Origin: Oligoflexales bacterium | GTDB taxonomy: Bacteria; Bdellovibrionota_B; Oligoflexia; Oligoflexales; Bog-1112 | Direction: 5' to 3' | NCBI GenBank assembly: GCA_045106415.1 | Contig: JBGCEP010000001.1 | Coordinates: 15,522-79,521, forward strand | DNA: 64,000 nt | In this document: positions 1 through 64,000 of the stretch, in pieces | Layout of the letters: each line of letters starts with the position of its first letter | How positions within the stretch are numbered: position 1 is the first letter of the stretch | Translations under genes and position numbers: made by a program | Notes under the pieces: generated by a model | Told to the model about the DNA's origin: nothing | The model's input: the letters and a program-made list of their open reading frames with translations, nothing else | Database searches by the model: none

Positions 1-240
1 ATCCTTACTTTTTTATCAAAAATAAGCTACCCAATATATCTTAGCCACCTTACTATTTATATAGCACTTCAAAAATCATTCACTTTTCAAAGTCACATAA
101 AACTTGGATACATCGCATCATTAGTGACAATTTTAGTAAGTTACATCATTCATAGGTATATAGAAAAACCTGGTATCAAAGGTTCTGCTTTACCATCTAC
201 ACTAACAATTCAAAACATTAACAATAAAGTCCACCATTGA
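1..240 (+). CDS. C-terminal fragment of acyltransferase-3 (OafA-like) membrane O-acyltransferase, truncated by window edge
   Basis: Not in the ORF track. Frame 1 reads ILTFLSKISYPIYLSH...SYIIHRYIEKP...*, matching the family motifs (ISYxxYLxH; s-y-xx-ExP). Confidence 0.75.
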   Translation: MLTFLSKISYPIYLSHLTIYIALQKSFTFQSHIKLGYIASLVTILVSYIIHRYIEKPGIKGSALPSTLTIQNINNKVHH

Positions 241-940
241 CATGCAGCGTTGCACCTGTAATATATTTTGCTTTTTCAGAGCATAAAAAAGCCACAGCGT
301 TTCCAACGTCCTCAGAAACACCCCATTTTTTCAATGGAATATTTTCTTTAACTTGTTCTTTAATAGAATCAGAAAGATTTTTCGTCATATCTGTTTCAAT
401 AAAACCTGGAGCAACAACATTACTTCTCACACCAAAAGAGGCCATATCTTGCGCGACAGATTTTGAAAAACTCTCAATTGCACCTTTGCTTGCTGCATAG
501 ATAGACTGCCCAGGATTTCCTTTGTGTGCTACAACTGAAGAAATATGAACAAAGCACCCTGTTTTTTGTCGAATCATTTGACGAGATGCATACTTACTCA
601 ATAAAAATGTTGATTTTAAATTCGTAGTCATCGTTAAATCAAAATCTTCTGGCTTCGCCATTGGAAGTATTTGATCTCGACACATTCCAGCATTATTGAC
701 CAAGACATCGATGCGTCCATATTGCTTCTTAATGTTCTGAATCAATTGTTCACATTGCTCAGTATCTGAAAGATCTGCTTGCATAGCACTACCGCTTATA
801 CTCTCAGCCACTTTACAAGCTAGAGCTTCATCACTCCGATAATGAACAACAACAAAGTACCCTTCTGAAGCGAGAATCTCTGCACATGCTTTACCAATCC
901 CTCTTGAGGCACCTGTCACCAACGCTATTTTTTGACTCAT
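218..940 (-). CDS. fabG: 3-oxoacyl-ACP reductase (SDR)
   Basis: TGASRGIG, NNAG, GNPGQSIYAASK, PGFIETDMT, LHVNGG. ATG at 940 follows a GGAG SD. Confidence 0.9.
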   Translation of the reverse strand: MSQKIALVTGASRGIGKACAEILASEGYFVVVHYRSDEALACKVAESISGSAMQADLSDTEQCEQLIQNIKKQYGRIDVLVNNAGMCRDQILPMAKPEDFDLTMTTNLKSTFLLSKYASRQMIRQKTGCFVHISSVVAHKGNPGQSIYAASKGAIESFSKSVAQDMASFGVRSNVVAPGFIETDMTKNLSDSIKEQVKENIPLKKWGVSEDVGNAVAFLCSEKAKYITGATLHVNGGLYC

Positions 941-1003
941 CTCAAACTCCAAAATCTATACTAAGGCCACGCTAACATTGTTGAGGTGATAAAAAAATAC
1001 TTT

Positions 1004-3388
1004 TCAAGACACTTCGTCTAAGCTCCACAAAGCATGACGAAGCCGCATTGTGATTCCAATAATCTCTGATGTTTGTTCCCATATCCCGACGAGGTCATCT
1101 CGAGCTTCCGGATGAAATCCTTCATGAGCAGCTCTATTTCTAAAATCTTGAAATGTATGAAGATGCTTACAATACATAGCAAGCTCACTATCTGCTTGAA
1201 AATCTAGAGGGAACAAATCTTGCATCCCGTACTCACATTGTTTACGCCCAAAACATAGAAAAAATAAAGCAAATGCTTTCACACCATCTAAAGTAAATCT
1301 TTTTCCAGGCCTATATTGACAAATAGCTCTCAACATTTTTCGCAATTTAAATCGTGAGAAAAAAGGAATATCTCTCACAATAGGCAGCCCAGCCAACATA
1401 TTCTCAAAACGATCCATAGACGCAGGAATAGGTCGGGCATAACCAACAACATCAAGCCTTCGCTGTAAAATACCTTGCGTTAAAAGTTTTTGAACACTTT
1501 CTTCAAAACTTTCTCTAAATAAAAGTTCCAAAGCTTTATACTGCATATCAATTGTAGGACTTAAATCTATTGAAGATATAGCAAAAACTTCTTGCGAACT
1601 AAAAAATTGCGCAGTCCGCAAAGCTCTTCTTACTTCTGTAGAAAGTTCATTGTAATAAGGAATTTTTTCTTCTAAAGCTCTGTCTAAATCTTCACCTTGC
1701 CCTCCAGACTTCTGATCGACAAGGCTTTCTTCCCTATCCATAGGTAAGAGCAAAGGAACAAGAGCTTCTTCTAAAAGCTGGAATTCATCAATACCCCTTT
1801 TACGAAGATCCGACAGTGTACTTCTTAATTCATCTTGCAAAACCGTCAAATCATAATTTTGAAGCTCTTTACAAATATCCAGAGATATCTCTAACTTCAC
1901 ATTGGGGCGGCTCAATAAACTCACAAGCTCTTGCGCTGCCCTTGCTGTCCCAATAGCACCTAATGTTGTAACTAACATCTTTAACTCAGCATGCTGTTGA
2001 GATCTGACATAATCTAAAAGTTTTAAAACAGCTTCATCCCTATGCTGTTTACTTAATACTTTTATATATCCTAACTGAGCAATGCCTCCATTTTTACGGG
2101 CCATTGCTGTCAAAGTATCTAATGATCCTTCAGGGGGTTCATTCCAAGCCCGAGTCAACGAGCTCCAAATATCATCACCTAAAGGGTGACGATATTCTTG
2201 AGAGTAGACAGCTTTAAAGAAATCTTTTCGAGTTGATTTTTCTTCAATATAAAACCCTGAGAAATCAACTTTCTCTCCGGAAATGACAGATTTCTCCTCT
2301 TTTAAAACAACAGCCATATCTCGAGTCGGACCTGTATTTCCTGTTAATTTCAGGCGAAGACGCACAGGTAAATAAGACAGCGGTTCTGCTGGATTTTCAG
2401 CTTGTGCTATTTTATCCTGAAGACTTTTTAAAGTCTTTAAAGAAAGCCCATAAGGTAAAAGACCTTGTAACGCTCCGATGACTTTCGTCGTTTCTACCGA
2501 GCAGGAAATATGATCAAGACTATTTTCTAAAACTTTCTCATCAATACCTGTGCACCAATGCCACAAATCTTGATTTTCTCGTACTAAAAAAGGCAAATAC
2601 TCAGCAAGTTGCGGAGCTTTTAATTTATGCCGGTGCCACAATAACGGCCACGTCTGTTCAACTCTTTGCAAATTATCTTCCGCTATCTTTTTACCTAAGG
2701 TGCCTTTTTTTTGACTTTGCTGAATCAAGCAAGAAATAATATGAGACCACGCCAAACTTTTCGATCGGAAATCAATAGGGTTCAAGACTTCAGGTTGAAA
2801 ACGAGCACTCCAAACAACAGCTGCAGCAAAGGCACGACTATTCCACTGGTCTGGGCGATCTTGTTTCAAGATTCTGATACACAAATCTTCAAGATCATCA
2901 TGGTGAACGCTCCATTGCACACTTCTTTCCAGCAAAAAGGCCTGCAAAGTTAAAGACCAATCAAAGAGATCATTTCGCTCTAAAATAGATTGAAGCAAAA
3001 GAGACCCTGTCGCCTTATGACAAAAGTTTAAAGCTGAGTAAATAGTTCTCTGTGTCACGTGAGGTGAACAAACAAGAGGAAGCAACCTATACCACAATAG
3101 GGTATCTGTTTTTTCACTCCATACCTCAAGGGCAGAAGCCACTAAATCCTGATTCCAATCCATCAGAGACGATGTTAAAAAGTGCTCTAAGGCAAGACCT
3201 TGATCACTTTCAATATTTTGAATTAATAAGCTTTTCTCAATGTTTTTCAAGGGTAAACAAAAAATATCTTGAATAACATCAAGAGGGATCGTATCGCGAC
3301 ACTGTTTCATTTGTTGCAAAATGTCGATACGCACGCTGTCTTCACGAACTTCAAAATAACGCTGGAGACGAGACATAAGAATACTCAA
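1004..3388 (-). CDS. Large alpha-helical (HEAT-like) protein with C-terminal HEPN-like domain
   Basis: 794 aa, Leu-rich helices (LVTTLGAIGTARAAQELVSLL). C-terminus has DLSP...YKALELLFR and FRNRAAH. Confidence 0.55.
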   Translation of the reverse strand: MSILMSRLQRYFEVREDSVRIDILQQMKQCRDTIPLDVIQDIFCLPLKNIEKSLLIQNIESDQGLALEHFLTSSLMDWNQDLVASALEVWSEKTDTLLWYRLLPLVCSPHVTQRTIYSALNFCHKATGSLLLQSILERNDLFDWSLTLQAFLLERSVQWSVHHDDLEDLCIRILKQDRPDQWNSRAFAAAVVWSARFQPEVLNPIDFRSKSLAWSHIISCLIQQSQKKGTLGKKIAEDNLQRVEQTWPLLWHRHKLKAPQLAEYLPFLVRENQDLWHWCTGIDEKVLENSLDHISCSVETTKVIGALQGLLPYGLSLKTLKSLQDKIAQAENPAEPLSYLPVRLRLKLTGNTGPTRDMAVVLKEEKSVISGEKVDFSGFYIEEKSTRKDFFKAVYSQEYRHPLGDDIWSSLTRAWNEPPEGSLDTLTAMARKNGGIAQLGYIKVLSKQHRDEAVLKLLDYVRSQQHAELKMLVTTLGAIGTARAAQELVSLLSRPNVKLEISLDICKELQNYDLTVLQDELRSTLSDLRKRGIDEFQLLEEALVPLLLPMDREESLVDQKSGGQGEDLDRALEEKIPYYNELSTEVRRALRTAQFFSSQEVFAISSIDLSPTIDMQYKALELLFRESFEESVQKLLTQGILQRRLDVVGYARPIPASMDRFENMLAGLPIVRDIPFFSRFKLRKMLRAICQYRPGKRFTLDGVKAFALFFLCFGRKQCEYGMQDLFPLDFQADSELAMYCKHLHTFQDFRNRAAHEGFHPEARDDLVGIWEQTSEIIGITMRLRHALWSLDEVS

Positions 3389-3402
3389 TTGTATAAAGTG
3401 GG

Positions 3403-4371
3403 ATGGTCCTCATGATTTTACCATACGTGCAAAGTGGTAAAAAAAATCACGCAACCGCGATCGATACGATAACTATTTGTTTATTAAGCTTTTTACTGCT
3501 CACAGGAGGTCGTCATCAACACCCTGAAGAAAACAGTTTTGAGTCTATAGACCTTGATATCACAGGCATCATTGTAACCGATCAAAAAATATGGCTTCTT
3601 CCCGATAGTAAAGCATGGGTCATAGAAACCCCTTACCAACCAACACAACCTCACAGACTTCAAAGGTTTGGTGAACTAACCAAATCAAAAAGACACAATT
3701 TACCTAAAGACGCACACGGTATCAAACTTATAACCCACTGGGGTGAAAACCTTCTTTTAATCAACCCCAAGACACTAACCATGCACTCCATTGATGAGAA
3801 TTACCAATCCATCAGTAGCGGAACTATTGCCTGGGATACTTTGCGACCAGCTGCTGACAGTGCCGGAGAAGCAACAGAATATGAAACACTCAAACTTAGA
3901 AAAAACTTTAGAAAAGCCGTGAAATCATCGCAGCGAGAACGGATAGCAGGAATCTGGCCTATCCAAAACACTTCCAATCAACCCCTATTCTTCATTGCTA
4001 CTCGAATACAAGGGTTTCCTTTTATTATGATGGAGTGTGATCCTCATAACTTAACCAGGTGCTACTTTGCACGGTCTTGTGAAACAGACTTTCAAGGTCC
4101 CCAACAAAATTGGGATGGACTTGGTTTTGTTGAGCCAAATCAATGGTTGGTTTTTGACAAAAAAAAACAAACTATCTTATCTTTCCGAAAGGATTCTTGT
4201 TTTCATATGCCTATAGAAAGCGAGTTCTCTATTCCAGAAGGTCACAGGAAAATGCAACATATGACCACAGATCAAAAAAATGGTTTTTGGTTTAGTACAT
4301 CCGAAAGAGATCCTTATACAAACTCGACAATCTTCTACTGGCCTTCGTTAGAATCTTTTTCAAAAAAATGA
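3403..4371 (+). CDS. Hypothetical exported protein, possibly beta-propeller-like
   Basis: 322 aa ORF with N-terminal hydrophobic segment and short beta-strand/Trp-rich segments. Confidence 0.6.
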   Translation: MVLMILPYVQSGKKNHATAIDTITICLLSFLLLTGGRHQHPEENSFESIDLDITGIIVTDQKIWLLPDSKAWVIETPYQPTQPHRLQRFGELTKSKRHNLPKDAHGIKLITHWGENLLLINPKTLTMHSIDENYQSISSGTIAWDTLRPAADSAGEATEYETLKLRKNFRKAVKSSQRERIAGIWPIQNTSNQPLFFIATRIQGFPFIMMECDPHNLTRCYFARSCETDFQGPQQNWDGLGFVEPNQWLVFDKKKQTILSFRKDSCFHMPIESEFSIPEGHRKMQHMTTDQKNGFWFSTSERDPYTNSTIFYWPSLESFSKK

Positions 4372-4408
4372 ATTTATACCGTTCAAATAAAAAGATTTGA
4401 TAAATTTT

Positions 4409-7303
4409 TTAAAACTGGCTGCCCACCGTCAGTTCAAATTGACCACGGCAATACCAATCACATTCTTTTGCTCGTGAAAAACAGATTCCTTCTTCAATAC
4501 ACCTTTTCGTTTGAGGTTCTTTCCAGGGCCATGCATAACCAAGGTTCACAGCACCTAACGGACTCAAAAAGTTCACAGCAACACCATATGAAAGATAATG
4601 CCGACTTAATAAATAGCCAGGTTTCCATAATAGTTCTGAAAACGAATAGTTAACATTATCTTCCATCGAATATATTCTCTCACGGTCATCACTTAAACCC
4701 ACAGTTTGTGAGAGCTCTCGACCAAAACGCTCTACTTCCTGATCAGAGAAAAAGACATTCCCACTATCAAGAAAAAAAGAACTGCCCCAAAGCTCAGATA
4801 ATTGAATACGGGCTTCCGTTCGAAACAACGATCTTTTGGCGCCGCCAATAACTTGTGGAATTTCATCATCAACAGGAACAAACTCTCCTGACTCTCCTTG
4901 CTCTCTCACCTGCGTCCTAATATAAGGGCCCAATTGATGCTCAAATCCTCTTACTCGGCCGGAACCACCAGCAAACAACCGTAATGTTGTAGGAAGAATA
5001 TCAACATCACCCATCCAGTTATATGCTGAGAGCGCACCACTCACACTCCATACAAACTTTGGTAACACTTCATAAAACCACGCAGCAGATAATGACCAGA
5101 AACCGAAACGAAAATCACTTCCCCAAGCTGGATTTGACAAACTCATTTGTGCTGACAACACACCTCCTTTTGTTGTCCAGCTAACATCATCTCTGAGGTC
5201 AAGCTTACCTCTCACTCCAATATCGGCAATTTTCGCATTTCCAGAAGAAATTGCCAAAAGCTGTTCTTTAGAGCCTCTATCTCGCGTAATTTGATACGCA
5301 TAATAAAGACCGATTTCTGAAGAGGGATCATTCAACCAAATTTTATGGTTTAAGGCCATCTCTCCTGTTGTTGAAATTTTCCAAAATTCATCAGCAACTT
5401 CTTTATGTGAAAGGGAAAGTTGGCCATCAATAGGGTAGTCCAAAAGATAGGGTTCCACGTATCCCAGACTTATTTTCTTACCCAGAAGACTCCGACCTCG
5501 TTCATCACCTCTTTGGTCAACAACTTCTTGGTTCAGCTCTTGGCTCAATTCGCCACGCAAGCTCACCGTTCTTGCTCGCCCACCAATATTTTTATAAGTC
5601 CCTTCAAATCCGTACAACAAACCACGGCGGATATGATAACCCGGCCCGAAACGAACATCGCCAGGATCACTCTCTTGAACCTGGATAGTGACATCTAGCT
5701 CATTAGGTTTCATCGCTAGAACGCCATAACGAGTAGGTGTAATTTGTACATAACGAAAAAGGCCTAAACCAATAAGAGCTGCCCGCGATTCTAATATATT
5801 TTCAGGGTTATAAAAATCACCACTCTTAAATCTCAATTCTCGACGCACAACACTTTCTTCTGTACGAATAAGACCTAAAATACGAATCGAACCAACATAA
5901 ACACGCACACCAGGATCAACCTTAAAAACAACAACTGTTTCAATCCGCTGCCCTCCGAACCTATGTTTTAATACTGTCGAAACCGTTGTTTTTAAATAAC
6001 CAAGATTAATCAATTCTCGACGCAACTCCGTTTCTGCATCAAGTAGAGCTGTACGGTCAAGAGCACTTTGTTTTTGAACTTTAAAATGCTTTTGTAACGG
6101 CAACCCATCAAAACCTTCTATCTTTGCGTCTTCTAAAACATAACGAGGCCCTTCATCGATTAAGATAACAACGTTAGCTGAAGCCGTATTTTCTTCTCGT
6201 GTAATACGAGGAGGTCGAATTTTCACATTCCAATAACCTTGACGTCGATAAAACTCCTTTAAAGACTCAACTCCTTCATTAAGATCATCTCGATTTAAAG
6301 CAATACTGCTTTCCCAGACGCTTTGAAGCCCCATAACATCAATCATCTCTTTTCTTGAAAATTCAATCCCACCCTCAAATTGAATATCACCCAATGTGTA
6401 GCGAGCCCCTAAACGGATCACAAACGTATGCCGAACAGTTTGATCGTCTGGGCGTGAAGTTTGAGGTCCCGTCACTTGAACATCTTCATACCCTTGATTC
6501 ACATAAATGCGAGTTACTTCTGATGCTATGGACTCAGGTTCAATAAGGGCTGGATCAAGCTCATTCAATGCATCATCGCGAAAAATCTGATCCACAGAAA
6601 GAGATGTTCGCTCTTGACGAAACTCCACCTCAACTCTGACACCAAGCTCGCCTTCCACTCGAACATAGCCTTTTGTTTTATTTCTATCGAAAGACATTGG
6701 CCTTACATTCAAACGTACACGGTGATAACCCGCTGTCCTTAAATCTTGATCAAGGCGATCGACAGCACTTTGCACTTCTTTCAAATCACATAAACTTTTT
6801 TCTTTTAAAGAAAAAACTACACTATCAGGGAGTGGAAAAGGCAGAGAAATCGAGGCAATTTCACACGGAGCTCCTTCATGGACAGTCACTTCATAATCCA
6901 CAACATGGGGCTTAATCTTTTTAACAACAACACCTACTTTGACATGAGGGTACCCTAACAGTTGTAAAGCCTGGATCGCCGCACTCTGAAACTCTTCACG
7001 TACTTCATCATTTTCCACAACCCCAATAAACTGCCGCCTAACCCCTAGTAAAGATCTCCTCAAATCTCGAGTCACAGCTGTAATATGAATTTTACGGATC
7101 ACAGAAGAAGGCTTTATTTCAGCAGACCATTTACCATCCTCATAATACAATTCACCAGAGCTCAAATTCTGCGATACAGCCTTTTGTCGCAAAAAAGAAC
7201 TACCTTGTTGGGCATTTTGAATATGACTTTGAACTTCAGAAAAAATATTTTGAGTAAACATCAGACATAAAAGAAGAACCCAAGTATTTTTTAGGTTATT
7301 CAA
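4409..7303 (-). CDS. Omp85-family (BamA/TamA-like) outer-membrane assembly protein with POTRA domains
   Basis: POTRA-like repeats (IRTEESVVRREL...LGLFRYV), barrel motif FAGGSGRVRGF, SPLGAVNLGYA, terminal Phe. Start uncertain: TTG 7303 at the tamB stop is preferred over 7378. Confidence 0.9.
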   Translation of the reverse strand: MNNLKNTWVLLLCLMFTQNIFSEVQSHIQNAQQGSSFLRQKAVSQNLSSGELYYEDGKWSAEIKPSSVIRKIHITAVTRDLRRSLLGVRRQFIGVVENDEVREEFQSAAIQALQLLGYPHVKVGVVVKKIKPHVVDYEVTVHEGAPCEIASISLPFPLPDSVVFSLKEKSLCDLKEVQSAVDRLDQDLRTAGYHRVRLNVRPMSFDRNKTKGYVRVEGELGVRVEVEFRQERTSLSVDQIFRDDALNELDPALIEPESIASEVTRIYVNQGYEDVQVTGPQTSRPDDQTVRHTFVIRLGARYTLGDIQFEGGIEFSRKEMIDVMGLQSVWESSIALNRDDLNEGVESLKEFYRRQGYWNVKIRPPRITREENTASANVVILIDEGPRYVLEDAKIEGFDGLPLQKHFKVQKQSALDRTALLDAETELRRELINLGYLKTTVSTVLKHRFGGQRIETVVVFKVDPGVRVYVGSIRILGLIRTEESVVRRELRFKSGDFYNPENILESRAALIGLGLFRYVQITPTRYGVLAMKPNELDVTIQVQESDPGDVRFGPGYHIRRGLLYGFEGTYKNIGGRARTVSLRGELSQELNQEVVDQRGDERGRSLLGKKISLGYVEPYLLDYPIDGQLSLSHKEVADEFWKISTTGEMALNHKIWLNDPSSEIGLYYAYQITRDRGSKEQLLAISSGNAKIADIGVRGKLDLRDDVSWTTKGGVLSAQMSLSNPAWGSDFRFGFWSLSAAWFYEVLPKFVWSVSGALSAYNWMGDVDILPTTLRLFAGGSGRVRGFEHQLGPYIRTQVREQGESGEFVPVDDEIPQVIGGAKRSLFRTEARIQLSELWGSSFFLDSGNVFFSDQEVERFGRELSQTVGLSDDRERIYSMEDNVNYSFSELLWKPGYLLSRHYLSYGVAVNFLSPLGAVNLGYAWPWKEPQTKRCIEEGICFSRAKECDWYCRGQFELTVGSQF

Positions 7304-10300
7304 ATGAAAAACGGAACCGTAAATTTGCTTCGACACTTTGTCCCGTTTGTGCATTCTCAACATCTCCACCGACATCATCTTCCGTGGTGCTATAATTCAT
7401 CGATGTAGAAACACTTTCATGCAGAGGCATTTCTGCAGATACTGTCCAACCTTTTTGACCACCTCGAATCACAACATCTAAGTTCTTCGAAAGGTTGAAA
7501 GTCCCGTTTAACCGCGGGACAGGAAGACCTGCTTTATCAGGTAAAGTATCTATATACAGGTGAAAAAAGTTTTGACCTGTAAGTTCAGCAAGTGTTTCAA
7601 GTGGTTGCTCAAGTTGACTTAACACTAAGTTAAGCGCTTCACTACTAGCTGTAGATCCCACGACGCTACGCGTCCCACTTGGCAAGCTCCCCTTAGACAA
7701 TAACACGATAATATCCAAAGGCGCTAAAACACTACCATCTTCTCTCGTTGGAGGGTCAGCAGTTAACTGGACATCCAAATCTGCCACATTACCAGTTGCT
7801 GCAATTGTGACTTGATATGGAGCCACATCAGCAACAGCAATGACATCAAGCGTGGGTAATGAAGAAACAGTATCATCAAAAACAAGATCTCCGCGAATGA
7901 ACTCAAATTCTCTTTTGTAGATCAACTTGCCTTTGTTAACATATACATGCCCATTTAACACCGGTTGACTATTCATTCCTTGAATCGTCAACTCTGCTGA
8001 AAGAATCATTTGTAAGTTTCTGTTCTGTACATAAATACTTTTATCTGCTTTCACAGCCACATCAAAACGGAACAATGGATCTGCATCAACTTCATGCCCC
8101 CTTAGTCTTTGCTGTCCGACTGATTGGGCTATTTCATCCCTCAAATCAAACTGATGCGCTGTACGCCCTCTTTCCACTTGTATCTGACCTGTTACATCAA
8201 AAGGTCTTTTTCCACTAAGGTGCAGATCACCCGAAAAAGTTCCTTCAAAACTCTTAAGAACTGGCACTGTGAAAATAGCTTGCGCATGCTGAAAACTTAA
8301 ATCCAAGTCACTCGAGGGGCCCTCTTCCCCTAAGTTCACACGCCCCGACGCAGTCACAAACCCTGATCCTTTGCGTGCTTTAAATGACTGTACTTGTAAA
8401 ATATTTTGATCCAAAACAGCTTTAAACATGACCCCTCTAAACATCGGACGTAAAAAAGGAAGACTCAAACTGACTTCAGGATCTGTTTTTTCTGTCCAAA
8501 TTACAGATCGGACCTGAAGATTTTCAAAAGGGCCAGTTAATGTCGTTTTTGCGTGAATAACTCCAGAACCACTCTCCACATAACGGCTCATATCAGCTAC
8601 AGGAGCAAGCTCAACACGGGAGACAAGTTCAATACCAAAATGATCTGGAGGACGATGATTTGTGAGCTGAATACTGACCTGCCCCCCCGAACCCGCGATG
8701 ACTAGAGGCTGATGATTCTGTGTTCTCCACCCCTGCTCAGAAAACACAATTCTCATAGGGTGTAGGTTCGTAGCTTCTAAAACTCTGTTTTCACTGCCTA
8801 GATCTCTAGCGTAATGAAGCTGTACACCTTCAACGGATAACAGCCCCTCAGAGGCCCACCACGATTTCAAGTTTCCTTTCATTTCCCAGTCTGCTGTTAG
8901 GTATGCAAAATTTCTAGGATCTTGATGAAAAGCCTCAGGAAAGCCGCTTCTCATGTCAAAACGGTCTAGCCTTACATACCACTTGTATGGAAGGCCTGGT
9001 TCAAACAACTCCACGGCCATACGACCGTTTAAAGCTCGCCCTGCATGCTGCACCGTCAAGTCAAGGTGGCCACCTTCGACAAACCCTGTCATTTGCCAAT
9101 TTGCTGATAAAGCTCCATTTACAGCCAGCTCACTCACCTTTGCTTTCATTGTCCCTTGTAAACTTAAAAGATTCCCTTCTAAATTCACCTCAAAAGATGG
9201 CTGACCTACTAATTTCGCTTTTTTTGCAAAATCTCCCAAAAAGGGCAAACGTTCAAGCGTTGGCCCTCGACCACGACCTGAAACTTTTTTCGATTCAGCC
9301 TCAATTTTCACTTTCGAAGCAAGAGATAACCCTAATCGTTCCCACAGAGAATGATGAGGACCAAGGAAAGGTTGTAAAGTATGAGCAGGTCTTTCTAATG
9401 ATACCTGACTAAAAACACCTAATGTGCCCAATTCAAAACGTAATGATTTTGAAGCCCAACCTTTTTTGGTTCCTTGAAATTCAAAATGAAAATCGTCGCA
9501 AAAATAATTTTCTTCTGTAAAAACTTCTCGGCCTGAAGCTTCAATCTTTCCTGTCATTGCCAATGGAAAAAGTAATGGACCCTTCACATCAAGTTTTGCT
9601 GAAACAATAGAAGCCATCACAGGCAATTCAACCCAGTGTGCAAGCCCCCTATATGTCGGTTCAGGAAGATGAAATACATTAAGTTTTCCCGATAACCATA
9701 AATCCTTAATACGCAAAGAACCCACAGAGGAATCATAATGCCCGCTTGACCAACGACCTTTTAAATTTCTCCATGATAAAAGATCTTCTTCAAAAGAAAA
9801 TTCACTCGACCAGCTTCCTAAATCTATCCCAGAAATAATAGAGTCCTGAAATTTTAAGGACCCATCAACACGAACTGGGTGCTCAACATTTCCATGCACA
9901 TGAAAATCTATCTCACCAGCTCCACTCAATGGAGCTGGAAGATATGCAGCAAACAGGCCTGGTCCAAGATCTTGCATCTGAACTTTAACATCCATTTTTT
10001 TGTTATATTCTACAAGTCCATTCAACGTAAGATATGTTGAGGAATCAGGATCAGGATCATGACCCTTCGCTCCAAAGGTCTGACATTGTGCTGTCGTTTC
10101 ACCAAACTGAAAAGAGGAGCTGTCTGCATGAAAATCAAGATTAACATCACACTCTGGAGCAAGCCCTAAACCAAATTTCTTAATTTCTTTAAAATCAATT
10201 TCTTTCATTTTTAAATGCGATGAAGCATATAATTCAAAAGGTTCCATTTTTCCATGAATCAAGACATCTTTGTCGTCAAGCTGATGAAGATTCGCGTCAA

Positions 10301-11450
10301 ACACATGAAAATCAACCTGAAGAGCATCCATTAATGTTGACAGACGAATCCCTTGAGGGGAGGCATGAAACCGAAACTCACCAAGACCTTTTGTTTCAAT
10401 CACTCCATTTATATCAAGGGTATTCTTCCCATCTACAGAAACTTTTAATTGCCTTAGTTTTAATTCATTATCGTAAAAAGATAACCCTCCACTCACGTCA
10501 TGAAGATAAAATCGGTCTAAATACGCATCACTCACATGAAATCGGCCATCAATTGTAAGTTGAGATGCTTCTTGATCTGTTGCTGTTAAAACTTCGACAC
10601 GAGCATCAATTTGAGCTTGACCACGCGTGGTTCCAATATCTAACCAAGACCCTAAAATAGATAAATTGCCGACTCCACGTATATCATTTGCAATCAGAAA
10701 TCCTTGATCTTTACCACCTGTTGTATGTTCTAACTTTCCTTGAACATCCAACCTTGGTGCTTTCAATTCCCACTGCCCTTTCCCTGTCCCATCATAGTGA
10801 ATAAGTCCTTCTGCAGAAACGGAAGCTCCTTCCACCATCGATGCTTCTTCTGTTTGCATATGAAAATGCTCAGACCGTAAAATATACTTTAAACCCTCGG
10901 ATGAAAAAGCCAGTTCTCCAGAAAGTTTTTTTGTTAAAAAAACATACCATTCTCCTTCTTTTCTGTTTTCTTTATCATGTGGAGTTTCAAAGGAGAGCTC
11001 TAAGTGATCAAGATAAATTTTATGAATAGGAAGCAGAATTGGTTTAAAAGGTTCTTCTTTTATAGCGTTTTTTGAAGATGGTGTCTCGTTATCTTGAAGC
11101 AATGGCTTTTGATGATAGCTTACACCATCGATTGTTATATCCAAAAAATGCGGACTTCCCATCGCAAGAGCCCACCAAACGATGGAGACAGAAGATTTTT
11201 CAATAGTGACAATTTTTTCTTTTTCAGAAAAAAGAGACAAATGCGCTACTTCAAACTTAAATGGGAAAAAACGGAAATGAATATTTTTAAATTGAACTCC
11301 TAAACCAATCTGAGGTTCAATTTCTTTGGCGACAATACCTCGAATAACCTGTTCTGTTGGTTGTGAATTCAATATAAAATGAAAAAATGTATGCAAACCT
11401 ATAATTAAGGCGCTGCCAATAAAAAATTTTTTCCATAAACCACGGTTCAT
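7296..11450 (-). CDS. tamB: Translocation and assembly module TamB (AsmA-like, DUF490 C-terminus)
   Basis: 1384 aa with N-terminal TM anchor, beta-rich repeats and C-terminal NLRFRFSFE. Adjacent to the Omp85 gene. Confidence 0.85.
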   Translation of the reverse strand: MNRGLWKKFFIGSALIIGLHTFFHFILNSQPTEQVIRGIVAKEIEPQIGLGVQFKNIHFRFFPFKFEVAHLSLFSEKEKIVTIEKSSVSIVWWALAMGSPHFLDITIDGVSYHQKPLLQDNETPSSKNAIKEEPFKPILLPIHKIYLDHLELSFETPHDKENRKEGEWYVFLTKKLSGELAFSSEGLKYILRSEHFHMQTEEASMVEGASVSAEGLIHYDGTGKGQWELKAPRLDVQGKLEHTTGGKDQGFLIANDIRGVGNLSILGSWLDIGTTRGQAQIDARVEVLTATDQEASQLTIDGRFHVSDAYLDRFYLHDVSGGLSFYDNELKLRQLKVSVDGKNTLDINGVIETKGLGEFRFHASPQGIRLSTLMDALQVDFHVFDANLHQLDDKDVLIHGKMEPFELYASSHLKMKEIDFKEIKKFGLGLAPECDVNLDFHADSSSFQFGETTAQCQTFGAKGHDPDPDSSTYLTLNGLVEYNKKMDVKVQMQDLGPGLFAAYLPAPLSGAGEIDFHVHGNVEHPVRVDGSLKFQDSIISGIDLGSWSSEFSFEEDLLSWRNLKGRWSSGHYDSSVGSLRIKDLWLSGKLNVFHLPEPTYRGLAHWVELPVMASIVSAKLDVKGPLLFPLAMTGKIEASGREVFTEENYFCDDFHFEFQGTKKGWASKSLRFELGTLGVFSQVSLERPAHTLQPFLGPHHSLWERLGLSLASKVKIEAESKKVSGRGRGPTLERLPFLGDFAKKAKLVGQPSFEVNLEGNLLSLQGTMKAKVSELAVNGALSANWQMTGFVEGGHLDLTVQHAGRALNGRMAVELFEPGLPYKWYVRLDRFDMRSGFPEAFHQDPRNFAYLTADWEMKGNLKSWWASEGLLSVEGVQLHYARDLGSENRVLEATNLHPMRIVFSEQGWRTQNHQPLVIAGSGGQVSIQLTNHRPPDHFGIELVSRVELAPVADMSRYVESGSGVIHAKTTLTGPFENLQVRSVIWTEKTDPEVSLSLPFLRPMFRGVMFKAVLDQNILQVQSFKARKGSGFVTASGRVNLGEEGPSSDLDLSFQHAQAIFTVPVLKSFEGTFSGDLHLSGKRPFDVTGQIQVERGRTAHQFDLRDEIAQSVGQQRLRGHEVDADPLFRFDVAVKADKSIYVQNRNLQMILSAELTIQGMNSQPVLNGHVYVNKGKLIYKREFEFIRGDLVFDDTVSSLPTLDVIAVADVAPYQVTIAATGNVADLDVQLTADPPTREDGSVLAPLDIIVLLSKGSLPSGTRSVVGSTASSEALNLVLSQLEQPLETLAELTGQNFFHLYIDTLPDKAGLPVPRLNGTFNLSKNLDVVIRGGQKGWTVSAEMPLHESVSTSMNYSTTEDDVGGDVENAQTGQSVEANLRFRFSFE

Positions 11451-11453
11451 ATA

Positions 11454-12311
11454 TTAGCCACGTCCAGACGGACCTTTTTTGTTTTTCTCAAACACTTTAG
11501 CCACAGGCTCTCTTACTCTTTTTTTCTTTTTTATAGCGATACTTTGATCAATATGATCAGTAGGAATTAATTCTGGAGCCCAGACCTTCGCTTGACACAT
11601 AGATCCCGTTATCAGAGCACCTTCTGCAAGTCTCATTAACGGCCCAGGAAAACCTGCTGATCTCTCAAAAAGCACCTGCATCATATCATCGTGAATCTTA
11701 ATATTTTCAAGATGAGATTGTTTTAGACACCATAATATAGCTTGTTCTACAACTTCAAGAGTCCATGGTGATAATTCATATTTACGATCAATCTGCTCAT
11801 ATGGATTTATTTGTCCAACTAACAACACAGAAAAGCTATGACCACAAAGTTCTTGAATATCTCTGAGAACATTTAAATCATCAGATCTCTGTAAACGCTC
11901 CACACCATCCAATAGGAGCAAAAGATGTCGCCCTTCTTCATGAAGTTGCTCAATACCCTGTTGAACAATTTGTAATTGAATATCAGGATCTCTCCAGCTT
12001 TCTTCATCACCACCAAAAAAACGGGCTAAACTCCCCATAAGCCACAAAGGGTCTGTTTCCCACCCTGTCACAATTGATACCGACACATCCCACTCATGAG
12101 GGTAACAATGATAAATTTCACGCACAAAACTTGTTTTACCAGATCCAGATTCACCCACAACAGATATGACACGCCCAGAAACAGAAGTCCACTGTAGGAT
12201 TTCATCAAATAAATTTCTTAGCTCTGAAGACCAAAAAAGGCTTCCTGGAGCACGTTCGTTTACAAAAACAGGAGATTGAGCACCCCAATATTCGTAATAA
12301 CGTTTTTTCAT
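11454..12311 (-). CDS. ExeA/GspA-like AAA ATPase
   Basis: Walker A GESGSGKT, Walker B LLLLDG, VLLVGQ, SAGFPGPL...AL. Confidence 0.75.
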   Translation of the reverse strand: MKKRYYEYWGAQSPVFVNERAPGSLFWSSELRNLFDEILQWTSVSGRVISVVGESGSGKTSFVREIYHCYPHEWDVSVSIVTGWETDPLWLMGSLARFFGGDEESWRDPDIQLQIVQQGIEQLHEEGRHLLLLLDGVERLQRSDDLNVLRDIQELCGHSFSVLLVGQINPYEQIDRKYELSPWTLEVVEQAILWCLKQSHLENIKIHDDMMQVLFERSAGFPGPLMRLAEGALITGSMCQAKVWAPELIPTDHIDQSIAIKKKKRVREPVAKVFEKNKKGPSGRG

Positions 12312-12312
12312 A

Positions 12313-13251
12313 TCATGACTTCCAGTTCCAGCTTCGTTTCATCCTTGAGTAAACACCATCTACTGCCATTAGAGATCTTTCTGCTTCTGTTGAGCGACCT
12401 TGAGCAAAAAATATTTTAGCTTGTGCGACAGCACATGATTCAGTTTGAACTCCACGATTAAGTAATGTTAAAAGTAATTCTTGCGCTTTACTCAACTCAC
12501 CTAAAACTAATAAACATTGAACAAGATCAAATAAAACTGCCGTTGTATGATTAAAAGAAACAAAAGCGTTCTTAAAAAGTTTTAAAGCGACTTCAGGAGA
12601 CCCAGCTTTGATGTAATGTTCTCCGAGAACAATCAAAAGACCTAAATGGCTCGGATTCTGACTGACACACTGAAGCAATAACTTTTCGGCCGTTGCAAAT
12701 TGATTTTTACGCCTTAATAAAGCAGCGTAAGGAGGAACAATAATATCCAACAATACTTGCTCTTTAATAAACTTTAAAAAAACAGCCTCAATCTGGTCAT
12801 AATTGCGCGGCTTCCAATTTTGATACATCATTTGTCGCAAATTAAGGTACGGCTTTACGTCCCACATTTGAATCAAACTCTTAAATGCAGGGTGAAATCG
12901 CGCTGGAGTCAACGGCATAGGAAGCACAACCCCTGAACTTAACATCGACTTTAAAGCTTTTTCTTCAAATATATGGTGTTGAAGAAAAAAAGCTAAAACT
13001 GGAAGAGTTCTTCCAAATGGGTCTGACAACAACCTTCTGGCAATATAACTCGCTGGAAGCTCAATCTGATCTAGAATAATAACAAGAGAAACCTCCCCCA
13101 TACGGGCCAGACGAGAAACCTCAGTAACGGAATCGGTCACACTATGCACAGACCAACCCATAGGCCTAAGAAGCTCTCTTAAAAGCATATAAGAACTTGA
13201 ATTATGACTCACCAAGACAGCTGAAGGAGCTGACCATGTCGACGGATTCAT
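12313..13251 (-). CDS. Receiver-like domain plus TPR repeats
   Basis: N-terminal REC-like pattern (LVIILD, ...PLTP) lacking the acidic pocket. C-terminal TPR helices (LGEHYIKAGSPEVALKLF; AKIFFAQGRSTEA). Confidence 0.65.
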   Translation of the reverse strand: MNPSTWSAPSAVLVSHNSSSYMLLRELLRPMGWSVHSVTDSVTEVSRLARMGEVSLVIILDQIELPASYIARRLLSDPFGRTLPVLAFFLQHHIFEEKALKSMLSSGVVLPMPLTPARFHPAFKSLIQMWDVKPYLNLRQMMYQNWKPRNYDQIEAVFLKFIKEQVLLDIIVPPYAALLRRKNQFATAEKLLLQCVSQNPSHLGLLIVLGEHYIKAGSPEVALKLFKNAFVSFNHTTAVLFDLVQCLLVLGELSKAQELLLTLLNRGVQTESCAVAQAKIFFAQGRSTEAERSLMAVDGVYSRMKRSWNWKS

Positions 13252-13343
13252 ATCCCCACCTAGATATTCTCTCCGTGAATCGTAACATCACAAGACCTTT
13301 ACCGCGTTCGGCAAATATCGTTACATAGAGGTTTAATCTTTCA

Positions 13344-14483
13344 TTAAAGTTTCTCAAAGAGCTCAATCGCTTCTGTGACAGCTTGAAAAGAACCACAAAC
13401 TGCAAATTCTTTAATTCCTTGCCTCTCGAGCAGAGCCCACTGCTCAGAAAAATTTGCCTTATAGTTTTTTCGGGTGCAACGTGCAGACCGCGTTGAAAAT
13501 GGCAATAAAAATGATGCCACTTGTTTTAACGATTCTAAAATTCCTGCTTCATCTTTATCATCTAAAATCGAATATAGCACAGGGATTTTATGTGTTTTAT
13601 TTTTTAAATAATCAGCAAACACCTTAGCTGCAGCAGGATTATGACAAACATCAATCCAAATTTTTCTTCCATTCCTTTGAAGTTTCTCACACCTTCCACG
13701 ATAAAAACTAGCAGATGTCGATGCTTCAAATTGATCAGAACACACTGTATAACCCAATAGTTCAACAGCATGACAAGCCAAATCATAACTTTTTTGCAGA
13801 TGCACAGGAAGCGTTAAAACAGAAGGTGGTTTTAAATATACGTCTGTATGAATCAAATCAAAACCAATACGGCGTCTTTCTTGCTCAAGCACTTCATTAA
13901 GCTCAGCCTTTTTTTCACCCCACAAAAGTGGTTTTTCAAGGCGTGCAATTCCAAGCTTTTCTTTTGCAATATCAGCAATATGATTCCCTAACCATTCTTG
14001 ATGATCTAAATCGATCGAAGTCACTATTGATATATCTGCATCTAAAGCGTTTGTCGCATCAAGCCTCCCCCCTAACCCCACTTCCCACACAACGACTTCA
14101 CAGCCACTATTTTTAAATAACCCCATACCAATAAGTACAGAAACTTCGAAAAAAGAAAGTTCTTCATAAACATGATCTGGAAGAGATTTTTTAAGTTCTT
14201 TCCACACATTCTCGACTTCTGAAATCGTAATCACCTCATTATTCACTTGAAATCGTTCCGAAAAACATGACAAATGAGGTGAAGTGAAAATTCCTATCCG
14301 AGCCTGAGACTGTAGTAATTTCCATAAGTAAGAGACAACAGTTCCTTTACCATTCGTACCTGCTACTAATATATTTATATGCTCATTAGGTTTCCACCAT
14401 TTTAGCGCTTCACGCACAGTTTCTATCCCTGGGCGTATATGCGTTGAACGTTTTGAAAAAAGATCTTCGACCCATGAAGACAT
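13344..14483 (-). CDS. folC: Dihydrofolate/folylpolyglutamate synthase
   Basis: VAGTNGKGTV, FTSPHL, EVGLGGRLDATN, DLDH, DVCHNP. Confidence 0.92.
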   Translation of the reverse strand: MSSWVEDLFSKRSTHIRPGIETVREALKWWKPNEHINILVAGTNGKGTVVSYLWKLLQSQARIGIFTSPHLSCFSERFQVNNEVITISEVENVWKELKKSLPDHVYEELSFFEVSVLIGMGLFKNSGCEVVVWEVGLGGRLDATNALDADISIVTSIDLDHQEWLGNHIADIAKEKLGIARLEKPLLWGEKKAELNEVLEQERRRIGFDLIHTDVYLKPPSVLTLPVHLQKSYDLACHAVELLGYTVCSDQFEASTSASFYRGRCEKLQRNGRKIWIDVCHNPAAAKVFADYLKNKTHKIPVLYSILDDKDEAGILESLKQVASFLLPFSTRSARCTRKNYKANFSEQWALLERQGIKEFAVCGSFQAVTEAIELFEKL

Positions 14484-14677
14484 CTCACACCTCACCAGTT
14501 AAGATGCCATTCTTTTAACAAAAACAAAAAGAACCGGATAGTTTCTTATGACGAATTTAAAAAAACATAAACTCTATTCTACTTGTACAGGAAAACTCTC
14601 AAGGTACATTAGCATCCATTTTCTCAGAGGATCTGGAACTTGATCATGACTATTTGGCATAAGAGAACCATTGCACA

Positions 14678-15665
14678 TATAACATTGGCTACACTTATTT
14701 ACTCAACACCTTCATAGCCACACAAACAGCATCATAAATAGAGTCACATCCATCTATGAGAATTTTTCGTATTTTTGTTTTAACTTGATGCCACTTGTGT
14801 TCGATAGGATTGAGATCTGGACTATATGGGGGGGGAAGATATAGAACTTCTGCTCCATAATCTTGAGATATTTGAACTATATCTGAGGACTTATGAAATG
14901 AAGTATTATCAAACACAATAACTGTATTTCCATCCAAATGTGGGATTAAAACCTTCTCAAGATACGCATTGAAAACCTCTGCTGTACAACTTCCTTTAAA
15001 TACAAATGGAGCAATAATTTCGTTATGGTTGTTGAGTGATCCAATGATATTAACAGCTTTATGTTGTGAACTTTCTTTTAAACCATGGAGCCTGGAACTT
15101 TTATGACTCCATCCATGTTGACAGGATTCATTTTTCTTAACGCCACACTCATCGAGATAAATAATGTTTTTATCACTTTTATTATTTATTTCCTTTTGAA
15201 AGTCACTCCGATTTTTATCGCAGCGATTTTTGTATCCAAATGTTTTTTTATTTGTAAAACCGATAAGCCGCAAGTATCGACGAATACTCCGTGGAGAAAT
15301 ATCCCCCCCAAGCTTGAGCCATTTCTTCGGAACTTCTATCAGGTTTTTCTTCTACAAATTTTTCCAAGTCTTGAATTTTACCTGGTCTCTATTTACGTTT
15401 CCGTGGTTTCAGAGAGCCAGTCTCTGTCATTTTCTTTTTCCAATTATAGATTGTTTTACGAGCGATATTGATAGCCAGATTCTATCGCATCAATCACTTT
15501 ACTCTGCAAGTCTAATGAGTATAACTTAGGAGTGTTAATTCCAAACATTTGATAAAACTAGGAATAACATACTAAACTTATAAGATAAAATCACGTCTCT
15601 CGAATTCAAGTTATAAGGGGAATAGACCCACTCTGGGTGAGCAAATAAAATCAGCCAATGCTATA
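14678..15665 (-). mobile_element. IS630-family insertion sequence, degenerate
   Basis: Imperfect 28-bp terminal IRs TATAACATTGGCTACACTTATTTACTCA / TATAGCATTGGCTGATTTTATTTGCTCA (22/28) beginning with TA, enclosing a DDE transposase. Confidence 0.88.
14695..15530 (-). pseudogene. IS630 transposase pseudogene
   Basis: DDE part is open (YLDECG, FDNTSFHKS, YSPDLNPIEHKW). The HTH part PKLYSLDLQSKVIDAIESG / NIARKTIYNW is broken by frameshifts, an in-frame TAG and a G7 slip. Confidence 0.85.
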
Positions 15666-15760
15666 TCACAATAAATGACCGACGCTGTTAATGTTCTGCA
15701 AGTCATCGCCCGTGGCAACATCTTTATATAAAACGTTAAATTTCAAACCGAATCAGTATA
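15666..15760 (-). repeat. 95-bp dispersed repeat, copy A (probable left end of a second IS630-like element)
   Basis: 81/95 identical and ungapped to the reverse complement of 63895-63989. Begins TATACTGAT on the minus strand. Confidence 0.85.
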
Positions 15761-16009
15761 GTAGGGATTTATCTTTCTTTTATTTGCAAATTTTTTAGGT
15801 CAATATGGAATAAAGATAACTCTAGGGTCGTTTTTTAAATCCAGCTGAAAACATAGGGGTATAGAGGCGGTACTCATGAAACTTGTTAAGTTTTGAGTAT
15901 TGTTTGAGTGAAGGTCACTTGATCGCAATGAGAGCAGCCTATATGTTAGCCTTTTCGAAATTTCTAAAGATATGAAGAGTGATTCAAAAATGTCAGAAAC
16001 TTTAAAAGC

Positions 16010-16900
16010 ATGGATGAACAAATGAACTGTGATGTTTCGTGCTCTCAGCAGAATCAAGCACAAGTATTGGCAGGGAGTGCTCCCTCTCAAAAAAGACAAT
16101 GGTTTATTGAAATACCTCAGCCGTGGCCGAGACAGGTTTTAGCAAGCTCTTATTTGCATGCTCAGGTTTTACTAGCCTTGCAGCACGCTGTTCGTTCTAA
16201 GATCTCAGTATATGGATTTTGCGGAGAAAAAACTCGTGTTGGTGCTAAAAAAATAAGACTTATAGATGCATGGAGTGAGGGAAATGGAGAAGGAAAGCAT
16301 CAGCATTATGAGATTTCAGCTCAGGAATCTGTAGAGTGGTTTCAAAGTCTTCTTCATAATCCAGAGGGAGTGGCGTCTTATCGGAAGGACCAAGTGGGTC
16401 GAGATGTTTTTATTTGTACACATGGCCAAAGAGACCAATGCTGTGGAGTTTTAGGTGAAGAAGTATATGTTAAATATAGCCATTTAGCTTCAAATGATCT
16501 AAGGATTTGGAAGGTGAGCCATCTCGGTGGTCATCGTTTTGCTCCTACATGGTTGGAATTACCAGAAAAATTGTGGTGGGGACGAAGTGATTTTGACGCA
16601 GTTGTGACTCGGACTGGGCAACCGTGGAAGTCTTTACGAGGACGTTCAATGTTATCTCCTCGAGCTCAAATTTTAGAAAGAATGATGCTAGAACAATACG
16701 GATGGCCTTGGCTGGATGTTGCAAAAAATGCTTCTTATCAAGAAAGTGGAAATGATATTGAAGTCACAGCTCCAGGATTGAAAGCGTATGCAGAAATTTT
16801 ATGTCTTGAAAGTTTTCAACCTGTGAGTTGTGGGCAGGCTGCAAAAAGCGTCAAAGAGTACGAAATTGTAGAGTGTCAAATAGGGAGTTTTGAAGTTTGA
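16010..16900 (+). CDS. Sucrase/ferredoxin-like (thioredoxin-like 2Fe-2S) protein
   Basis: ICTHGQRDQCCG and WKVSHLGGHRFAPT motifs. Confidence 0.85.
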   Translation: MDEQMNCDVSCSQQNQAQVLAGSAPSQKRQWFIEIPQPWPRQVLASSYLHAQVLLALQHAVRSKISVYGFCGEKTRVGAKKIRLIDAWSEGNGEGKHQHYEISAQESVEWFQSLLHNPEGVASYRKDQVGRDVFICTHGQRDQCCGVLGEEVYVKYSHLASNDLRIWKVSHLGGHRFAPTWLELPEKLWWGRSDFDAVVTRTGQPWKSLRGRSMLSPRAQILERMMLEQYGWPWLDVAKNASYQESGNDIEVTAPGLKAYAEILCLESFQPVSCGQAAKSVKEYEIVECQIGSFEV

Positions 16901-16935
16901 TTTTTTAATAAAATTAATCGGTTATAGATTTTTGT

Positions 16936-16962
16936 TAAAATTCCTGGAAGAAGCGCCGAAAT
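16936..16962 (+). promoter_or_regulatory. Sigma28 (FliA)-like promoter
   Basis: TAAA-N15-GCCGAAAT versus consensus TAAA-N15-GCCGATAA. Confidence 0.6.
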
Positions 16963-16968
16963 GCAAAT

Positions 16969-17117
16969 CGGGGTTGGCTCTTATCGCTCGGGTGCGGGAC
17001 AGAGCCAAGGGAGTTTGTGTAGAACAACCTAATCTGTGAAACAGAACACGCGTCGTGAGCCTGTTCAACAGCCGCGAGATCACCTAAAAATATTCGCAGA
17101 TCACCCCCCGTTTTTTT
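16969..17117 (+). ncRNA. Candidate structured RNA or 5' leader
   Basis: GC-rich multi-hairpin stretch closed by CGGGG/CCCCG and followed by T7, directly after the sigma28-like promoter. Confidence 0.4.
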
Positions 17118-17135
17118 GCATGATAGAGGTTTTTT

Positions 17136-17354
17136 ATGAAGTTACCAGGTCTTATTGATACAGTAAGAGAGTTCTCTCTTAATGATCATGAACGTGTTTT
17201 GAAAAGTGCTCTCCGAGGTGAAAAAGAAGGGGTAGCGCCACCTATGAGGGATCCAGATCCAGCATTTAAGCTTGAATTATCAAATCATGCAGCAGAACAT
17301 CATGATGTTTCTGCGACGGAAACTCTAGATGATATTGGTCTTGATGTGGAATAG
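17136..17354 (+). CDS. Small acidic hypothetical protein
   Basis: 72 aa with a GAGG SD. Confidence 0.65.
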   Translation: MKLPGLIDTVREFSLNDHERVLKSALRGEKEGVAPPMRDPDPAFKLELSNHAAEHHDVSATETLDDIGLDVE

Positions 17355-17752
17355 ATAATTTCCATTTTACTGGAAACTTATTTAACGCAAAGTGAATGCG
17401 TATATGTAAAGTTCTTGTCACTGTAAAGTTCTCGTTTTTTTTATTGTTGCAATGGATTCAATGCTTGGGTTTAAAGATTTCATGCCTCCTAGAGTGTGAA
17501 ATTTATTTTCTCATTGTTTAATTTTATGCATATAGCATGAGATGCTTTTATTTGCGTATTAAGAATTTCGAGAAGTTAATAAATACTTATTTTAAAGAAA
17601 TATCTGATAGATATGAGTTTGTAGGTAAGACTATGGCTTTCTATATCAATCAATAGATATTAAGTTTCATAGTTTGTTTTTTTAAAAATGAATGATTTTC
17701 ATTTTTAAAAAGAATAGCGTAGGATACCTCCATAGATTTTTTGAGGTCCCGT

Positions 17753-18709
17753 ATGAAAATTTTTTTTCTTGTTTTTTTTCTTGTTTTTTCGAGTATAGTC
17801 CAAGCTGATGAAGGAGAATATTCTCCAGGCAGAAGTAAAAGTTTACTGACCGCTATTCAAAATCAACGGCACCATGAGATACGAAAACTTCTTCAGCCCG
17901 CGTTGCTAAGAAGGCCTGCGGATCCTAACTTTTCAATGTATAATTATGAGCAAGAATTTCAGGCGTTTCATGCAACTCCGCTGTTATTGGCTGCGCAAAA
18001 TTCAGATAGAGAATCAGTTGAGATTTTATTGGCTGCAGGTGCTGTTCCTGTGATTTTCGATATAAGGTCACATATTTTATTTTCGCTTCTTAAAAAGAAA
18101 AATATGGAAAGCATTCAAGTTGAAATCTTGAGGCGTTTGTACCCTTTTTTAAAGAATAAATATCATGATGAAGCATGGATTTTAGGGAAATCAGCACAAG
18201 CTCCGGGAACACTCATAAACTTTGCTTTGCGTAAGAAAAAATTTGTGTTTGTGCAGGTTTTACTTGAATTGGAGGATCGTTATGTCGCCTCCAGTGATGA
18301 TATACAAATAGCTGTTCTAGGCGGAGCCCCAGCTTATATTGTTGAAAAACTTTCTTTAAGGCAAGAGAATCAAGATCCAGTTGATGTATCAGTTTTTTCG
18401 TGGCTTTTAAATAACCGAACCGCAACTCCGGGAGAAATAGAGCGCTCTCTTAAAGTTTTACAGATTTTAACGAGACATAATGCTGAATTGTTGCCTCACA
18501 CTGTGGAAAGTCAGTCTTCAATTGCGATGTTTGCGGCAGTTATGAGTTCGGATGATACGTTTCGATGGCTTCTTCAGTTTATAGATGACGGTGTTGAGGG
18601 AGGTTGGTGGCCAGCACAAATGGTGTTGAAAGTTTTAAAACAACAAGAAAGAACTCAACTCACTCAAGAATATTCAAAAGTGTTGGCTGAAAAAGGTTTG
18701 AAAAAATGA
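17753..18709 (+). CDS. Secreted ankyrin-repeat protein
   Basis: Signal peptide MKIFFLVFFLVFSSIVQA; ankyrin motif TPLLLAAQNSDRESVEILLAAGA. Confidence 0.7.
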   Translation: MKIFFLVFFLVFSSIVQADEGEYSPGRSKSLLTAIQNQRHHEIRKLLQPALLRRPADPNFSMYNYEQEFQAFHATPLLLAAQNSDRESVEILLAAGAVPVIFDIRSHILFSLLKKKNMESIQVEILRRLYPFLKNKYHDEAWILGKSAQAPGTLINFALRKKKFVFVQVLLELEDRYVASSDDIQIAVLGGAPAYIVEKLSLRQENQDPVDVSVFSWLLNNRTATPGEIERSLKVLQILTRHNAELLPHTVESQSSIAMFAAVMSSDDTFRWLLQFIDDGVEGGWWPAQMVLKVLKQQERTQLTQEYSKVLAEKGLKK

Positions 18710-19380
18710 AAATGAAATCGAGTCATATTGGTGATCTTGAAATACTAGAGTGTGGTGAGGGTGAAAACTGTATTGTGATTTTTCATGGATATGGAGCTTC
18801 GTCTGAAGATTTAGCGGCACTTGCTCAGATGAGTGGTCTAAAAAATACCCGTTGGATTTTTCCAAACGGCTGTTTAGCTGCTCCGGGTGGTTTTGGGCGA
18901 GCTTGGTTTCCGATTGATGCAAATAGAATGCTGGAGATTCAATCGTCAGCACAGAAATGGTTTTCTTCTAGACCGGTTGGTTTGGATATGGCTCGAGATA
19001 AGGCGCTTCAGTTTTTGAGCCATCTGAACCACCCCTTAGAACGTTTGGTGCTAGGAGGTTTTAGCCAAGGGGCTATGCTTGCATGTGATTTAGCTTTTAC
19101 TTTGCCTCCAGTGCAAGGGCTTGCTGTTTTATCTGGCTCTGTTCTTGATCGAGCAAATTGGTCCGTCTCGGCAGGATCTCGTCAAGGAGGAAATTATTGG
19201 CAAAGTCATGGGCGATTGGATGAAGTGCTTCCTTATCAAGGTGCTGAGCAGCTTCACCAGCTTCTTGTTGATGCTGGCTGGAAAGGGGAATTTAAAAGTT
19301 TTGACGGAGGGCATGAGATCCCGCCGCAACAACTTCAGCAATTTTTTGAGACACTCAAAAAATGGTTTGTTAAGAACTGA
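18706..19380 (+). CDS. Phospholipase/carboxylesterase (alpha/beta hydrolase)
   Basis: FHGYGA, RAWF, GGFSQGA nucleophile, HGRLDEVL, GGHEI. Confidence 0.9.
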   Translation: MKMKSSHIGDLEILECGEGENCIVIFHGYGASSEDLAALAQMSGLKNTRWIFPNGCLAAPGGFGRAWFPIDANRMLEIQSSAQKWFSSRPVGLDMARDKALQFLSHLNHPLERLVLGGFSQGAMLACDLAFTLPPVQGLAVLSGSVLDRANWSVSAGSRQGGNYWQSHGRLDEVLPYQGAEQLHQLLVDAGWKGEFKSFDGGHEIPPQQLQQFFETLKKWFVKN

Positions 19381-19448
19381 TTTGTTGTAATGTCAAGATT
19401 TAATCTTAACACTACTTTTAATAAAATTAGATGCATAGGCGAAAATCT

Positions 19449-19475
19449 TAACCCTTGCGCAGTTTTATCCGAAAA
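19449..19475 (+). promoter_or_regulatory. Sigma28-like promoter of the Hint-pilin gene
   Basis: TAAC-N15-TCCGAAAA. Confidence 0.45.
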
Positions 19476-19516
19476 CTTCCTATGACCCCTCATTTACGAG
19501 GTCGTAGGAGAAAGTT

Positions 19517-21868
19517 ATGAGAATCAATAAACAAAAAGGGGCAAGTCCTATTGTTATGGCCTCTTTGGTGGCAGTTCTTGGTTTTATTGCAACTGAGGGT
19601 GCGAGAACTTTTTCCAAGCAAAGTCAGGATGTGTCCCGCAGAGCTGTTGATGGTGTGCAAATGCAAGCAGCAAATGAATCTTCAATGGAGCTTTTATCCC
19701 AACTTGTAGGCGCAACCGTTTTAAAGTTGGACTCAGGGAGCTCGAAGTTTTCATTGGGGGATGGTTTAGGTGGGAAATTTAAAGTCGATAGAACTCCGAG
19801 TGTTGATGGCTGGTCGTTAGATGCTCAAGGAGCCTTTGTGACTCAGGCGTGTCTATCCTCAAATCTTGGTGTTGATTCGAGTCTTATTTTTGGTGATGAT
19901 AAAGGAACAACCTGGCTGACAGGGCATGACTGTCCAAAAACATCCATTGTGACAACAACAATTGTCCCTAGAAGTAGTGTTGATGCAGATAAAGTCTCAG
20001 GCGCTCGTGCTAATAGTTATGCAATTGTGGATACAAGCACTGTTAACAGTGAAGGGCGAAAATTAAATCGTTTTGCTCGCTTGACACTGCCAGAACCAAC
20101 GATTCAATGTGATGTTGTGAGTGATGACAATAGTGAGCACTGCCAAATTGATCATTGCCCTTATATGAAGCCAGTTTTAAATAATAAAACTGGTGATGTT
20201 TTATATAAAACGGATGCTTCTGGTGCTTTAGTGCCTCTTTTGCAGCCTAATGAGAATTTTATCTCAACGATAAGAGTTCCCTCAAAGATGTTGCCAACAT
20301 CTTTGAATGGGTTGTCGGTGAAATATACTCCTGGCCGTGATCAAAAACCAACACAACTTGCTAGTTTTTTGAATAGTGCATTTAAGCCGGGTAGAATTAA
20401 TCCTTTTGATGGTGTTCAAGGAGTGGGTGGGGAGCTTCAATCACAAGGTGCTCAAGATTTAAAAAGAGTTGGATCTTATATTGAAATTGCTGTCCCAAAT
20501 AAAGCTGCAGCTATAGATGCTAGCAAGTTGCTAGTTTTTGAAGGTTTTTTGCAGGATGGAAGCAGAACGAGCTATGGTAGCAATGCCCGAGGCTGGAAAA
20601 CTAATACGCCTTTTGACGATAAGAGGTACCGTTCAAATCTGCAAAATGCTTGTGCAGCAACTCTTTATCGGCCATGGGGATTAAGAAGCCCTAGTCCATA
20701 TCCAGATTTTTGTGCTCGAGCCATTTTAACTTATGCTTACAATACTTATACTTATTCTGCAATTCGAAAATGTCGTTATTATGGTCCAGCATTAAGAATG
20801 AGCAGTGACCCTAGTGGCATGAAAAATTGGTATGCGACCGAGCAAAGGCATTCTCAAACAGACTGGGTCGCATCATCGAAAACAGAAGAAGGATATACTA
20901 CCGTATCGAGTTCTTTAAAACCTTATGTTGACTCTCAAGTTCATCACGATTTTGATAATAGTGATCCTCAAGGTTTTTCTTTACAAAGGCATGACTTCAG
21001 TGATGTCTTAGTTGGGGAATTATCTGTTTTAGAAGTGAAAAAGTTTGACAATCCGGATTATGTTGTTGATGAAAAAGGAAAACCTGTTGATAATAATGTT
21101 CCTCAATTTTTATGGAAAGAGAGAACTTTAAATAGAAGTTGGGACGCAAGTTGTAGCCAAAGAGACCTGAAAGATAATGAAAACCCTCCAAACTTTAAGC
21201 CACCTACAAATGTGCTTGATAAGTGCTTTTATATTGAATATCAAAATGCTGGAAACCGTCTTGAGTGTACTCGTCGCGTGAGTGCTATTAATTGCCGAAA
21301 CGGTAATGGCTGTTTTACAGCAGATACTCCTGTGATGATGGCAGATAGATCTATGAGGATGATCTCAGATATTCAAGAGGGTGAAAAAGTCTTCAACCCT
21401 GTGACGCAAGTGGGGGTCAAAGTCGTAAGTGTGACAAGTGGTCCTCAAGAACGAGAAATGTATAGAATTACAACTTCTGGAGAAAAGACTGTTACAGCAA
21501 CTTGGAACCACCCATTTCAAACACCAGACGGTTTTTTTAGAGCATATCAGCTTGAAGAAGGTGATCGTGTGATGGATGCCAGAGGTTTTTGGCAAGATGT
21601 TGTAAAAATTGATGAAGTGGCTTATCAAGAAGGAGAAGTTCGTCAGGTTTGGAACTTAACCTTGGAGGGTCCGTCTTTTGGTAATCCTGGTTTTGTGGCA
21701 GCAAGGCAGTTTGTAGCAAACGGCTTGGCAACAGGTGATTATGTGATTCAAGAGTCTAATCTGAGAGAAGTGAACCAACAGCTTAAGAATGGGCAACAGC
21801 TTTTAAAAGTCAGTGGAGGAGGCTCAATGTCTTTTGAGCGCCCACTTGAATTTGAATGGGCTCGTTAA
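19517..21868 (+). CDS. Prepilin-like (PilX/GspK-type) protein with C-terminal Hint domain
   Basis: N-terminus KQKG|ASPIVMASLVAVLGFIA. Hint motifs G|CFTADTPVMMAD, TATWNHPF, VWNLTL, FVANGLATGD. Confidence 0.8.
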   Translation: MRINKQKGASPIVMASLVAVLGFIATEGARTFSKQSQDVSRRAVDGVQMQAANESSMELLSQLVGATVLKLDSGSSKFSLGDGLGGKFKVDRTPSVDGWSLDAQGAFVTQACLSSNLGVDSSLIFGDDKGTTWLTGHDCPKTSIVTTTIVPRSSVDADKVSGARANSYAIVDTSTVNSEGRKLNRFARLTLPEPTIQCDVVSDDNSEHCQIDHCPYMKPVLNNKTGDVLYKTDASGALVPLLQPNENFISTIRVPSKMLPTSLNGLSVKYTPGRDQKPTQLASFLNSAFKPGRINPFDGVQGVGGELQSQGAQDLKRVGSYIEIAVPNKAAAIDASKLLVFEGFLQDGSRTSYGSNARGWKTNTPFDDKRYRSNLQNACAATLYRPWGLRSPSPYPDFCARAILTYAYNTYTYSAIRKCRYYGPALRMSSDPSGMKNWYATEQRHSQTDWVASSKTEEGYTTVSSSLKPYVDSQVHHDFDNSDPQGFSLQRHDFSDVLVGELSVLEVKKFDNPDYVVDEKGKPVDNNVPQFLWKERTLNRSWDASCSQRDLKDNENPPNFKPPTNVLDKCFYIEYQNAGNRLECTRRVSAINCRNGNGCFTADTPVMMADRSMRMISDIQEGEKVFNPVTQVGVKVVSVTSGPQEREMYRITTSGEKTVTATWNHPFQTPDGFFRAYQLEEGDRVMDARGFWQDVVKIDEVAYQEGEVRQVWNLTLEGPSFGNPGFVAARQFVANGLATGDYVIQESNLREVNQQLKNGQQLLKVSGGGSMSFERPLEFEWAR

Positions 21869-22515
21869 GAGGTTGTGATCTGATGCTGTGTTTAAAAAAC
21901 CTTAAAGAAAAGTCTAAAAAAAACTTTTCTTTAAGGTTTTTGTTGAGGGTTGCAATTTTTTTCCTTAGCTCTCCAGTGCAAGGAGGGTATCATTGGGTAT
22001 TGCCTTTCTGTGCCAATGATCACAAAAATCAAACTTTTCTTTTCAGTGAAAATGCTTGTGGTTTGCAAGAGTGTCGTGTTTTAACGAGTGGTGATCAGGG
22101 TTTAAATAGAGCAGTCACAAATACTTTAGGTACTCATAATACAGCACATTTGATTGCGAATAATGAAAAAAATAAAGAAAAAATACATGTCATAAAAAAG
22201 TTCAATGATCAGAAAAGTGAAGAGAAAGATTTTTTATTTGCGCAGATGAAACTGCCAACACTTGATCTTGCGTGTGAGAAGACAAGTGATTGTCATGCGG
22301 TGGGCATTGGTGTGTCCCCATGCGGTGGCCCTATTCGTTACGAAGTATATTCTTCTTTAAGAAAGAACGAGCAAGATGCTGAAGATTTTCAAAGAAAAAT
22401 TGAGCAGTACCAGATTCTGATGCAAAAGCGCGCTGTGGGGTCTTTTGGTGTGTGCATTATGGTGTTGCCTCCTCAGGTCTCATGTGTCGCGTCAGTGTGT
22501 CAGGTTGTTCATTAG
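21856..22515 (+). CDS. Cys-rich hypothetical exported protein
   Basis: C-terminal domain ACEKTSDC...SPCGGPIRYEVYS...CIMV...SCVASVC. Start uncertain. Confidence 0.6.
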   Translation: MGSLRGCDLMLCLKNLKEKSKKNFSLRFLLRVAIFFLSSPVQGGYHWVLPFCANDHKNQTFLFSENACGLQECRVLTSGDQGLNRAVTNTLGTHNTAHLIANNEKNKEKIHVIKKFNDQKSEEKDFLFAQMKLPTLDLACEKTSDCHAVGIGVSPCGGPIRYEVYSSLRKNEQDAEDFQRKIEQYQILMQKRAVGSFGVCIMVLPPQVSCVASVCQVVH

Positions 22516-22812
22516 ATCCAGCATTTTAAGATGTTATGATCAAGAATAGTGTACATTGACAAAAATCGCTGTTCGTCCGCCCCCTCTAGCTCAATAGAGA
22601 TGATGCTTTTTCCCCAAGGGATGTTGTTTGTGAGTGTGAAGATAGGAAGGGTGTTTATGCGAACTCACCCATGTGTATGTCTTTTCAAGAAAACATTTGG
22701 AGTCAATGCATCTTCGGTAACCCAGAATCAAAATTTTGACTGTAGGGAATTAGATTTTTCTCTTCAATATTTTAATTTTACAGGTGTTTAGTGGGCTGCT
22801 TTGGTGTGGGTC

Positions 22813-22837
22813 TGGAGGCGCCGGCCTGATTCGAGCC
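22813..22837 (-). repeat. att-like duplicate of tRNA-Cys 3' end
   Basis: Minus strand GGCTCGAATCAGGCCGGCGCCTCCA versus tRNA GGTTCGAATCCGCTCGGCGCCTCC. Confidence 0.75.
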
Positions 22838-22899
22838 AAAGAAGCCGCATGTAAGATATCAGAAACAAAGTGTAAATCAATCGAAAAATGCATAATCTC

Positions 22900-23004
22900 T
22901 TTTCGGGTATTTGCGTGCTGAGCTTGAGCAAAATGCGTGTGATGTCCAGGTAAGAGTGACAGATTTTTTTCGTTACCCATGACTGAAATCATCTTTTGAC
23001 AAAA
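22900..23004 (-). pseudogene. Possible tyrosine-integrase C-terminal remnant
   Basis: FCQKMISVMGNEKNLSLLPGH...QHA follows the box II spacing F..G..L..LGH..YA with L>P and Y>H, and sits beside the att copy. Confidence 0.45.
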
Positions 23005-23091
23005 AAATATTGATATCAACAAGACATTTGATCTAATGTTCGCAACAAGATCTTTTGAGGTCTTTTTCCCATTTTTATAAAAGGTGTTGAT

Positions 23092-23541
23092 ATGAAACAA
23101 GTTTTTGTGTTTTTGCTCTGCTTTTTGAGTGTTTCTGGGTTTTCACAGGACACTGAAAAGTCTGTTGCACAAAGTTCGTCGTATGAAGTGACTGTGATGT
23201 TCACAGGTTATGCTGATTTTGAGTGGCTTCATTACGGTGTGTCTGATCATGTTCAGGTTGGTGTGGGTTCCTCCGTGTTTGGATCTCTCTTGAATACGTT
23301 TGCTTACGGTTCTTATCCTCCGTTGTTTCTTGATGCTGCATATTTTGTGTCTGGTTATCAGAACTCATCATGGTATGGAAAAATGGTATTCCCGGCATAC
23401 AGTGCTGGACCGTTTTATATGATGCCGCCGACAACTGTAGGATACCGCTGGAAGTTTGATGATGGCTTCTTGAATCTTGGTGTGATGGCTGTGAATGACT
23501 CTCACGTCGTTCCAGAGATATCTTGGGGGGTGGCTCTATGA
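23092..23541 (+). CDS. Small secreted protein, probable outer-membrane beta-barrel
   Basis: Signal peptide; alternating aromatic/Gly strands (VGYRWKF, PEISWGVAL). Confidence 0.6.
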   Translation: MKQVFVFLLCFLSVSGFSQDTEKSVAQSSSYEVTVMFTGYADFEWLHYGVSDHVQVGVGSSVFGSLLNTFAYGSYPPLFLDAAYFVSGYQNSSWYGKMVFPAYSAGPFYMMPPTTVGYRWKFDDGFLNLGVMAVNDSHVVPEISWGVAL

Positions 23542-23987
23542 AACAGGTTTTGTTACTGGTGCTGGCTTTGTTCTCACATAAAGTGTGCGCTGTTGATTTA
23601 GATGCAGATTATGGTGTGGAAGTCTATATTGTTGAAACATTGTTGCAATCTTTAGGGAGCTCCGGAGGCGGCGAATTTGGTGGTCGCTATTTGAATCACC
23701 AAGGTTTGCGTTTTGTTGGAAAAGAAGGTGTTGTCAAAGAAGCTCACTTTGGGATGAAGGGTCTCACGATTTGCGATGAAGGCAAGTATGGTGTCCGTGT
23801 CACAGATCTTAAGAGAGTTGGAGAGATTGATAAGACTGTTGGTCAATGTGTGAGATGGTGTAAGCGCTGGAGTAAGAATCGTCCATATTTCGTCAATGGT
23901 GTGTGCTGGAATATGGTTACAGCATTCCTTGATGATCATGAGACTGAACATCCTGCTGCTGACAAAGGCAAATGTCAGATCATGTGA
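23538..23987 (+). CDS. Secreted hypothetical protein, possible permuted papain-like peptidase, C-terminal CQIM
   Basis: Signal peptide; His (YLNHQGL) before Cys (YFVNGVCWNMV); ATGA overlap with the upstream gene. Confidence 0.5.
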   Translation: MKQVLLLVLALFSHKVCAVDLDADYGVEVYIVETLLQSLGSSGGGEFGGRYLNHQGLRFVGKEGVVKEAHFGMKGLTICDEGKYGVRVTDLKRVGEIDKTVGQCVRWCKRWSKNRPYFVNGVCWNMVTAFLDDHETEHPAADKGKCQIM

Positions 23988-24439
23988 TTGGCTTTTTGAT
24001 ATGAGATGACGGGTTGTTGAAGTGGGACCCGGGAGCACTCAGAACGCGCTCAGTTTGGTTGTAGGCGCATGAGGTCTTTTGAGGGACCCACTTCGGTTCA
24101 TCAGATTCTAGATGTTCGCCGCCTAAACCGCGAGACTTCGACCCAGATACCTTCTTAGGATCCGATGAACTGAACTAGCTCTTCAATGATGAACCAGTCC
24201 GCTGTTTCTGTGATTCTTCTCATGAGAATCACCTTATAGTTAGTATTCGAGAACGTTATTGCTCCCTACTCCGTATTTTACAATATTAGGTACTTAAGAT
24301 GGCTTTTGGTGCTTTGTCTTTTAATATCAAGTAGATATGTATATTCTGAATATAGCTGATAAGTGTTGTGTGCTGATGATTTACCGAGTTGTCACAACAA
24401 GACATGGATTTATCTCATAAAACCATAACCAAGAAGAGC

Positions 24440-24979
24440 TTATTTCTTTTTCTTAGATTGTTGAGAATCTTCAGTGGGGTCCTGCGCAACAGACTGGTTG
24501 CGGGAGTAGGCGAAGACACTGATAACAGCTGCTAGAGCACCAACGACTGTTGCAAAAGCTCCCCCTTCAATTTTGAGCAAATATGTGGTGTACATAATTG
24601 CACCGATGGTTGCGAGCCCACAAAAATTCCCAGCTATGTTACCGAATATATTGTAGATAAGATTCATCCAATCTCGTCTAGTGACTTTTGAGCTCTGAGC
24701 ATGATTATTCCGATCCAGGCGGTCATGGTTTCTCTTTTGGTCTTCTCTAGTAATCATATGCTGATGCTCTTGCTCTTTTTTCATCATGTTTATGATGGCT
24801 TTGAACGATTCTGGGTCGATTGCTTCTACAGTCTGCAGAAGCTCAGGAGAAACAGAAGTATTGTAGAAATTGATTTGATTGTTTTGCGTGTTATGGACGA
24901 TAGGTGTTTTGTCATCTGTGGATGCAGATTGAGAGCTCTTATTCTGATCTTTTGGTGGTTGACTCGGTTTTTTGCTCAT
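24440..24979 (-). CDS. DUF2335-like membrane protein
   Basis: SPELLQTVEAIDPESFKAIINMMKKEQEHQH followed by two TM helices. Confidence 0.65.
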   Translation of the reverse strand: MSKKPSQPPKDQNKSSQSASTDDKTPIVHNTQNNQINFYNTSVSPELLQTVEAIDPESFKAIINMMKKEQEHQHMITREDQKRNHDRLDRNNHAQSSKVTRRDWMNLIYNIFGNIAGNFCGLATIGAIMYTTYLLKIEGGAFATVVGALAAVISVFAYSRNQSVAQDPTEDSQQSKKKK

Positions 24980-25157
24980 CTAGATACTTCTCACAGCTGT
25001 GCAACAATTGTCCGTGTATGATCCTAGCAGACAATTCAAGATTGTTACAATATTGTGTCTCGTAGATGATCGGAAGGTCATCACTCTGGTTTTTGAAGTG
25101 CAGACGAGAAGGAGTGTGAAACATTTGTTTCAAACTTTCAACGAGATGATGTCTCAT
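24939..25157 (-). CDS. Small hypothetical protein upstream of the DUF2335-like gene
   Basis: Strong AAGGAGGA SD before ATG 25157; overlaps the next gene. Confidence 0.55.
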   Translation of the reverse strand: MRHHLVESLKQMFHTPSRLHFKNQSDDLPIIYETQYCNNLELSARIIHGQLLHSCEKYLDEQKTESTTKRSE

Positions 25158-25390
25158 ATGTCCTCCTTTATTTGCAGTGTGTAGTGTAGCACACATGTCT
25201 ATATGATCGTCCAAAACGAGCAACAGCATTAGATGTATCGCGTCGCTGATCTTATTGTCAATGAAATTAGAGAGTTATTCTGAGATATCAAACGTTTACC
25301 TCTTTCTTGAATCAGGTGAAATTGGTGTCCTTGCCGGATAAGGTGCTGAGGAGGTGGATCTTTGATTTTGTCGTTTTTGGTTTATGTGGC

Positions 25391-25597
25391 TTAGGCCTCC
25401 TCTAGGAGGTCTTGGATGGCTGTATCCAGAACTTCGGAGGTCGATACATTGCGTCGCTTGCAAAGCTCTTGAAATGCTCTGTAGGGCTTTTCTTCGAGGT
25501 ACAGAGTGGTTCTGATCTTATGGGATGGTTGCTCATTTTTTCTTAGAATATCCCGCGCACGTTTGAGGTTCGTTTTTTTCTTGGTGATTTTTGTCAT
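25391..25597 (-). CDS. Ribbon-helix-helix DNA-binding protein
   Basis: KIRTTLYLEEKPYRAFQELCKRRNVSTSEVLDTAIQDLL is an RHH pattern. Confidence 0.75.
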   Translation of the reverse strand: MTKITKKKTNLKRARDILRKNEQPSHKIRTTLYLEEKPYRAFQELCKRRNVSTSEVLDTAIQDLLEEA

Positions 25598-25620
25598 AGT
25601 AAATCTCTCAATCAAATAGG

Positions 25621-25641
25621 ACATAACATATTATGTTATGT
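25621..25641. promoter_or_regulatory. Palindromic operator between divergent regulators
   Basis: Perfect ACATAACATA-T-TATGTTATGT inverted repeat. Confidence 0.6.
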
Positions 25642-25735
25642 TTTTTGTTGCCGAGTATGGGAGGATTTTTCCCAGAAATGGAAAAGTCATTTTCAGAGTA
25701 AGGAGTCTAGGCTTTAATAGCGGCTGCTTTTCTCA

Positions 25736-26059
25736 ATGATGTATGCTGGGAGCCACGTGGAGACGGAAAAAGATAGAAATGACAGTATTGGGCGTCGTCT
25801 GCAACTCGCTCTGCAAGAAGCTGATATTAGTTTGACTCATGCGGCAAGTATTGCAGGTGTCAGCACAAGCACACTCTGTAACTGGGTTTCAGGTTGCTCT
25901 CCTTGGAATTTTGAGGCGCTTGACCGTCTTTGTGAGCACTTGGGTGTATCAATGGCATATCTGTTGACAGGAAAGCAAGATAGGTTCCATCGAGTGAAAG
26001 GCTCTTTTGATGGGCGAGCTAAATTGTTTTGGTTAATTCCCGCCGACAATCATGACTAA
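25736..26059 (+). CDS. XRE-family (HTH_3) repressor
   Basis: IGRRLQLAL...SLTHAASIAGVSTSTLCNWVSG...LCEHLGVSMAYLLTG. Confidence 0.85.
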   Translation: MMYAGSHVETEKDRNDSIGRRLQLALQEADISLTHAASIAGVSTSTLCNWVSGCSPWNFEALDRLCEHLGVSMAYLLTGKQDRFHRVKGSFDGRAKLFWLIPADNHD

Positions 26060-26139
26060 TTCCAGATATGGAAAACCTTTTAATTCAAATATACCGCGGT
26101 TCGAACAGAAGCATTGTGTATTAGAATTGGGAGAAAGAT

Positions 26140-26691
26140 ATGAGAGCTTTTCATTGTTTGTTTTTATTTTTGTCTGCGAGTTGTGGAGCGATCACAGAAG
26201 CACCACGAAAATCCGAACCAATCACTCAAGAGCATCCGCAAGCACTTGCGACAACACGTGATAGTTTGCATGAATGTGACAATGTGCGTGAAAATCAGAT
26301 CATTTACTTAATTGATGAGAAAAAGTTTGTCTACTGCTCTAGTGAATCATGGGTGGATGTGGATATGTCTGAGACACAATCAACGATTTCAACAGCAGCT
26401 ATAGCGGCAGGTGATACCTGTGCAGCTGGAGGAATAGAGGTTAGAGTTGGCAATGATCTGAACAAAGATCAAGTGATAACTGATATTGAATTAAAAAGTC
26501 GAGAGATAGTGTGCAATGGTGCTCAGGGAGAGCAAGGAAAGTCTGGTGAAAAAGGTGATGGCAGTGGTTTGAAAAAGCAATGGCTGTCTGTAGCCGGAGG
26601 CGTGATCAATGCATCTTCAACTCTTCAGGAAAATGTTTTAAGTCGAGTTTTTTCTCTAAGGGAGGCGCCGAGCGGATTCGAACCGCTGTAG
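26140..26691 (+). CDS. Lipoprotein with Cys-flanked repeat and short collagen-like segment, probably truncated
   Basis: Lipobox LSASC; CAAGGIEVRVGNDLNKD...VCNG; GxxGxxG. The ORF ends inside the antisense tRNA. Confidence 0.6.
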   Translation: MRAFHCLFLFLSASCGAITEAPRKSEPITQEHPQALATTRDSLHECDNVRENQIIYLIDEKKFVYCSSESWVDVDMSETQSTISTAAIAAGDTCAAGGIEVRVGNDLNKDQVITDIELKSREIVCNGAQGEQGKSGEKGDGSGLKKQWLSVAGGVINASSTLQENVLSRVFSLREAPSGFEPL

Positions 26692-26733
26692 ACGGATTTG
26701 CAATCCGCTGCCTAGCCACTTGGCTACGGCGCC
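26663..26733 (-). tRNA. tRNA-Cys (GCA)
   Basis: GGCGCCGTAGCCAAGTGGCTAGGCAGCGGATTGCAAATCCGTCTACAGCGGTTCGAATCCGCTCGGCGCCT folds as a cloverleaf. Followed by CCC, so CCA is not encoded. Confidence 0.97.
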
Positions 26734-26835
26734 ACAAGATGAGACATATCATACCACGATGAATTTTGTATGCAAGAGTCTATTTATCAAAATTTGAATG
26801 TTATGGTGTTAAAGGCGACTTCTTGGAGGTGCAAA

Positions 26836-28602
26836 GTGTCGGAACAAGACCATAAAGATGCGGAAATATATCATCGTATTGTTGATTGCCAGTATGCTTG
26901 CCCAGCGCATACCCCTGTGCCGGAGTATATTCGCCTTATTGCTCAAGGTCGCTATGATGAGGCCTACCTAGTCAATAGATCTTCTAACGTATTTCCAGGA
27001 ATTTTAGGGAGAGTGTGCGATCGACCGTGTGAACCTGCCTGTCGTCGGGGCAGGGTTGATGGTGAGGCAGTTGCTATTTGTCGTTTGAAGCGCGCAGCTG
27101 CTGATCGTAAAGGTGATGTGTTGAGCCATATCCCTTCTTCACCGTTTCCTCAGAATGGGAAAAAAATAGCCTTGATTGGAGCTGGTCCTGCTTCTCTGAC
27201 GGTCGCGAATGACCTCTTACCATTAGGTTATAATTGTGTGGTCTTTGAGAAAGACTCTACTTTAGGTGGAGCTATGCAGACGCAAGTCCCAGGTTTTCGT
27301 CTTCCTCAAGAAGTTCTTGATGAAGAAATCAATATGATCTTAAATATGGGTCTGGATGTACAAGCTTCTCAACAAATAGAAAGCCTTGAGTCTCTTTTTA
27401 CGGACGGTTTTGATGCTGTTTTTGTAGGTGTTGGGGCTCCACGAGGAAAATCATTAAAGCTTCCCGGACTTGAAGTTGTAGAAGAGTCGGTTTTTGTGGG
27501 TGTTGATTTTTTGGGAGCTGTTCGTTTCGACCATCCTTTTGAGCTTGGAGAGCAAACAATTGTGATTGGTGGTGGCAATACAGCTATGGATTGTGCGAGG
27601 TCGGCTGTGCGGAAAAAATCCTCTGTGACAGTTGTTGCACCAGAGGGTTTTCAACAGATGTCAGCGTCACCATGGGAGCTTGATGAAACAATTGAAGAAG
27701 GTGTCACCATACGTAATCATCTTCTCCCTGTTGGGTATCGATCTGAATTCGGAAAGCTCGTTGGTGTTGAGTTTCGTAAGGTTACATCGCTTTATGACGA
27801 GCAGGGGAGTTTTGCCCCAAAGTTTGTAGACTCAGAGGTTATCTTTATTGCATGTTCTTCAGTTATTTTAGCAATAGGTCAAGTTTGTGATTATAGCTTT
27901 CTAGATGGAAAAACAAAGTGGCTGAATGAAAAAGGTAAACTTATTATTGATCCTCAAACTTTACAATCATCACATCCTAAAGTTTTTTTTGGTGGTGACG
28001 CAGCCTTTGGCCCTTCAAATATTATTTCTGCTGTAGCACATGGTCATGAAGCTGCGATATCTATGCATTTATTTTTGCAGAATAAGCCTTTGGTCAATAG
28101 ACCTCGTATGCAGATGGAACTTTTAACTCAAAAAATGTCCTTGAATCAATGGAGTTATGACAATCAGTTTGATCAGTTTTCTAGGCAGAAAAACGAGAAA
28201 GACCACAAAAATCCAGGTTTGATTAAAGAGGTTGAGTTTGGGCTATCTGATGAACAAATTCAAAAAGAGTGCAGCCGTTGTTTAAACTGTGATGTTCAAA
28301 CGGTCTTTGAAGAAAAGCTATGTATTGAATGTGATGCTTGTGTGGATATCTGTCCAGTGGGTTGTTTGCAAATGACAGACGTTACAGACGAAGCGCAGAT
28401 ACGGGAAGATTTTAGAATTCCAGCAAGAAATATGTCTCAGCCTTTGTTTTTATCAGGATTGAGCTCGGGCCGTTTGATGGCAAAGGATGAGAATATTTGT
28501 TTGCACTGTGGCTTGTGCTCTGAGCGTTGCCCAACAGGTGCTTGGGATATGAAACTCTCATCTTTAAAGCTTCCTAAAGCAGGAGATCTTTGTGAAGACT
28601 GA
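26836..28602 (+). CDS. GltD-like FAD/NAD(P) oxidoreductase with Fe-S domains (KorC-like)
   Basis: CQYACP..., GRVCDRPCEPAC, GAGPAS, GGGNTAMD and two CxxCxxCxxxCP motifs. GTG start after GGAGG. Confidence 0.88.
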   Translation: MSEQDHKDAEIYHRIVDCQYACPAHTPVPEYIRLIAQGRYDEAYLVNRSSNVFPGILGRVCDRPCEPACRRGRVDGEAVAICRLKRAAADRKGDVLSHIPSSPFPQNGKKIALIGAGPASLTVANDLLPLGYNCVVFEKDSTLGGAMQTQVPGFRLPQEVLDEEINMILNMGLDVQASQQIESLESLFTDGFDAVFVGVGAPRGKSLKLPGLEVVEESVFVGVDFLGAVRFDHPFELGEQTIVIGGGNTAMDCARSAVRKKSSVTVVAPEGFQQMSASPWELDETIEEGVTIRNHLLPVGYRSEFGKLVGVEFRKVTSLYDEQGSFAPKFVDSEVIFIACSSVILAIGQVCDYSFLDGKTKWLNEKGKLIIDPQTLQSSHPKVFFGGDAAFGPSNIISAVAHGHEAAISMHLFLQNKPLVNRPRMQMELLTQKMSLNQWSYDNQFDQFSRQKNEKDHKNPGLIKEVEFGLSDEQIQKECSRCLNCDVQTVFEEKLCIECDACVDICPVGCLQMTDVTDEAQIREDFRIPARNMSQPLFLSGLSSGRLMAKDENICLHCGLCSERCPTGAWDMKLSSLKLPKAGDLCED

Positions 28603-30346
28603 TTTTGTCATAAGGTTTGCGAATGTCAACGGAACAGGGTCGGCAAGTGCAAATCAGTTGGTGGTGAAAACTTTATTTCGTATGGGATGGAACATTGGCG
28701 CTAAAAATATGTTTCCGTCAAATATTCAAGGAATGCCAACGTGGTATGAAGTGAGAATCAGTGACTCAAGTTATACTGCCCGTAAAGGTCGAGTTGATAT
28801 TATGGTCGCGATGAATGGACAAACACTGCAAGCAGATTGTGAACATCTCGATGAGCAGAGCTTTGTTCTTTATGACCCTTTAGGGAAACAGACCCCTGGT
28901 GGTGTTTCCAAAAAAATACCACTTCCGGTATTTGAGTTGGCAAGAAAGCATTTTAAGAACCCAAAGCAACGTGCTTTACTTCAAAATTTGATTTATGTCG
29001 GAGCAATATCAACCCTTGTGCGATTGGATGAAGATATTTTAAAAGATCTTCTCGAGGAACAATACCGGTCTCGGCCAGACTTACTGCCACTCAATGAGAA
29101 AGCTCTTTTATTAGGAAAGTCCTATGTGCAAGAGCATGTTCAAGATTCTTTTCCTTATTTTGTAAAGATGAGAGATCGGGATCATTCGATTTTAATCAAT
29201 GGAAATGAAGCGGCGGCATTAGGAGCTGTGACAGCTGGTGCAACTGTGGCAGCTTGGTATCCTATTACTCCATCAACATCGGTCATGGATGCTTTTCGAA
29301 AATATTGTTCTATGTTTCGACAAACTTCAGATGGAGTGGCGGCAGCTATTATGCAGTCAGAAGATGAAATTTCAGCGATAGGGATGGTGCTAGGCGCAAA
29401 CTGGATGGGAGCAAGAGCTTTTACCGCGACGAGCGGGCCTGGCATCTCGTTGATGAATGAATTTTTAGGGTACGCTTATTACGCGGAAATACCTTCTGTA
29501 GTGTTAAATATTCAAAGATGTGGGCCATCGACTGGCATGCCGACACGAAACCAACAGGCTGATATTTTATCCTGTGCCTACGCGTCTCATGGAGATACAG
29601 AGCATTTACTCTTCTTTCCTGCTACTCCATCTGAATGCTATACGATGACTTATCAAGCTTTTGATTTTGCAGATCGCTTTCAAACTCCAGTCTTTCTTAT
29701 GTCGGATTTGGAACTTGGTATGAACGAATATTGTGAGCCCCCATTGCCAGTGCTTGCAAGTGGTTCAAAAGGAAAAGTTTTGAATGATACGCAGTTGATG
29801 CAGCTTGAGCATTATCATCGTTATGAAGATATTGATGGTGATGGAATTCCCTGGAGAACCTTACCTGGAAGTCATCCTAAAGGTGCAAATTTAACTCGAG
29901 GGTCGGGGCACGATAAATTTGGTCGTTATACTGAGAATGGCCTTTTATACCAAGAAAACTTAGATAGAATTTCAAAAAAATTTGAACAAGCCGCGCAAGA
30001 ACTCCCTGAGCCTGAATGTGTAGAGTGTGGAAAGATTGGGTTGGTTTATTTTGGATCCACGACAGAAGTTATTAGAGAGGTCGTCGACGCTTTTGCTTTA
30101 GAAGGAGTCTTTTTATCATGTTTACGTGTAAAGGCATTTCCTTTTCATAGAAAAGTATATGAAGAACTTGAAAAATGGGAATATGGAATTGTTATAGAAC
30201 AAAATAGAGATGGGCAAATGAGGCGTCTGCTCATTCAAAACGGTGAAGTCGAAAGTACACAACTTCGTTCTCTACGAGTGTATGATGGGCTGCCACTCAC
30301 AGCGCAGAACATTATTGCGAAGATTCAAGATCTTATTGAGGTGTAA
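28592..30346 (+). CDS. korA: 2-oxoacid:acceptor oxidoreductase alpha subunit (gamma-alpha fusion)
   Basis: NVNGTGSASAN, YPITPSTS, TATSGPG, QRCGPSTGMPT. Confidence 0.9.
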   Translation: MKTDFVIRFANVNGTGSASANQLVVKTLFRMGWNIGAKNMFPSNIQGMPTWYEVRISDSSYTARKGRVDIMVAMNGQTLQADCEHLDEQSFVLYDPLGKQTPGGVSKKIPLPVFELARKHFKNPKQRALLQNLIYVGAISTLVRLDEDILKDLLEEQYRSRPDLLPLNEKALLLGKSYVQEHVQDSFPYFVKMRDRDHSILINGNEAAALGAVTAGATVAAWYPITPSTSVMDAFRKYCSMFRQTSDGVAAAIMQSEDEISAIGMVLGANWMGARAFTATSGPGISLMNEFLGYAYYAEIPSVVLNIQRCGPSTGMPTRNQQADILSCAYASHGDTEHLLFFPATPSECYTMTYQAFDFADRFQTPVFLMSDLELGMNEYCEPPLPVLASGSKGKVLNDTQLMQLEHYHRYEDIDGDGIPWRTLPGSHPKGANLTRGSGHDKFGRYTENGLLYQENLDRISKKFEQAAQELPEPECVECGKIGLVYFGSTTEVIREVVDAFALEGVFLSCLRVKAFPFHRKVYEELEKWEYGIVIEQNRDGQMRRLLIQNGEVESTQLRSLRVYDGLPLTAQNIIAKIQDLIEV

Positions 30347-30347
30347 A

Positions 30348-31406
30348 ATGTATTCTATGAAGCCACCTAAAATGACGTCGATTGGTGAAAAAATAAATAG
30401 TCTTGGATTGACACTGGATGACTATAAAGGCGCCGTATCAACTTTGTGCGGGGGGTGTGGTCATGACTCTATTACCGCAGCAATTGTTCAAGCATGTTTT
30501 GAGATAGAGCTCAATCCTCAAGAGTTATCTAAGATGAGTGGGATTGGTTGCTCTTCTAAAACCCCAGGTTATTTTTTATCAGGTTCTCACGGGTTTAACT
30601 CTGTTCATGGCCGTATGCCGTCCGTAACAACCGGGGCTTACTTAGCCCATAGCCAGATGAAGTTTTTAGGTGTCTCTGGAGATGGAGATTCGGGATCGAT
30701 TGGGATTGGGCAGTTAATTCATGCAATACGCAGACGTTTGAATATGCTGTATATCGTTGAAAATAATGGTGTTTATGGGTTGACGAAAGGACAGTTTTCC
30801 GCAACGGCAGATGCACAAAGTCAGACTCGAAAAGGTGTGGAGTGTGGTCAAGACCCTATTGATTTAGCTAGAATAGCAATTGAGTGTGGCGCTCCGTTTG
30901 TTGCTAGAAGCTTTTCAGGTGATAAGAAGCAACTTGTTCCTCTTATCCAAGCGGGCCTCTCTGTTCATGGTTTTTCTTTTTTAGATGTCGTGTCTCCTTG
31001 TGTGAGCTTTAATGACCATCAAGGTTCGACAAAAAGTTATCAATACACTAGAAAATCAACTCATGAAGCGACTCATATTCAAGATTATGTTCTCCAAAAA
31101 AATGAAATAAAACACTCCACCCTTGAATTGGAAAAAGGTATTGAGCTTCATGATGGCAGCTTCTTAAGAACAAAAAATTCTGATCAAAGCTATAATATCA
31201 ATGATAAGGCTGCGGCATTTTCTTTTCTTGATCAATGCCGTGAAGAAGGTTGCGTACCGACTGGGCTTATTTATTTTGATTCATCACACCCTAAGTGTTG
31301 GCATGACTTTAATAAAACTGTTGTGAAACCCTTAAGAGACTTTACTTTGAAAGAGCTCAGCCTTCATGAAAAAAATATGAATGACGTGAATTGTTTGTTC
31401 CGTTGA
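30348..31406 (+). CDS. korB: 2-oxoacid:ferredoxin oxidoreductase beta subunit
   Basis: LCGGCGH, SGIGCSSK, HGR, GDGD...NNGVYGLTKGQFS TPP motif. Confidence 0.92.
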   Translation: MYSMKPPKMTSIGEKINSLGLTLDDYKGAVSTLCGGCGHDSITAAIVQACFEIELNPQELSKMSGIGCSSKTPGYFLSGSHGFNSVHGRMPSVTTGAYLAHSQMKFLGVSGDGDSGSIGIGQLIHAIRRRLNMLYIVENNGVYGLTKGQFSATADAQSQTRKGVECGQDPIDLARIAIECGAPFVARSFSGDKKQLVPLIQAGLSVHGFSFLDVVSPCVSFNDHQGSTKSYQYTRKSTHEATHIQDYVLQKNEIKHSTLELEKGIELHDGSFLRTKNSDQSYNINDKAAAFSFLDQCREEGCVPTGLIYFDSSHPKCWHDFNKTVVKPLRDFTLKELSLHEKNMNDVNCLFR

Positions 31407-31776
31407 ATGTTTTTTTAGTTTTCAGATGTGTGATATTAAAATGCATTAAACCATTATTTTTTTATACACTAGAGCTGATTTAAAAATTCATCAAATTATC
31501 GATTTAATTTGGATTTGAGGTAGGATAAGAAACAACTCTAACGGTAAATAATATTACTTTATAGGTTATAAACTGGATATAGGAACAATTGACGGAGATA
31601 TCCTAGTCTCTGCAGTTCTGAGGCTTGCTTCATTCTCATGACTATGCCCTCTTGGAAGAGATGACACTCCAGAGGCATCAATAGTCTTTATTCATTTTCA
31701 GGACGTGTGTAAACAATCATTTGAAAGGTGCGCTTGAAAGGAAAGAACTGTGAGAGTAAAGGAAGGCAAGAAAGTC

Positions 31777-31836
31777 ATGATGTCATTAAGCTTAGGTTTG
31801 CTTACTATAGTCTTTCAACAGTTCATGAAGCTTTAA
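31777..31836 (+). CDS. Candidate 19-aa hydrophobic peptide
   Basis: MMSLSLGLLTIVFQQFMKL* after a purine-rich AAGGAAGG element in a structured intergenic region. Confidence 0.25.
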   Translation: MMSLSLGLLTIVFQQFMKL

Positions 31837-32194
31837 GCTTCTGATTGAATCGGCCATCTTTTTAGTGGTCGATGCTTCTAAATCACTCAAAAAGAAGGAG
31901 TGCTTTTCATGTCGATGAAAATTGATCGATAAGAGGTTAATATTTTTCTGGCACGTCTGTGGATTCAAAGCATTTTTAAATCAGTTCCTACTCCTATAAA
32001 GTAGATAAAATGGTATGCAGTTAATAGTCGTATTGAAAGTGTTTACTATATACATAAGCGCGAACAGTAGTTTTTTGTTGAGATGAAGACGAAATTTTAG
32101 TTTTTTTGAAAAAAATTAAAATTGTCAGCTGCGTTTTTTTCTATTTACGTGTAAGATCTCCAAAGCTAACTAGCAAGTCGAATGAGGAGATGTT

Positions 32195-33205
32195 ATGACA
32201 GTGAAAGTTGGTATAAATGGTTTTGGTCGAATTGGGCGTTTAATCTTTAGGGCCATCCAAAATAATAGCCATCCTGATATTGAAGTTGTTCATATTAATG
32301 ACTTGTTGAAACCTGAAGATCTTGCTCATTTGACGAAATACGATTCGGTTCATGGTCGTTTAGATCTTCCTGTTGAAGTTGATGGGAAAAATCTCAAAGT
32401 TGGTGATAAAACTGTGACATTATCATCTATTAAAAATCCTTCTGAATTACCTTGGAAGGAAAGAAATGTTGATATTGCTTTTGAGTGCACAGGCTTGTTT
32501 ACAAAAAGAGAGGGTGCAGATCTTCACCTCAAAGCAGGTGCTAAAAAAGTGATGATATCAGCTCCAGCTTCTGGTGAAGATAAAACGGTTGTCTATGGTG
32601 TAAACCATGAGCAATTGACTGCCGAAGACAGTGTGGTTTCAAATGGATCTTGTACAACAAACTGCTTGGCTCCTGTAGCAAAAGTGCTACATGAGAAGTT
32701 TGGTGTTGAATTTGGTTCTATGACAACCGTCCACTCTTATACAAATGATCAACGAGTTTTAGATGTTGGGCATTCAGATATGAGAAGAGCTCGTGCCGCT
32801 GCTGTTAATATGATTCCAACCTCAACAGGTGCTGCCAAAGCAATCGGACTTGTACTTCCTGAGTTAGCTGGGAAAATTGATGGTTTAGCAGTGAGGGTCC
32901 CGACCCCAAATGTTTCATTGGTCGATGTCACATTTATGGTTAAAAAATCTGTAACACCTGAACAAGTCAATCAAGCTTTAAAAGAAGCTTCGGAAGGTTC
33001 TTTAAAAGGGATTTTAGGTTATACCGAAGAGCCTCTGGTCTCTTCAGATTTTAATGGGGATAAGCGCTCATCTATTGTTGATGCAAGCATGACGAAAGTA
33101 ACCGGTGGAAATATGGTTAAAATATTATCATGGTATGACAATGAAACAGGTTTTAGTCATCGTATGTTAGATGTTACTAATTATATGAAAAAGTTTTTAT
33201 CTTAA
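32195..33205 (+). CDS. gap: Type I glyceraldehyde-3-phosphate dehydrogenase
   Basis: GINGFGRIGR, SNGSCTTNCLAP, WYDNE. Confidence 0.98.
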   Translation: MTVKVGINGFGRIGRLIFRAIQNNSHPDIEVVHINDLLKPEDLAHLTKYDSVHGRLDLPVEVDGKNLKVGDKTVTLSSIKNPSELPWKERNVDIAFECTGLFTKREGADLHLKAGAKKVMISAPASGEDKTVVYGVNHEQLTAEDSVVSNGSCTTNCLAPVAKVLHEKFGVEFGSMTTVHSYTNDQRVLDVGHSDMRRARAAAVNMIPTSTGAAKAIGLVLPELAGKIDGLAVRVPTPNVSLVDVTFMVKKSVTPEQVNQALKEASEGSLKGILGYTEEPLVSSDFNGDKRSSIVDASMTKVTGGNMVKILSWYDNETGFSHRMLDVTNYMKKFLS

Positions 33206-33299
33206 TTAATAAATTTGATTTTATTGGTCATAATGATGAATCCGTTGTTTTTTTTAAAGCATTATGATAAACGACCTTGATGGAATGGGCGGAGGCAAA

Positions 33300-33707
33300 A
33301 TGCCAGAATTAAAAAAGCCAGTAACGCTTACAAGAAAAGAAGTCATAGAGATGTTAGAGAAGTCTCGTGACCTTAGAGGTTTAGATATCCGAAAAGCGAA
33401 TCTAATGAAGTTAGATTTTCGAGGATGTGATCTCCGTGGTACAAATTTTTCGTATTCAAATCTTCGAGATGCGAATTTTCGAGATGCTGATATGAGAGAT
33501 AGTTCTTTATGGAACGCTAACCTTGAAGGAGCCGACTTAAGTGGCGCTGATCTTGAGGGCGCAGATATGGATTATTCTAAGCTGCGAGGTGCTAATTTGC
33601 ATCGTGCAAATGTTAGAAGAGCTTCTTTGCCTACAGAACTTGTGCCAAGAGAAGACATTGTAAAGTCTGTGAAAGAAGGTTGTGCGATAGGTCGGACACT
33701 TTCTTGA
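33300..33707 (+). CDS. Pentapeptide-repeat protein
   Basis: Tandem A[DN]Lxx repeats. GGAGG SD before ATG 33300. Confidence 0.88.
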   Translation: MPELKKPVTLTRKEVIEMLEKSRDLRGLDIRKANLMKLDFRGCDLRGTNFSYSNLRDANFRDADMRDSSLWNANLEGADLSGADLEGADMDYSKLRGANLHRANVRRASLPTELVPREDIVKSVKEGCAIGRTLS

Positions 33708-33738
33708 TTCGGTATGGTTATAGTGAATATTTTTTTAA

Positions 33739-33771
33739 GCGCCATACCTGATAAAGGTGTGGCGTTTTTTT
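33739..33771 (+). terminator. Rho-independent terminator
   Basis: GCGCCATACCT-gataa-AGGTGTGGCGT followed by a T-tract. Confidence 0.8.
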
Positions 33772-33854
33772 ATGAATGAGAAGCTTAGGAATTTCTCATC
33801 ATAAAGCGTTATGATCATTGAGTTGTACTTTCGCAAAATGGGATTGGGAGTCGT

Positions 33855-34763
33855 ATGTTTCGTTTTATTCGTCCTTTGTTTTATATGTTGTTGGTCAATA
33901 TATTAATTATGGTGATGATCAATATTATTCTCGGTGCTTTGGGTGTAAGCCCAAGTATGGGTGGATACGGTCGTCCTGTACAGTATGAGTCTCTGCTTAT
34001 TTTCTGCTTTGTTTGGGGAATTGCTGGGGCTTTTATTTCATTGCAAATGTCACGGTGGCTGGCAAAAAGAATGCATGGTTTAGAAATGGTGGATGAAAAT
34101 CACCGTTATTCTGCTTTGTGTCGTAGGGTTCATGATTTAGCGACTCGAGCGGGTCTTCCTGCTATGCCTGAGGTGGCAGTGTATGAGAGTCCTGAAGTGA
34201 ATGCCTTTGCAACAGGGCCTTCTAGGAGTCGTTCATTAGTGGCTGTGTCGACAGGGTTATTGAGGCAAATGGATGCTAAGGAAGTTGATGGAGTGCTTGC
34301 TCATGAAGTCTCTCATATTGCTAACGGTGATATGGTTGTCATGACTCTTGTTCAAGGCGTTGTGAACGCATTTGTTATGTTTTTTGCACGTGTCGCTACT
34401 TTATTTTTAGATCAAATGCTTCGTGGGGATGACCGAGAAGAAGGTGGTGGTCTTGGCTATTTTGGTTCTATTATGGTGAACCAACTTCTTCATGTTGTTT
34501 TTGGCTTGTTGTCTTATCCGCTTGTGGCTTGGGTTTCTCGCCAAAGAGAGTATCGAGCTGACGCTGGTGGTGCGAGTCTAGCAGGTCCAGGGAGCATGGT
34601 CGCAGCTTTAGAGCGGTTAAAACAGTCATACCCGAGCTTAGAATCTCGCGAGGCGTCGACGCAGGTGATGAATATATCTGGTCGTTTGAGCTCTTGGAGT
34701 GAATTGATGTCGACGCATCCAAGTCTTGATGATCGTATTGCACGGCTCCGGCGCCAACTTTAG
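33855..34763 (+). CDS. htpX: Membrane zinc protease HtpX
   Basis: NAFATG, VAVSTGLL, AHEVSHIANGDMV, SRQREYRAD, STHPSL. Confidence 0.95.
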   Translation: MFRFIRPLFYMLLVNILIMVMINIILGALGVSPSMGGYGRPVQYESLLIFCFVWGIAGAFISLQMSRWLAKRMHGLEMVDENHRYSALCRRVHDLATRAGLPAMPEVAVYESPEVNAFATGPSRSRSLVAVSTGLLRQMDAKEVDGVLAHEVSHIANGDMVVMTLVQGVVNAFVMFFARVATLFLDQMLRGDDREEGGGLGYFGSIMVNQLLHVVFGLLSYPLVAWVSRQREYRADAGGASLAGPGSMVAALERLKQSYPSLESREASTQVMNISGRLSSWSELMSTHPSLDDRIARLRRQL

Positions 34764-35608
34764 TCAAGTGTGGTTGTTGTTGTGTTTTGAGAGAGATAGC
34801 TGATGAGTTTGTCCTCATCGCTATCTCCGCTTTGTCCGTCAATTTCAGTTAGAATTGCATTGATTTTTGCTGCTCCATCCGCAGTTTCTGATGAATTTCC
34901 AACTCCGTTTGAAGAAGACATGGCAGCAGAGGCTGCTCTTAATTGATTTAAAATAGACCCTGATGACCCACTCCCTTGAAGAGCAAGAACTTCAGAAGCA
35001 GATATTTCTCCATCAGCATTCAAGTCTAGAGCTTTTGTCACAAGAGAAACGCTTGAGGTGAGAAAAATCGCCTCTTTATAACTGTCAGACTCAGAGTAAT
35101 TTATAGATTCAATCGACTGTAAGAGCATAATGGAAACGTCGAGACCTAAGATGTTGTCCGCTGTGGCTGCCGGTAGTATAGGGAAAAGCTTCGTAACATC
35201 GTTTCCAGTTGAGCTCGTTGCTGTCGCGCTCTCCTCTGAATCAGAGCGTGCAAGCGTGAGTGCAACATCAAGTGGGTCAATTCCATGGAGTTGAGCGTGG
35301 GCACTTGATAGCATCGAAATAACTTCAAAAATGTGTTTAACATCGCCTTCTCCTTGAAGGCGGTACATCTCTGTTGTGAGGCTAGTTTTAGTGGTGCTAA
35401 GGCTTGTATTTGTGTCTATAGCGTTATAGATAGATGTGTAATCACTTCCTAAGGCACCTAGAAGGATTTCGATAGCGGCTCCTGCTTCTTGTGCTTCGAG
35501 TCGTAATGCTGCCTGAGCGGCTGCGTTATTAGGTTCTAGAGCTTTGAAGGAATTGACTCCGCATCCTTGAGTTATTGTGAATAACATGAGAAAAGTCAGA
35601 TTTTTCAT
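34760..35608 (-). CDS. Helical lipoprotein with EF-hand loop
   Basis: Lipobox TQGC; DLNADGEISASE. Confidence 0.65.
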   Translation of the reverse strand: MKNLTFLMLFTITQGCGVNSFKALEPNNAAAQAALRLEAQEAGAAIEILLGALGSDYTSIYNAIDTNTSLSTTKTSLTTEMYRLQGEGDVKHIFEVISMLSSAHAQLHGIDPLDVALTLARSDSEESATATSSTGNDVTKLFPILPAATADNILGLDVSIMLLQSIESINYSESDSYKEAIFLTSSVSLVTKALDLNADGEISASEVLALQGSGSSGSILNQLRAASAAMSSSNGVGNSSETADGAAKINAILTEIDGQSGDSDEDKLISYLSQNTTTTTLD

Positions 35609-36730
35609 TTAAATTCCTAGTGAAATTTTTGCGTAATATCGAGAGTCAGGCCGAATACCTGCTTGTTCGCCGAATTCTTCAGAGTATCCACCTAAATCAA
35701 GTCGAAGAACCCTTGTGTCAATATAAAAACCAAACGTTGGATACCCTTGATTTAATCCACTCATAAATCCAAAAGAATCTTTTAATGTGAGCTCTGTTCC
35801 AATGTGGAGCTTTTTAGCAAGTGTGTGTCCTGTGGCGCCGAGGATGTCGTGAATATCTAAAAGCATTTTAAATTTACTGAGCTTTGTTCCTGGGACCATA
35901 GCAAACCCAAGATTGACAGTTTGTTTTGCATCTTTCAACGGGCGCTCAGACCGAGGTAATTCTGTGGGTTGAGTTGGAGTCCAGCGAGTGTTACCAGCAT
36001 TTTTTATTGTGACGCCAAAGCCTAAAGGAGTTCGGCCTCTTGTTCGGTACATAAACCCTAAATCAACGCTGCTTCCTGTGCCAACCATAGCTAAGTCACC
36101 ACCTTGGAGTTGTTGAATCCTGTCTGCTTCAGTTGCGTTCGCGTAGAGTCCACCCTCTGTTCGTTGTGTATATTTTCCTGTGAGGCCTACAAACATGGTT
36201 TTTGATCCTAAAAAGCTTGATGCTAATGTGAAAGTAGCCCCAGCCTCAGCGAAAGCATGCCCGTAAATAGTCTCAAAACCTCCTTGCGACCAATCTTTTG
36301 CTAATAAAATAGAATTCTCATTATGGATATAAGCGCCAAACGCAGATTTTCGGAGTATAATTCCAGTGAAATTCGTTACGCTAGAGTGTTGGACTTTTCC
36401 TGAGTTTTGACGAAGTGTGTCTGTAGGGTTTTTATCTTGCAGGCCAATCTGTTTTGCTACGTCACGTGTTGCTGTTGACACCTGTAGAAGCGGTGAAGCA
36501 AGAACGAATCGTTTGAATATCCCTTTTCCAACGGCAATACCCGCAGGATTGTAAAAAATTGCCTCTTCATCATCAGCGAGTGCGATTCCTGTGTCACCAC
36601 GGCCTAAAAAGTATCCACTCCTATAAACATAGGGGTATTCGCTAGGGCCTGCAAAAAGAGGTGATGCAAATGTAAATAAAAACAAGTACAGCTGTTTTTT
36701 AATTGTGGCCCTGAGAGTGAAAAGTCTCAT
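35609..36730 (-). CDS. TraF-like/FadL-superfamily outer-membrane beta-barrel
   Basis: LGRGDTGIA...AIFYNPAGIA N-terminal motif; amphipathic strands; LHIGTE, GLNQGYPTFG. Confidence 0.75.
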   Translation of the reverse strand: MRLFTLRATIKKQLYLFLFTFASPLFAGPSEYPYVYRSGYFLGRGDTGIALADDEEAIFYNPAGIAVGKGIFKRFVLASPLLQVSTATRDVAKQIGLQDKNPTDTLRQNSGKVQHSSVTNFTGIILRKSAFGAYIHNENSILLAKDWSQGGFETIYGHAFAEAGATFTLASSFLGSKTMFVGLTGKYTQRTEGGLYANATEADRIQQLQGGDLAMVGTGSSVDLGFMYRTRGRTPLGFGVTIKNAGNTRWTPTQPTELPRSERPLKDAKQTVNLGFAMVPGTKLSKFKMLLDIHDILGATGHTLAKKLHIGTELTLKDSFGFMSGLNQGYPTFGFYIDTRVLRLDLGGYSEEFGEQAGIRPDSRYYAKISLGI

Positions 36731-36851
36731 GAAATCTCCTGTGAGATTTTCATCGGATGCATTTCAAAAGAGATCAATTATGGAAATGATATCTCTTGAA
36801 AAATAGAGCTGTAACTCATCGTGTTTTTTGGATGAAGTATGATTTTGTATG

Positions 36852-36880
36852 AAAACGCAAGGCCCCCGTTGAGGGGCCTT
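36852..36880 (-). terminator. Probable terminator hairpin
   Basis: AAGGCCCC-tcaacg-GGGGCCTT followed by GCGTTTT on the minus strand. Confidence 0.55.
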
Positions 36881-37039
36881 ATAATCCCAGCTGCCTAATG
36901 TGGTATGAAATTTTGTGATGATTTTTTGATGAGACTGTACTTGAAGCAAATAACACGGGAAGGAACTGTATGCAGCAGCTGTTCTTATTTGAATAGCTTC
37001 GATCGACGTTTTGGATCAATAGATCTTTGCGTGACCGGA
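36852..37039 (-). ncRNA. Candidate ~190-nt sRNA or leader
   Basis: Lies between a near-consensus sigma70 promoter and a GC hairpin. No credible ORF. Confidence 0.45.
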
Positions 37040-37045
37040 AGGAAT

Positions 37046-37074
37046 GTTGTAGCTTTTTGAGGGTTAAGTGTCAA
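37046..37074 (-). promoter_or_regulatory. Sigma70-type promoter
   Basis: TTGACA-N17-TACAAC with AT-rich upstream sequence. Confidence 0.6.
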
Positions 37075-37109
37075 CCTATTATGAATTTTTTTAAGAATTA
37101 TTTGTTTTC

Positions 37110-37136
37110 CCCAACCACAAGGTGATTGTGGTTGGG
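37110..37136. terminator. Hairpin downstream of the helicase gene
   Basis: CCCAACCACAA-ggtga-TTGTGGTTGGG, an 11-bp perfect stem with no good U-tract. Confidence 0.5.
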
Positions 37137-37143
37137 TGTTGAA

Positions 37144-39414
37144 TTAGAGTAAACCAGCGACAGGTGGGCGTAGCATCTGTTGTCTAAGGCGAGCAGCAGA
37201 GTCTGAGAGAGGCCCAAGCTTTGCTTGTGCAAGAGATTGTAACCATGATGAAGATCGATAAATGAGTCCTGTCATATCTCCGCCTGCAAAGCGAGGAGAA
37301 GCATGCAGAGCAACCATGTCTTCCCATGGTGTTTCCATGAGCCAAGCTTCAGCAAGTGTTGATCCTTTTTCATTAAATTCTTTGTATTCGGGTTCAGCGT
37401 TGTCCCAGTGGTGACCCTGACTTTGAAAGTCATACATCGAAGGGAATAAGAATAATGGGTATAGTTCTGACAGGGTGAATAAGATGTCTTTTTTCTTATA
37501 GAGAAGTTGAGCGCGTGAGGCTTGTGGTTTTTTATAGGATGCAAGTGATAATGCAGCAGAAATTTTGACAAATTCCATGAGGTTATCTTCGTGTAACTCT
37601 CCAGATGTAATTAAGTCAGCAACATAAAGTCCGCCAGGTTGAGGGAAGTATCGAGCAAGGGAGCCGAAGTCAGTGAGTTGATCCTTTTCATCAAGAGCAT
37701 TGATTTTATGAAGGTGGCGATGCAGTTTTCCAAGAGGGTTGCCTTGCTTTGTATCACTGCGTTGTTTGAGAGCCTCAATACAGGCTGTGCGTTGAGGGCA
37801 CTGTGTGCAACGTCGTTGGTGTTTAGGGCGTGTGATTTCATGTGTTGGATTTCCGCAGAAGGATGGAGCTCCAAGTTTGTCATTCATATACTTTGGTGTC
37901 GCGAGTCGAAGTTTAGATTGTTTTCTTTGTAGTTTGAAAAAACTGTGATCATAAAAACGCTCAATACGCTCTAGGGTATAGCCGCTACCGATGAGCCCAA
38001 GAAAAGTTGCAGGGTCTATTTTAAGTTGACTTCTACAAATTTCACGGCGTGGTTGCCCAAGAACTTGCCATGATTTGAGAGTTGGCCAACATGTATAACC
38101 GATAGCGTCTCTTCCTCTTCGCCCTGCTCGCCCGTTCATTTGCAGAACATCAGTGGCAGTATAACGCGTGAATCCGTCTTCTCCTGGACGGTCGAGATCA
38201 CTTATGAGGGAGGATCGTACCGAAAAGTTGATTCCTAAACTGAGGCCCATAGTCGCCGTGCAAATGTTAAGAAGACCTTGTTTGACCAATGATTCAACTG
38301 CGACTCGCCCCATAGGAGTGAGTCCTGAGTGGTGATAGCCTACACCGTATTTTGTCATGATGTTGTGAAGACCAGATGGCATATAACCAAGACACTGAGT
38401 TTCACTGTGTAGTTTATCCAGTGCATTTTTGATAGCAGTGCACTGATCTTTTTCAAGAGGGGGAAACTCTTCGGCTATAGCAAACGCTAATTCTTCACAA
38501 TCTCGACGAGTGCCTGCATAGACGATCCCTGGAGTTAAGCCTTGTTGATGAAGAACGGTGATTTTTTGTGGTAATGACTGAGAGGCTTTTGTTTCACGAA
38601 TTCGTTTTTTTCGAGGAACCTCATCCCCTAAAATCCAGTGATCATCTACCCAGACTAAATCTTGAAGGGGGACTGGCCTTTTCTCAACTTGAAGAACAAT
38701 ACAAGGACGATCAAAGAGCTGTTCAAGCCATGTCGCGAATTCCTCTGGGTTTGCGACAGAGGCTGAGAGAAGCAGTGTTTGGCATGATGGAGGAGTTAGG
38801 ATGAGAGCTTCTTCCCAGGCGCTTCCTCGGCTTGAATCGTGGAGGTAGTGATATTCATCAAAGACAACAAGTTGTCTCCTCATGTCAGGTTCTACGCCGA
38901 GTAGAGAGTTTCTGTAGGACTCCAAAGTTGCCACAACAATAGGGGCGTCAAGATTTTCTTTTAAGTCTCCCGTTGAAATACCGACATTTTCTTTTCCGTA
39001 AAGAGCGCGGAACTCTCGAAGCTTGTCGTTGGTAAGGCTTTTAACAGGGCAGGTATAACAAGCTCGAAAATCTGGATGATCGAGATTCTGACGGAAGAAT
39101 TCTTCTACGGCCCGTGTCTTCCCAGCTGTTGTTGGTGCGTCAATGATGACGTTAGCTCCACCAGTTAAGGCATCAACAGTGTCTTGTTGCCAAGGGTCTA
39201 ACAGGCCTTTGTCAGTTGTTTCAAGAGGTCCCTTGTTACGGTAACTTTCTAGAAGTTTGTGTGTTTTTTCGAGCGCGCTCCCCCAGTTTTTTTGTGAAGA
39301 AGGTGGCTGAAAAGATGATTTTGTGCGCGGTGAACCTTCTTTATGGAAGTGTTTTTTTGTCGGTGCTTTTTTAGAATGATTTTTTTTGCTGGATTTTTGT
39401 TGTTTAGGAGGCAT
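37144..39414 (-). CDS. Ski2/HelY-like DExH RNA helicase
   Basis: APTTAGKT, PVKSLTNDK, DEYH, LSAS, YHHSGL, QMNGRAGRRG. Confidence 0.9.
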   Translation of the reverse strand: MPPKQQKSSKKNHSKKAPTKKHFHKEGSPRTKSSFQPPSSQKNWGSALEKTHKLLESYRNKGPLETTDKGLLDPWQQDTVDALTGGANVIIDAPTTAGKTRAVEEFFRQNLDHPDFRACYTCPVKSLTNDKLREFRALYGKENVGISTGDLKENLDAPIVVATLESYRNSLLGVEPDMRRQLVVFDEYHYLHDSSRGSAWEEALILTPPSCQTLLLSASVANPEEFATWLEQLFDRPCIVLQVEKRPVPLQDLVWVDDHWILGDEVPRKKRIRETKASQSLPQKITVLHQQGLTPGIVYAGTRRDCEELAFAIAEEFPPLEKDQCTAIKNALDKLHSETQCLGYMPSGLHNIMTKYGVGYHHSGLTPMGRVAVESLVKQGLLNICTATMGLSLGINFSVRSSLISDLDRPGEDGFTRYTATDVLQMNGRAGRRGRDAIGYTCWPTLKSWQVLGQPRREICRSQLKIDPATFLGLIGSGYTLERIERFYDHSFFKLQRKQSKLRLATPKYMNDKLGAPSFCGNPTHEITRPKHQRRCTQCPQRTACIEALKQRSDTKQGNPLGKLHRHLHKINALDEKDQLTDFGSLARYFPQPGGLYVADLITSGELHEDNLMEFVKISAALSLASYKKPQASRAQLLYKKKDILFTLSELYPLFLFPSMYDFQSQGHHWDNAEPEYKEFNEKGSTLAEAWLMETPWEDMVALHASPRFAGGDMTGLIYRSSSWLQSLAQAKLGPLSDSAARLRQQMLRPPVAGLL

Positions 39415-39416
39415 AG

Positions 39417-40103
39417 CTATCCTTGATTGACAGAGTGAAGGCCGAGTGTGAAAAAGCGTTTGCGAACAAGTTGGTCGACAGTTGTTTTGAGTTCGGAGAT
39501 TGGTTTGTCGGTGTTGATGATGATTTGTGCGTGATACTTTTTCTCTTCTTGTGAGGCTTGAGTATGAATCAGTGCTTCTGCTTCATTGTAACTTATATGG
39601 TCACGTCCCATGAGACGAATGATTTGGGTGCTTTTTGGGCAGTCTGTAAGCCAAAGATCCCGAAAATCGGATATTTTGTTTTTTTCAATGAGGAGAGCCG
39701 CCTCGTAGAACCAAGGTTGTGGATTGTCAAAGAGACCTTTTGAGTAAAGTTTATAGAAAAGTTGTTCTTGTATTGCGGGGTGCATGACTTCTTCAAGCCT
39801 GTCTTTGTCTTGTGGTGATTCTTGTATTTTTTTTCGTAGACTTCTGCGATTGAGGGAGCCGTCTTTATGTAAAATCTCATCGCCAAATAATGCGGCAATT
39901 TCAAGCAGTGCGACCGCTCCAGGTTGTACAACTTCGCGAGCAAGTTGGTCTGCATCAATGACGATATGTTGAGACCCTAAGAGTCGAGCAATTGTTGATT
40001 TCCCTGTCGCAACACCACCAGTTAAGCCTATGCCGTAGCAGCGACATATGGAGGATAATATTTTTTTATCGATGGGCACAAAGCTTCCTTCAAAAAGAAT
40101 CAC
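39417..40103 (-). CDS. coaE: Dephospho-CoA kinase
   Basis: IGLTGGVATGKST, IDADQLAREVV, LEEVMHP. Confidence 0.95.
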   Translation of the reverse strand: MILFEGSFVPIDKKILSSICRCYGIGLTGGVATGKSTIARLLGSQHIVIDADQLAREVVQPGAVALLEIAALFGDEILHKDGSLNRRSLRKKIQESPQDKDRLEEVMHPAIQEQLFYKLYSKGLFDNPQPWFYEAALLIEKNKISDFRDLWLTDCPKSTQIIRLMGRDHISYNEAEALIHTQASQEEKKYHAQIIINTDKPISELKTTVDQLVRKRFFTLGLHSVNQG

Positions 40104-40188
40104 TTCTTTATAGTGCTTTCAAAGAAGGATTTCTACTCTTCACATCTAATTAAGGTAAAATATCAATAAATTTATCATTGAGGTGTGT

Positions 40189-40971
40189 ATGAGTGTGACA
40201 TATGGTGAATATCTATGTTTGGATCATGTTTTAAATGCCCAGAAGCCTCGATCATCCGATGAACATGATGAAATGCTTTTCATAGTGATTCACCAAACGT
40301 ATGAGTTGTGGTTTAAACAAATTTTACATGAGTATGAAAGTCTTGTGATCGGCATGCAGGAGGATAATGCGTTTCGTGTTCTTTCAGACTTACAAAGAAT
40401 ACTTGTTATTATGAAGTCTTTAGTAAAGCAAATTGATGTGTTAGAGACGATGAAACCTATGTCTTTTTTGGGTTTTCGCAAGAATTTAGGAACATCAAGC
40501 GGTTTTCAATCTGTACAGTTTAGAGCGATTGAATTTTCTTTAGGGCACAAAAAGAGACAAAGTATTGATCAGCTGAACTCGACGGATGAAGAAAAGCAAA
40601 AGTTAGAAAAATTATGGATGCAACCATCTTTATTTGATCATTTGCTGCTGTGGATAGAAAGAAGTGATCCAGGAAGTGTTCCTGAAGATGTGCTTGGTCG
40701 TGATGTGACTCAAACATATAAAGGAGATGAAAGAGTGGAAGATTTAATTTTAGAGCTTTATAAAAAAAATGATTTCTTTTCACTTATTTTTGAGCACTTA
40801 ATGGATTGGGACGAAGGACTTCAAGAGTGGCGATATCGCCATGTGAAGTTGGTTGAAAGAACAATGGGGGGAGTACGTGGGACAGGAGGATCAGCTGGTA
40901 TTGAATATCTCAAAAAGAGTTTATTTAGACCTAGTTTTCCAGATCTATGGAACTTACGGGCAAAATTTTAG
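40189..40971 (+). CDS. kynA: Tryptophan 2,3-dioxygenase
   Basis: HDEMLFIVIHQTYELWFKQ, SSGFQS, WRYRHVKLVER, GTGGSAG. Confidence 0.95.
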   Translation: MSVTYGEYLCLDHVLNAQKPRSSDEHDEMLFIVIHQTYELWFKQILHEYESLVIGMQEDNAFRVLSDLQRILVIMKSLVKQIDVLETMKPMSFLGFRKNLGTSSGFQSVQFRAIEFSLGHKKRQSIDQLNSTDEEKQKLEKLWMQPSLFDHLLLWIERSDPGSVPEDVLGRDVTQTYKGDERVEDLILELYKKNDFFSLIFEHLMDWDEGLQEWRYRHVKLVERTMGGVRGTGGSAGIEYLKKSLFRPSFPDLWNLRAKF

Positions 40972-40972
40972 C

Positions 40973-42067
40973 TCAGATCGTTGTTCTGGAGGTTTCAGAG
41001 TTGTCGCCATTAAAGGCTGCTACACTTTTTTTGTACTCTTTCCATTGACCAATATCTGCGTAAGAAGTCTCACTGACTGGGTAGACGCCGACTTTTCTTT
41101 GTTTTTCGGTGAGATGAGTGATCAGATCCGTGATGTGAAAAATACCGTCCTTAGGAATTAGGTTCAGAGCTTTTGTTTCCAATACATAGATGCCAGTATT
41201 GATGGTGACGGTGTATTTGGGTTTTTCTACAATTTCTTCTAAATGCCCTTGTTCGGTGAATTTCACAACTCCATATGGGAGAATGTGAGATTGTAAAGAA
41301 CCAATGACTGTAATCTCATTGTTCTGAGCTTGGTGGAATTTGACTATGTCTGAATAGTCAGCATCAACCATGATGTCACAGTTTGAAAGAATAAACGTCT
41401 CACTTTGAAGTTTAGGAAGGAGGCATAAGCCTCCCCCTGTGCCACGAGGTGTTTCTTCCCATATATAATGTATTTTACAAGGTTTGTTTGTGCTTTCTAG
41501 CCATGATTTGATGAGGTTTCCCTTGTAGTTGAGGACAATGTAAAATTCATCAACGCCTAAGGCCAGAAAGCGATCAATGATGTGTTCAAGAATAGGTTTT
41601 TCGCCAACCGGAATGAGTGGTTTAGGAAGAACTCTAGTGAAAGGGTCTAAGCGAGTTCCTTTTCCTCCAGCCATGATGACAACAGGTGTTTTTAGTGTGG
41701 AAGGGGTGTCAGGATTAATCGTGAAGAAGGTGTCCCACAAGACTATATCAACTACATGGCCATTTTTGGATAAAACAGGAACAGCTTCGACCCGACTCTT
41801 AAGTATGAGTTCTTGTGCTTCTTCTTTTTGAAAGCCTTCTTCTAGAAGAATTGGAGAGCGATTTGTGCAGCTTTCAACAGTGCCAGAAACCCCAGCTGTT
41901 TTGAGAATCTGCCGACGGATATCTCCGTCGCTAATAACTCCTAGAAACTTATGATCCGTATCTATGACGATCAGAAGTTGTAACCCTGTTTTATCCATTT
42001 GAATCATGGCTTCATACAGAGAGGTTTCTGACAAAATTTGGACAGCTTTGATCTCTTGTGGTGTCAT
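40973..42067 (-). CDS. CBS-domain sugar-1-phosphate nucleotidyltransferase (legionaminic-acid pathway type)
   Basis: CBS pair (GVISDGDIRR), then MAGGKGTRL..PKPL, GTGG, DIG. Start uncertain. Confidence 0.88.
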   Translation of the reverse strand: MTPQEIKAVQILSETSLYEAMIQMDKTGLQLLIVIDTDHKFLGVISDGDIRRQILKTAGVSGTVESCTNRSPILLEEGFQKEEAQELILKSRVEAVPVLSKNGHVVDIVLWDTFFTINPDTPSTLKTPVVIMAGGKGTRLDPFTRVLPKPLIPVGEKPILEHIIDRFLALGVDEFYIVLNYKGNLIKSWLESTNKPCKIHYIWEETPRGTGGGLCLLPKLQSETFILSNCDIMVDADYSDIVKFHQAQNNEITVIGSLQSHILPYGVVKFTEQGHLEEIVEKPKYTVTINTGIYVLETKALNLIPKDGIFHITDLITHLTEKQRKVGVYPVSETSYADIGQWKEYKKSVAAFNGDNSETSRTTI

Positions 42068-42229
42068 AGTATCCCTAATCATTTTGATTTTTAAGCACTC
42101 TCTTAAGATAGCGGAATGAGGTTTCTGGATCAATCTTATCCGGTATGCTTGGGAGCCAGTCAAGACTGTGATAATCTTTTGACACATAGATATTGACCAC
42201 ACAACTTGTTTTATGACTGGAGATATACC

Positions 42230-43750
42230 TTGAAGGTTTTGTTTTTAAATCCGCCGTTTATGGCTAATTTTTCTAGAGAATCTCGAAGTCCAGCTGTCGC
42301 AAAGAGTCGCACGCTCTACTACCCTAAGTGGTTAGCGCATGCTGCAGGTGTGGCAATAAAAGAGGGGCATGAAGTTGATTTTATTGATGCACCTGCTGCG
42401 CCTTTTGACACTAAGTATGTGATTGATCGTATGCGTTCGAAAAATATTGAAGCTGTGGTTGTAGAAACATCAACGCCAAGTATTATTAATGATATTGAAG
42501 TTGTTGAAGAGATCCATGCAGCGTTACCAAACGTTCACATGATGATGGTGGGCCGACACGTGTCGGCGCTGCCGAATGAAACCTTTGAACAGACTCCAAG
42601 TTTAAAAGTGATTGCTCTCAGAGAGTATGACTATACGGTTAGGGATTGGTTGGCTGCTTTGGAGTCAGGGGCATCTCTTGATAGTGTTGCCGGTTTGATG
42701 TGGAAAAATGATCGCGGCGAGCTTATTAAAAATGAAAAAAGACCTGTGATTGAAAATCTTGATGAACTTCCTTTTGTATCAGAAGTTTATAAAAGATTTT
42801 TGCATGTCCCAGATTATTTTTATGGACACTCTTACTGGCCTATTGTGACTTTTGATACCAGTCGTGGTTGCCCTTATCGTTGCACATTCTGTCATTACCC
42901 ACAGACGTTTAGTGGTCATCGTATGCGTTATCGTTCTGTGGAAAATGTAGCCGATGAATTTGACTACATTCGAAGAGAATTGCCTGATGTAAAAAATATT
43001 ATGTTTGAAGATGATACTTTTATTATTGATGTTGATAGAACAGAGCGTTTAGCTGATGAGCTGATTAAACGTAACAACCCAATTCCATACACGAGTAATG
43101 TTCGCGCAAATGTAAATGCAGATGTGCGTTTCTTTAAAAAGCTCCGTAAGAGTGGAGCGAGAATGTTCTGTGTCGGAATTGAGAGTGGTGACGATGAAGT
43201 TTTAAAACATATGAAAAAGGGTTTAAACCTAGATAAAACTCATGACTTCATGAAGAATTGTCGCGACTCTGGGATTATGGTTCATGGGTGTTTCATGGTA
43301 GGAAACCTTAATGAAACTAAAGAGACGATGCAAAAAACTCTAGATCTTGCCTTACAGCTGAGACCTGATACAGCGCAGTTTTATCCTATCATGGTGTATC
43401 CAGGAACGGCTGCATATGAAGAGGCAAAAGTAAAAGGGTATTTGAGCACAGAGGACTATAGCCAATGGTTGACTTCTGATGGTTTGCACAACAGTGTTGT
43501 GAATCTACCAAATATTTCTCATAGAGAGCTGGTTGAGTTCTGTGATCATGCCCGGATTAAATTTTATCTCAATCCCCGTTATATTGCTTTTAAAGCCTGG
43601 CAGTCTTTGAAAGATCCGCGAGAACTTGTTCGTAATGTCATGGGATTTCAAAAACTAGTGAAATATCTTATTATGGGCTCTTTTTCGGCTGATGATAAAG
43701 CGAATAAAGAATCAGAAGTAGGAACGAAAACGGCAACTGCAGGTGGTTGA
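42230..43750 (+). CDS. B12-binding radical SAM protein (HpnJ-like)
   Basis: VLFLNPP N-terminus, TSTPS, SRGCPYRCTFC, EDDTF, GIESG, YPGT. Confidence 0.88.
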   Translation: MKVLFLNPPFMANFSRESRSPAVAKSRTLYYPKWLAHAAGVAIKEGHEVDFIDAPAAPFDTKYVIDRMRSKNIEAVVVETSTPSIINDIEVVEEIHAALPNVHMMMVGRHVSALPNETFEQTPSLKVIALREYDYTVRDWLAALESGASLDSVAGLMWKNDRGELIKNEKRPVIENLDELPFVSEVYKRFLHVPDYFYGHSYWPIVTFDTSRGCPYRCTFCHYPQTFSGHRMRYRSVENVADEFDYIRRELPDVKNIMFEDDTFIIDVDRTERLADELIKRNNPIPYTSNVRANVNADVRFFKKLRKSGARMFCVGIESGDDEVLKHMKKGLNLDKTHDFMKNCRDSGIMVHGCFMVGNLNETKETMQKTLDLALQLRPDTAQFYPIMVYPGTAAYEEAKVKGYLSTEDYSQWLTSDGLHNSVVNLPNISHRELVEFCDHARIKFYLNPRYIAFKAWQSLKDPRELVRNVMGFQKLVKYLIMGSFSADDKANKESEVGTKTATAGG

Positions 43751-44726
43751 ATTGAGTCTTAAATGTTCTTTAATTATACCTGTTTATAATGAAGAATCTT
43801 GTTTAAGGAAATGCTTAGAGTCTTGTTTTCACCAGAGCCTACCATCAGACGATTATGAAGTTATAGTCGTTGATGATGGCTCTAGTGATGGCTCAGTCGC
43901 AATTGCACAAAGCTTTCCTGTACGAGTCGTTGAGCAAAAAAATCAAGGTCCTGCAAAAGCTCGCAACAGTGGGGCTGAAGTTGCACAAGGACGGATTTTT
44001 GTTTTTACAGATGCTGATTGTTATTTGTCGTATCATTTCTTGAAAAACATGACTGACCCTATTCTTTCTGGGGAGTGTGATGGTGTTCAAGGGGTGTATG
44101 GTACTGAGCAAAAAGAATTTATGTCACAATTTGTACAAAAAGAGATTGAAAGCCGATATGATGTGATGAAGAAAAATCAATACATCGATCACATCGGTAC
44201 TTACGCAGCTGCCTATAGCAGCAACGTGTTTTGTTCTTTTGATGGCTTTTGTACGGACTTTAAGACAGCTTCAGGGGAAGATACAGAGTTTTCTCACAGG
44301 TTAGCTTCAAAAGGGCATTTGTTGAAGTTGTCGAATCATGCGCAGGTATTTCATGAACATCCTTCTCGATTTTTTGAATATTTGAGAATTAAGTTTTATC
44401 GGGGATATTGGCGAGTTTTACTTTATAGCCGACACCCTGAAAGGGTTTTGAAAGATAGTTACACACCTCAAATTCTTAAATTCGAAGTGGCTATTGCGCC
44501 TGTCTTTTTATGTGGCTTGTTTCTGAGCTTATGGTTTGGTGAGTATTTAGTGATTGGGTTTAGTTTATTAACTGTTTATGGAAAATCAAGTTTTGATATT
44601 GCTAAACGGATGCGAAGGCCTATATTTAGCTTTCCTTTAGTGCTTATTTCTGTGGTTGCTCGATCTTTATCGTTATGGGCAGGGCTTGTTGCAGGGAGCT
44701 GTTCTGGTTTGATAAGTCGTTCTTAA
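43743..44726 (+). CDS. Glycosyltransferase family 2 with C-terminal TM helices
   Basis: IIPVYNEE, VVDDGSSD, NQGPAKARN, FTDADC, GED. Confidence 0.92.
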   Translation: MVELSLKCSLIIPVYNEESCLRKCLESCFHQSLPSDDYEVIVVDDGSSDGSVAIAQSFPVRVVEQKNQGPAKARNSGAEVAQGRIFVFTDADCYLSYHFLKNMTDPILSGECDGVQGVYGTEQKEFMSQFVQKEIESRYDVMKKNQYIDHIGTYAAAYSSNVFCSFDGFCTDFKTASGEDTEFSHRLASKGHLLKLSNHAQVFHEHPSRFFEYLRIKFYRGYWRVLLYSRHPERVLKDSYTPQILKFEVAIAPVFLCGLFLSLWFGEYLVIGFSLLTVYGKSSFDIAKRMRRPIFSFPLVLISVVARSLSLWAGLVAGSCSGLISRS

Positions 44727-44839
44727 TTATGAATATGATAATACTCTTCTAAGTCTATTTGCTTTTTGTTTCTTAAGAAGACAGAATGGACTCAAATCAT
44801 TAAAGTCGAAATTGAATTTCTAAAATAGTAGTAAAGGAG

Positions 44840-45949
44840 ATGGCAATGATTAAAGCCACTGACTTAGATATGAGTGGTCACGAACAGGTTATGTTTTGTC
44901 ACGATGAAGAGACTGGCTTGAAGGCCATTATTGCTATTCATAATACAACTTTAGGACCAGCTTTAGGAGGGTCTCGTTTCTGGGATTATGCGCATCAAGA
45001 TGAAGCTCTATTTGATGTTCTTCGCTTGTCACGTGGTATGACATATAAAGCAGCTATTTCTGGGTTGTCACTGGGTGGAGGGAAATCTGTTCTTATTGGT
45101 GATGCCAAAAAACTAAAATCTGAATCTTACTTTCGAGCTTTTGGCCGCTTTGTACATCATTTGAATGGCCGTTATATCACCGCTGAAGATGTAAATATCA
45201 AGGTCGATGACATGAATACAGTGGCTCTTGAAACGCCTTATGTTACAGGTGTCTCAAGTCGACCTTCTGGGTCCGGTGATCCGTCACCAGTCACAGCCTT
45301 CGGTGTGTTTTCTGGGTTAAAAGCAGCGGTGCAGTTTTATTATGGTCACCAGAATTTAAAAGGCCTTCACGTGGCAGTGCAAGGTTGTGGTGCTGTGGGA
45401 CGAAATTTATGCCAGCTATTGCACGCGGAAGGAGCAGTACTTACTGTTGCGGATCTTCATGCGGAGTCCACGAAAAAAATGGTAGATGAATTTGGTGCAA
45501 GAGTCGTTTCGATTGATGAAATTCATCGTGTAGAATGTGATGTTTTCGCTCCTTGTGCTTTGGGTGGGGGGTTGAACCCTGAAACGATACCAGAATTACA
45601 AACTCCTGTTGTCGCAGGTGGAGCTAATAATCAGCTTTTAGAAGAAGTTCGAGATGGTAAAGCTTTGATGGAGAAAGGAGTTTTATACGCTCCTGATTAT
45701 GCGATTAATGCAGGAGGTCTTATTAATGTCTCTCATGAATTAAGAGGTTATAATCGTGATGCTGCAATGGCTGATACTGCGAAAATTTATGATACGATGT
45801 TAAATATTTTTGAAACAGCAAAATCGCAAAATATTCCAACGGCGCAGGCAGCTGGAGCTTTAGCTGAGCAAAGAATCAAGAAAGCTAAGACGGTAGAGGG
45901 GCGTCTCACGCAGTCTTGGCACAATCAAAGTTGGATTAAGGTTAAATAA
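44840..45949 (+). CDS. Leucine (Glu/Leu/Phe/Val) dehydrogenase
   Basis: LGPALGGSR, GMTYK, GGGKSV, TAEDV, GGANNQL, PDYAINAGG. Confidence 0.93.
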   Translation: MAMIKATDLDMSGHEQVMFCHDEETGLKAIIAIHNTTLGPALGGSRFWDYAHQDEALFDVLRLSRGMTYKAAISGLSLGGGKSVLIGDAKKLKSESYFRAFGRFVHHLNGRYITAEDVNIKVDDMNTVALETPYVTGVSSRPSGSGDPSPVTAFGVFSGLKAAVQFYYGHQNLKGLHVAVQGCGAVGRNLCQLLHAEGAVLTVADLHAESTKKMVDEFGARVVSIDEIHRVECDVFAPCALGGGLNPETIPELQTPVVAGGANNQLLEEVRDGKALMEKGVLYAPDYAINAGGLINVSHELRGYNRDAAMADTAKIYDTMLNIFETAKSQNIPTAQAAGALAEQRIKKAKTVEGRLTQSWHNQSWIKVK

Positions 45950-45963
45950 TTTGAAAATTCTTC

Positions 45964-47187
45964 TTAGTTTTGAATGAAAAAAATTTGGCCTTTTTGATGT
46001 AGTTTAACCCTCTGTTTGAGGGTTTTTATTTTTGTTTTGATTTGAACAGTATGCTCCCCAAGAGGGAGCCAAATTCTTTTAATTGAAATATATTGAGGAA
46101 GCAAACTCCAACTGCGTGTATCTGCTGTTTCTGTTGCAGCTGTAATTATATTTGCAAGAAAACCACCGATTGGTCCAAAGCTTTTCCGGGCTTCTTGTAC
46201 GAGGTTGGCTTTAGCGATGACTCTTGCGAAGCCTTTGGCTAATAAGCGAGTTCTTCTGTCTTCTAAGGAGTTGTGAGCAAGAGCATTGAAATCGACAGCT
46301 GTTTCTCCGTAATAAGTTTTGCCTGCGATAGTGATTTGTGTTTGTGGGTAAAATGGTGATTTTGATAGTGCTATGTAAGGAAAGGAGAACCTTATAGCTT
46401 GCTCATTGACAACTGTGATGAATTCTTTACTTTTTTTAATAGCAATATTCCCATCTCTTTGAATGACAACGACAGAGCTCCCAGTGTGAGCTGGTTTCTT
46501 GATGTGGTGCTTGATCTGCTTTAGAATGTCGATTCTTTTTTTCTTATACGCTAAGGCATAAAGAGAGTGCAGTAACGTTTTTGGAAGGCCTTGTGGCGCA
46601 AACTTTTTATAATTCCCTTTGTAGGCATGAAAAGCTTTCATGTAGTCAATGAGAGCGCTGTCGTCATCGTTATTTGCTTCAAAAATAAGACCTGAAAGCA
46701 TCCAGGCAAATCCATCCTGATAATAGCTATGATTTTGATCTTTAAAAAAATTTAAACGTTGATTTATCCTTTTTGCTTCAACTCTTGCGCTTATAATATT
46801 TTGATCCTCAAGCCAAGAAAGAGCAGACATTGTGTGAATAGCAGTATGTTCATAGTCCTCCCCGGTATAGGATTGAGAAGATTCATTGATGAAAAAAGAA
46901 GATATAACCTCCGAAGCGCTTTTTGTATATGATTGATCAACAAGGTCTGAGGCGATATTAAGGTTAGAGCGAGCTTCTTGATGCTGTCCTAGCTGGGTTG
47001 CTATACTTGATTTTTCTAAATGATAGAGTAAAGTTTCTTTATTATCTTTGATATCAAGGTCATCTAGTTTTTTTTGAGATTCTCTGTAATTCCCTTGGTA
47101 AAAAGAGTTTCTCATATCTTGATTGAGCTGTGTATAAGAAGCGCAGCTCATGAAGAAAAAACATAGTGGGAATAAGTACTTTACCAT
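45964..47187 (-). CDS. COG3014-family TPR lipoprotein
   Basis: Lipobox FMSC; YTGEDYE, ARVEAKR, TETADTRSWSLLP. Downstream of lpoB. Confidence 0.8.
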   Translation of the reverse strand: MVKYLFPLCFFFMSCASYTQLNQDMRNSFYQGNYRESQKKLDDLDIKDNKETLLYHLEKSSIATQLGQHQEARSNLNIASDLVDQSYTKSASEVISSFFINESSQSYTGEDYEHTAIHTMSALSWLEDQNIISARVEAKRINQRLNFFKDQNHSYYQDGFAWMLSGLIFEANNDDDSALIDYMKAFHAYKGNYKKFAPQGLPKTLLHSLYALAYKKKRIDILKQIKHHIKKPAHTGSSVVVIQRDGNIAIKKSKEFITVVNEQAIRFSFPYIALSKSPFYPQTQITIAGKTYYGETAVDFNALAHNSLEDRRTRLLAKGFARVIAKANLVQEARKSFGPIGGFLANIITAATETADTRSWSLLPQYISIKRIWLPLGEHTVQIKTKIKTLKQRVKLHQKGQIFFIQN

Positions 47188-47765
47188 CCTAACCCTGAGC
47201 GTTGAAAGCGTTTTTTGATGAGATGTTTTTGGCTCCAAATAATTTCTGTTGTCTCTAGATTGGTTAAAATGAGATGTGTTTGATAAGTGACTGTTTTGTC
47301 GCCGTCTCTTTGATGAACTTGACTTGATATAGATCCAGACATCATAAAGTTCGCGCCAATTTGGTGCCCGATGCGACCAGCTGTTTGTTTAGAAACCATA
47401 CCGCTGTTGTTTTGATACTGAATCTCTTTTAGAATTTTTTCGCGTTTTTCGCCGTTGATGAATCGAATTTTCCCAGAATTAATGAGTTCATCAGTGATGT
47501 AGCCTTCAAAAGCTTTGCTATCGATATGTTCACTTGTTCTATTCTCAATGTGGTCCACAACGACAACTGGTTTTTTATTGTAGCGACCTTTAAATTCATA
47601 AATCCAAGGTTTTTGAATGACAGCATTAATTAGAATTTCAGCTGTTTTTCGAGCGTCTGTTTCATTCCATTTGTCGTCGAGAATTTCAACTTCTTCTGGA
47701 TTGCTATATTGAGCTTGGTAAGTTGTACAACTACTTATGAGTGTGATGAAAAAAAATAGCTTCAA
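47181..47765 (-). CDS. lpoB: Penicillin-binding protein activator LpoB-family lipoprotein
   Basis: Lipobox ISSC; NRTSEHID, LINSGK, IGANFMMSGSI, LETTEIIWS. Confidence 0.8.
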   Translation of the reverse strand: MKLFFFITLISSCTTYQAQYSNPEEVEILDDKWNETDARKTAEILINAVIQKPWIYEFKGRYNKKPVVVVDHIENRTSEHIDSKAFEGYITDELINSGKIRFINGEKREKILKEIQYQNNSGMVSKQTAGRIGHQIGANFMMSGSISSQVHQRDGDKTVTYQTHLILTNLETTEIIWSQKHLIKKRFQRSGLGW

Positions 47766-47778
47766 ATTAAGACTCCTT

Positions 47779-48015
47779 TTAGTGATTGGATAATGTGTCT
47801 ATACGCGTCCACCGGACTGTTAGTGAGGTGCGAACTTTGAGCTTTGTTGTTCCTAGAATATCAAACCCTAAAGAACCAAGCCATGTTGTTGAAAAATCTC
47901 TTAAGCGAAAAAGAGGGCTTGAGTGAAGTATATCTTGTTCTTGAGGGCTGCTTTGTAAAGAAGGTGAGTGAGATAGCGCTAGCGCGATAATAATAAAGGA
48001 AATTTTTCTGATCAT
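47779..48015 (-). CDS. Small secreted protein with one amphipathic beta-hairpin
   Basis: Signal peptide; FRLRDFSTTWLGSLGFDILGTTKLKVRTSLTVRWTR; ATGA-coupled to the upstream gene. Confidence 0.55.
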   Translation of the reverse strand: MIRKISFIIIALALSHSPSLQSSPQEQDILHSSPLFRLRDFSTTWLGSLGFDILGTTKLKVRTSLTVRWTRIDTLSNH

Positions 48016-49208
48016 GATTTTTTTCTTTCTGGTATCAAGTAGATTAACGTCATTTTAACATCAGCTTGGGCTGTTGCTAAAACTATTCTTCCTGCTCCTG
48101 AAATTTGAAAGCCCAGGAATAAAACTCTTGGCCGCCAATAACCATGATGATTGCGAAATCTTCGGATGAAAAACCTTCCGATCTTCATTGACTTTTTAAA
48201 ACCTTTCACAAGCCTTTGAGGTATAACCTCAGAGTGAGAAGGTGTTTTTTTGGAGAGGTTTTGGAAATGATGAGGCGTTTTATTCGTTAAAATATTTACT
48301 TTTTTTGATGCTATATTAGGTTTTGTTGGTTGAGTTGTTCTACTGAGAGAAATGCTAAAATTTAAACCACCTTGTGCATATCCAACTCCAATGTCTCCAC
48401 CCCCAGAAGCGCTGACTCCAAAAATAGCAGCGACAGGATGTTCTCCAAAGGGAGTTGTTATCGCAGCTCTTTCGAGTTGTTGTGACAAATTATCTATAAG
48501 GTAAGTGAAATTACTAAGTTTTTTAAATGGTGTGGGCCGAGGTCCATTTCTCCACGTTAATCCGATTTGGAGGACGCTTGATGCAGTTAAAATTGTAGAC
48601 CATCTCCCTCCAACACTAAAATAAATAGAGCTTTGTATCATGAGGGGTTTCCATTTGACGTCTTCAGGTACTTGCGAGGCAAGTTCAAGCATTTTTGAGC
48701 TGACTTCGGTAAATGCTTTGTGAGCTTCCTCTCTAGATATTTGAATGTTTTTATTTTGAAGAACGGCTTGTATTGCTGGTTCTAGATCTTCATTTAAATG
48801 ATTAGCGCTGCCGATGGAGTAATTGTCGTGTTGACTGATTCCGTCGGTAAATGGGATAGGGTCGTTTTTTGTTATTTTCTGTGTTCGTGGTAACCAAACA
48901 AGCCCTGCAGTTGCTGTTCCGCCAGTAGCCATGATTCCAAAAGTACCACTGGAAGTTAAGCTAAATCCTGCTGCTATTGCGACTGGTTTCCAAGTTTTTT
49001 TTTTATAAGAGGTTTGAAAATTGTTCAACGAATGATCGAGGACGCGAGTTGTTCTGTGAATTTTTTTTGCAAATGAACGATTCGTCTTCAGTGAGGTTTT
49101 TTGGTAGTCTGCGTGATCGAAGCTGTACCATGATAGAGGTGCTGTGTCTGCGTAAAGCGGTTGTGAGAAAAGGAGTAAAGTGAGAATGATCTTGTTATAA
49201 GAATTCAT
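48012..49208 (-). CDS. Secreted protein with four helix + beta-hairpin repeats
   Basis: Signal peptide from ATG 49208; four W/E-x-P-initiated Gly-rich hairpins. Confidence 0.7.
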   Translation of the reverse strand: MNSYNKIILTLLLFSQPLYADTAPLSWYSFDHADYQKTSLKTNRSFAKKIHRTTRVLDHSLNNFQTSYKKKTWKPVAIAAGFSLTSSGTFGIMATGGTATAGLVWLPRTQKITKNDPIPFTDGISQHDNYSIGSANHLNEDLEPAIQAVLQNKNIQISREEAHKAFTEVSSKMLELASQVPEDVKWKPLMIQSSIYFSVGGRWSTILTASSVLQIGLTWRNGPRPTPFKKLSNFTYLIDNLSQQLERAAITTPFGEHPVAAIFGVSASGGGDIGVGYAQGGLNFSISLSRTTQPTKPNIASKKVNILTNKTPHHFQNLSKKTPSHSEVIPQRLVKGFKKSMKIGRFFIRRFRNHHGYWRPRVLFLGFQISGAGRIVLATAQADVKMTLIYLIPERKKS

Positions 49209-49537
49209 GTTTCGTTCTCCACTTTTTGTATTGCTATTTGTATAGCAGGTGAGGCTTTGAATTTCCAAGAATCAAGAATATTAATTTCACCTTCAATTCC
49301 AATCCCAATGATGACAGTTTCAATCTTCCATGAGTCGTCTTTAAAAGGTGATGCAGAAAGTTCTAGATCAATAGATTCATGCGCTTTAATGAGATGTTTT
49401 CCAAGCTCTGTGCTTAAAACTTCATCTTCTATTTTTAGCTTCCGTTCAAAACCTTTGGTGTCGACCCCAATTAGGTGAACACCTTTAGAGCAATTCGTGA
49501 GGCTTAAGAAGATACATAAGATGTGGAGTTTTGACAT
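49205..49537 (-). CDS. Lipoprotein with one helix + beta-hairpin module
   Basis: Lipobox LTNC; WKIETVIIGIGIEGEINILDSWKFKASPAIQIAIQK. Confidence 0.65.
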   Translation of the reverse strand: MSKLHILCIFLSLTNCSKGVHLIGVDTKGFERKLKIEDEVLSTELGKHLIKAHESIDLELSASPFKDDSWKIETVIIGIGIEGEINILDSWKFKASPAIQIAIQKVENET

Positions 49538-50382
49538 GGTGTTTGCCTATACTTAATAGCTAATCTTTTTAAGATTAACTTATCTAATGCAGAATAACCT
49601 AATAAACGTTTAATCCACCGGGCTTTTGCGGAGTCTTTTCCAATTGGGATACGTGCAGGAGAATTTTTATTTTGAATAGTTTTAATAATTATTTGTGCAA
49701 CTTTGTTGCATGATGGTATTCGAGGATTATGATCTTGAGAAAAATCTGTGAGGGCAAGCATGCGATTTTCATAATCAGAGATCTGTGTTTTTTGAATATC
49801 AATATTTTGGTGAAAGTGAGATCGCACCCAACCAGGTTCAACAAGGTGAACTCGAATACCAAGAGGTGCAACCTCATAGCGTAATGATAAGGTCATGCTG
49901 CTTAGTGCAGATTTCACTGCGCAGTAGTGTGCTTTAAAAGGAAATTGGGCTTCATAGACTACTGATCCGATGTTGATAATAATGCCATTTTTTTGATGAC
50001 GCATATATGGAAGAGCTTTTTGAATAAAATCAACATGCCCAAAATAATTGGCCTCAAATAGTTCATGGCTTTTTTGAGAAGAGGCTTCTTCCAATGTGCT
50101 CATTTCACCATAGCCAGCATTGTTGATAAGTATATCAACTGAACTTATTTTTTCTTTGATTTGTAGCCAAGCTTGATCTCGAGAGATGCTGTCTTTGAAG
50201 TCACATTCAATAAGATCAAAGATTTTTTTTCTTTTAAGGTCTTTTTGAAATGTATAGCCTTTTTCGACATCGCGGCATAATCCCACCACATGATAGCCTT
50301 GCTCGCTCATGAGATGAGCTGTTGCAAGTCCAATCCCAGATGAAGCTCCAGAGATCAATACTTTTTTACCATTCGGCGACAT
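49504..50382 (-). CDS. Short-chain dehydrogenase/reductase
   Basis: ISGASSGIG, NNAGY, YCAVK, LVEPG. AAGGAG SD before ATG 50382. Confidence 0.9.
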   Translation of the reverse strand: MSPNGKKVLISGASSGIGLATAHLMSEQGYHVVGLCRDVEKGYTFQKDLKRKKIFDLIECDFKDSISRDQAWLQIKEKISSVDILINNAGYGEMSTLEEASSQKSHELFEANYFGHVDFIQKALPYMRHQKNGIIINIGSVVYEAQFPFKAHYCAVKSALSSMTLSLRYEVAPLGIRVHLVEPGWVRSHFHQNIDIQKTQISDYENRMLALTDFSQDHNPRIPSCNKVAQIIIKTIQNKNSPARIPIGKDSAKARWIKRLLGYSALDKLILKRLAIKYRQTPCQNSTSYVSS

Positions 50383-50650
50383 CAATAGTGATATCTCCTT
50401 TAACTTTGCATTGACACGCAAGGCGCTCGTTTTCATTAGCGGCCATCTCGTTCAAAAAATTTATTTCAGCTTCACCTTTAGGTGTGAGGTTATTTTCACC
50501 TTCTAAAACCTGTACGCAGCATGCTCCACAAGAGGCGTCTCTACATCCAAAAACGAGAGAAGTTGTGTGTTCTGCATCCAGGTTAATCAGCGGATAATTT
50601 TCTTGAACATTGAGAGCAAGGTTGTCAGTTGAGATTTTAATTGTGGGCAT
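50366..50650 (-). CDS. 2Fe-2S ferredoxin
   Basis: GCRDASCGAC...RLACQC. Confidence 0.9.
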   Translation of the reverse strand: MPTIKISTDNLALNVQENYPLINLDAEHTTSLVFGCRDASCGACCVQVLEGENNLTPKGEAEINFLNEMAANENERLACQCKVKGDITIDVAEW

Positions 50651-50677
50651 CGAAAATCCTTCTTTCATAGTAAGAGT

Positions 50678-52063
50678 TTATAGCCAAGGAGTCTTTTCCA
50701 TAGCTTTTGTGAAATTATGAATATTATCTGGTGTCGATTGGTAGAGTTCTGCTGGGTAGGACTGTTCCCATAAGTAGCTAAATAAATTTAGTACTTTCGT
50801 TTGGTCTGGTGTTTCTATTTCCGTGTTTTTAAATGTGGTTGCAACCTTTTCAATGTTTGTTGCTTGATGTACAAGATCGGGATGGTTATATACAGAGTCC
50901 CCTAAAGCAATAACCGGTGTGCCGAGAGCGAGAGCTTCAGCCCCAGACTTAGAGTTGATAGTAATGACTGCTTTTGCTTTCCTTATAACGTCATGATTGT
51001 TCTCATGAGGAACTAATAATTTGAAATTGTTGTGCTTTTGTTGAATTTTTTTGACGTGATTTAAGCCTATTGCACCCACGCACGCAGGGTGTTCTTTTGC
51101 AACAAGCAAAGTGTTGCTTGGAAGAAAATTACAGATCGTCTCTAAGAGTGATAGTTGATTAAGGTATTGAGGTGTGCGAACTGTTAACGAATAATCCATT
51201 GGGACATGAAAAGGGTAGTAAATATATGATGTATCTTTTAATTCAGATAATGAAAGCATATTCTTTTTGTAGACTTGGTAGCTTAAGATATTTGTGACAG
51301 CTCGTCTAGAATGGACCCATATTTTCTCATATTCTTGAGTCTCTTTATGAATATATTTTGCTTTTATTTTTTTATACAATTTTTTGAAGTTTTCTGAATT
51401 AAGAACTTTTGAAAAACCTATTTGAAAATGATGTTTATCTTTAAAAGGAACTACAATTGTTTTTGCATTTTTCATGTGTTCGATATAGTGGACAACCTCA
51501 TCTTTAACTGGTGTTTGAGACAAATTTTGAGGTGGTTGTATTGCCATGAGAGAATTTTTAACAAAATGAAGGCGACCCTTAAAAAGAGCAGGTTCAAAAA
51601 AGATATGGTCAAGTTTATACGCTCGTGCAGTGAAATAGAGAAGCATCGGCGCAATAAACCCGCCTAACTCTTGATAAATACATATTTTTCTATCCTTATT
51701 TTCTTTTAAAATAAGGTGCATAATGTCTAGAAGTGCATTTCCATAGGAGCAAAATTTTTTTTCTAGCTCTTCACGTGTTGGCGTTTCAAAGACGAGTCTG
51801 TCGTGTATGATCGTGCGGGCTAAGTCACAATTAAGTTGTTTAGTAATTTCTTGTGATGTCTTTTTATGAGTTTTCCGAGAGAACTCATAAAGGTCATAAC
51901 AAGTAAATCCTGCATCAATAATAGATTTATTGCCAGGTTGAAAAAAAGAGATGAAAGAGACTAAAGATCCCTGTGAAGTTAGTTTCTTGGCGACTTCTAA
52001 GAAGAAGGAGACATCCCGCATTGCAATGACTGCAAAGACGTAGCTTCGGTGTTTGTGGTCCAA
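50678..52063 (-). CDS. Capsule polysaccharide biosynthesis (KpsS-like) glycosyltransferase
   Basis: YYPFHVPMD, VAKEHP, TINSKSGAEAL..G.PV. Confidence 0.75.
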   Translation of the reverse strand: MDHKHRSYVFAVIAMRDVSFFLEVAKKLTSQGSLVSFISFFQPGNKSIIDAGFTCYDLYEFSRKTHKKTSQEITKQLNCDLARTIIHDRLVFETPTREELEKKFCSYGNALLDIMHLILKENKDRKICIYQELGGFIAPMLLYFTARAYKLDHIFFEPALFKGRLHFVKNSLMAIQPPQNLSQTPVKDEVVHYIEHMKNAKTIVVPFKDKHHFQIGFSKVLNSENFKKLYKKIKAKYIHKETQEYEKIWVHSRRAVTNILSYQVYKKNMLSLSELKDTSYIYYPFHVPMDYSLTVRTPQYLNQLSLLETICNFLPSNTLLVAKEHPACVGAIGLNHVKKIQQKHNNFKLLVPHENNHDVIRKAKAVITINSKSGAEALALGTPVIALGDSVYNHPDLVHQATNIEKVATTFKNTEIETPDQTKVLNLFSYLWEQSYPAELYQSTPDNIHNFTKAMEKTPWL

Positions 52064-52214
52064 GTTAACCTCAAAGGTGAATAGATGGAGAAATCATATC
52101 ATTCTTTGTTATTTTTTTTCAAATCTATGGTGAGTTTTCTTCTTTACTTTAAGATAAGTAGTTTTTTTTCACAGGTTGTGATTTGATGAAGGTGAATTTG
52201 AGAGAAGGTTTAGC

Positions 52215-53489
52215 ATGCAAGAATCAGGTGATGATTCTCAAAATATATCTAGAGAAATTTACCCAAAAGTTATGCAGTGGATATTTTTTAGTGTTCTTGT
52301 TTTTATTATTAATGGTAAGTTTTTTTATGCTTCGCATGGCTGGGAAGGGCATTTACGCCCCTTGGCGCCAGTGTATCTTATTGTTTTGAAAGATATTGTG
52401 GCATTAATTTTTATGATTATTTTTTCTTTCTATTCATTTTTTTTAGATAATAAACCAATACGCGCAGATAACTGTTTTATATTAGGATTTATATTCATTC
52501 TCTTAATTGTTTCTATGCTTCATATTCTTCACCAAGAAACACTAGTTTGGATGCATCATTTTTTCCGCAACTCTATTTTGTATTCTTTTTTTCTTATTGC
52601 CTCGAATCGATTGTCTAATTTAGAAAATATTTCGAATCTGATATCAGTTTTACTTTTTGCTTCTTTTTTAAATAATTTTTCATCGCACATACAATTTTTT
52701 ATCTCCAGCGATGTTCTTTTAGATGGTGTTAGAAGTATAGGTTTTACTGATAACCCTAATACAGCAGCTAGTATTCTTCTTATGGGTTTTGTTATTTCTT
52801 TTGTTAGAATGTTTTATAGAAAAAAATTATTATATGCAATAAGCTCATTGTCTTTTTTGACCGCATTGCTTTTAACGCAGTCAATGACTTATTTGGCATT
52901 AACTATTTTATTCACCTTATTATTCCCAATTTTAAAATTTAGGAGAAATTGGATATTTTTAAGTCTTGCTTTCTTATCTTTTGTTGTCCTTTTTTCATCT
53001 GTTTATTTAAGCGGTTATGATGTTGTTAACAAAATTGTATCACGTTTTGAATTATTAATATTTCATCCTGAGAGTTTCAATTCTTTTTCAGCGCGAATGA
53101 ATAATTATTTTGATGCTTATCAAGCCTTAAATGATGATCCTTTAGGCTGTTTTTTTGGCGTAGGATTCTCTGAAAAATTAATGACTTTCGATTCAACTTT
53201 TTTAGTGATTGGTGTGAATTTTGGAATTTTGTTTTTGCTTATTTTTATAATATCTAATTTTGTAATTTTTGTTATTTCAGCCAGGAGATTTATTCAGGGG
53301 GGAGAAAATATAGAAATATTATTTTCTTTGCATTTAATTTATTTTTTATCAGGTTTGGTGAGAAACATTTTCACAAGGACTCCTTTGAATGTAATTAGTT
53401 ATGTTGTAGTGGGGATGTTGATGACCCTCTTGTACGAAAACGAAATTAATGCTCAAAATATTTTGAAAAATAAAGGCGTTGTTCCATGA
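52215..53489 (+). CDS. O-antigen ligase/polymerase-like membrane protein
   Basis: Many TM helices; RSIGFTDNPN, LLTQS, SFSARM, FFGVG. Confidence 0.75.
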   Translation: MQESGDDSQNISREIYPKVMQWIFFSVLVFIINGKFFYASHGWEGHLRPLAPVYLIVLKDIVALIFMIIFSFYSFFLDNKPIRADNCFILGFIFILLIVSMLHILHQETLVWMHHFFRNSILYSFFLIASNRLSNLENISNLISVLLFASFLNNFSSHIQFFISSDVLLDGVRSIGFTDNPNTAASILLMGFVISFVRMFYRKKLLYAISSLSFLTALLLTQSMTYLALTILFTLLFPILKFRRNWIFLSLAFLSFVVLFSSVYLSGYDVVNKIVSRFELLIFHPESFNSFSARMNNYFDAYQALNDDPLGCFFGVGFSEKLMTFDSTFLVIGVNFGILFLLIFIISNFVIFVISARRFIQGGENIEILFSLHLIYFLSGLVRNIFTRTPLNVISYVVVGMLMTLLYENEINAQNILKNKGVVP

Positions 53490-54664
53490 GAATCAATGAA
53501 TATTTTTTAAGAAAAAAATACCATGTTATCTTAATCTCAATTTCATTAGGTTTTTTACTTTCATGTATTAGTTATGTGTTGATTCCTATTCACTTTAAAA
53601 CTCATATAGAGATATTGAACCATATAGGTGATGAAGAGATTGTAGAAGATGAATCTCTTTATCAAGAACTTCAAAATAGAATGTGGAATAACCCAAAATA
53701 TTCAAGGATTTTTTCATCTTATTTTTTAGATAAAATAAGTAGTGAGAAAAAGAAGGAATCTTTTATTAGCGATATTTCACTAGTGCATAACGTTCTACAG
53801 CCTGATGCAATGAATAATAAAGATAGGATGTCAAGGTATATTCTTTCTTTCTTCACTAAGAAAAATTTTTCAAGAATAGGAAGTACTTTTTATTTGATGA
53901 AGACGGATAAGAATAAATCATCATTGATGATGAGTTTAAGTGATCAAAATGAAAATCGCCAGATTATAGAAGCTTCTTTTTTTGCGTTAGAAAAAACAGT
54001 TGAATCTTTTAACGAAGACAGATTGAATGAGGTTAAGTCTTCAAATAAAAAATCAATTAAGGAAAGTAAGATAGCGTATGAAAGAATTTATAGTGATTAT
54101 AAAAATAATATGAATAATCTTGTGCAAGAGATTTCAGATCTTCGGAGGAATATGGCAGCGCTTTCATTATCTATGAATTTTAAAGGTAGAAAAATAGAAG
54201 AGAAATCTTTTGATATGATTATTAATGACATGCATCAGAAAAATATATCTTTTTTTCCAATGGTTTTTGATCGTTTAAACATTTTTGAATTATCGCTGCA
54301 GGCCAAATATCTAGAGGCTAATGTGGAAGAAAAAATTAAGTATCAAAATATGCTTACTAAATATGCATTTTTATATGATGATTTAGGAGATCGGTATAAA
54401 AATCAGAGTAATAAAATAAAAGTTGTTAGAACACATATTCTTGAAACAGAAAAAAAATACCTAGAAATACTTAATAATAAAAATTATGCTTTAGCTCTTC
54501 CTAATCAATCTATTCTTTATGATGACCATATGTTAAGTGGTAGTGAGTTTAATAAAAAACAATCTTTAAATATGATCTTTTCTATAGTTGTTTTTTTCTT
54601 ACCTTTATTCATAACCTTATTCTGTTTAGCACTTTTGTCGGGTTTTCACCTTAAGAATGAATGA
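53486..54664 (+). CDS. Wzz-like polysaccharide co-polymerase
   Basis: N- and C-terminal TM helices flanking a coiled-coil domain; overlaps the Wzy-like gene. Confidence 0.55.
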   Translation: MRINEYFLRKKYHVILISISLGFLLSCISYVLIPIHFKTHIEILNHIGDEEIVEDESLYQELQNRMWNNPKYSRIFSSYFLDKISSEKKKESFISDISLVHNVLQPDAMNNKDRMSRYILSFFTKKNFSRIGSTFYLMKTDKNKSSLMMSLSDQNENRQIIEASFFALEKTVESFNEDRLNEVKSSNKKSIKESKIAYERIYSDYKNNMNNLVQEISDLRRNMAALSLSMNFKGRKIEEKSFDMIINDMHQKNISFFPMVFDRLNIFELSLQAKYLEANVEEKIKYQNMLTKYAFLYDDLGDRYKNQSNKIKVVRTHILETEKKYLEILNNKNYALALPNQSILYDDHMLSGSEFNKKQSLNMIFSIVVFFLPLFITLFCLALLSGFHLKNE

Positions 54665-54778
54665 AGTAAAAATAGTAAGGTAGAGACTCGCTTAAAGTAC
54701 CAATATATTTTTGAATATTTGGTTTTTTAGAAAAAATCGCTTAAGATAGACTTGATCTATCTATAGTCAGGTGCTTAT

Positions 54779-55792
54779 ATGGAAAATTTAAATAATGTTT
54801 TTATTATTGCTGAGGCTGGTGTTAATCATAACGGTGATTTCGATATGGCACGAAGACTGGTTGACGCGGCGAAAGAAGCTGGAGCAGATGCGGTGAAGTT
54901 TCAAACCTTTCATGCAGCGAGTCTAGCCTCATCTTTTGCACCAAAGGCTTCTTACCAGTTAGAGACAACAGATCCAACAAAGTCTCAATACGACATGCTT
55001 AAATCTTTAGAGCTTCGTGAAATCGAGTATGTTCGCCTTAAAGAGTATTCTGATAAAAATGGCATTGAATTTTTGTCATCTCCATTTGACCCTCAGAACT
55101 TAAGATTTTTATGTGAGCTGGGAATTAAAAAAATTAAAATACCCTCAGGGGAAATTACTCATTTAGCTCTTTTAGAAGGAGCTGCTCGAGTTGGACTTGA
55201 AGTGATTTTATCAACTGGAATGAGCTTTTTAGGGGAAGTAGAGCGAGCTGTTGATGTTCTAACATCAGGTGGGCTTCCTAGAGAAGATATTACTATTTTA
55301 CAGTGTAATACGGAATATCCCACACCTGTTCATGATGTCAACCTCAAGGCAATGGTGACTTTAGGAAAGAGTATGAGAACTCAATGTGGATACTCTGATC
55401 ACACAACTGGGATTCATATCCCTGTGGCAGCTGTGGCGATGGGTGCCTCTATGATCGAAAAACACTTGACTCTTGATAAAACTTTCTCAGGCCCAGATCA
55501 CAGAGCGTCGTTAGAGCCAGAAGAGTTCAAGACAATGGTGAATTGGATAAGAGAAACGGAACTGGCTATTGGTGATGGTTTGAAGAGGCCAAGTTCGTCA
55601 GAAAAAAGAAATCGTTATATTGCTCGAAAGAGCCTTGTCGCATCATCAGTTATTAAAAAAGGCGAAATATTTACGCCTGACAACTTGACTGCTAAGAGAC
55701 CTGGGACTGGTATGAGTCCAATGGATTGGGATTTGGTTTTAGGTAAACCTGCCCCGAAAGATTTCTCTATCGATGACATGGTTACCTTATAA
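54779..55792 (+). CDS. neuB: Nonulosonic acid (Neu/Leg) synthase
   Basis: IIAEAGVNHNG, DAVKFQ, KIPSGEIT, LSTGMS, GYSDHT, IEKH, GPDHRAS, C-terminal KRPGTG. Confidence 0.93.
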   Translation: MENLNNVFIIAEAGVNHNGDFDMARRLVDAAKEAGADAVKFQTFHAASLASSFAPKASYQLETTDPTKSQYDMLKSLELREIEYVRLKEYSDKNGIEFLSSPFDPQNLRFLCELGIKKIKIPSGEITHLALLEGAARVGLEVILSTGMSFLGEVERAVDVLTSGGLPREDITILQCNTEYPTPVHDVNLKAMVTLGKSMRTQCGYSDHTTGIHIPVAAVAMGASMIEKHLTLDKTFSGPDHRASLEPEEFKTMVNWIRETELAIGDGLKRPSSSEKRNRYIARKSLVASSVIKKGEIFTPDNLTAKRPGTGMSPMDWDLVLGKPAPKDFSIDDMVTL

Positions 55793-55808
55793 AAAGCTAT
55801 TGACTGAG

Positions 55809-55856
55809 GACACCTTGTTTCCTTGATTTCTTCATGGAGGCAACGAGGTGTTTTTT
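55809..55856 (+). terminator. Rho-independent terminator after neuB
   Basis: GACACCTTGTT...AACGAGGTGTT stem followed by a T-tract. Confidence 0.6.
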
Positions 55857-55937
55857 ATTTCTTGAGAAATGACACGAGACTCTTGCAAAGCGCTTCATCC
55901 ATGCTATATTTGCGCGTCTTTTATGACTCGATAGATT

Positions 55938-57818
55938 ATGGCAAGGAGAAGTAAAGTGTTGGAAACATACGATGTTATTGTTGTGGGTGCTGGTCATGCT
56001 GGTTGTGAGGCAGCATTAGCTGCAGCTCGTATGGGTGTGAAAACGCTTTTGTTGACTCAGTCTGTCGACAAAATAGCAGCGATGAGCTGTAATCCTGCTA
56101 TTGGTGGAACGGCTAAAGGTCATCTTGTGAAAGAGATTGATGCTCTTGGCGGAGAAATGGGTCGTGCTATTGATGAAACAGGTATTCAGTTTCGTATTTT
56201 AAATAGACGGAAAGGTCCAGCTATCTGGTCTTCTAGGGCTCAAGCAGATATGGGTCTGTATAGTGCTCGTATGAAATGGGCTGTAGAGAGCCAGGAAAAT
56301 TTATCGTTACGTCAGGATTGCGTTAAAGAACTAAAGATTGTTGATGGCAAAGTTTGTGGTGTTGTTGGTGAAATCTTTGGTGAGCTTCTTGCTGCAAAAG
56401 TTGTTTTAACAACAGGAACATTTTTAAATGGCCTGATTCATATAGGTAGTGAAAAAAGCCATGGTGGCCGTATTGGTGATGCTGCTTCTGTTGATCTTGC
56501 TAGTTTTATTCAAATGATGGGATTTAGGACAGGGCGTTTAAAAACAGGGACAACTCCTCGCCTTGATAGCAGAACCATCGCGTGGTCTGAGTTAGAAAAG
56601 CAGGATTCAGATCCAGATATTATTCCTTTTAGCTTTCAAACTGAATCGATTCAGCAAAAACTTCTACCGTGTTATGTGACGCACACGAATGAAAAAACTC
56701 ACGCTGTGATTGAAGAATCTATGGGGTTATCCCCTCTTTACTCAGGTGAGATTTCTGGCGTGGGGCCTCGTTACTGTCCTTCAATTGAAGACAAGGTTGT
56801 TCGTTTTCCGGATCGTTTATCGCATCAAATTTTTCTTGAGCCCCAAGGGTATAAAACTTGTGAAGTCTACCCTAATGGTATCTCGACCTCACTGCCCCTT
56901 GATGTTCAATTACGATTTGTGAGAACAATTCGAGGGCTTGAAAAGGCAGAAATTATACGCCCTGGTTATGCTATTGAGTATGATTTTATTGACCCAACAG
57001 AGCTTCAACCAACGCTTGAAACTTTAAGAGTTCCTCATTTATATTTCGCAGGCCAAATTAATGGGACAACAGGCTATGAAGAAGCGGGTGCGCAAGGTTT
57101 GATGGCAGGCATGAATGCTGCTTTAGCAGTGCAAGGCCAGGAGCCCATCGTGCTAGGGCGATCAGAGGCTTATATTGGTGTTCTTATAGACGATCTTGTC
57201 ACTAGAGGAACTCAAGAGCCATATCGAATGTTTACTTCTAGGGCGGAGCACAGACTTTCCTTACGAGAAGATAATGCTGATGTTCGGTTAACCCCAAAGG
57301 GTTATAATGCAGGCCTTGTCACAAAATCTGATTATGAAGATTTTATCGTCAGGCGCAGTAAAGTTGAGAACGCGATTCAGTTTTTAAAGACAACAAGGAT
57401 GAAAGAAACTGAGCTTGTCCATACCGATTTGTTTACATCGGAACAACGTGGACATACTTTGGAACAACTATTGAAGCGTCCAGCGGTACAGATTGATGAT
57501 TGGGTATCTGTCATTGCTCAGATCACGAGCTGGCATCCAAGTATCCGGCGTCGAGCAGCTATAGAAGTTAAATATGAAGGGTATATTGAAAGAGAGGCGC
57601 GTCAGATTGATAAATCTTCTCAATTCGATACTTTACTTCTTCCTGAAGATGTAGAGTATGAAAATATCCAAGGTCTTTCAAATGAAGTTAGACAAAAATT
57701 AAAAAAACACCAGCCTCGCACAGTCGGTCAAGCGTCTAGAATAAGTGGTGTCACTCCAGCAGCAGCGCATGTTTTGCGGATATGGCTGCGTTCTCAAAGT
57801 GATTTGCGCAAGAATTGA
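55938..57818 (+). CDS. mnmG: tRNA U34 5-carboxymethylaminomethyl modification enzyme
   Basis: [42 protein letters not shown]. Confidence 0.98.
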
Positions 57819-57904
57819 TTTCGAAATTTAGGCGAATTTGACTGAAAAAGTGTTATTATTGAGGATGTCTTACAATGTTCTCAAGTTTTCTCTTTGGAGG
57901 TCAG

Positions 57905-59545
57905 ATGAGACTGTGTGGTGTTTTTTACTGTGCCGTGCTGATAGCTTCGTGCGGAGTTGAGCAAGATTCTCATCTCCATCATAAAGTTGATGACCCTGTC
58001 CGAAACCTGATGGCTTGGAACTGGGTACGTATCTCAAAAGAAATCGCATTAGACATCATGGGCTACACCAAACAGAGTCCTATGGCATTGCCATTAGAAA
58101 ATGTAGCTCAATATTGGATTGACCGCCTTGATCACTTATTGCGACAGCGTTATCCAGATCAAATGGGTTCTATACCGAAACCGGAGTCGCTTGTATTAAA
58201 TGACTCTTCAGTGAACGCTTATGTTCAAACGCTTCCTGTTTGTTATAGCGGGAAATTTGTATTTGGAGAGGGTGAGCGTGAAATAGAGTTTTCTCATTAT
58301 ATGAGAAACTCTCAGTGGGATTTTAATGCTACCCCATGTTTACCAGGTCTTGCAAAAGATATGACTTCGGTGGTGGAAAGTTTTCAAGATCAATACCCTG
58401 AGTGCAAGATTGTGAAGACAGATCGAGATGCTTATCATTTCTATGGTTGTGATTTGTTTAACAACCTTAATATGACTTCAAAGAATATTGTGTTAGACCA
58501 AACTTCGAGTATTATCACTTTTTTCAAAGGAATTTTTTCTCTTATGGAAAAAGAAGAAGATTTTGTGGCTGTGATTTATCATGAACTGGCTCATTATTAT
58601 CGTTCTCACGGAGTCGCTTTATCTCATGAATATCGATTTTTATATGATTCATCTCATCAAGATCGAACACAGCGCCCAGCTGTTCATCAAGATAAACATT
58701 TTAAGGATTATTTTGAGGCTCATATTTATGTGAAAAACTATTTTTCTGTATTATCTGATGCCAAGCTTGAAGCTCCTGCTTACCTAATATCTGGTGAAAT
58801 GGCAGTTAAAGCTTGTGATTTTCATTGTTCTCAAAGTTGTAAAGATGTCGCAAATTGGTACCGAAATGGGTATCAAAAACAAGCGTTTGGTTTATATCCT
58901 TTTTCAAATTCATCTATGCTTTCCACAGAGCTTTATTCAAAATTTGAAAGAGCGGCGGAGTTATGCTTGCGTGATGAAGCTTACGCTCCCCTATCTGTGA
59001 ACGATTTAAAATGGGGGCTTTACCGTGAGATCACACCGAGACAAAAAGACTATATTATAAAGTGGCTTCAAAAATCCTTAAATGATTTTAATGAGACAGA
59101 TCAAGGCGAGAATCTATGGGAAGCTATGATTGGATTATCAAAACAGGTTAAGCAAAAATACTTGTCTTCTGAGAGTTTAATAAAGCTTTCAGAAGAGGAA
59201 AATATTGGCTGGTATACAGAGGAGCAAGAAGCAGATGAGCTTTCATTAGAGTGGATGGCTATGGTGGGAGTAGATCCTCGTTATGGGGTGTCAGCGTATC
59301 TTCAATTAGCTGATATGCAAGACCCTTCTCAATCTTGCCGTGAGCTACAACAACGAGGTTGGGTTGATGAAGTGGGTCTTCCTGCTAGGGTTTCTCTTGG
59401 TGGTTTTATAGATCCCCATCATGATTCTTGCTACAGAGCTTGGAATGTTGAGCAGGAAATTGATGCGCATCACTACACTTTTGTCCCGCATATGCGTTCT
59501 GGTCTTGCGTGGGAGAGTGTGAAGCAGTATGCGAGATCACTGTGA
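57905..59545 (+). CDS. M48-like zinc metallopeptidase lipoprotein
   Basis: Lipobox IASC; NAY, AVIYHELAH, EQEAD, DPHH. Confidence 0.75.
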   Translation: MRLCGVFYCAVLIASCGVEQDSHLHHKVDDPVRNLMAWNWVRISKEIALDIMGYTKQSPMALPLENVAQYWIDRLDHLLRQRYPDQMGSIPKPESLVLNDSSVNAYVQTLPVCYSGKFVFGEGEREIEFSHYMRNSQWDFNATPCLPGLAKDMTSVVESFQDQYPECKIVKTDRDAYHFYGCDLFNNLNMTSKNIVLDQTSSIITFFKGIFSLMEKEEDFVAVIYHELAHYYRSHGVALSHEYRFLYDSSHQDRTQRPAVHQDKHFKDYFEAHIYVKNYFSVLSDAKLEAPAYLISGEMAVKACDFHCSQSCKDVANWYRNGYQKQAFGLYPFSNSSMLSTELYSKFERAAELCLRDEAYAPLSVNDLKWGLYREITPRQKDYIIKWLQKSLNDFNETDQGENLWEAMIGLSKQVKQKYLSSESLIKLSEEENIGWYTEEQEADELSLEWMAMVGVDPRYGVSAYLQLADMQDPSQSCRELQQRGWVDEVGLPARVSLGGFIDPHHDSCYRAWNVEQEIDAHHYTFVPHMRSGLAWESVKQYARSL

Positions 59546-59562
59546 CTAGTTCAAAAGTGATC

Positions 59563-61251
59563 TTATGATAGCTCAGTAGGTTGCTCTAACTTAAAGTGTT
59601 GGCTGTGTGATACTGAAAGAGACTCCGTTATCTTCCAATGAACAGTCACTGTTGTGTAGTCTTTCGATCTAACTTGATGACAGCTAGCACCATGTGCAGA
59701 CAACCATTTTTGGATCCGTTCAAGCCCCCAATGAGGCAGTTGGTACTCTGATGAGAAGCTTATATTCCAATCGATATGTTGGGACTCATATTTTTCTTTT
59801 AAGATAACTTTTTGAAGAGAGGGTTCGATGTGGTCGATAAGTGCATCAAGGGTGTTTATTTGTATTTGAAAGGGCTTACGTGGCAGTGCAGTTATTTTTC
59901 CTTCAATTTGTAGTTGTGGAAAGAGCTCTTTTAACATGTCGGTGAGTTGAAGTGATGAAGCAACATGGCTTTGTGCTGTTGATGCATGCCAGTGAGAAAA
60001 AATATTTTGTATCCAAGAGAAATACCTTTGGCTTTTTGGGAAAAAGCTTAAAGAACTTTGTGTGTGCTGTTGAATGCTTTGGATTTGTTTTGTAAGTTGA
60101 AAGATTTGTTCTTCGAGTTGGTTTGAGTGTGTTAACGAACTTTGTTCGCTAAGAAATCTGAAAAATCGTCGCGGAGTTCTTTCATGGCACCCTTGATTCC
60201 ACTGATCAAGAGTCTTAGAACATAGTTGAGAAGTAGAATTCAGGGATTTGAGAAGAGACTGTAAGTCCAGCAAGTTTTCTTGGATGTTTGAGAGTTTTTC
60301 CTTTGCGGTTGGGCAAGTGCGAAGGAGTTGATTGCTGAGAGATTCGTAAGGCATTAAATTCACGATTTCATTTGTTTGTTGAATTTTATCTTTTTCATAA
60401 TCTTTAATTGTTTCTTCGAGTTGAGATGATCTTCTTGCGCTTTTTATTGCAGCAGCGTCTTTGCGTTCAAGGTGTTTTTGAATAGAACGTTGGCAGTGGT
60501 GTAAAAATACATTTTTTGCAACCCAGTCTGACTGAGGGTCTGAGCACCATTTGGTGAAAAGTTGTTCTTCTTTTAATTTTTTAGCATGGCTACGACTTTG
60601 TTTTAAAAAAAGAATGAAAAAAGTTATGCAGCAGAATAATATCCATAATGGGAATATGTTTTGAGGTTTGAGCGGAATCATATTTAAGGACTTAACCCAT
60701 AAGCCTTCTGCGGCAATATCAATATTTTGGTATGAAAAGATGATGTTTCTAGTGAGGTTTTTTCTAGACTTATTATGAAAACTTAATTTAAAAAGATCTG
60801 AGTGTGCGATAGGTGAGAAATTGATTAAAGATAGGTTGTAGTTTTGAGGCAAAGAGAAAGTTGTTTGTATTTTTATTTGTTTATTTTGCACAGAAATAGA
60901 TGATTTCCCTGAAGGTTTCTCACAGTGATAACCTGTGCCAAGTTTTAATAAAATTTTACAATTTGTATCTGTAATTACAAAGCCATCAATGTTTTTGTTT
61001 TTCATAAACATGCGTGCCGGAGCTTGTACACTGTGGTCGAGTCCCCACTCTAAACTTTTGATAAAAGACTGATGGTTTTGTATGTGATGCCATGCAAGAA
61101 GCTGTTTTTTTTCGTGTGAGACAATGTTTTTTTCAAAATTTCGCGTAATATTTTTTAAAGAAGTTGTTGTCAAATAAAGCTTTTGAGACACCCACCATAC
61201 AGCAAATGTGCATAACCCAAAGAATAACCATTTAAAAAATATTTTTTGCAT
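59563..61251 (-). CDS. Membrane protein with sensor-like layout (2 TM, coiled coil)
   Basis: TM-periplasmic-TM-coiled coil. The C-terminus resembles a degenerate HATPase end, without clear H or G boxes. Confidence 0.5.
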   Translation of the reverse strand: MQKIFFKWLFFGLCTFAVWWVSQKLYLTTTSLKNITRNFEKNIVSHEKKQLLAWHHIQNHQSFIKSLEWGLDHSVQAPARMFMKNKNIDGFVITDTNCKILLKLGTGYHCEKPSGKSSISVQNKQIKIQTTFSLPQNYNLSLINFSPIAHSDLFKLSFHNKSRKNLTRNIIFSYQNIDIAAEGLWVKSLNMIPLKPQNIFPLWILFCCITFFILFLKQSRSHAKKLKEEQLFTKWCSDPQSDWVAKNVFLHHCQRSIQKHLERKDAAAIKSARRSSQLEETIKDYEKDKIQQTNEIVNLMPYESLSNQLLRTCPTAKEKLSNIQENLLDLQSLLKSLNSTSQLCSKTLDQWNQGCHERTPRRFFRFLSEQSSLTHSNQLEEQIFQLTKQIQSIQQHTQSSLSFFPKSQRYFSWIQNIFSHWHASTAQSHVASSLQLTDMLKELFPQLQIEGKITALPRKPFQIQINTLDALIDHIEPSLQKVILKEKYESQHIDWNISFSSEYQLPHWGLERIQKWLSAHGASCHQVRSKDYTTVTVHWKITESLSVSHSQHFKLEQPTELS

Positions 61252-61489
61252 ATACCGACCTCATGTGATCTATTGATATATTATCATCGCTCAGGTTAAG
61301 TTCTTCAAAATATTTACTGAACGCAGTGTCTTATTTCTTTTCGTGTATATAGAAAATAGTAGAAAAATGTAATTTTGAGTATGAGTATAGAGCTCTAAAA
61401 AATGGGTGAGTTCCTGCTACAGTTATGTGAGTAGTCGCGCGGACTGTTTTTCTTATGTATGTAGTCAGTCTAGCGGTGGGTTTGTTAGG

Positions 61490-61894
61490 TTAAGGGGAGG
61501 GTCTTTCCACAAATTCCACTAGGACCCCACCTGTGGATTCAGGGTGAACAAAAGCAATTTTAGAGTTATGACTTCCTACTTGTGGCTCTTCATTGATGAG
61601 GCGGCATCCTTGTTGTTTTAGAAAAGTTAAAAGTTGGCTTAAACGATCCACACGTAGTGCAAGGTGATGTATACCAGAGTGTTTTTGAAGAAATTTAGAA
61701 ATAGGGCTATTCTCAGAAAGAGGCTCTAAAAGTTCAATAGCGCATGAGCTAGGACTTGTGTGGTAGAAGGTCGTTCTCACCTGTTGTGTTGGGACCTCCT
61801 CTGCGTGAGTAGAAAGCTTGAGTAAGTTGAAGAAAGATTTTGTTTTTTCAGGGTGTTGGCTAGCAATAGCAATATGATCTACAGTGATGTTCAT
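61490..61894 (-). CDS. mce: Methylmalonyl-CoA epimerase
   Basis: VDHIAIA, IELLEP, GIHHLA, AFVHPESTGGVLVEFVE. Confidence 0.92.
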   Translation of the reverse strand: MNITVDHIAIASQHPEKTKSFFNLLKLSTHAEEVPTQQVRTTFYHTSPSSCAIELLEPLSENSPISKFLQKHSGIHHLALRVDRLSQLLTFLKQQGCRLINEEPQVGSHNSKIAFVHPESTGGVLVEFVERPSP

Positions 61895-61905
61895 GGGTTC
61901 TCCAT

Positions 61906-62979
61906 ATGGAAAAAGAAATGAATTTAATGATACGTGTTTGGGAGAAAGTTCGGAACCTTTTTTCTCTCGCTTTATTTTTTATGATTTTATTTCGAGTTGT
62001 GTGGTTACAATTAAGACCGTATGAAGCCTTATTTCCGGGGTTGCGGCAAAGTCACACTCAACAGTGGTTTTGTGATAAGGGAGTTTATCCAGCTTGGAAT
62101 GGAATGATTCAATGGGTATGTGAACTGTCATGGGTTGCTGATAGCGTAGTTGCCTGGAATTTAAAAATTTTTTTTATAACTATAGCGATTCTTATGATAG
62201 CTCTTAGGATTCTATCAAAATCTTGGCTTGTTGCTATTATTTGTGCCATGGTTGTCTTGAGCCGGGGCTCCTTGACAGCAATGATGGGGTATAGCACGCC
62301 CGATGGCCTGATGATGTTGCTTTTTGCAATGTGGGTGATTTGCATGACTCATATTGCTATAAGTGCTTCTCAAGCTGTTTTTTATTTTGCAACGTTTCTT
62401 CTCTTCTTGTGTTGCTTCTTCGAGAAATCTTTTATTGCTCTTTGGCTTGTCCCCTATTTGTTTTTTATGTCGTATCCATGTCGTGCGGTTGGCGCAGAGC
62501 CGTTGCCGCAGGGGAGACTGTTTAGAAAACTTTCTGTGCGCTTGTCAGCTTGGTTGGCAACTCAAAGGTTTTTTCATTCTGTAAGTTTTTTATTTTTTTT
62601 AGTTCCCTTTTTGTTTTTGTGCGTCTTTGTTAAAATTGATCTATCTATGTTTACACATCAAATACAGTTGTTTAAGATTGATCGGCTAGATGCCCACTAT
62701 CTTTTAAGTGGAGTGGCTCTCTTTTTAGGAGTGCTTTTTCATCCTGATTTACACTGCCGGGAAAGCTTGTGTTTGATTTTATATTCAATGTTAAGCTTAA
62801 TTTTAGGGCAATGTATTTTAAATTTAGAATCTAATGACTTAAGATATCTATTTGGTTACAGAGATGCTTTAGGGTGGATTGAGCCTGTTGTCTTGGCTTT
62901 TGGAGCCTATTTGTGGTTAGAGATATTGAAATATTTATTTTTAATTTTTTATAGAAAGATGAATCAGCTGAAAGTTTGA
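61906..62979 (+). CDS. Multi-pass membrane hypothetical protein
   Basis: Multiple TM segments. Start uncertain. Confidence 0.6.
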   Translation: MEKEMNLMIRVWEKVRNLFSLALFFMILFRVVWLQLRPYEALFPGLRQSHTQQWFCDKGVYPAWNGMIQWVCELSWVADSVVAWNLKIFFITIAILMIALRILSKSWLVAIICAMVVLSRGSLTAMMGYSTPDGLMMLLFAMWVICMTHIAISASQAVFYFATFLLFLCCFFEKSFIALWLVPYLFFMSYPCRAVGAEPLPQGRLFRKLSVRLSAWLATQRFFHSVSFLFFLVPFLFLCVFVKIDLSMFTHQIQLFKIDRLDAHYLLSGVALFLGVLFHPDLHCRESLCLILYSMLSLILGQCILNLESNDLRYLFGYRDALGWIEPVVLAFGAYLWLEILKYLFLIFYRKMNQLKV

Positions 62980-63039
62980 GATCTAGTTGTAAAAGAGAAC
63001 AGGTGTTTTAAAAATTTATAGAAAGTGAGTGCGAGGCTT

Positions 63040-63858
63040 ATGAAAAGGTTCAGTATTTTATGTTTTGCCATTTTGAGTTCGTGCACGACTTCACGAGAAG
63101 ATGAGAGCTTTACACCAAGATCAAATATGAATGCATCAGAAGAAAATGCGTTGACAACACAAGAAGGTTCTTCTGAGCTCTCAGAAGTTTGCAAAGCCTG
63201 GGAAAAGCATAGTGGTCAACAGTCTTTGTGGCTTGATGAGGCAGGAGTTGTGCTTACACGTTTTCTCAAACAATGTGAAACCGAGCAGGGTGAATCGGGT
63301 TATCAAAGAAAAAGCCCTTTTGTACTAATGGGGTTCCCGTGTACAGGAGGTGGAAAAATAGAGTGGAAAGGGAGTTATTACAACCCAAGGATGGTGAGTA
63401 TGGGCTTGTCTACATCATGCCGTATGAATCCAAGTGGTTATCAACAGGTTGCATCTTTAGTTAAAGATTCATTGCAGCTTGATCAACAAGCAGCTCTGTT
63501 GGCCTACAATCCTTTTGCATTACAGTATTGGGAAGTTGAAGGTTCCCCTGATGCTGATGTTGGCTATGAAATTCAGTTAAGATCTCACCAAGGGCTCCAG
63601 TTCCTTTGGGGGGCTTTTCAAAAAGGTGAAGATATCCCTATTAAGCTTTATGGTCGTGAAAATGCTTGGGTATTAGGAGATCAGTTTTTTGAGGTTCAAG
63701 CTTCTTTAAAAAAGAGTGATCACGCTTCGTTTGTATTGCAAGTTCATCAGGTGAGTGCTTTAAATCAAGAACAGATCAGTCTTGTTCGTACACGTTGTGA
63801 AGCATTATCACCGCAGCGTCGATGTGATCATGTTTTTGGAAATAAACTCGCTTATTAG
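63040..63858 (+). CDS. Hypothetical lipoprotein
   Basis: MKRFSILCFAILSSC lipobox; GAGG SD. Confidence 0.7.
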   Translation: MKRFSILCFAILSSCTTSREDESFTPRSNMNASEENALTTQEGSSELSEVCKAWEKHSGQQSLWLDEAGVVLTRFLKQCETEQGESGYQRKSPFVLMGFPCTGGGKIEWKGSYYNPRMVSMGLSTSCRMNPSGYQQVASLVKDSLQLDQQAALLAYNPFALQYWEVEGSPDADVGYEIQLRSHQGLQFLWGAFQKGEDIPIKLYGRENAWVLGDQFFEVQASLKKSDHASFVLQVHQVSALNQEQISLVRTRCEALSPQRRCDHVFGNKLAY

Positions 63859-63894
63859 AGATTATATCGATATTGATCACACCTAATTTTGATT

Positions 63895-64000
63895 TATACT
63901 GATCCGGTTTGAAATTTCCCGTTTTATATAAAGTTATTGCCACGGACAGCGGTTTGCAAGATATTAACAGCGTCGGTCATTTATTGTGAGGTCTGTATGC
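63895..64000 (+). mobile_element. 95-bp repeat copy B; probable left end of an IS continuing beyond the window
   Basis: Homologous to 15666-15760. Starts TATACTG and ends GAGG-N5-ATG at 63997. Confidence 0.6.

Follow-up and report, generated by a model that had tools for sequence, protein, structure and literature searches.

A putative secreted, pilus-tip-like protein with a C-terminal intein-like domain and its probable self-cleavage

Known kinds of Hint domain are the inteins, the bacterial intein-like domains (BILs), modules that release toxins, and the processing domains of Hedgehog proteins. Predatory bacteria including Bdellovibrio, whose lineage was traditionally grouped with the Oligoflexia, reportedly harbor a third type of BIL that is found at protein C-termini and cleaves itself (Dori-Bachash et al. 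2009, Funct Integr Genomics 9:153). On the side of the pili, a missing Glu5 is a known trait of GspK/PilX-type tip pilins. According to PMC4031507, type A BILs end in His-Asn and splice without a +1 nucleophile, and PMC8616854 describes how Tetrahymena BIL2 conjugates the flank on its N-terminal side to the amines of lysines. No pilin-Hint fusion was found in the literature searched.

The gene studied here is located on the plus strand of the window (i.e., the whole 64-kb stretch of DNA that was analyzed) and encodes P0001, a protein of 783 amino acids plus stop codon (19517..21868) with an ATG start 5 nt downstream of a Shine-Dalgarno-like AGGAGA (19506..19511; plus strand like all features below). 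Its translation confirms the layout of leader, helix, Cys-containing body, Hint domain, and tail that a sequence-only reading of this DNA had proposed. The leader MRINKQKG (residues 1–8; 19517..19540) is short, basic, and Gly-final, with a putative prepilin-peptidase site at G8|A9, and the N-terminus MRINKQKG|ASPIVMASLVAVLGFIATEG carries Val and not Glu at position +5 after this Gly. What follows is a hydrophobic alpha-1N segment without Glu at +5 (residues 9–27; 19541..19597), and this arrangement of MRINKQKG|ASPIVMASLVAVLGFIA and about 20 hydrophobic residues is that of a class III-like signal. The remaining alpha-1 helix and a beta head (residues 28–193; 19598..20095) resemble a pilin fold in structure comparisons with borderline Z values. 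They are followed by a Cys-rich and beta-rich body (residues 194–598; 20096..21310) that ends in CRNGNG, a Hint domain of the BIL type (C599–D741; 21311..21739), and a tail of 42 amino acids (residues 742–783; 21740..21865). Twelve of the 13 Cys residues lie upstream of C599 (at positions 112, 139, 198, 209, 214, 379, 399, 419, 546, 570, 584, and 593). We read P0001 as a secreted, pilus-tip-like protein of an Oligoflexia bacterium whose C-terminal intein-like domain probably removes itself.

The Hint module of P0001 is part of a large and barely described family that the sequence-only reading had suggested looking for, and it occurs in 96 out of 131 genomes from the phylum, a single genome having as many as 12 matches. 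Related loci were gathered with a 5-row alignment, while word-indexed protein searches returned only 3 and 8 matches, too few for mapping the family, and all counts of catalytic residues, tails, and signals were taken over 68 relatives. Pilin-type N-terminal signals are found in 48 of them, lipoprotein signals in 12, and Sec signals in 5, so that one Hint subtype caps many pilin-like proteins as well as lipoproteins. Since 17/68 relatives have lipoprotein or Sec signals, the module does not depend on the pilus.

The N-terminal part of P0001 resembles a pilin in several respects. In the structural model, alpha-1 is a 56-residue helix (residues 10–65), in good agreement with the KQKG signal and the hydrophobic helix without Glu5 that had been noticed before and are seen in the translation. 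Residues 39–193 align with the GspI/EpsI/XcpV pseudopilins in VIA-align (2ret_A with Z 7.2, 3ci0_I with 7.1, and 5bw0_B with 6.7) and with other pilins, which is borderline because Z values below 8, like those of these pilin-fold matches around 7, are common by chance between unrelated folds. Among the 20 rows that the same program gave for the P0001 model outside the Hint fold, 11 are pilins. A Gly just ahead of the hydrophobic stretch is shared by 48/68 divergent relatives (counted partly by eye), and Glu5 occurs in only one of the 48 pilin-type relatives (by eye). However, the suggested search with prepilin-motif models gave no match: the prepilin N-terminus HMMs TIGR02532 and PF07963 (N_methyl) of NCBIfam and Pfam do not match P0001, the Pfam models T2SSK (GspK) and PilX_N match neither P0001 at E ≤ 1 nor 26 relatives at E ≤ 0.05, and PilX_N found nothing in a search of the whole genome. 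One relative (L021) scores 17.3 with the prepilin N-terminus HMM, below the cut-off of 21.2. Complex prediction for residues 30–277 of a pilin from the same genome (contig C59) with residues 28–200 of P0001 gave three discordant runs (0.65, 0.02, and 0.01) that speak neither for nor against a complex.

In the body, residues 194–598 belong to no Pfam family, share motifs including C-x-(V/I/T)-D-H-C-x-(F/Y)-M-x-P in the family alignment, and define a rare family with only 20 representatives among 1.84 billion. The Foldseek and VIA-align listings for the full model, which barely cover this region, contain no structural match to it. A search of the ESM Atlas with the body gave best scores of 0.83, below lead level, with a PilX_N cluster at rank 12 (0.82) and structure rows that all have TM below 0.26. 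Provisionally, we regard the fold of residues 194–598 as unassigned.

The genomic context of the orthologues argues for a link to pili. At three loci (L031, L032, and L033), the gene of the Hint protein forms a cassette with a G-x4-E pilin gene on either side, and at two more (L128 and L137) a pilin gene lies upstream of the Hint gene. The Gly and Glu are invariant across 5 aligned upstream pilins, and TIGR02532 matches the neighbor at L128 with 28.7 (cut-off 16.3). Within the flanks examined, a G-x4-E pilin ORF was detected at 20 of 47 pilin-type loci compared to 0 of 17 lipoprotein/Sec-type loci. By contrast, neither the window gene nor its paralogue has a pilin neighbor at its locus. For the ORF that overlaps 19517..21868 on its downstream side, neither the genome nor the compared loci yielded a homologue, and the neighbors of the paralogue are unrelated, leaving no conserved partner gene. 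The same genome encodes one Peptidase_A24, six T2SSE ATPases, and three secretins above cut-off. Both flanking pilins have homologues in it, located on contigs C59 and C71; the combination of co-encoded pilins with a genomic prepilin peptidase is found in orthologues and genome, not at the own locus. The proposed tip-pilin identity gains support from the long alpha-1, the borderline GspI-like head, and the pilins that flank the orthologues, but none from profile matches or the surroundings of the gene itself.

These gaps are what would be expected if P0001 were no pilin at all, but a periplasmic or inner-membrane envelope protein with a signal anchor or Sec signal that uses the Hint domain as a general maturation tag of the phylum with no relation to pili. 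The silent profile searches, the loci of gene and paralogue, the borderline Z values of the fold matches, and the occurrence of the same module on lipoproteins and Sec proteins all speak for such a protein. We nevertheless think that it is unlikely: a Gly is placed before the hydrophobic stretch in most relatives despite their divergence, orthologues sit between canonical pilin genes, pilin neighbors are confined to pilin-type loci in the comparison with the controls, and pilins make up more than half of the non-Hint structural rows.

The Hint fold of the C-terminal domain is firmly predicted. PT-HINT (PF07591) matches P0001 with 30.2 bits (cut-off 27.7) as the sole Pfam model above its cut-off, with Vint, Hom_end_hint, Hint, and Intein_splicing scoring under theirs, and NCBIfam intein_Nterm reaches 27.8 (cut-off 24.5). 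Hint_2 is absent from the Pfam listing of P0001 and scores 14.7 to 27.3 bits in relatives (cut-off 28.4). An AlphaFold2 model of Hint domain plus tail has a pLDDT of 88.1, and its best Foldseek matches are BIL2, the gp41-1 intein, and a C. thermocellum BIL (E 4e-12 to 9e-11). A profile search of the PDB lists 2lwy, a “bacterial intein-like domain”, first (E 4e-15), and VIA-align superimposes the same structure with Z 19.4 and an rmsd of 1.4 Å over 131 residues, followed by gp41-1 (Z 18.5) and Hedgehog 1at0 (Z 17.6). Profile searches and structure prediction are in agreement with the Hint domain that had been read from the letters at 21311–21739, and so are the catalytic positions. These are G598|C599-F600 (with C599 at nt 21311–21313), T662-W-N-H665 as block B, N713 in block F, and A734-N-G-L-A-T-G-D741 at the end (with D741 ending at nt 21739), where G740-D741 replaces His-Asn. 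In 13 intein rows of VIA-align, C599 pairs with intein residue 1 and D740–742 with the last residue (e.g., 0..198 in 1am2, 1..440 in 2imz, 1..454 in 1dq3, and −1..125 in 6riz), i.e., Asp741 takes the structural position of the terminal Asn of inteins. Around the N-terminal cleavage site, relatives conserve Gly-1 (66/68), Cys1 (67/68, with one Ser), and Phe2 (64/68); block B has Thr in 62/68 and Ser in 6/68 together with an invariant His (68/68), and block F has Asn in 66/68 where inteins carry Asp. The recurrence of these motifs in 68 relatives shows that the set is not due to chance.

As read before, P0001 ends its Hint domain in ANGLATGD (residues 734–741) and not in His-Asn, and relatives have Gly at the penultimate (66/68) and Asp at the last position (66/68, besides one Asn and one Ser followed by Asn). 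At +1, the residues found are L, Y, W, F, N, H, and M, and never C, S, or T (0/68). Tails of relatives are 10 to 58 amino acids long (median 20.5), hold no cargo, and are conserved only in their first residues, h-x-h-Q, with Gln+4 in 68/68 (Y-V-I-Q in P0001). The P0001 tail had been described as about 40 amino acids of helix, and its 42 residues indeed comprise helices at 742–746 and 749–766 in the model; since pLDDT drops below 50 from residue 764, “helical” is valid for the first half only. That the tail works as a recruiting region in the manner of Hedgehog, as had also been suggested, finds no backing in tails of this length and conservation, and the idea of a prey-surface target has no basis in the analysis, where nothing marks the organism as a predator. 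In other phyla, related Hint domains end in x-H-N at 69 of 77 loci and never in G-D..Q (0/77; 8 ends outside view), with a median of 129 amino acids after the x-H-N end. Toxin release like that by PT-HINT domains was considered for P0001 and rejected because no cargo follows the Hint domain, only the 42-amino-acid tail without any domain.

We give about an even chance to P0001 being a GspK/PilX-like, Glu5-less minor pilin of the tip type whose C-terminal BIL-type Hint domain cleaves itself off at G598|C599. The precursor would be a modular minor pilin composed of a Gly-final leader, a long alpha-1, a pilin-like head, a large Cys-rich passenger, and the C-terminal Hint domain, and it would be processed by prepilin peptidase and incorporated at the tip of a pilus or pseudopilus. 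After export, the Hint domain would shift the G598–C599 bond to the thiol of Cys599 in an N-S acyl shift aided by Thr662 and His665. By default, water would resolve the thioester, yielding a mature pilin that ends in Gly598 and a 185-residue piece of Hint domain plus tail. Splicing is not expected because there is neither a +1 nucleophile nor cargo after the Hint domain. A demand that this puts on a pilin is that Cys599 must remain reduced outside the cytoplasm, where a second Cys could tie it up; 34/68 relatives have a Cys within 8 residues upstream of Cys1, and in P0001 this is Cys593.

Water may not be the only nucleophile that could attack the thioester at Gly598. If an amine, hydroxyl, or thiol did so, e.g., of a membrane lipid head group, of peptidoglycan, of a Lys in a partner pilin, or of a target surface, the passenger of the tip pilin would become covalently attached. 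Such self-ligation would be in line with the Hedgehog-like G|CF site and its conserved Gly-1 and with the placement of the domain at the very C-terminal end of proteins that are exported and anchored by their N-terminus (48 of the pilin type, 12 lipoproteins, and 5 with Sec signals), which is the layout of Hedgehog precursors. Moreover, Asp741 adjoins Cys1 and its carboxylate may activate the nucleophile, and the best Foldseek match is BIL2 with its conjugation of the flank to lysine amines (PMC8616854). On the other hand, hydrolysis is the default fate of a thioester and cleavage products predominate in BILs (PMC4031507), the short tails offer no conserved recruiting region beyond h-x-h-Q, and no acceptor emerged from the analysis. 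We therefore see self-ligation as an improbable outcome.

Still less probable is a second cut. Here, Asp741 would cyclize and cleave D741|Y742, and the tail amine may then join Gly598 in splicing like that of type A BILs, which splice without a +1 nucleophile. The sequence-only reading had taken the missing terminal Asn as ruling out splicing, and the lack of His-Asn and of C, S, or T at +1 stands. However, some inteins have Asp or Gln in the place of Asn, and these residues are able to cyclize (PMC4031507), so that C-terminal cleavage is compatible with an Asp at the intein Asn site; one relative even has Asn there, and the residues just after the Asp are conserved, above all the invariant Gln+4. 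Against this, the penultimate His that assists cyclization is Gly in 66/68 relatives, and it is hard to see what use a tail joined to the body would have, given that the tail is short and unconserved past its first residues. It is very unlikely that the Hint domain has lost all catalysis and plays only a structural or binding role: block F has Asn for the usual Asp, Gly-Asp stands in for His-Asn, and Cys599 would sit close to Cys593 in an oxidizing compartment, but Gly-1, Cys1, and the Thr and His of block B are retained in 62–68 of 68 relatives whose Hint domains share merely around 21–61% identity with that of P0001.

Under the preferred reading of a tip pilin that cleaves itself, a Hint subtype fixed at the C-terminus of tip pilins in minor-pilin cassettes would add self-catalyzed maturation to the biology of type IV pili and pseudopili. 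The whole family also constitutes a natural test of what an Asn-to-Asp and His-to-Gly ending does to Hint chemistry, and its compact Cys1/Gly-Asp domain might serve as a tool for protein engineering. More speculatively, and with little probability in our eyes, the Oligoflexia Hint subtype G|CF...TxxH...VYN...A-N/D-G-x-x-T-G-D-h-x-h-Q could be a C-terminal coupling device for exported proteins that passes the thioester at the last Gly of its passenger to an amine or hydroxyl. If true, it would provide pilus-tip proteins and lipoproteins with a covalent second anchor or cross-link free of sortase and ATP, a bacterial counterpart of Hedgehog cholesteroylation at the tips of type IV pili or pseudopili, and transfer to an acceptor would amount to a new covalent surface-protein attachment in Gram-negative bacteria.

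Among described Hint domains, the P0001 family shares Cys1, TxxH, the V-Y-N of block F, the lack of a +1 nucleophile, and variable secreted hosts with type A BILs such as the solved one of Clostridium thermocellum (2lwy). It differs from their His-Asn (PMC4031507) by Gly-Asp in 66/68 members and by always being placed at the extreme C-terminus, with just the short tail behind it. Type B BILs are Hint_2-like and have no block-G similarity, whereas the P0001 family has a block-G-like A-(N/D)-G-x-x-T-G-D, and inteins have a C-terminal (His-)Asn as well as C, S, or T at +1 with a functional C-extein, both of which are missing here. The Pfam model of the PT-HINT domains of polymorphic toxins matches P0001, but the relatives there have the x-H-N end and long extensions described above instead of a short tail without toxin module. 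Tetrahymena BUBL BIL2 (6y75/6tmm), although the best Foldseek match (E 4e-12), has Asn (N143) as its last residue and is flanked by two ubiquitin-like domains in a cytoplasmic eukaryotic protein, none of which applies to P0001. Hedgehog Hog (1at0) is a close parallel in layout, i.e., in fold, G|CF site, secreted passenger ahead, C-terminal position, lack of a terminal Asn, and, as predicted for P0001, N-terminal cleavage only. Yet it is eukaryotic, uses cholesterol as acceptor, and has a sterol-recognition region after the Hint domain of which nothing is conserved in the tails of the bacterial P0001 family, and the Pfam Hint model (PF01079) gives P0001 16.7 bits (cut-off 29.7). With GspK/PilX tip pilins and modular pilins (GspK-GspI-GspJ, 3ci0; S. 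sanguinis PilB, 7b7p), P0001 shares a Gly-final leader, an alpha-1 without Glu5, and the rank of largest member in a minor-pilin set, though not a match to T2SSK, PilX_N, or N_methyl. Orthologues of the P0001 type are flanked by two Glu5-bearing pilins. Similar to modular pilins with a large extra module grafted onto the pilin, P0001 would combine a GspI-like head with a large passenger.

The Hint-protein open reading frame proposed by the sequence-only reading (19517-21868, + strand) is real, encoding 783 aa from an ATG start with AGGAGA 5 nt upstream. Its product contains 13 cysteines and begins with MRINKQKG, followed after the leader Gly by ASPIVMASLVAVLGFIATEG, with Val instead of Glu at position +5, as had been claimed. 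The 3' end of the gene overlaps by 13 nt with an open reading frame for 219 aa (21856-22515, + strand) whose Cys-rich product has a hydrophobic N-terminus, no Pfam family, and no homologue elsewhere in its own genome or in the fetched loci of relatives.

Profile searches recognized a Hint domain in the protein (Pfam PT-HINT, 30.2 bits versus a cut-off of 27.7; NCBIfam intein_Nterm, 27.8 versus 24.5), and four further Pfam Hint models scored under their cut-offs. The motifs G598-C599-F600 (with Cys1), T662-W-N-H665, and A734-NGLATG-D741 all lie where the sequence-only reading had placed them, and its estimate of a tail of about 40 aa agrees with the 42 aa that follow D741. The AlphaFold2 model of the module formed by Hint domain and tail (pLDDT 88.1) bears out the assignment, since its best solved matches in Foldseek are Tetrahymena BIL2 (E 4e-12; BIL, bacterial intein-like domain), the gp41-1 intein, and the BIL of Clostridium thermocellum, the last of which (2lwy) also tops a PDB-sequence profile search with the module (E 4e-15). 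The full-length model aligns to 2lwy with Z 19.4 and to Hedgehog 1at0 with Z 17.6 (VIA-align). In 13 intein rows of this comparison, C599 lies opposite intein residue 1 and residues 740-742 opposite the last intein residue, with paired spans of 0..198 in 1am2, 1..440 in 2imz, 1..454 in 1dq3, and -1..125 in 6riz, the ends of which we take to be the terminal residues of those inteins. Because of this pairing, the model places Asp741 at the site of the inteins' terminal Asn and Gly740 at that of their His.

Conservation was counted with hmmalign across 68 module-bearing proteins (27 C-terminal modules gathered from genomes of relatives plus 41 others, leaving out the duplicate loci L031, L032, and L033). 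The block B His and Gln+4 are present in all 68, Cys1 in 67 (plus 1 Ser), the block B Thr in 62 (plus 6 Ser), and Phe2 in 64, while Gly-1, the block F Asn, and the penultimate Gly of the Hint domain are each found in 66. The last Asp is likewise kept in 66/68 (1 Asn; 1 Ser then Asn), position +1 is never Cys, Ser, or Thr (0/68), and the tail beyond the last Asp measures 10-58 aa (median 20.5). In contrast, among 77 Hint loci from other phyla (genome scan, mostly long actinomycete proteins) 69 end in x-H-N and none in G-D..Q, with the end out of view in 8, and the stretch beyond the H-N has a median length of 129 aa. The conserved G-D..Q ending and short tail therefore make the module of the 68 relatives a distinct Hint subtype without cargo.

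A search for paralogue families, suggested alongside the sequence-only reading, found a single paralogue within this genome, with 47-56% identity, and, with a profile built from the module alignment (E <= 1e-8), the module in 96/131 genomes of the phylum, 62/83 high-quality genomes, and 16/19 families, with up to 12 matches per genome. Among named records, the nearest three are MAGs that carry the labels Oligoflexales, Oligoflexia, and 'Deltaproteobacteria ... BDEL_B'. Typing of the 68 N-termini, partly by eye, assigned 48 as pilin-type (with Glu5 in L024 only), 12 as lipoprotein, and 5 as Sec-type, leaving 3 unassigned (two cut by the locus end). All hosts are exported, so that the Hint domain would work outside the cytoplasm. 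In a quick ML tree built from the module, N-terminal type has to change 3 times (minimum 2), compared to a mean of 15.9 with shuffled labels (0/200 shuffles as low as 3); the module therefore stayed with its hosts and was not often shuffled among them. Two pilin-type Hint proteins stand in tandem at locus L112 (G048:C125; ORFs of 666 and 660 aa, - strand), which shows local duplication within the family. The same profile also matched P0026 (1810 aa; E 5e-15) and P0027 (1734 aa; E 1e-12), which are Alpha-2-macroglobulin-like proteins (Pfam A2M families) with Hint domains. A small secreted protein of 162 aa in the genome of the window (contig C29, offset 53632, + strand) matches the Hint profile weakly (E 6e-7); with FFANGFLLKK as its end, and without Cys1 and G-D..Q, it may be what is left of a degenerated Hint domain.

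The strongest support for reading the Hint protein as a pilin comes from gene context. At the orthologous loci L031, L032, and L033, the Hint gene is flanked on both sides by a gene of 257-334 aa, the product of which starts with a basic leader followed by G-x4-E and hydrophobic residues, and an upstream G-x4-E gene also accompanies it at L128 and L137; Gly and Glu5 are invariant in 5/5 aligned upstream pilins. GspK with GspI/J, and PilX with PilV/W, are arranged likewise, the largest member being devoid of Glu5 and placed between two pilins that have it. Profile support for the pilin-like neighbours is thin: the pilin model TIGR02532 exceeds its cut-off in one of eight (28.7 vs 16.3), falls slightly below it in two (15.7, 14.2), and does not match the other five. 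Short flanks contain a G-x4-E pilin-like ORF at 20/47 pilin-type loci versus 0/17 lipoprotein or Sec loci, counted over kindred, non-independent genomes with flanks of often just 0.4-3 kb. Against the pilin reading, neither the Hint gene of the window nor its paralogue has pilin neighbours, and none of the GspK/PilX HMMs match.

Homologues of the flanking pilins are instead scattered in this genome: a pilin on contig C59 is homologous to four upstream pilins (E 1e-8 to 1e-27), and one on C71 to the downstream pilin of L031 (E 1e-9) and the upstream pilin of L128 (6e-5), with no match to the downstream pilins of L032 and L033. The genome also encodes one A24 prepilin peptidase, six T2SSE ATPases, three secretins over cut-off, and further Glu5-less pilin-like proteins inside pilin clusters. 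Two paralogous Cys-rich proteins on C31 (489 aa) and C39 (460 aa) have pilin-like N-termini without Glu5, hydrophobic C-termini, and no Hint domain; the C39 copy is clustered with canonical pilin genes.

The body of the Hint protein (residues 1-598) matches no Pfam family and is rare: when 1.84 billion representatives were searched exhaustively with HMMER, 20 proteins reached E <= 0.001 and 10 reached E <= 1e-30. In the full-length model, built on a 20-row alignment (pLDDT 78.6), a single helix (10-65) is followed by beta structure. Residues 39-193 resemble GspI-type minor pseudopilins (EpsI 2ret_A, Z 7.2; GspI 3ci0_I, 7.1; XcpV 5bw0_B, 6.7) and eight further pilins (Z 4.2-6.1), which together make up 11/20 non-Hint rows of VIA-align; taken alone, this fold evidence is no more than suggestive, because according to the tool Z < 8 is common by chance. 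Residues 194-598, a region barely covered by this comparison, gave no structural match.

Elsewhere in the window, GC skew changes sign at 14000-16100 (about -0.2 up to 14 kb, about +0.18 past 16 kb), a switch that could mark where replication starts or ends or where an inversion has its breakpoint, and a DDE_3 (IS630-like) transposase ORF lies within this region (14695-15273, - strand). At 24440-26060, a small gene group spread over the two strands (DUF2335, ribbon-helix-helix, Cro/C1-type HTH) is possibly a mobile-element remnant. GC drops to 0.29 at 52001-54000, inside a surface-polysaccharide cluster (50681-55789) with Capsule_synth, a Wzy_C-like protein, and a NeuB sialic-acid-type synthase. 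An Omp85/POTRA protein (989 aa) adjoining a TamB-like protein (1384 aa) at 4412-11450 (- strand) forms an ordinary TAM-type outer-membrane assembly pair.

For the Hint protein, the analysis establishes the architecture and fold, the conservation of its catalytic set, how the junction is built, and the gene context; how the protein is processed is inferred. Prepilin peptidase would probably cut between G8 and A9 after export, and the Hint domain would then make a thioester at G598-C599 that is later resolved, by default through hydrolysis, yielding a mature tip pilin with Gly598 as its last residue, and a separate piece of 185 residues made up of Hint domain and tail. The near-invariant junction Asp could act as general base for the incoming nucleophile; its cyclisation instead is less likely without the His. 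A Cys at most 8 residues upstream of Cys1 in 34/68 relatives (20 at -6, like C593 of the Hint protein in the window, and 10 at -2) raises the possibility of a disulfide that keeps the precursor intact until reduction.

C-terminal cleavage would also be compatible with the sequence, since an Asp or Gln that stands in for the terminal Asn is able to cyclise according to PMC4031507 (Mills, Johnson and Perler 2014), though the assisting His is absent. The claim that splicing is impossible without the terminal Asn hence needs qualifying on this point, but agrees with the lack of a +1 nucleophile. Transfer of the thioester to an acceptor, by analogy with Hedgehog to cholesterol or with BIL2 to lysine (the latter as described in PMC8616854), is a possible but unsupported fate, and the 68 relatives share no conserved tail that could recruit a nucleophile in the Hedgehog manner.

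Judged by the entries listed, our literature search, which covered the main text of openly accessible papers, returned no description of a pilin that carries a Hint domain. The host protein resembles tip pilins of the GspK/PilX type as well as modular pilins, yet their HMMs do not match it. Though related to Hint and BIL domains, the module lacks the ends that define inteins, BILs of types A and B, and PT-HINT modules. Type A BILs end in His-Asn and type B BILs lack block-G similarity, as defined in PMC4031507, and by these definitions the sequence of the module, which ends in Gly-Asp and scores under the cut-off of Pfam Hint_2 (type B), belongs to neither. In location the module parallels Hedgehog, whose Hint domain acts outside the cytoplasm, as the module here would.

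Follow-up and report, generated by a model that had tools for sequence, protein, structure and literature searches.

An exported three-gene relative of the pore-forming Pepco module in an Oligoflexales bacterium and its candidate hetero-oligomeric assembly

Anti-phage conflict systems employ the protease-associated effectors Pepco and Trypco1 (PF24393 and PF19493; Kaur et al. 2020 eLife, PMC7159879). In a preprint (Evans et al. 2025, bioRxiv 10.1101/2025.11.14.688446), the characterised Pepco is described as a small single-domain cytoplasmic protein of about 117 aa, which constitutively forms a 9-10-mer, SDS-resistant β-barrel pore. The lumen of this pore is charged and its exterior hydrophobic, and an amphipathic helix at its base is essential. 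According to the same account, the pore is pre-assembled, is triggered by a protease and kills the infected cell from inside. In the defence module described there, a trypsin-like or caspase-like protease, in many cases fused to a sensor, is encoded next to Pepco, whose inhibitory C-terminal tail is removed after a conserved Ile.

The locus described here was identified in an Oligoflexales bacterium (assembly GCA_045106415.1, contig JBGCEP010000001.1), in a stretch of 64,000 nucleotides which was analysed as a whole and is referred to as the window. An earlier note on this DNA had described three coupled genes for exported proteins, here designated A, B and C, with two ATGA overlaps and six hairpin stretches. 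The three open reading frames were found exactly where the note had placed them, on the minus strand, both overlaps are present, and the six hairpins are readable in the translations, as checked by eye and by coordinates (Table 1). A, B and C are translationally coupled. A scan for promoters and terminators around the trio gave a result no better than shuffled sequences. In the window, the trio sits among the cell's own envelope-biogenesis genes.

Table 1. Features of the A-B-C locus (positions in the window; residues refer to the respective protein)
Feature	Position	Strand	Description
Gene A	49205..49537	(-)	110 aa; predicted exported lipoprotein with one Pepco-type module; from ORF and alignment
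A signal peptide and lipobox-like motif	49490..49537	(-)	residues 1-16, Cys16
A N-terminal mini-hairpin, directly after the lipid Cys	49427..49483	(-)	residues 19-37; AlphaFold2 model and conserved motif
A helix	49352..49426	(-)	residues 38-62; AlphaFold2 model
A long β-hairpin	49223..49330	(-)	residues 70-105; AlphaFold2 model
Overlap ATGA, A stop / B start	49205..49208	(-)	
Gene B	48012..49208	(-)	398 aa from ATG at 49208; predicted exported, four tandem Pepco-type modules
B signal peptide	49149..49208	(-)	residues 1-20
B module 1	48888..49094	(-)	helix 39-68, hairpin 73-107 (AlphaFold2: E78-107)
B module 2	48549..48806	(-)	helices 135-151 and 159-177 (AlphaFold2 unit H135-177), hairpin 186-220
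B module 3	48339..48512	(-)	helix 233-248, hairpin 258-290
B module 4	48036..48221	(-)	helix 330-352, hairpin 358-391
Overlap ATGA, B stop / C start	48012..48015	(-)	
Gene C	47779..48015	(-)	78 aa; predicted exported mini-protein, one hairpin
C hairpin	47809..47910	(-)	residues 36-69; hhalign register

The trio is an exported, heteromeric version of the known pore-forming Pepco module, a module which so far has been known only as a cytoplasmic toxin. That the three genes form a self-contained cassette encoding an exported Pepco-type hetero-oligomer, with the closure, membrane location and function proposed below, is considered to have an even chance. The modules are split 1 + 4 + 1 over A, B and C. 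A comparison of the four B modules by hhalign gave probabilities of 92-97% (E 7e-7 to 3e-10), and A was matched to the B modules with 90-96%. For C, the values were 85% with A and 64% with B module 1, always in the register of the hairpin. Judged by these profile-profile comparisons, which put the six modules together above chance, they are homologous, with a weaker kinship for C.

In the module, a long β-hairpin comes after an amphipathic helix, as indicated by AlphaFold2, by the helix moments and by the alternation of the family columns. The AlphaFold2 model of B contains four units of a helix and a long hairpin (pLDDT 82.8, pTM 0.83), and an amphipathic character is found for four of the five B helices, whose moments are equalled by no more than 0.9% of shuffles. 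The model of A alone is weaker than that of B (pLDDT 69, pTM 0.35) and gives the secondary structure E19-25, E31-37, H38-62, E70-85 and E91-105. A helix had been claimed to precede most hairpins; this applies to all four B modules and to A, whereas C of the window lacks the helix, which is kept in most C relatives. The B strands are 13-17 residues long, the series of hydrophobic positions is unbroken in them, and both hairpin bases have a conserved Trp. The alternation of hydrophobic residues which had been read from the hairpins holds for the family columns of B, where hydrophobic positions (0% charged) alternate with positions that are 60-88% charged. In the window copy it is not clear, however, since only three of the eight B strands have a 180-degree hydrophobic moment above that of shuffles (p<0.05), and the residues on the lumen side are polar rather than charged.

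None of the three window proteins matched a family of Pfam or NCBIfam, even at E<=1. Whole-genome searches with PF24393 gave nothing at the trio locus (best matches elsewhere, 16.1 bits), and with PF19493 the best match was 12.8 bits, also elsewhere in the genome. Since A, B and C of the window thus remain below the Pfam thresholds, membership in the Pepco group rests on their homologues. In the alignment of B relatives, Pepco was matched at E<=0.01 by 71 of the 110 rows (best 1.8e-14) and Trypco1 by 15 of the 110. When B relatives were scanned singly, 19 of 50 reached at least 27 bits, the cut-off for Pepco, and two of the 50 passed the cut-off for Trypco1. The best Pepco stretches land in each of the four modules, in different B relatives, and six of the eight B proteins of related loci score 27.5-32.8 bits for Pepco. 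Window B finds Pepco-matching relatives directly (E 1.3e-10 and 1.5e-8). A profile search with PF24393 in 131 genomes of the phylum gave no match, yet hmmscan identified the domain in B of six of these genomes, so that the empty result reflects the first filter of the search. On the basis of the homologous sequences, the module belongs to the Pepco/Trypco1 superfamily, and the counts for alignment rows, single scans and related loci bear out the resemblance to Trypco and Pepco named in the earlier note.

Signals for export were identified throughout the family. An N-terminal hydrophobic segment is present in 107 of 110 B relatives, compared to 18 of 110 for an internal control, and the N-terminus is hydrophobic in each of the 13 C relatives. 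Of 27 A relatives, 24 carry a lipobox-like motif with its Cys, and such a motif was found in 28 of 110 B relatives as compared to 0 of 110 internal control stretches. In A of the window, the lipobox is non-canonical, with Asn at -1; its Cys16 aligns with the lipobox Cys, which is at least 90% conserved among A relatives. The predicted lipid anchor is carried by A in the clade of the window and by B in another clade. Export signals, as predicted from these N-termini, are family traits of A, B and C, which agrees with the exported status originally assigned to the three proteins.

The order A-B-C is kept in all 13 readable loci, namely in ten of ten genome places, with the window included, and in three of three full metagenome loci, which answers to the co-occurrence of the three genes that had been named as a check. 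In both truncated metagenome loci, C follows B. The metagenome loci, five in total, were obtained in a search of metagenome contigs with an alignment of four sequences; the same alignment identified no relative in genome contigs. Two weak matches to B were dropped as noise, namely G058, which has five stops (E 0.0014), and G077, a frame of 56 aa (E 0.0037). Across the loci read, the module count of 1 + 4 + 1 is constant, and the genes flanking the trio are unrelated between loci. The distribution is sporadic, with nine of the 131 phylum genomes carrying the trio, one of them twice. All named relatives come from metagenome-assembled genomes, labelled Bdellovibrionota, Oligoflexales, Pseudobacteriovorax or 'Deltaproteobacteria'.

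The earlier note had pointed out the position in front of lpoB. LpoB and a partner of 424 aa form a conserved pair, which stands without the trio in 13 of 14 family loci; the adjacency is incidental, and a functional link between the trio and lpoB was rejected. By reading, no lpoB-like frame was found among the ORFs listed in the flanks of 1.2-1.5 kb at the nine other genome places, and a Pfam scan of 11 flank ORFs from seven of these nine places revealed no LpoB. The same 11 ORFs contained no Pfam-significant protease; the flanks of L002 and L004, like those of the three full metagenome loci, were read by eye only. At L010, an ORF for an exported clan-CD-like (Peptidase_C25) lipoprotein lies directly upstream of the trio, with a match (E 9e-4) that does not reach the cut-off, and at the metagenome locus L043 a zinc-peptidase motif was seen, by eye only, in the upstream ORF. 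Among the flank ORFs scanned or read, no protease partner is conserved beside the trio. Likewise, the listed flank ORFs of the loci read, 11 of them Pfam-scanned, include no gene for a secretion system, a sensor or immunity.

For a 1:1:1 complex of A, B and C, structure prediction gave an ipSAE of 0.78 (0.78, 0.80 and 0.75 in the individual runs), compared to 0.01 for the best of three controls. Of 157 solved complexes, 116 reach the pass mark for ipSAE, as do two of 215 mismatched pairs; from this calibration set the present job differs by its three chains and custom alignments. At least 72% of the contacts are shared between the runs, and the partner pLDDT is at least 61. In the model, for which contacts were reported for chain A only, the last strand of A pairs in antiparallel fashion with B 75-81, which is the first strand of module 1, and the last strand of C (C 59-73) is touched by the first hairpin strand of A. 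Residues 19-27 of A pair with B 89-92, and the helix of A contacts the B helices 52-64 and 143-148. Further contacts of A are with the turns of the hairpins in modules 2 (residue 209) and 4 (379-381), which only in a closed ring would be its next-nearest neighbours on either side. In this model, the contacts of A imply a ring order A-M1-M2-M3-M4-C, from which a contact of C with module 4 and the closure of the ring would follow. Because no solved relative was found by Foldseek, VIA-align or sequence searches of the PDB, the pass of the complex does not derive from a memorised structure. A sheet shared by several chains, as suggested in the earlier note, is thus supported by the complex prediction and by the published Pepco barrel pores.

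Compared to Pepco and Trypco1, the trio has a homologous module of about 100 aa with an amphipathic helix and a long β-hairpin, the strands of which have one hydrophobic and one charged face. Like modules join into a barrel in SsPepco, as shown by experiment in the preprint, and are predicted to do so in the trio. In contrast to the cytoplasmic Pepco described there, the trio and its relatives are predicted to be exported via signal peptides or a lipobox. The Pepco of that account is also a single homo-oligomer with 9-10 hairpins, whereas the trio has six hairpins on three different chains in a fixed order, with four modules fused in B. Unlike Pepco systems, the trio is accompanied in the listed flanks neither by an adjacent trypsin or caspase protease nor by a sensor. 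Further differences from Pepco are that most A relatives have no long C-terminal tail, the chain ending a few residues past the last strand, and that the trio of the window scores below the Pfam thresholds.

In the proposed model, A, B and C would be exported by Sec, after which A, the B modules 1-4 and C would join edge to edge in gene order and back to A. The resulting single sheet would most likely be a closed, 12-stranded, pseudo-hexameric barrel with a hydrophobic outer face and a polar or charged lumen. At one end of this barrel would lie the amphipathic helices and conserved Trp residues arranged in a ring, and at the other end tight Gly-rich turns. Tethered by a single lipid anchor, the barrel may enter an envelope membrane from the periplasm, hairpin tips first, and would act there as a pore. 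Some observations speak against a barrel pore: B folds confidently on its own, perhaps as a soluble protein in which the helices of B cover its sheet; the canonical Pepco rings described in the preprint contain 9-10 hairpins instead of 6; and window B has few alternating strands and a lumen side that is polar, not charged. Provided that the assembly is real, a constitutive accessory outer-membrane channel would be its function with a probability just short of even, a latent lethal or antagonistic pore in need of a trigger would account for a considerable minority of the probability, and a small part would be left for something else. The most specific version, a lipid-anchored outer-membrane channel with a 12-stranded barrel built from three chains (2 + 8 + 2) and inserted tip-first from the periplasm without BAM, is rather unlikely to be correct in all its parts.

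Several other explanations have to be weighed against this channel. The same assembly might be a latent lethal pore, serving as an envelope-side device for abortive infection, stress or antagonism, which would become active only when a tail is trimmed by a protease encoded at another site, as in cytoplasmic Pepco. All relatives characterised so far are death effectors licensed by a protease, and the accessory-like distribution with variable neighbours, the sub-cut-off Peptidase_C25-like lipoprotein upstream of the trio at L010 and a Pro/Gly/Trp/Tyr-rich C-terminal tail after the last strand, common to the C proteins of one clade, point in the same direction. However, protease, sensor and immunity genes were absent from the flanks within the scope given above, most A relatives stop shortly after the last strand, and none of the 110 B relatives matched PADLOC defence models, save one stray match. 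Fixed stoichiometry and translational coupling also fit a structural complex, and a latent lethal pore has a fairly low probability. The hydrophobic face of the sheet might instead pack on helices, in which case the trio would form a complex that is soluble in the periplasm or tethered to the surface, or three lipocalin-like scaffold proteins related to each other, with no membrane pore at all. Against this distinctly unlikely arrangement stand the homology of the module to one shown to make membrane-active barrels, the length of the strands with their unbroken hydrophobic positions and Trp at both hairpin bases, and the predicted extension of the B sheet by edge pairing with A. The weak structural matches can be used on both sides: with a Z of at most 4.8 they agree with a soluble protein, but those obtained are walls of secretin, porin and autotransporter barrels. 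The confident monomer model of B with helices beside every hairpin and the few charges on the polar face of the window copy would also be expected for a soluble complex, and two-layer α/β proteins show a one-sided hydrophobic sheet as well.

A pore-forming weapon released against prey or competitors, perhaps delivered by vesicles or by contact and inserted into foreign membranes, was the second option of the earlier note. The proposed tip-first hairpins, with helices and a Trp ring at one end, resemble β-pore-forming toxins. The taxonomic labels of the relatives listed above were taken as a further argument, as was the toxicity of Pepco barrel pores. A released weapon is very unlikely, given the conserved lipid anchor of A or B, the absence of genes for secretion systems or immunity from the listed flank ORFs, the presence of the trio in so few genomes of the phylum and its place among envelope-biogenesis genes in the window. 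The same small chance is given to a ring larger than one heterotrimer, for example of two or three A-B-C units (24-36 strands), or with A and C capping homo-oligomers of B. A preference of canonical Pepco for 9-10 hairpins per ring, described in the preprint, would favour a larger ring, and only a 1:1:1 input was modelled; however, A contacts C, module 1 and the turns of modules 2 and 4 as would be expected from a ring of six hairpins, and the module count is constant in the loci read.

A relationship to classical outer-membrane proteins was not identified: A, B and C match no such Pfam family, the B model gave no match in the PDB by Foldseek at E<=0.001, and VIA-align covers two hairpins only. 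In the wide search by VIA-align, for which the best Z was only 4.8, the hairpins of modules 2-3 were placed on wall pieces of secretins, porins and autotransporters, with 9u5s_A at Z 4.8 (75 residues, rmsd 5.0) and both 5oyk_A and 7ofh_A at Z 4.6; values of Z <5 are common by chance with this program, and the barrel-wall matches are no evidence of kinship. When the PDB was searched by sequence with profiles of A and B, chance rows only were returned (E>0.3), and a word-based homologue search with B found B itself as the sole match. In the ESM Atlas, the best feature score for B was 0.77, which is below the usable level, with structural rows at TM <=0.33. The model given for B in the Atlas itself is of low quality (pLDDT 0.36).

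Among known barrels, the bi-component toxins of the leukocidin and γ-haemolysin type are similar to the proposed assembly of the trio in forming a hetero-oligomeric barrel with one amphipathic hairpin per unit and a tip-first, one-sided insertion. They differ in their unrelated fold and sequence and are soluble secreted monomers with large cap and rim domains, which assemble on the target cell, whereas the units of the trio are tiny, partly fused and lipid-anchored. The anchors of trimeric autotransporters and the trimers of the TolC type have a barrel common to three chains, as proposed for the trio, with twelve strands, which would also be the count for the trio if its ring closes. However, these are BAM-dependent homotrimers with 4 strands each, while the chains of the trio would give 2 + 8 + 2 strands, and its module is derived from an unrelated cytoplasmic toxin lineage. 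If the model holds, the trio may be a β-barrel entering the membrane without BAM, and a BAM-free channel, if true, would represent a second, independent route to outer-membrane β-barrels and an evolutionary bridge between envelope channels and cytoplasmic pore-forming immune effectors. The model would also raise the question of whether the envelope barrel or the immune toxin came first, and would provide a natural pseudo-symmetric barrel of fixed stoichiometry in place of an otherwise variable homo-oligomer, which is useful for structure work and pore engineering.

The B family comprises 459 clusters at 50% identity and has neither a Pfam family of its own nor an NCBIfam name or PADLOC entry; scans of the 110 B relatives with NCBIfam and PADLOC gave one stray match each. 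It represents a large uncharacterised sister family of Pepco, in which the module occurs in exported proteins, is joined four times in one chain and is distributed over three obligate partners, and annotators gain a name for three co-recurring "hypothetical" genes. New in comparison to the known Pepco are the export signals on all three proteins, the recurrent order A-B-C, the lack of a conserved protease partner and natural fusions of B with C, which were identified in two of the eight longest or shortest B matches inspected.

For the B protein of the window, as for its neighbours A and C, no Pfam or NCBIfam match was obtained at E ≤ 1. An exhaustive profile search with B revealed a family of 459 clusters at E ≤ 0.001, 262 of them at E ≤ 1e-30, and protein lengths in the best-150 list range from 299 to 536 aa. 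From this list, the window's B and 109 of the other 149 proteins were aligned (alignment A4, n = 110); the remaining 40 were excluded on visual inspection because their coverage was partial, their match split or their length odd. In Pfam scans, 71 of the 110 aligned sequences matched Pepco (PF24393) at E ≤ 0.01 and 15 matched Trypco1 (PF19493). When the first 50 family members were scanned singly, Pepco was identified at E ≤ 0.01 in 33 and the 27-bit cut-off was reached in 19, with the best stretch in any of modules 1 to 4, varying from protein to protein; for the B proteins of related genomes, six of eight scored 27.5-32.8 bits. The likeness to Trypco and Pepco domains, which an earlier note on this DNA had suggested, is therefore confirmed at the level of the family.

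In the text of Kaur et al. (2020, PMC7159879), Trypco1 and Trypco2 are named as small proteins encoded beside trypsin-like peptidases in conflict systems. According to the preprint text of Evans et al. (2025, bioRxiv 10.1101/2025.11.14.688446), a Streptomyces Pepco of 117 aa assembles into 9-10-mer β-barrels that withstand heat and SDS; they are charged in the lumen and hydrophobic outside, have an amphipathic basal helix that is essential, and become toxic once a protease cuts off the C-terminal tail. In the literature texts searched, Pepco and Trypco are described only in this cytoplasmic, protease-linked form; the words signal peptide, periplasm, tandem, secreted and lipoprotein have no occurrence in the text of the Evans preprint, the supplements of which may list other architectures. 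Compared to the published Pepco, the module of the trio is homologous, whereas cellular compartment, chain organisation and regulation all differ.

The three genes announced by the earlier note are present on the minus strand of the window sequence, as are the two ATGA overlaps joining the stop of A to the start of B and the stop of B to the start of C. The upstream SDR gene (PF00106, E 2e-43) ends 34 bases inside A (overlap 49504-49537), so that A may be cotranscribed with it or may start at a different codon. On the other side, an AAGGAG box and the TTG start of an LpoB homologue (E 6.5e-41 in the Pfam scan) follow 13 bases past C.

Positions of the trio and of the adjoining two-gene unit in the window
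Feature	Position	Strand	Remark
Gene A	49205-49537	minus	110 aa ORF
Gene B	48012-49208	minus	398 aa, counted from ATG at 49208
Gene C	47779-48015	minus	78 aa ORF
LpoB (PF13036) + 424-aa TPR-like protein	45964-47765	minus	conserved two-gene unit

The A-B-C order on one strand was found in all 10 places, the window included, in nine genomes of the window's order, and in three of three metagenome loci with both flanks; in two of two truncated loci, C follows B. The trio, whose co-occurrence elsewhere had been left for checking, is thus a unit. Natural B-C fusions account for two of eight unusually long or short matches inspected; in these proteins, P0082 and P0111, B is fused to a C-terminal C-like module, and both carry a lipobox. 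The neighbours of the trio are not conserved, the flanks comprising SulP, Kup, an ABC ATPase, XdhC, a copper monooxygenase and others. The placement before lpoB, to which the earlier note had drawn attention, is incidental: LpoB is paired with the downstream 424-aa protein, for which no Pfam family was found above threshold, in 13 of 14 other loci of the taxonomic family (L029-L042), A, B and C are not present in the 1.5 kb upstream of these pairs, and three genomes with a trio-free pair carry the trio elsewhere.

Among 11 flank ORFs scanned, no Pfam-significant protease was identified. The sole protease-like neighbour among them, directly upstream of gene A in the high-GC relative L010 (165-1019, plus strand), is an exported lipoprotein with a Peptidase_C25 (clan CD) match below cut-off (E 9e-4, 19 bits). 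At the metagenome locus L043 (148-2280, plus strand), an exported protein of 710 aa, in which an HExxH zinc-peptidase motif was recognised by eye only, lies upstream of the trio.

The distribution of the trio is patchy, with nine of 131 genomes of the phylum carrying it, all inside the window's order, and one genome having two copies. In that genome, G012, two diverged whole trios are located on different contigs (L003/L005/L027 and L015/L020). A transposase-like ORF (by eye) adjoins the trio of one relative (L004, 1-534, plus strand), which hints at mobility of the cassette. Source names, known for few relatives, are those of metagenome-assembled genomes labelled Bdellovibrionota, Oligoflexales, Pseudobacteriovorax or 'Deltaproteobacteria'.

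The shared module proposed earlier was borne out by structure prediction and profile comparison. With A4, AlphaFold2 gave a confident model of B (pLDDT 82.8, pTM 0.83) consisting of four units, in each of which a long hairpin comes after one or two helices. In profile-profile comparisons, the four units, cut from A4, matched one another with 92-97% probability; for the A family (30 unique sequences) against the B modules it was 90-96%, and for the C family (20 unique sequences) 85% against A and 64% against module 1, with C in hairpin register every time. As judged from these profiles, the modules are real repeats. The model of A alone is weak (pLDDT 69), with a long hairpin that follows a short N-terminal hairpin and a helix; in the window, C is a hairpin only, and most C relatives keep a helical stretch ahead of it.

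In the family hairpins, never-charged, strongly hydrophobic columns alternate with positions that are 60-88% Arg, Asp, Glu or Lys; Trp is nearly invariant at the start of the first and the end of the second strand, and Gly marks the turn. Four of the five B helices are amphipathic beyond shuffles. Alternating strands and amphipathic helices are the pattern described for the Pepco barrel in the text of Evans et al. The alternation which the earlier note had read in the window's hairpins holds for the family columns, while in the window's own copy, with a polar face mostly of Ser, Thr and Gln, it beats shuffles in only three of eight strands.

A hydrophobic N-terminal segment was identified in 107 of 110 B relatives (18 of 110 in a control stretch) and in 13 of 13 C relatives, and a lipobox-like motif with a conserved Cys in 24 of 27 A relatives. 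A lipobox-like motif of their own is found in 28 of 110 B relatives (control 0 of 110); in each of the three full metagenome loci, the lipoprotein is B, and the signal peptide of A is a plain one. Export is, by these predicted signals, a family trait. By the E. coli sorting rule, lipoproteins without Asp at +2 are directed to the outer membrane. Asp at +2 is absent from all listed lipobox-like motifs of A and B relatives, which under this rule would point to the outer membrane, though this lineage may not follow it.

For a three-chain complex prediction, mature B, C and A were used and A was scored. The prediction passed with an ipSAE of 0.78 (0.78, 0.80 and 0.75 in the runs) versus 0.00, 0.01 and 0.01 in three controls; in the calibration, from which our own alignments and the three chains differ, 116 of 157 solved complexes and two of 215 mismatched pairs attained the pass mark. 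The runs share at least 72% of contacts, with a partner pLDDT of at least 61. Since no solved relative was found in structure and PDB sequence searches, it is unlikely that the pass is owed to memory of a deposited complex. In the predicted complex, the last strand of A (100-104) pairs in antiparallel orientation with the first strand of module 1 (B 75-80), and the post-lipobox strand of A (21-23) is paired with B 89-92; the first strand of A (67-83) is in contact with C 59-73. A further contacts the hairpin turn of module 2 (B 209) and that of module 4 (B 379-381). The tool output holds the partner's contacts only, and these turns would be the next-nearest neighbours of A on its two sides only in a sheet closed in the order A-M1-M2-M3-M4-C (M1-M4, modules 1-4 of B), an order identical to the gene order. 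Of the multi-chain barrel suggested in the earlier note, the model thus supports the shared-sheet contacts A-B and A-C, and from them we infer ring closure.

In the proposed assembly, all three proteins would be exported by Sec, with one subunit lipidated, and the six hairpins would join edge-to-edge into a 12-stranded barrel; helices and a Trp ring would lie at the periplasmic membrane surface, and the Gly turns would cross the bilayer. We give such a shared-sheet membrane assembly of A, B and C roughly an even chance. As to its role, a harmless accessory channel is slightly favoured over a gated lethal pore, because of the fixed stoichiometry, the coupling of the genes and the lack of an encoded trigger.

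In the C proteins of one clade (C genes of L043-L047 and L009, and the C-terminus of P0111), a Pro-x-Gly-Trp-x-x-Tyr-Lys/Arg-Pro-like tail is conserved after the last strand, which may be regulatory or serve in sorting; the window's C is without it. Around the trio (43743-44726 and 50678-54664), envelope polysaccharide genes were identified, coding for a GT2 glycosyltransferase, Capsule_synth and a Wzy_C-like membrane protein (below cut-off), and the GC content falls to 29% at 52-54 kb; the region suggests an acquired block of capsule or O-antigen genes. In the stretch of about 14500-16100, the GC skew changes sign near 16 kb (about -0.2 before, +0.18 after), at a point where the genes diverge in orientation, and a DDE_3 transposase ORF is located at 14695-15273; the flip may mark a replication origin, a terminus or a rearrangement boundary.
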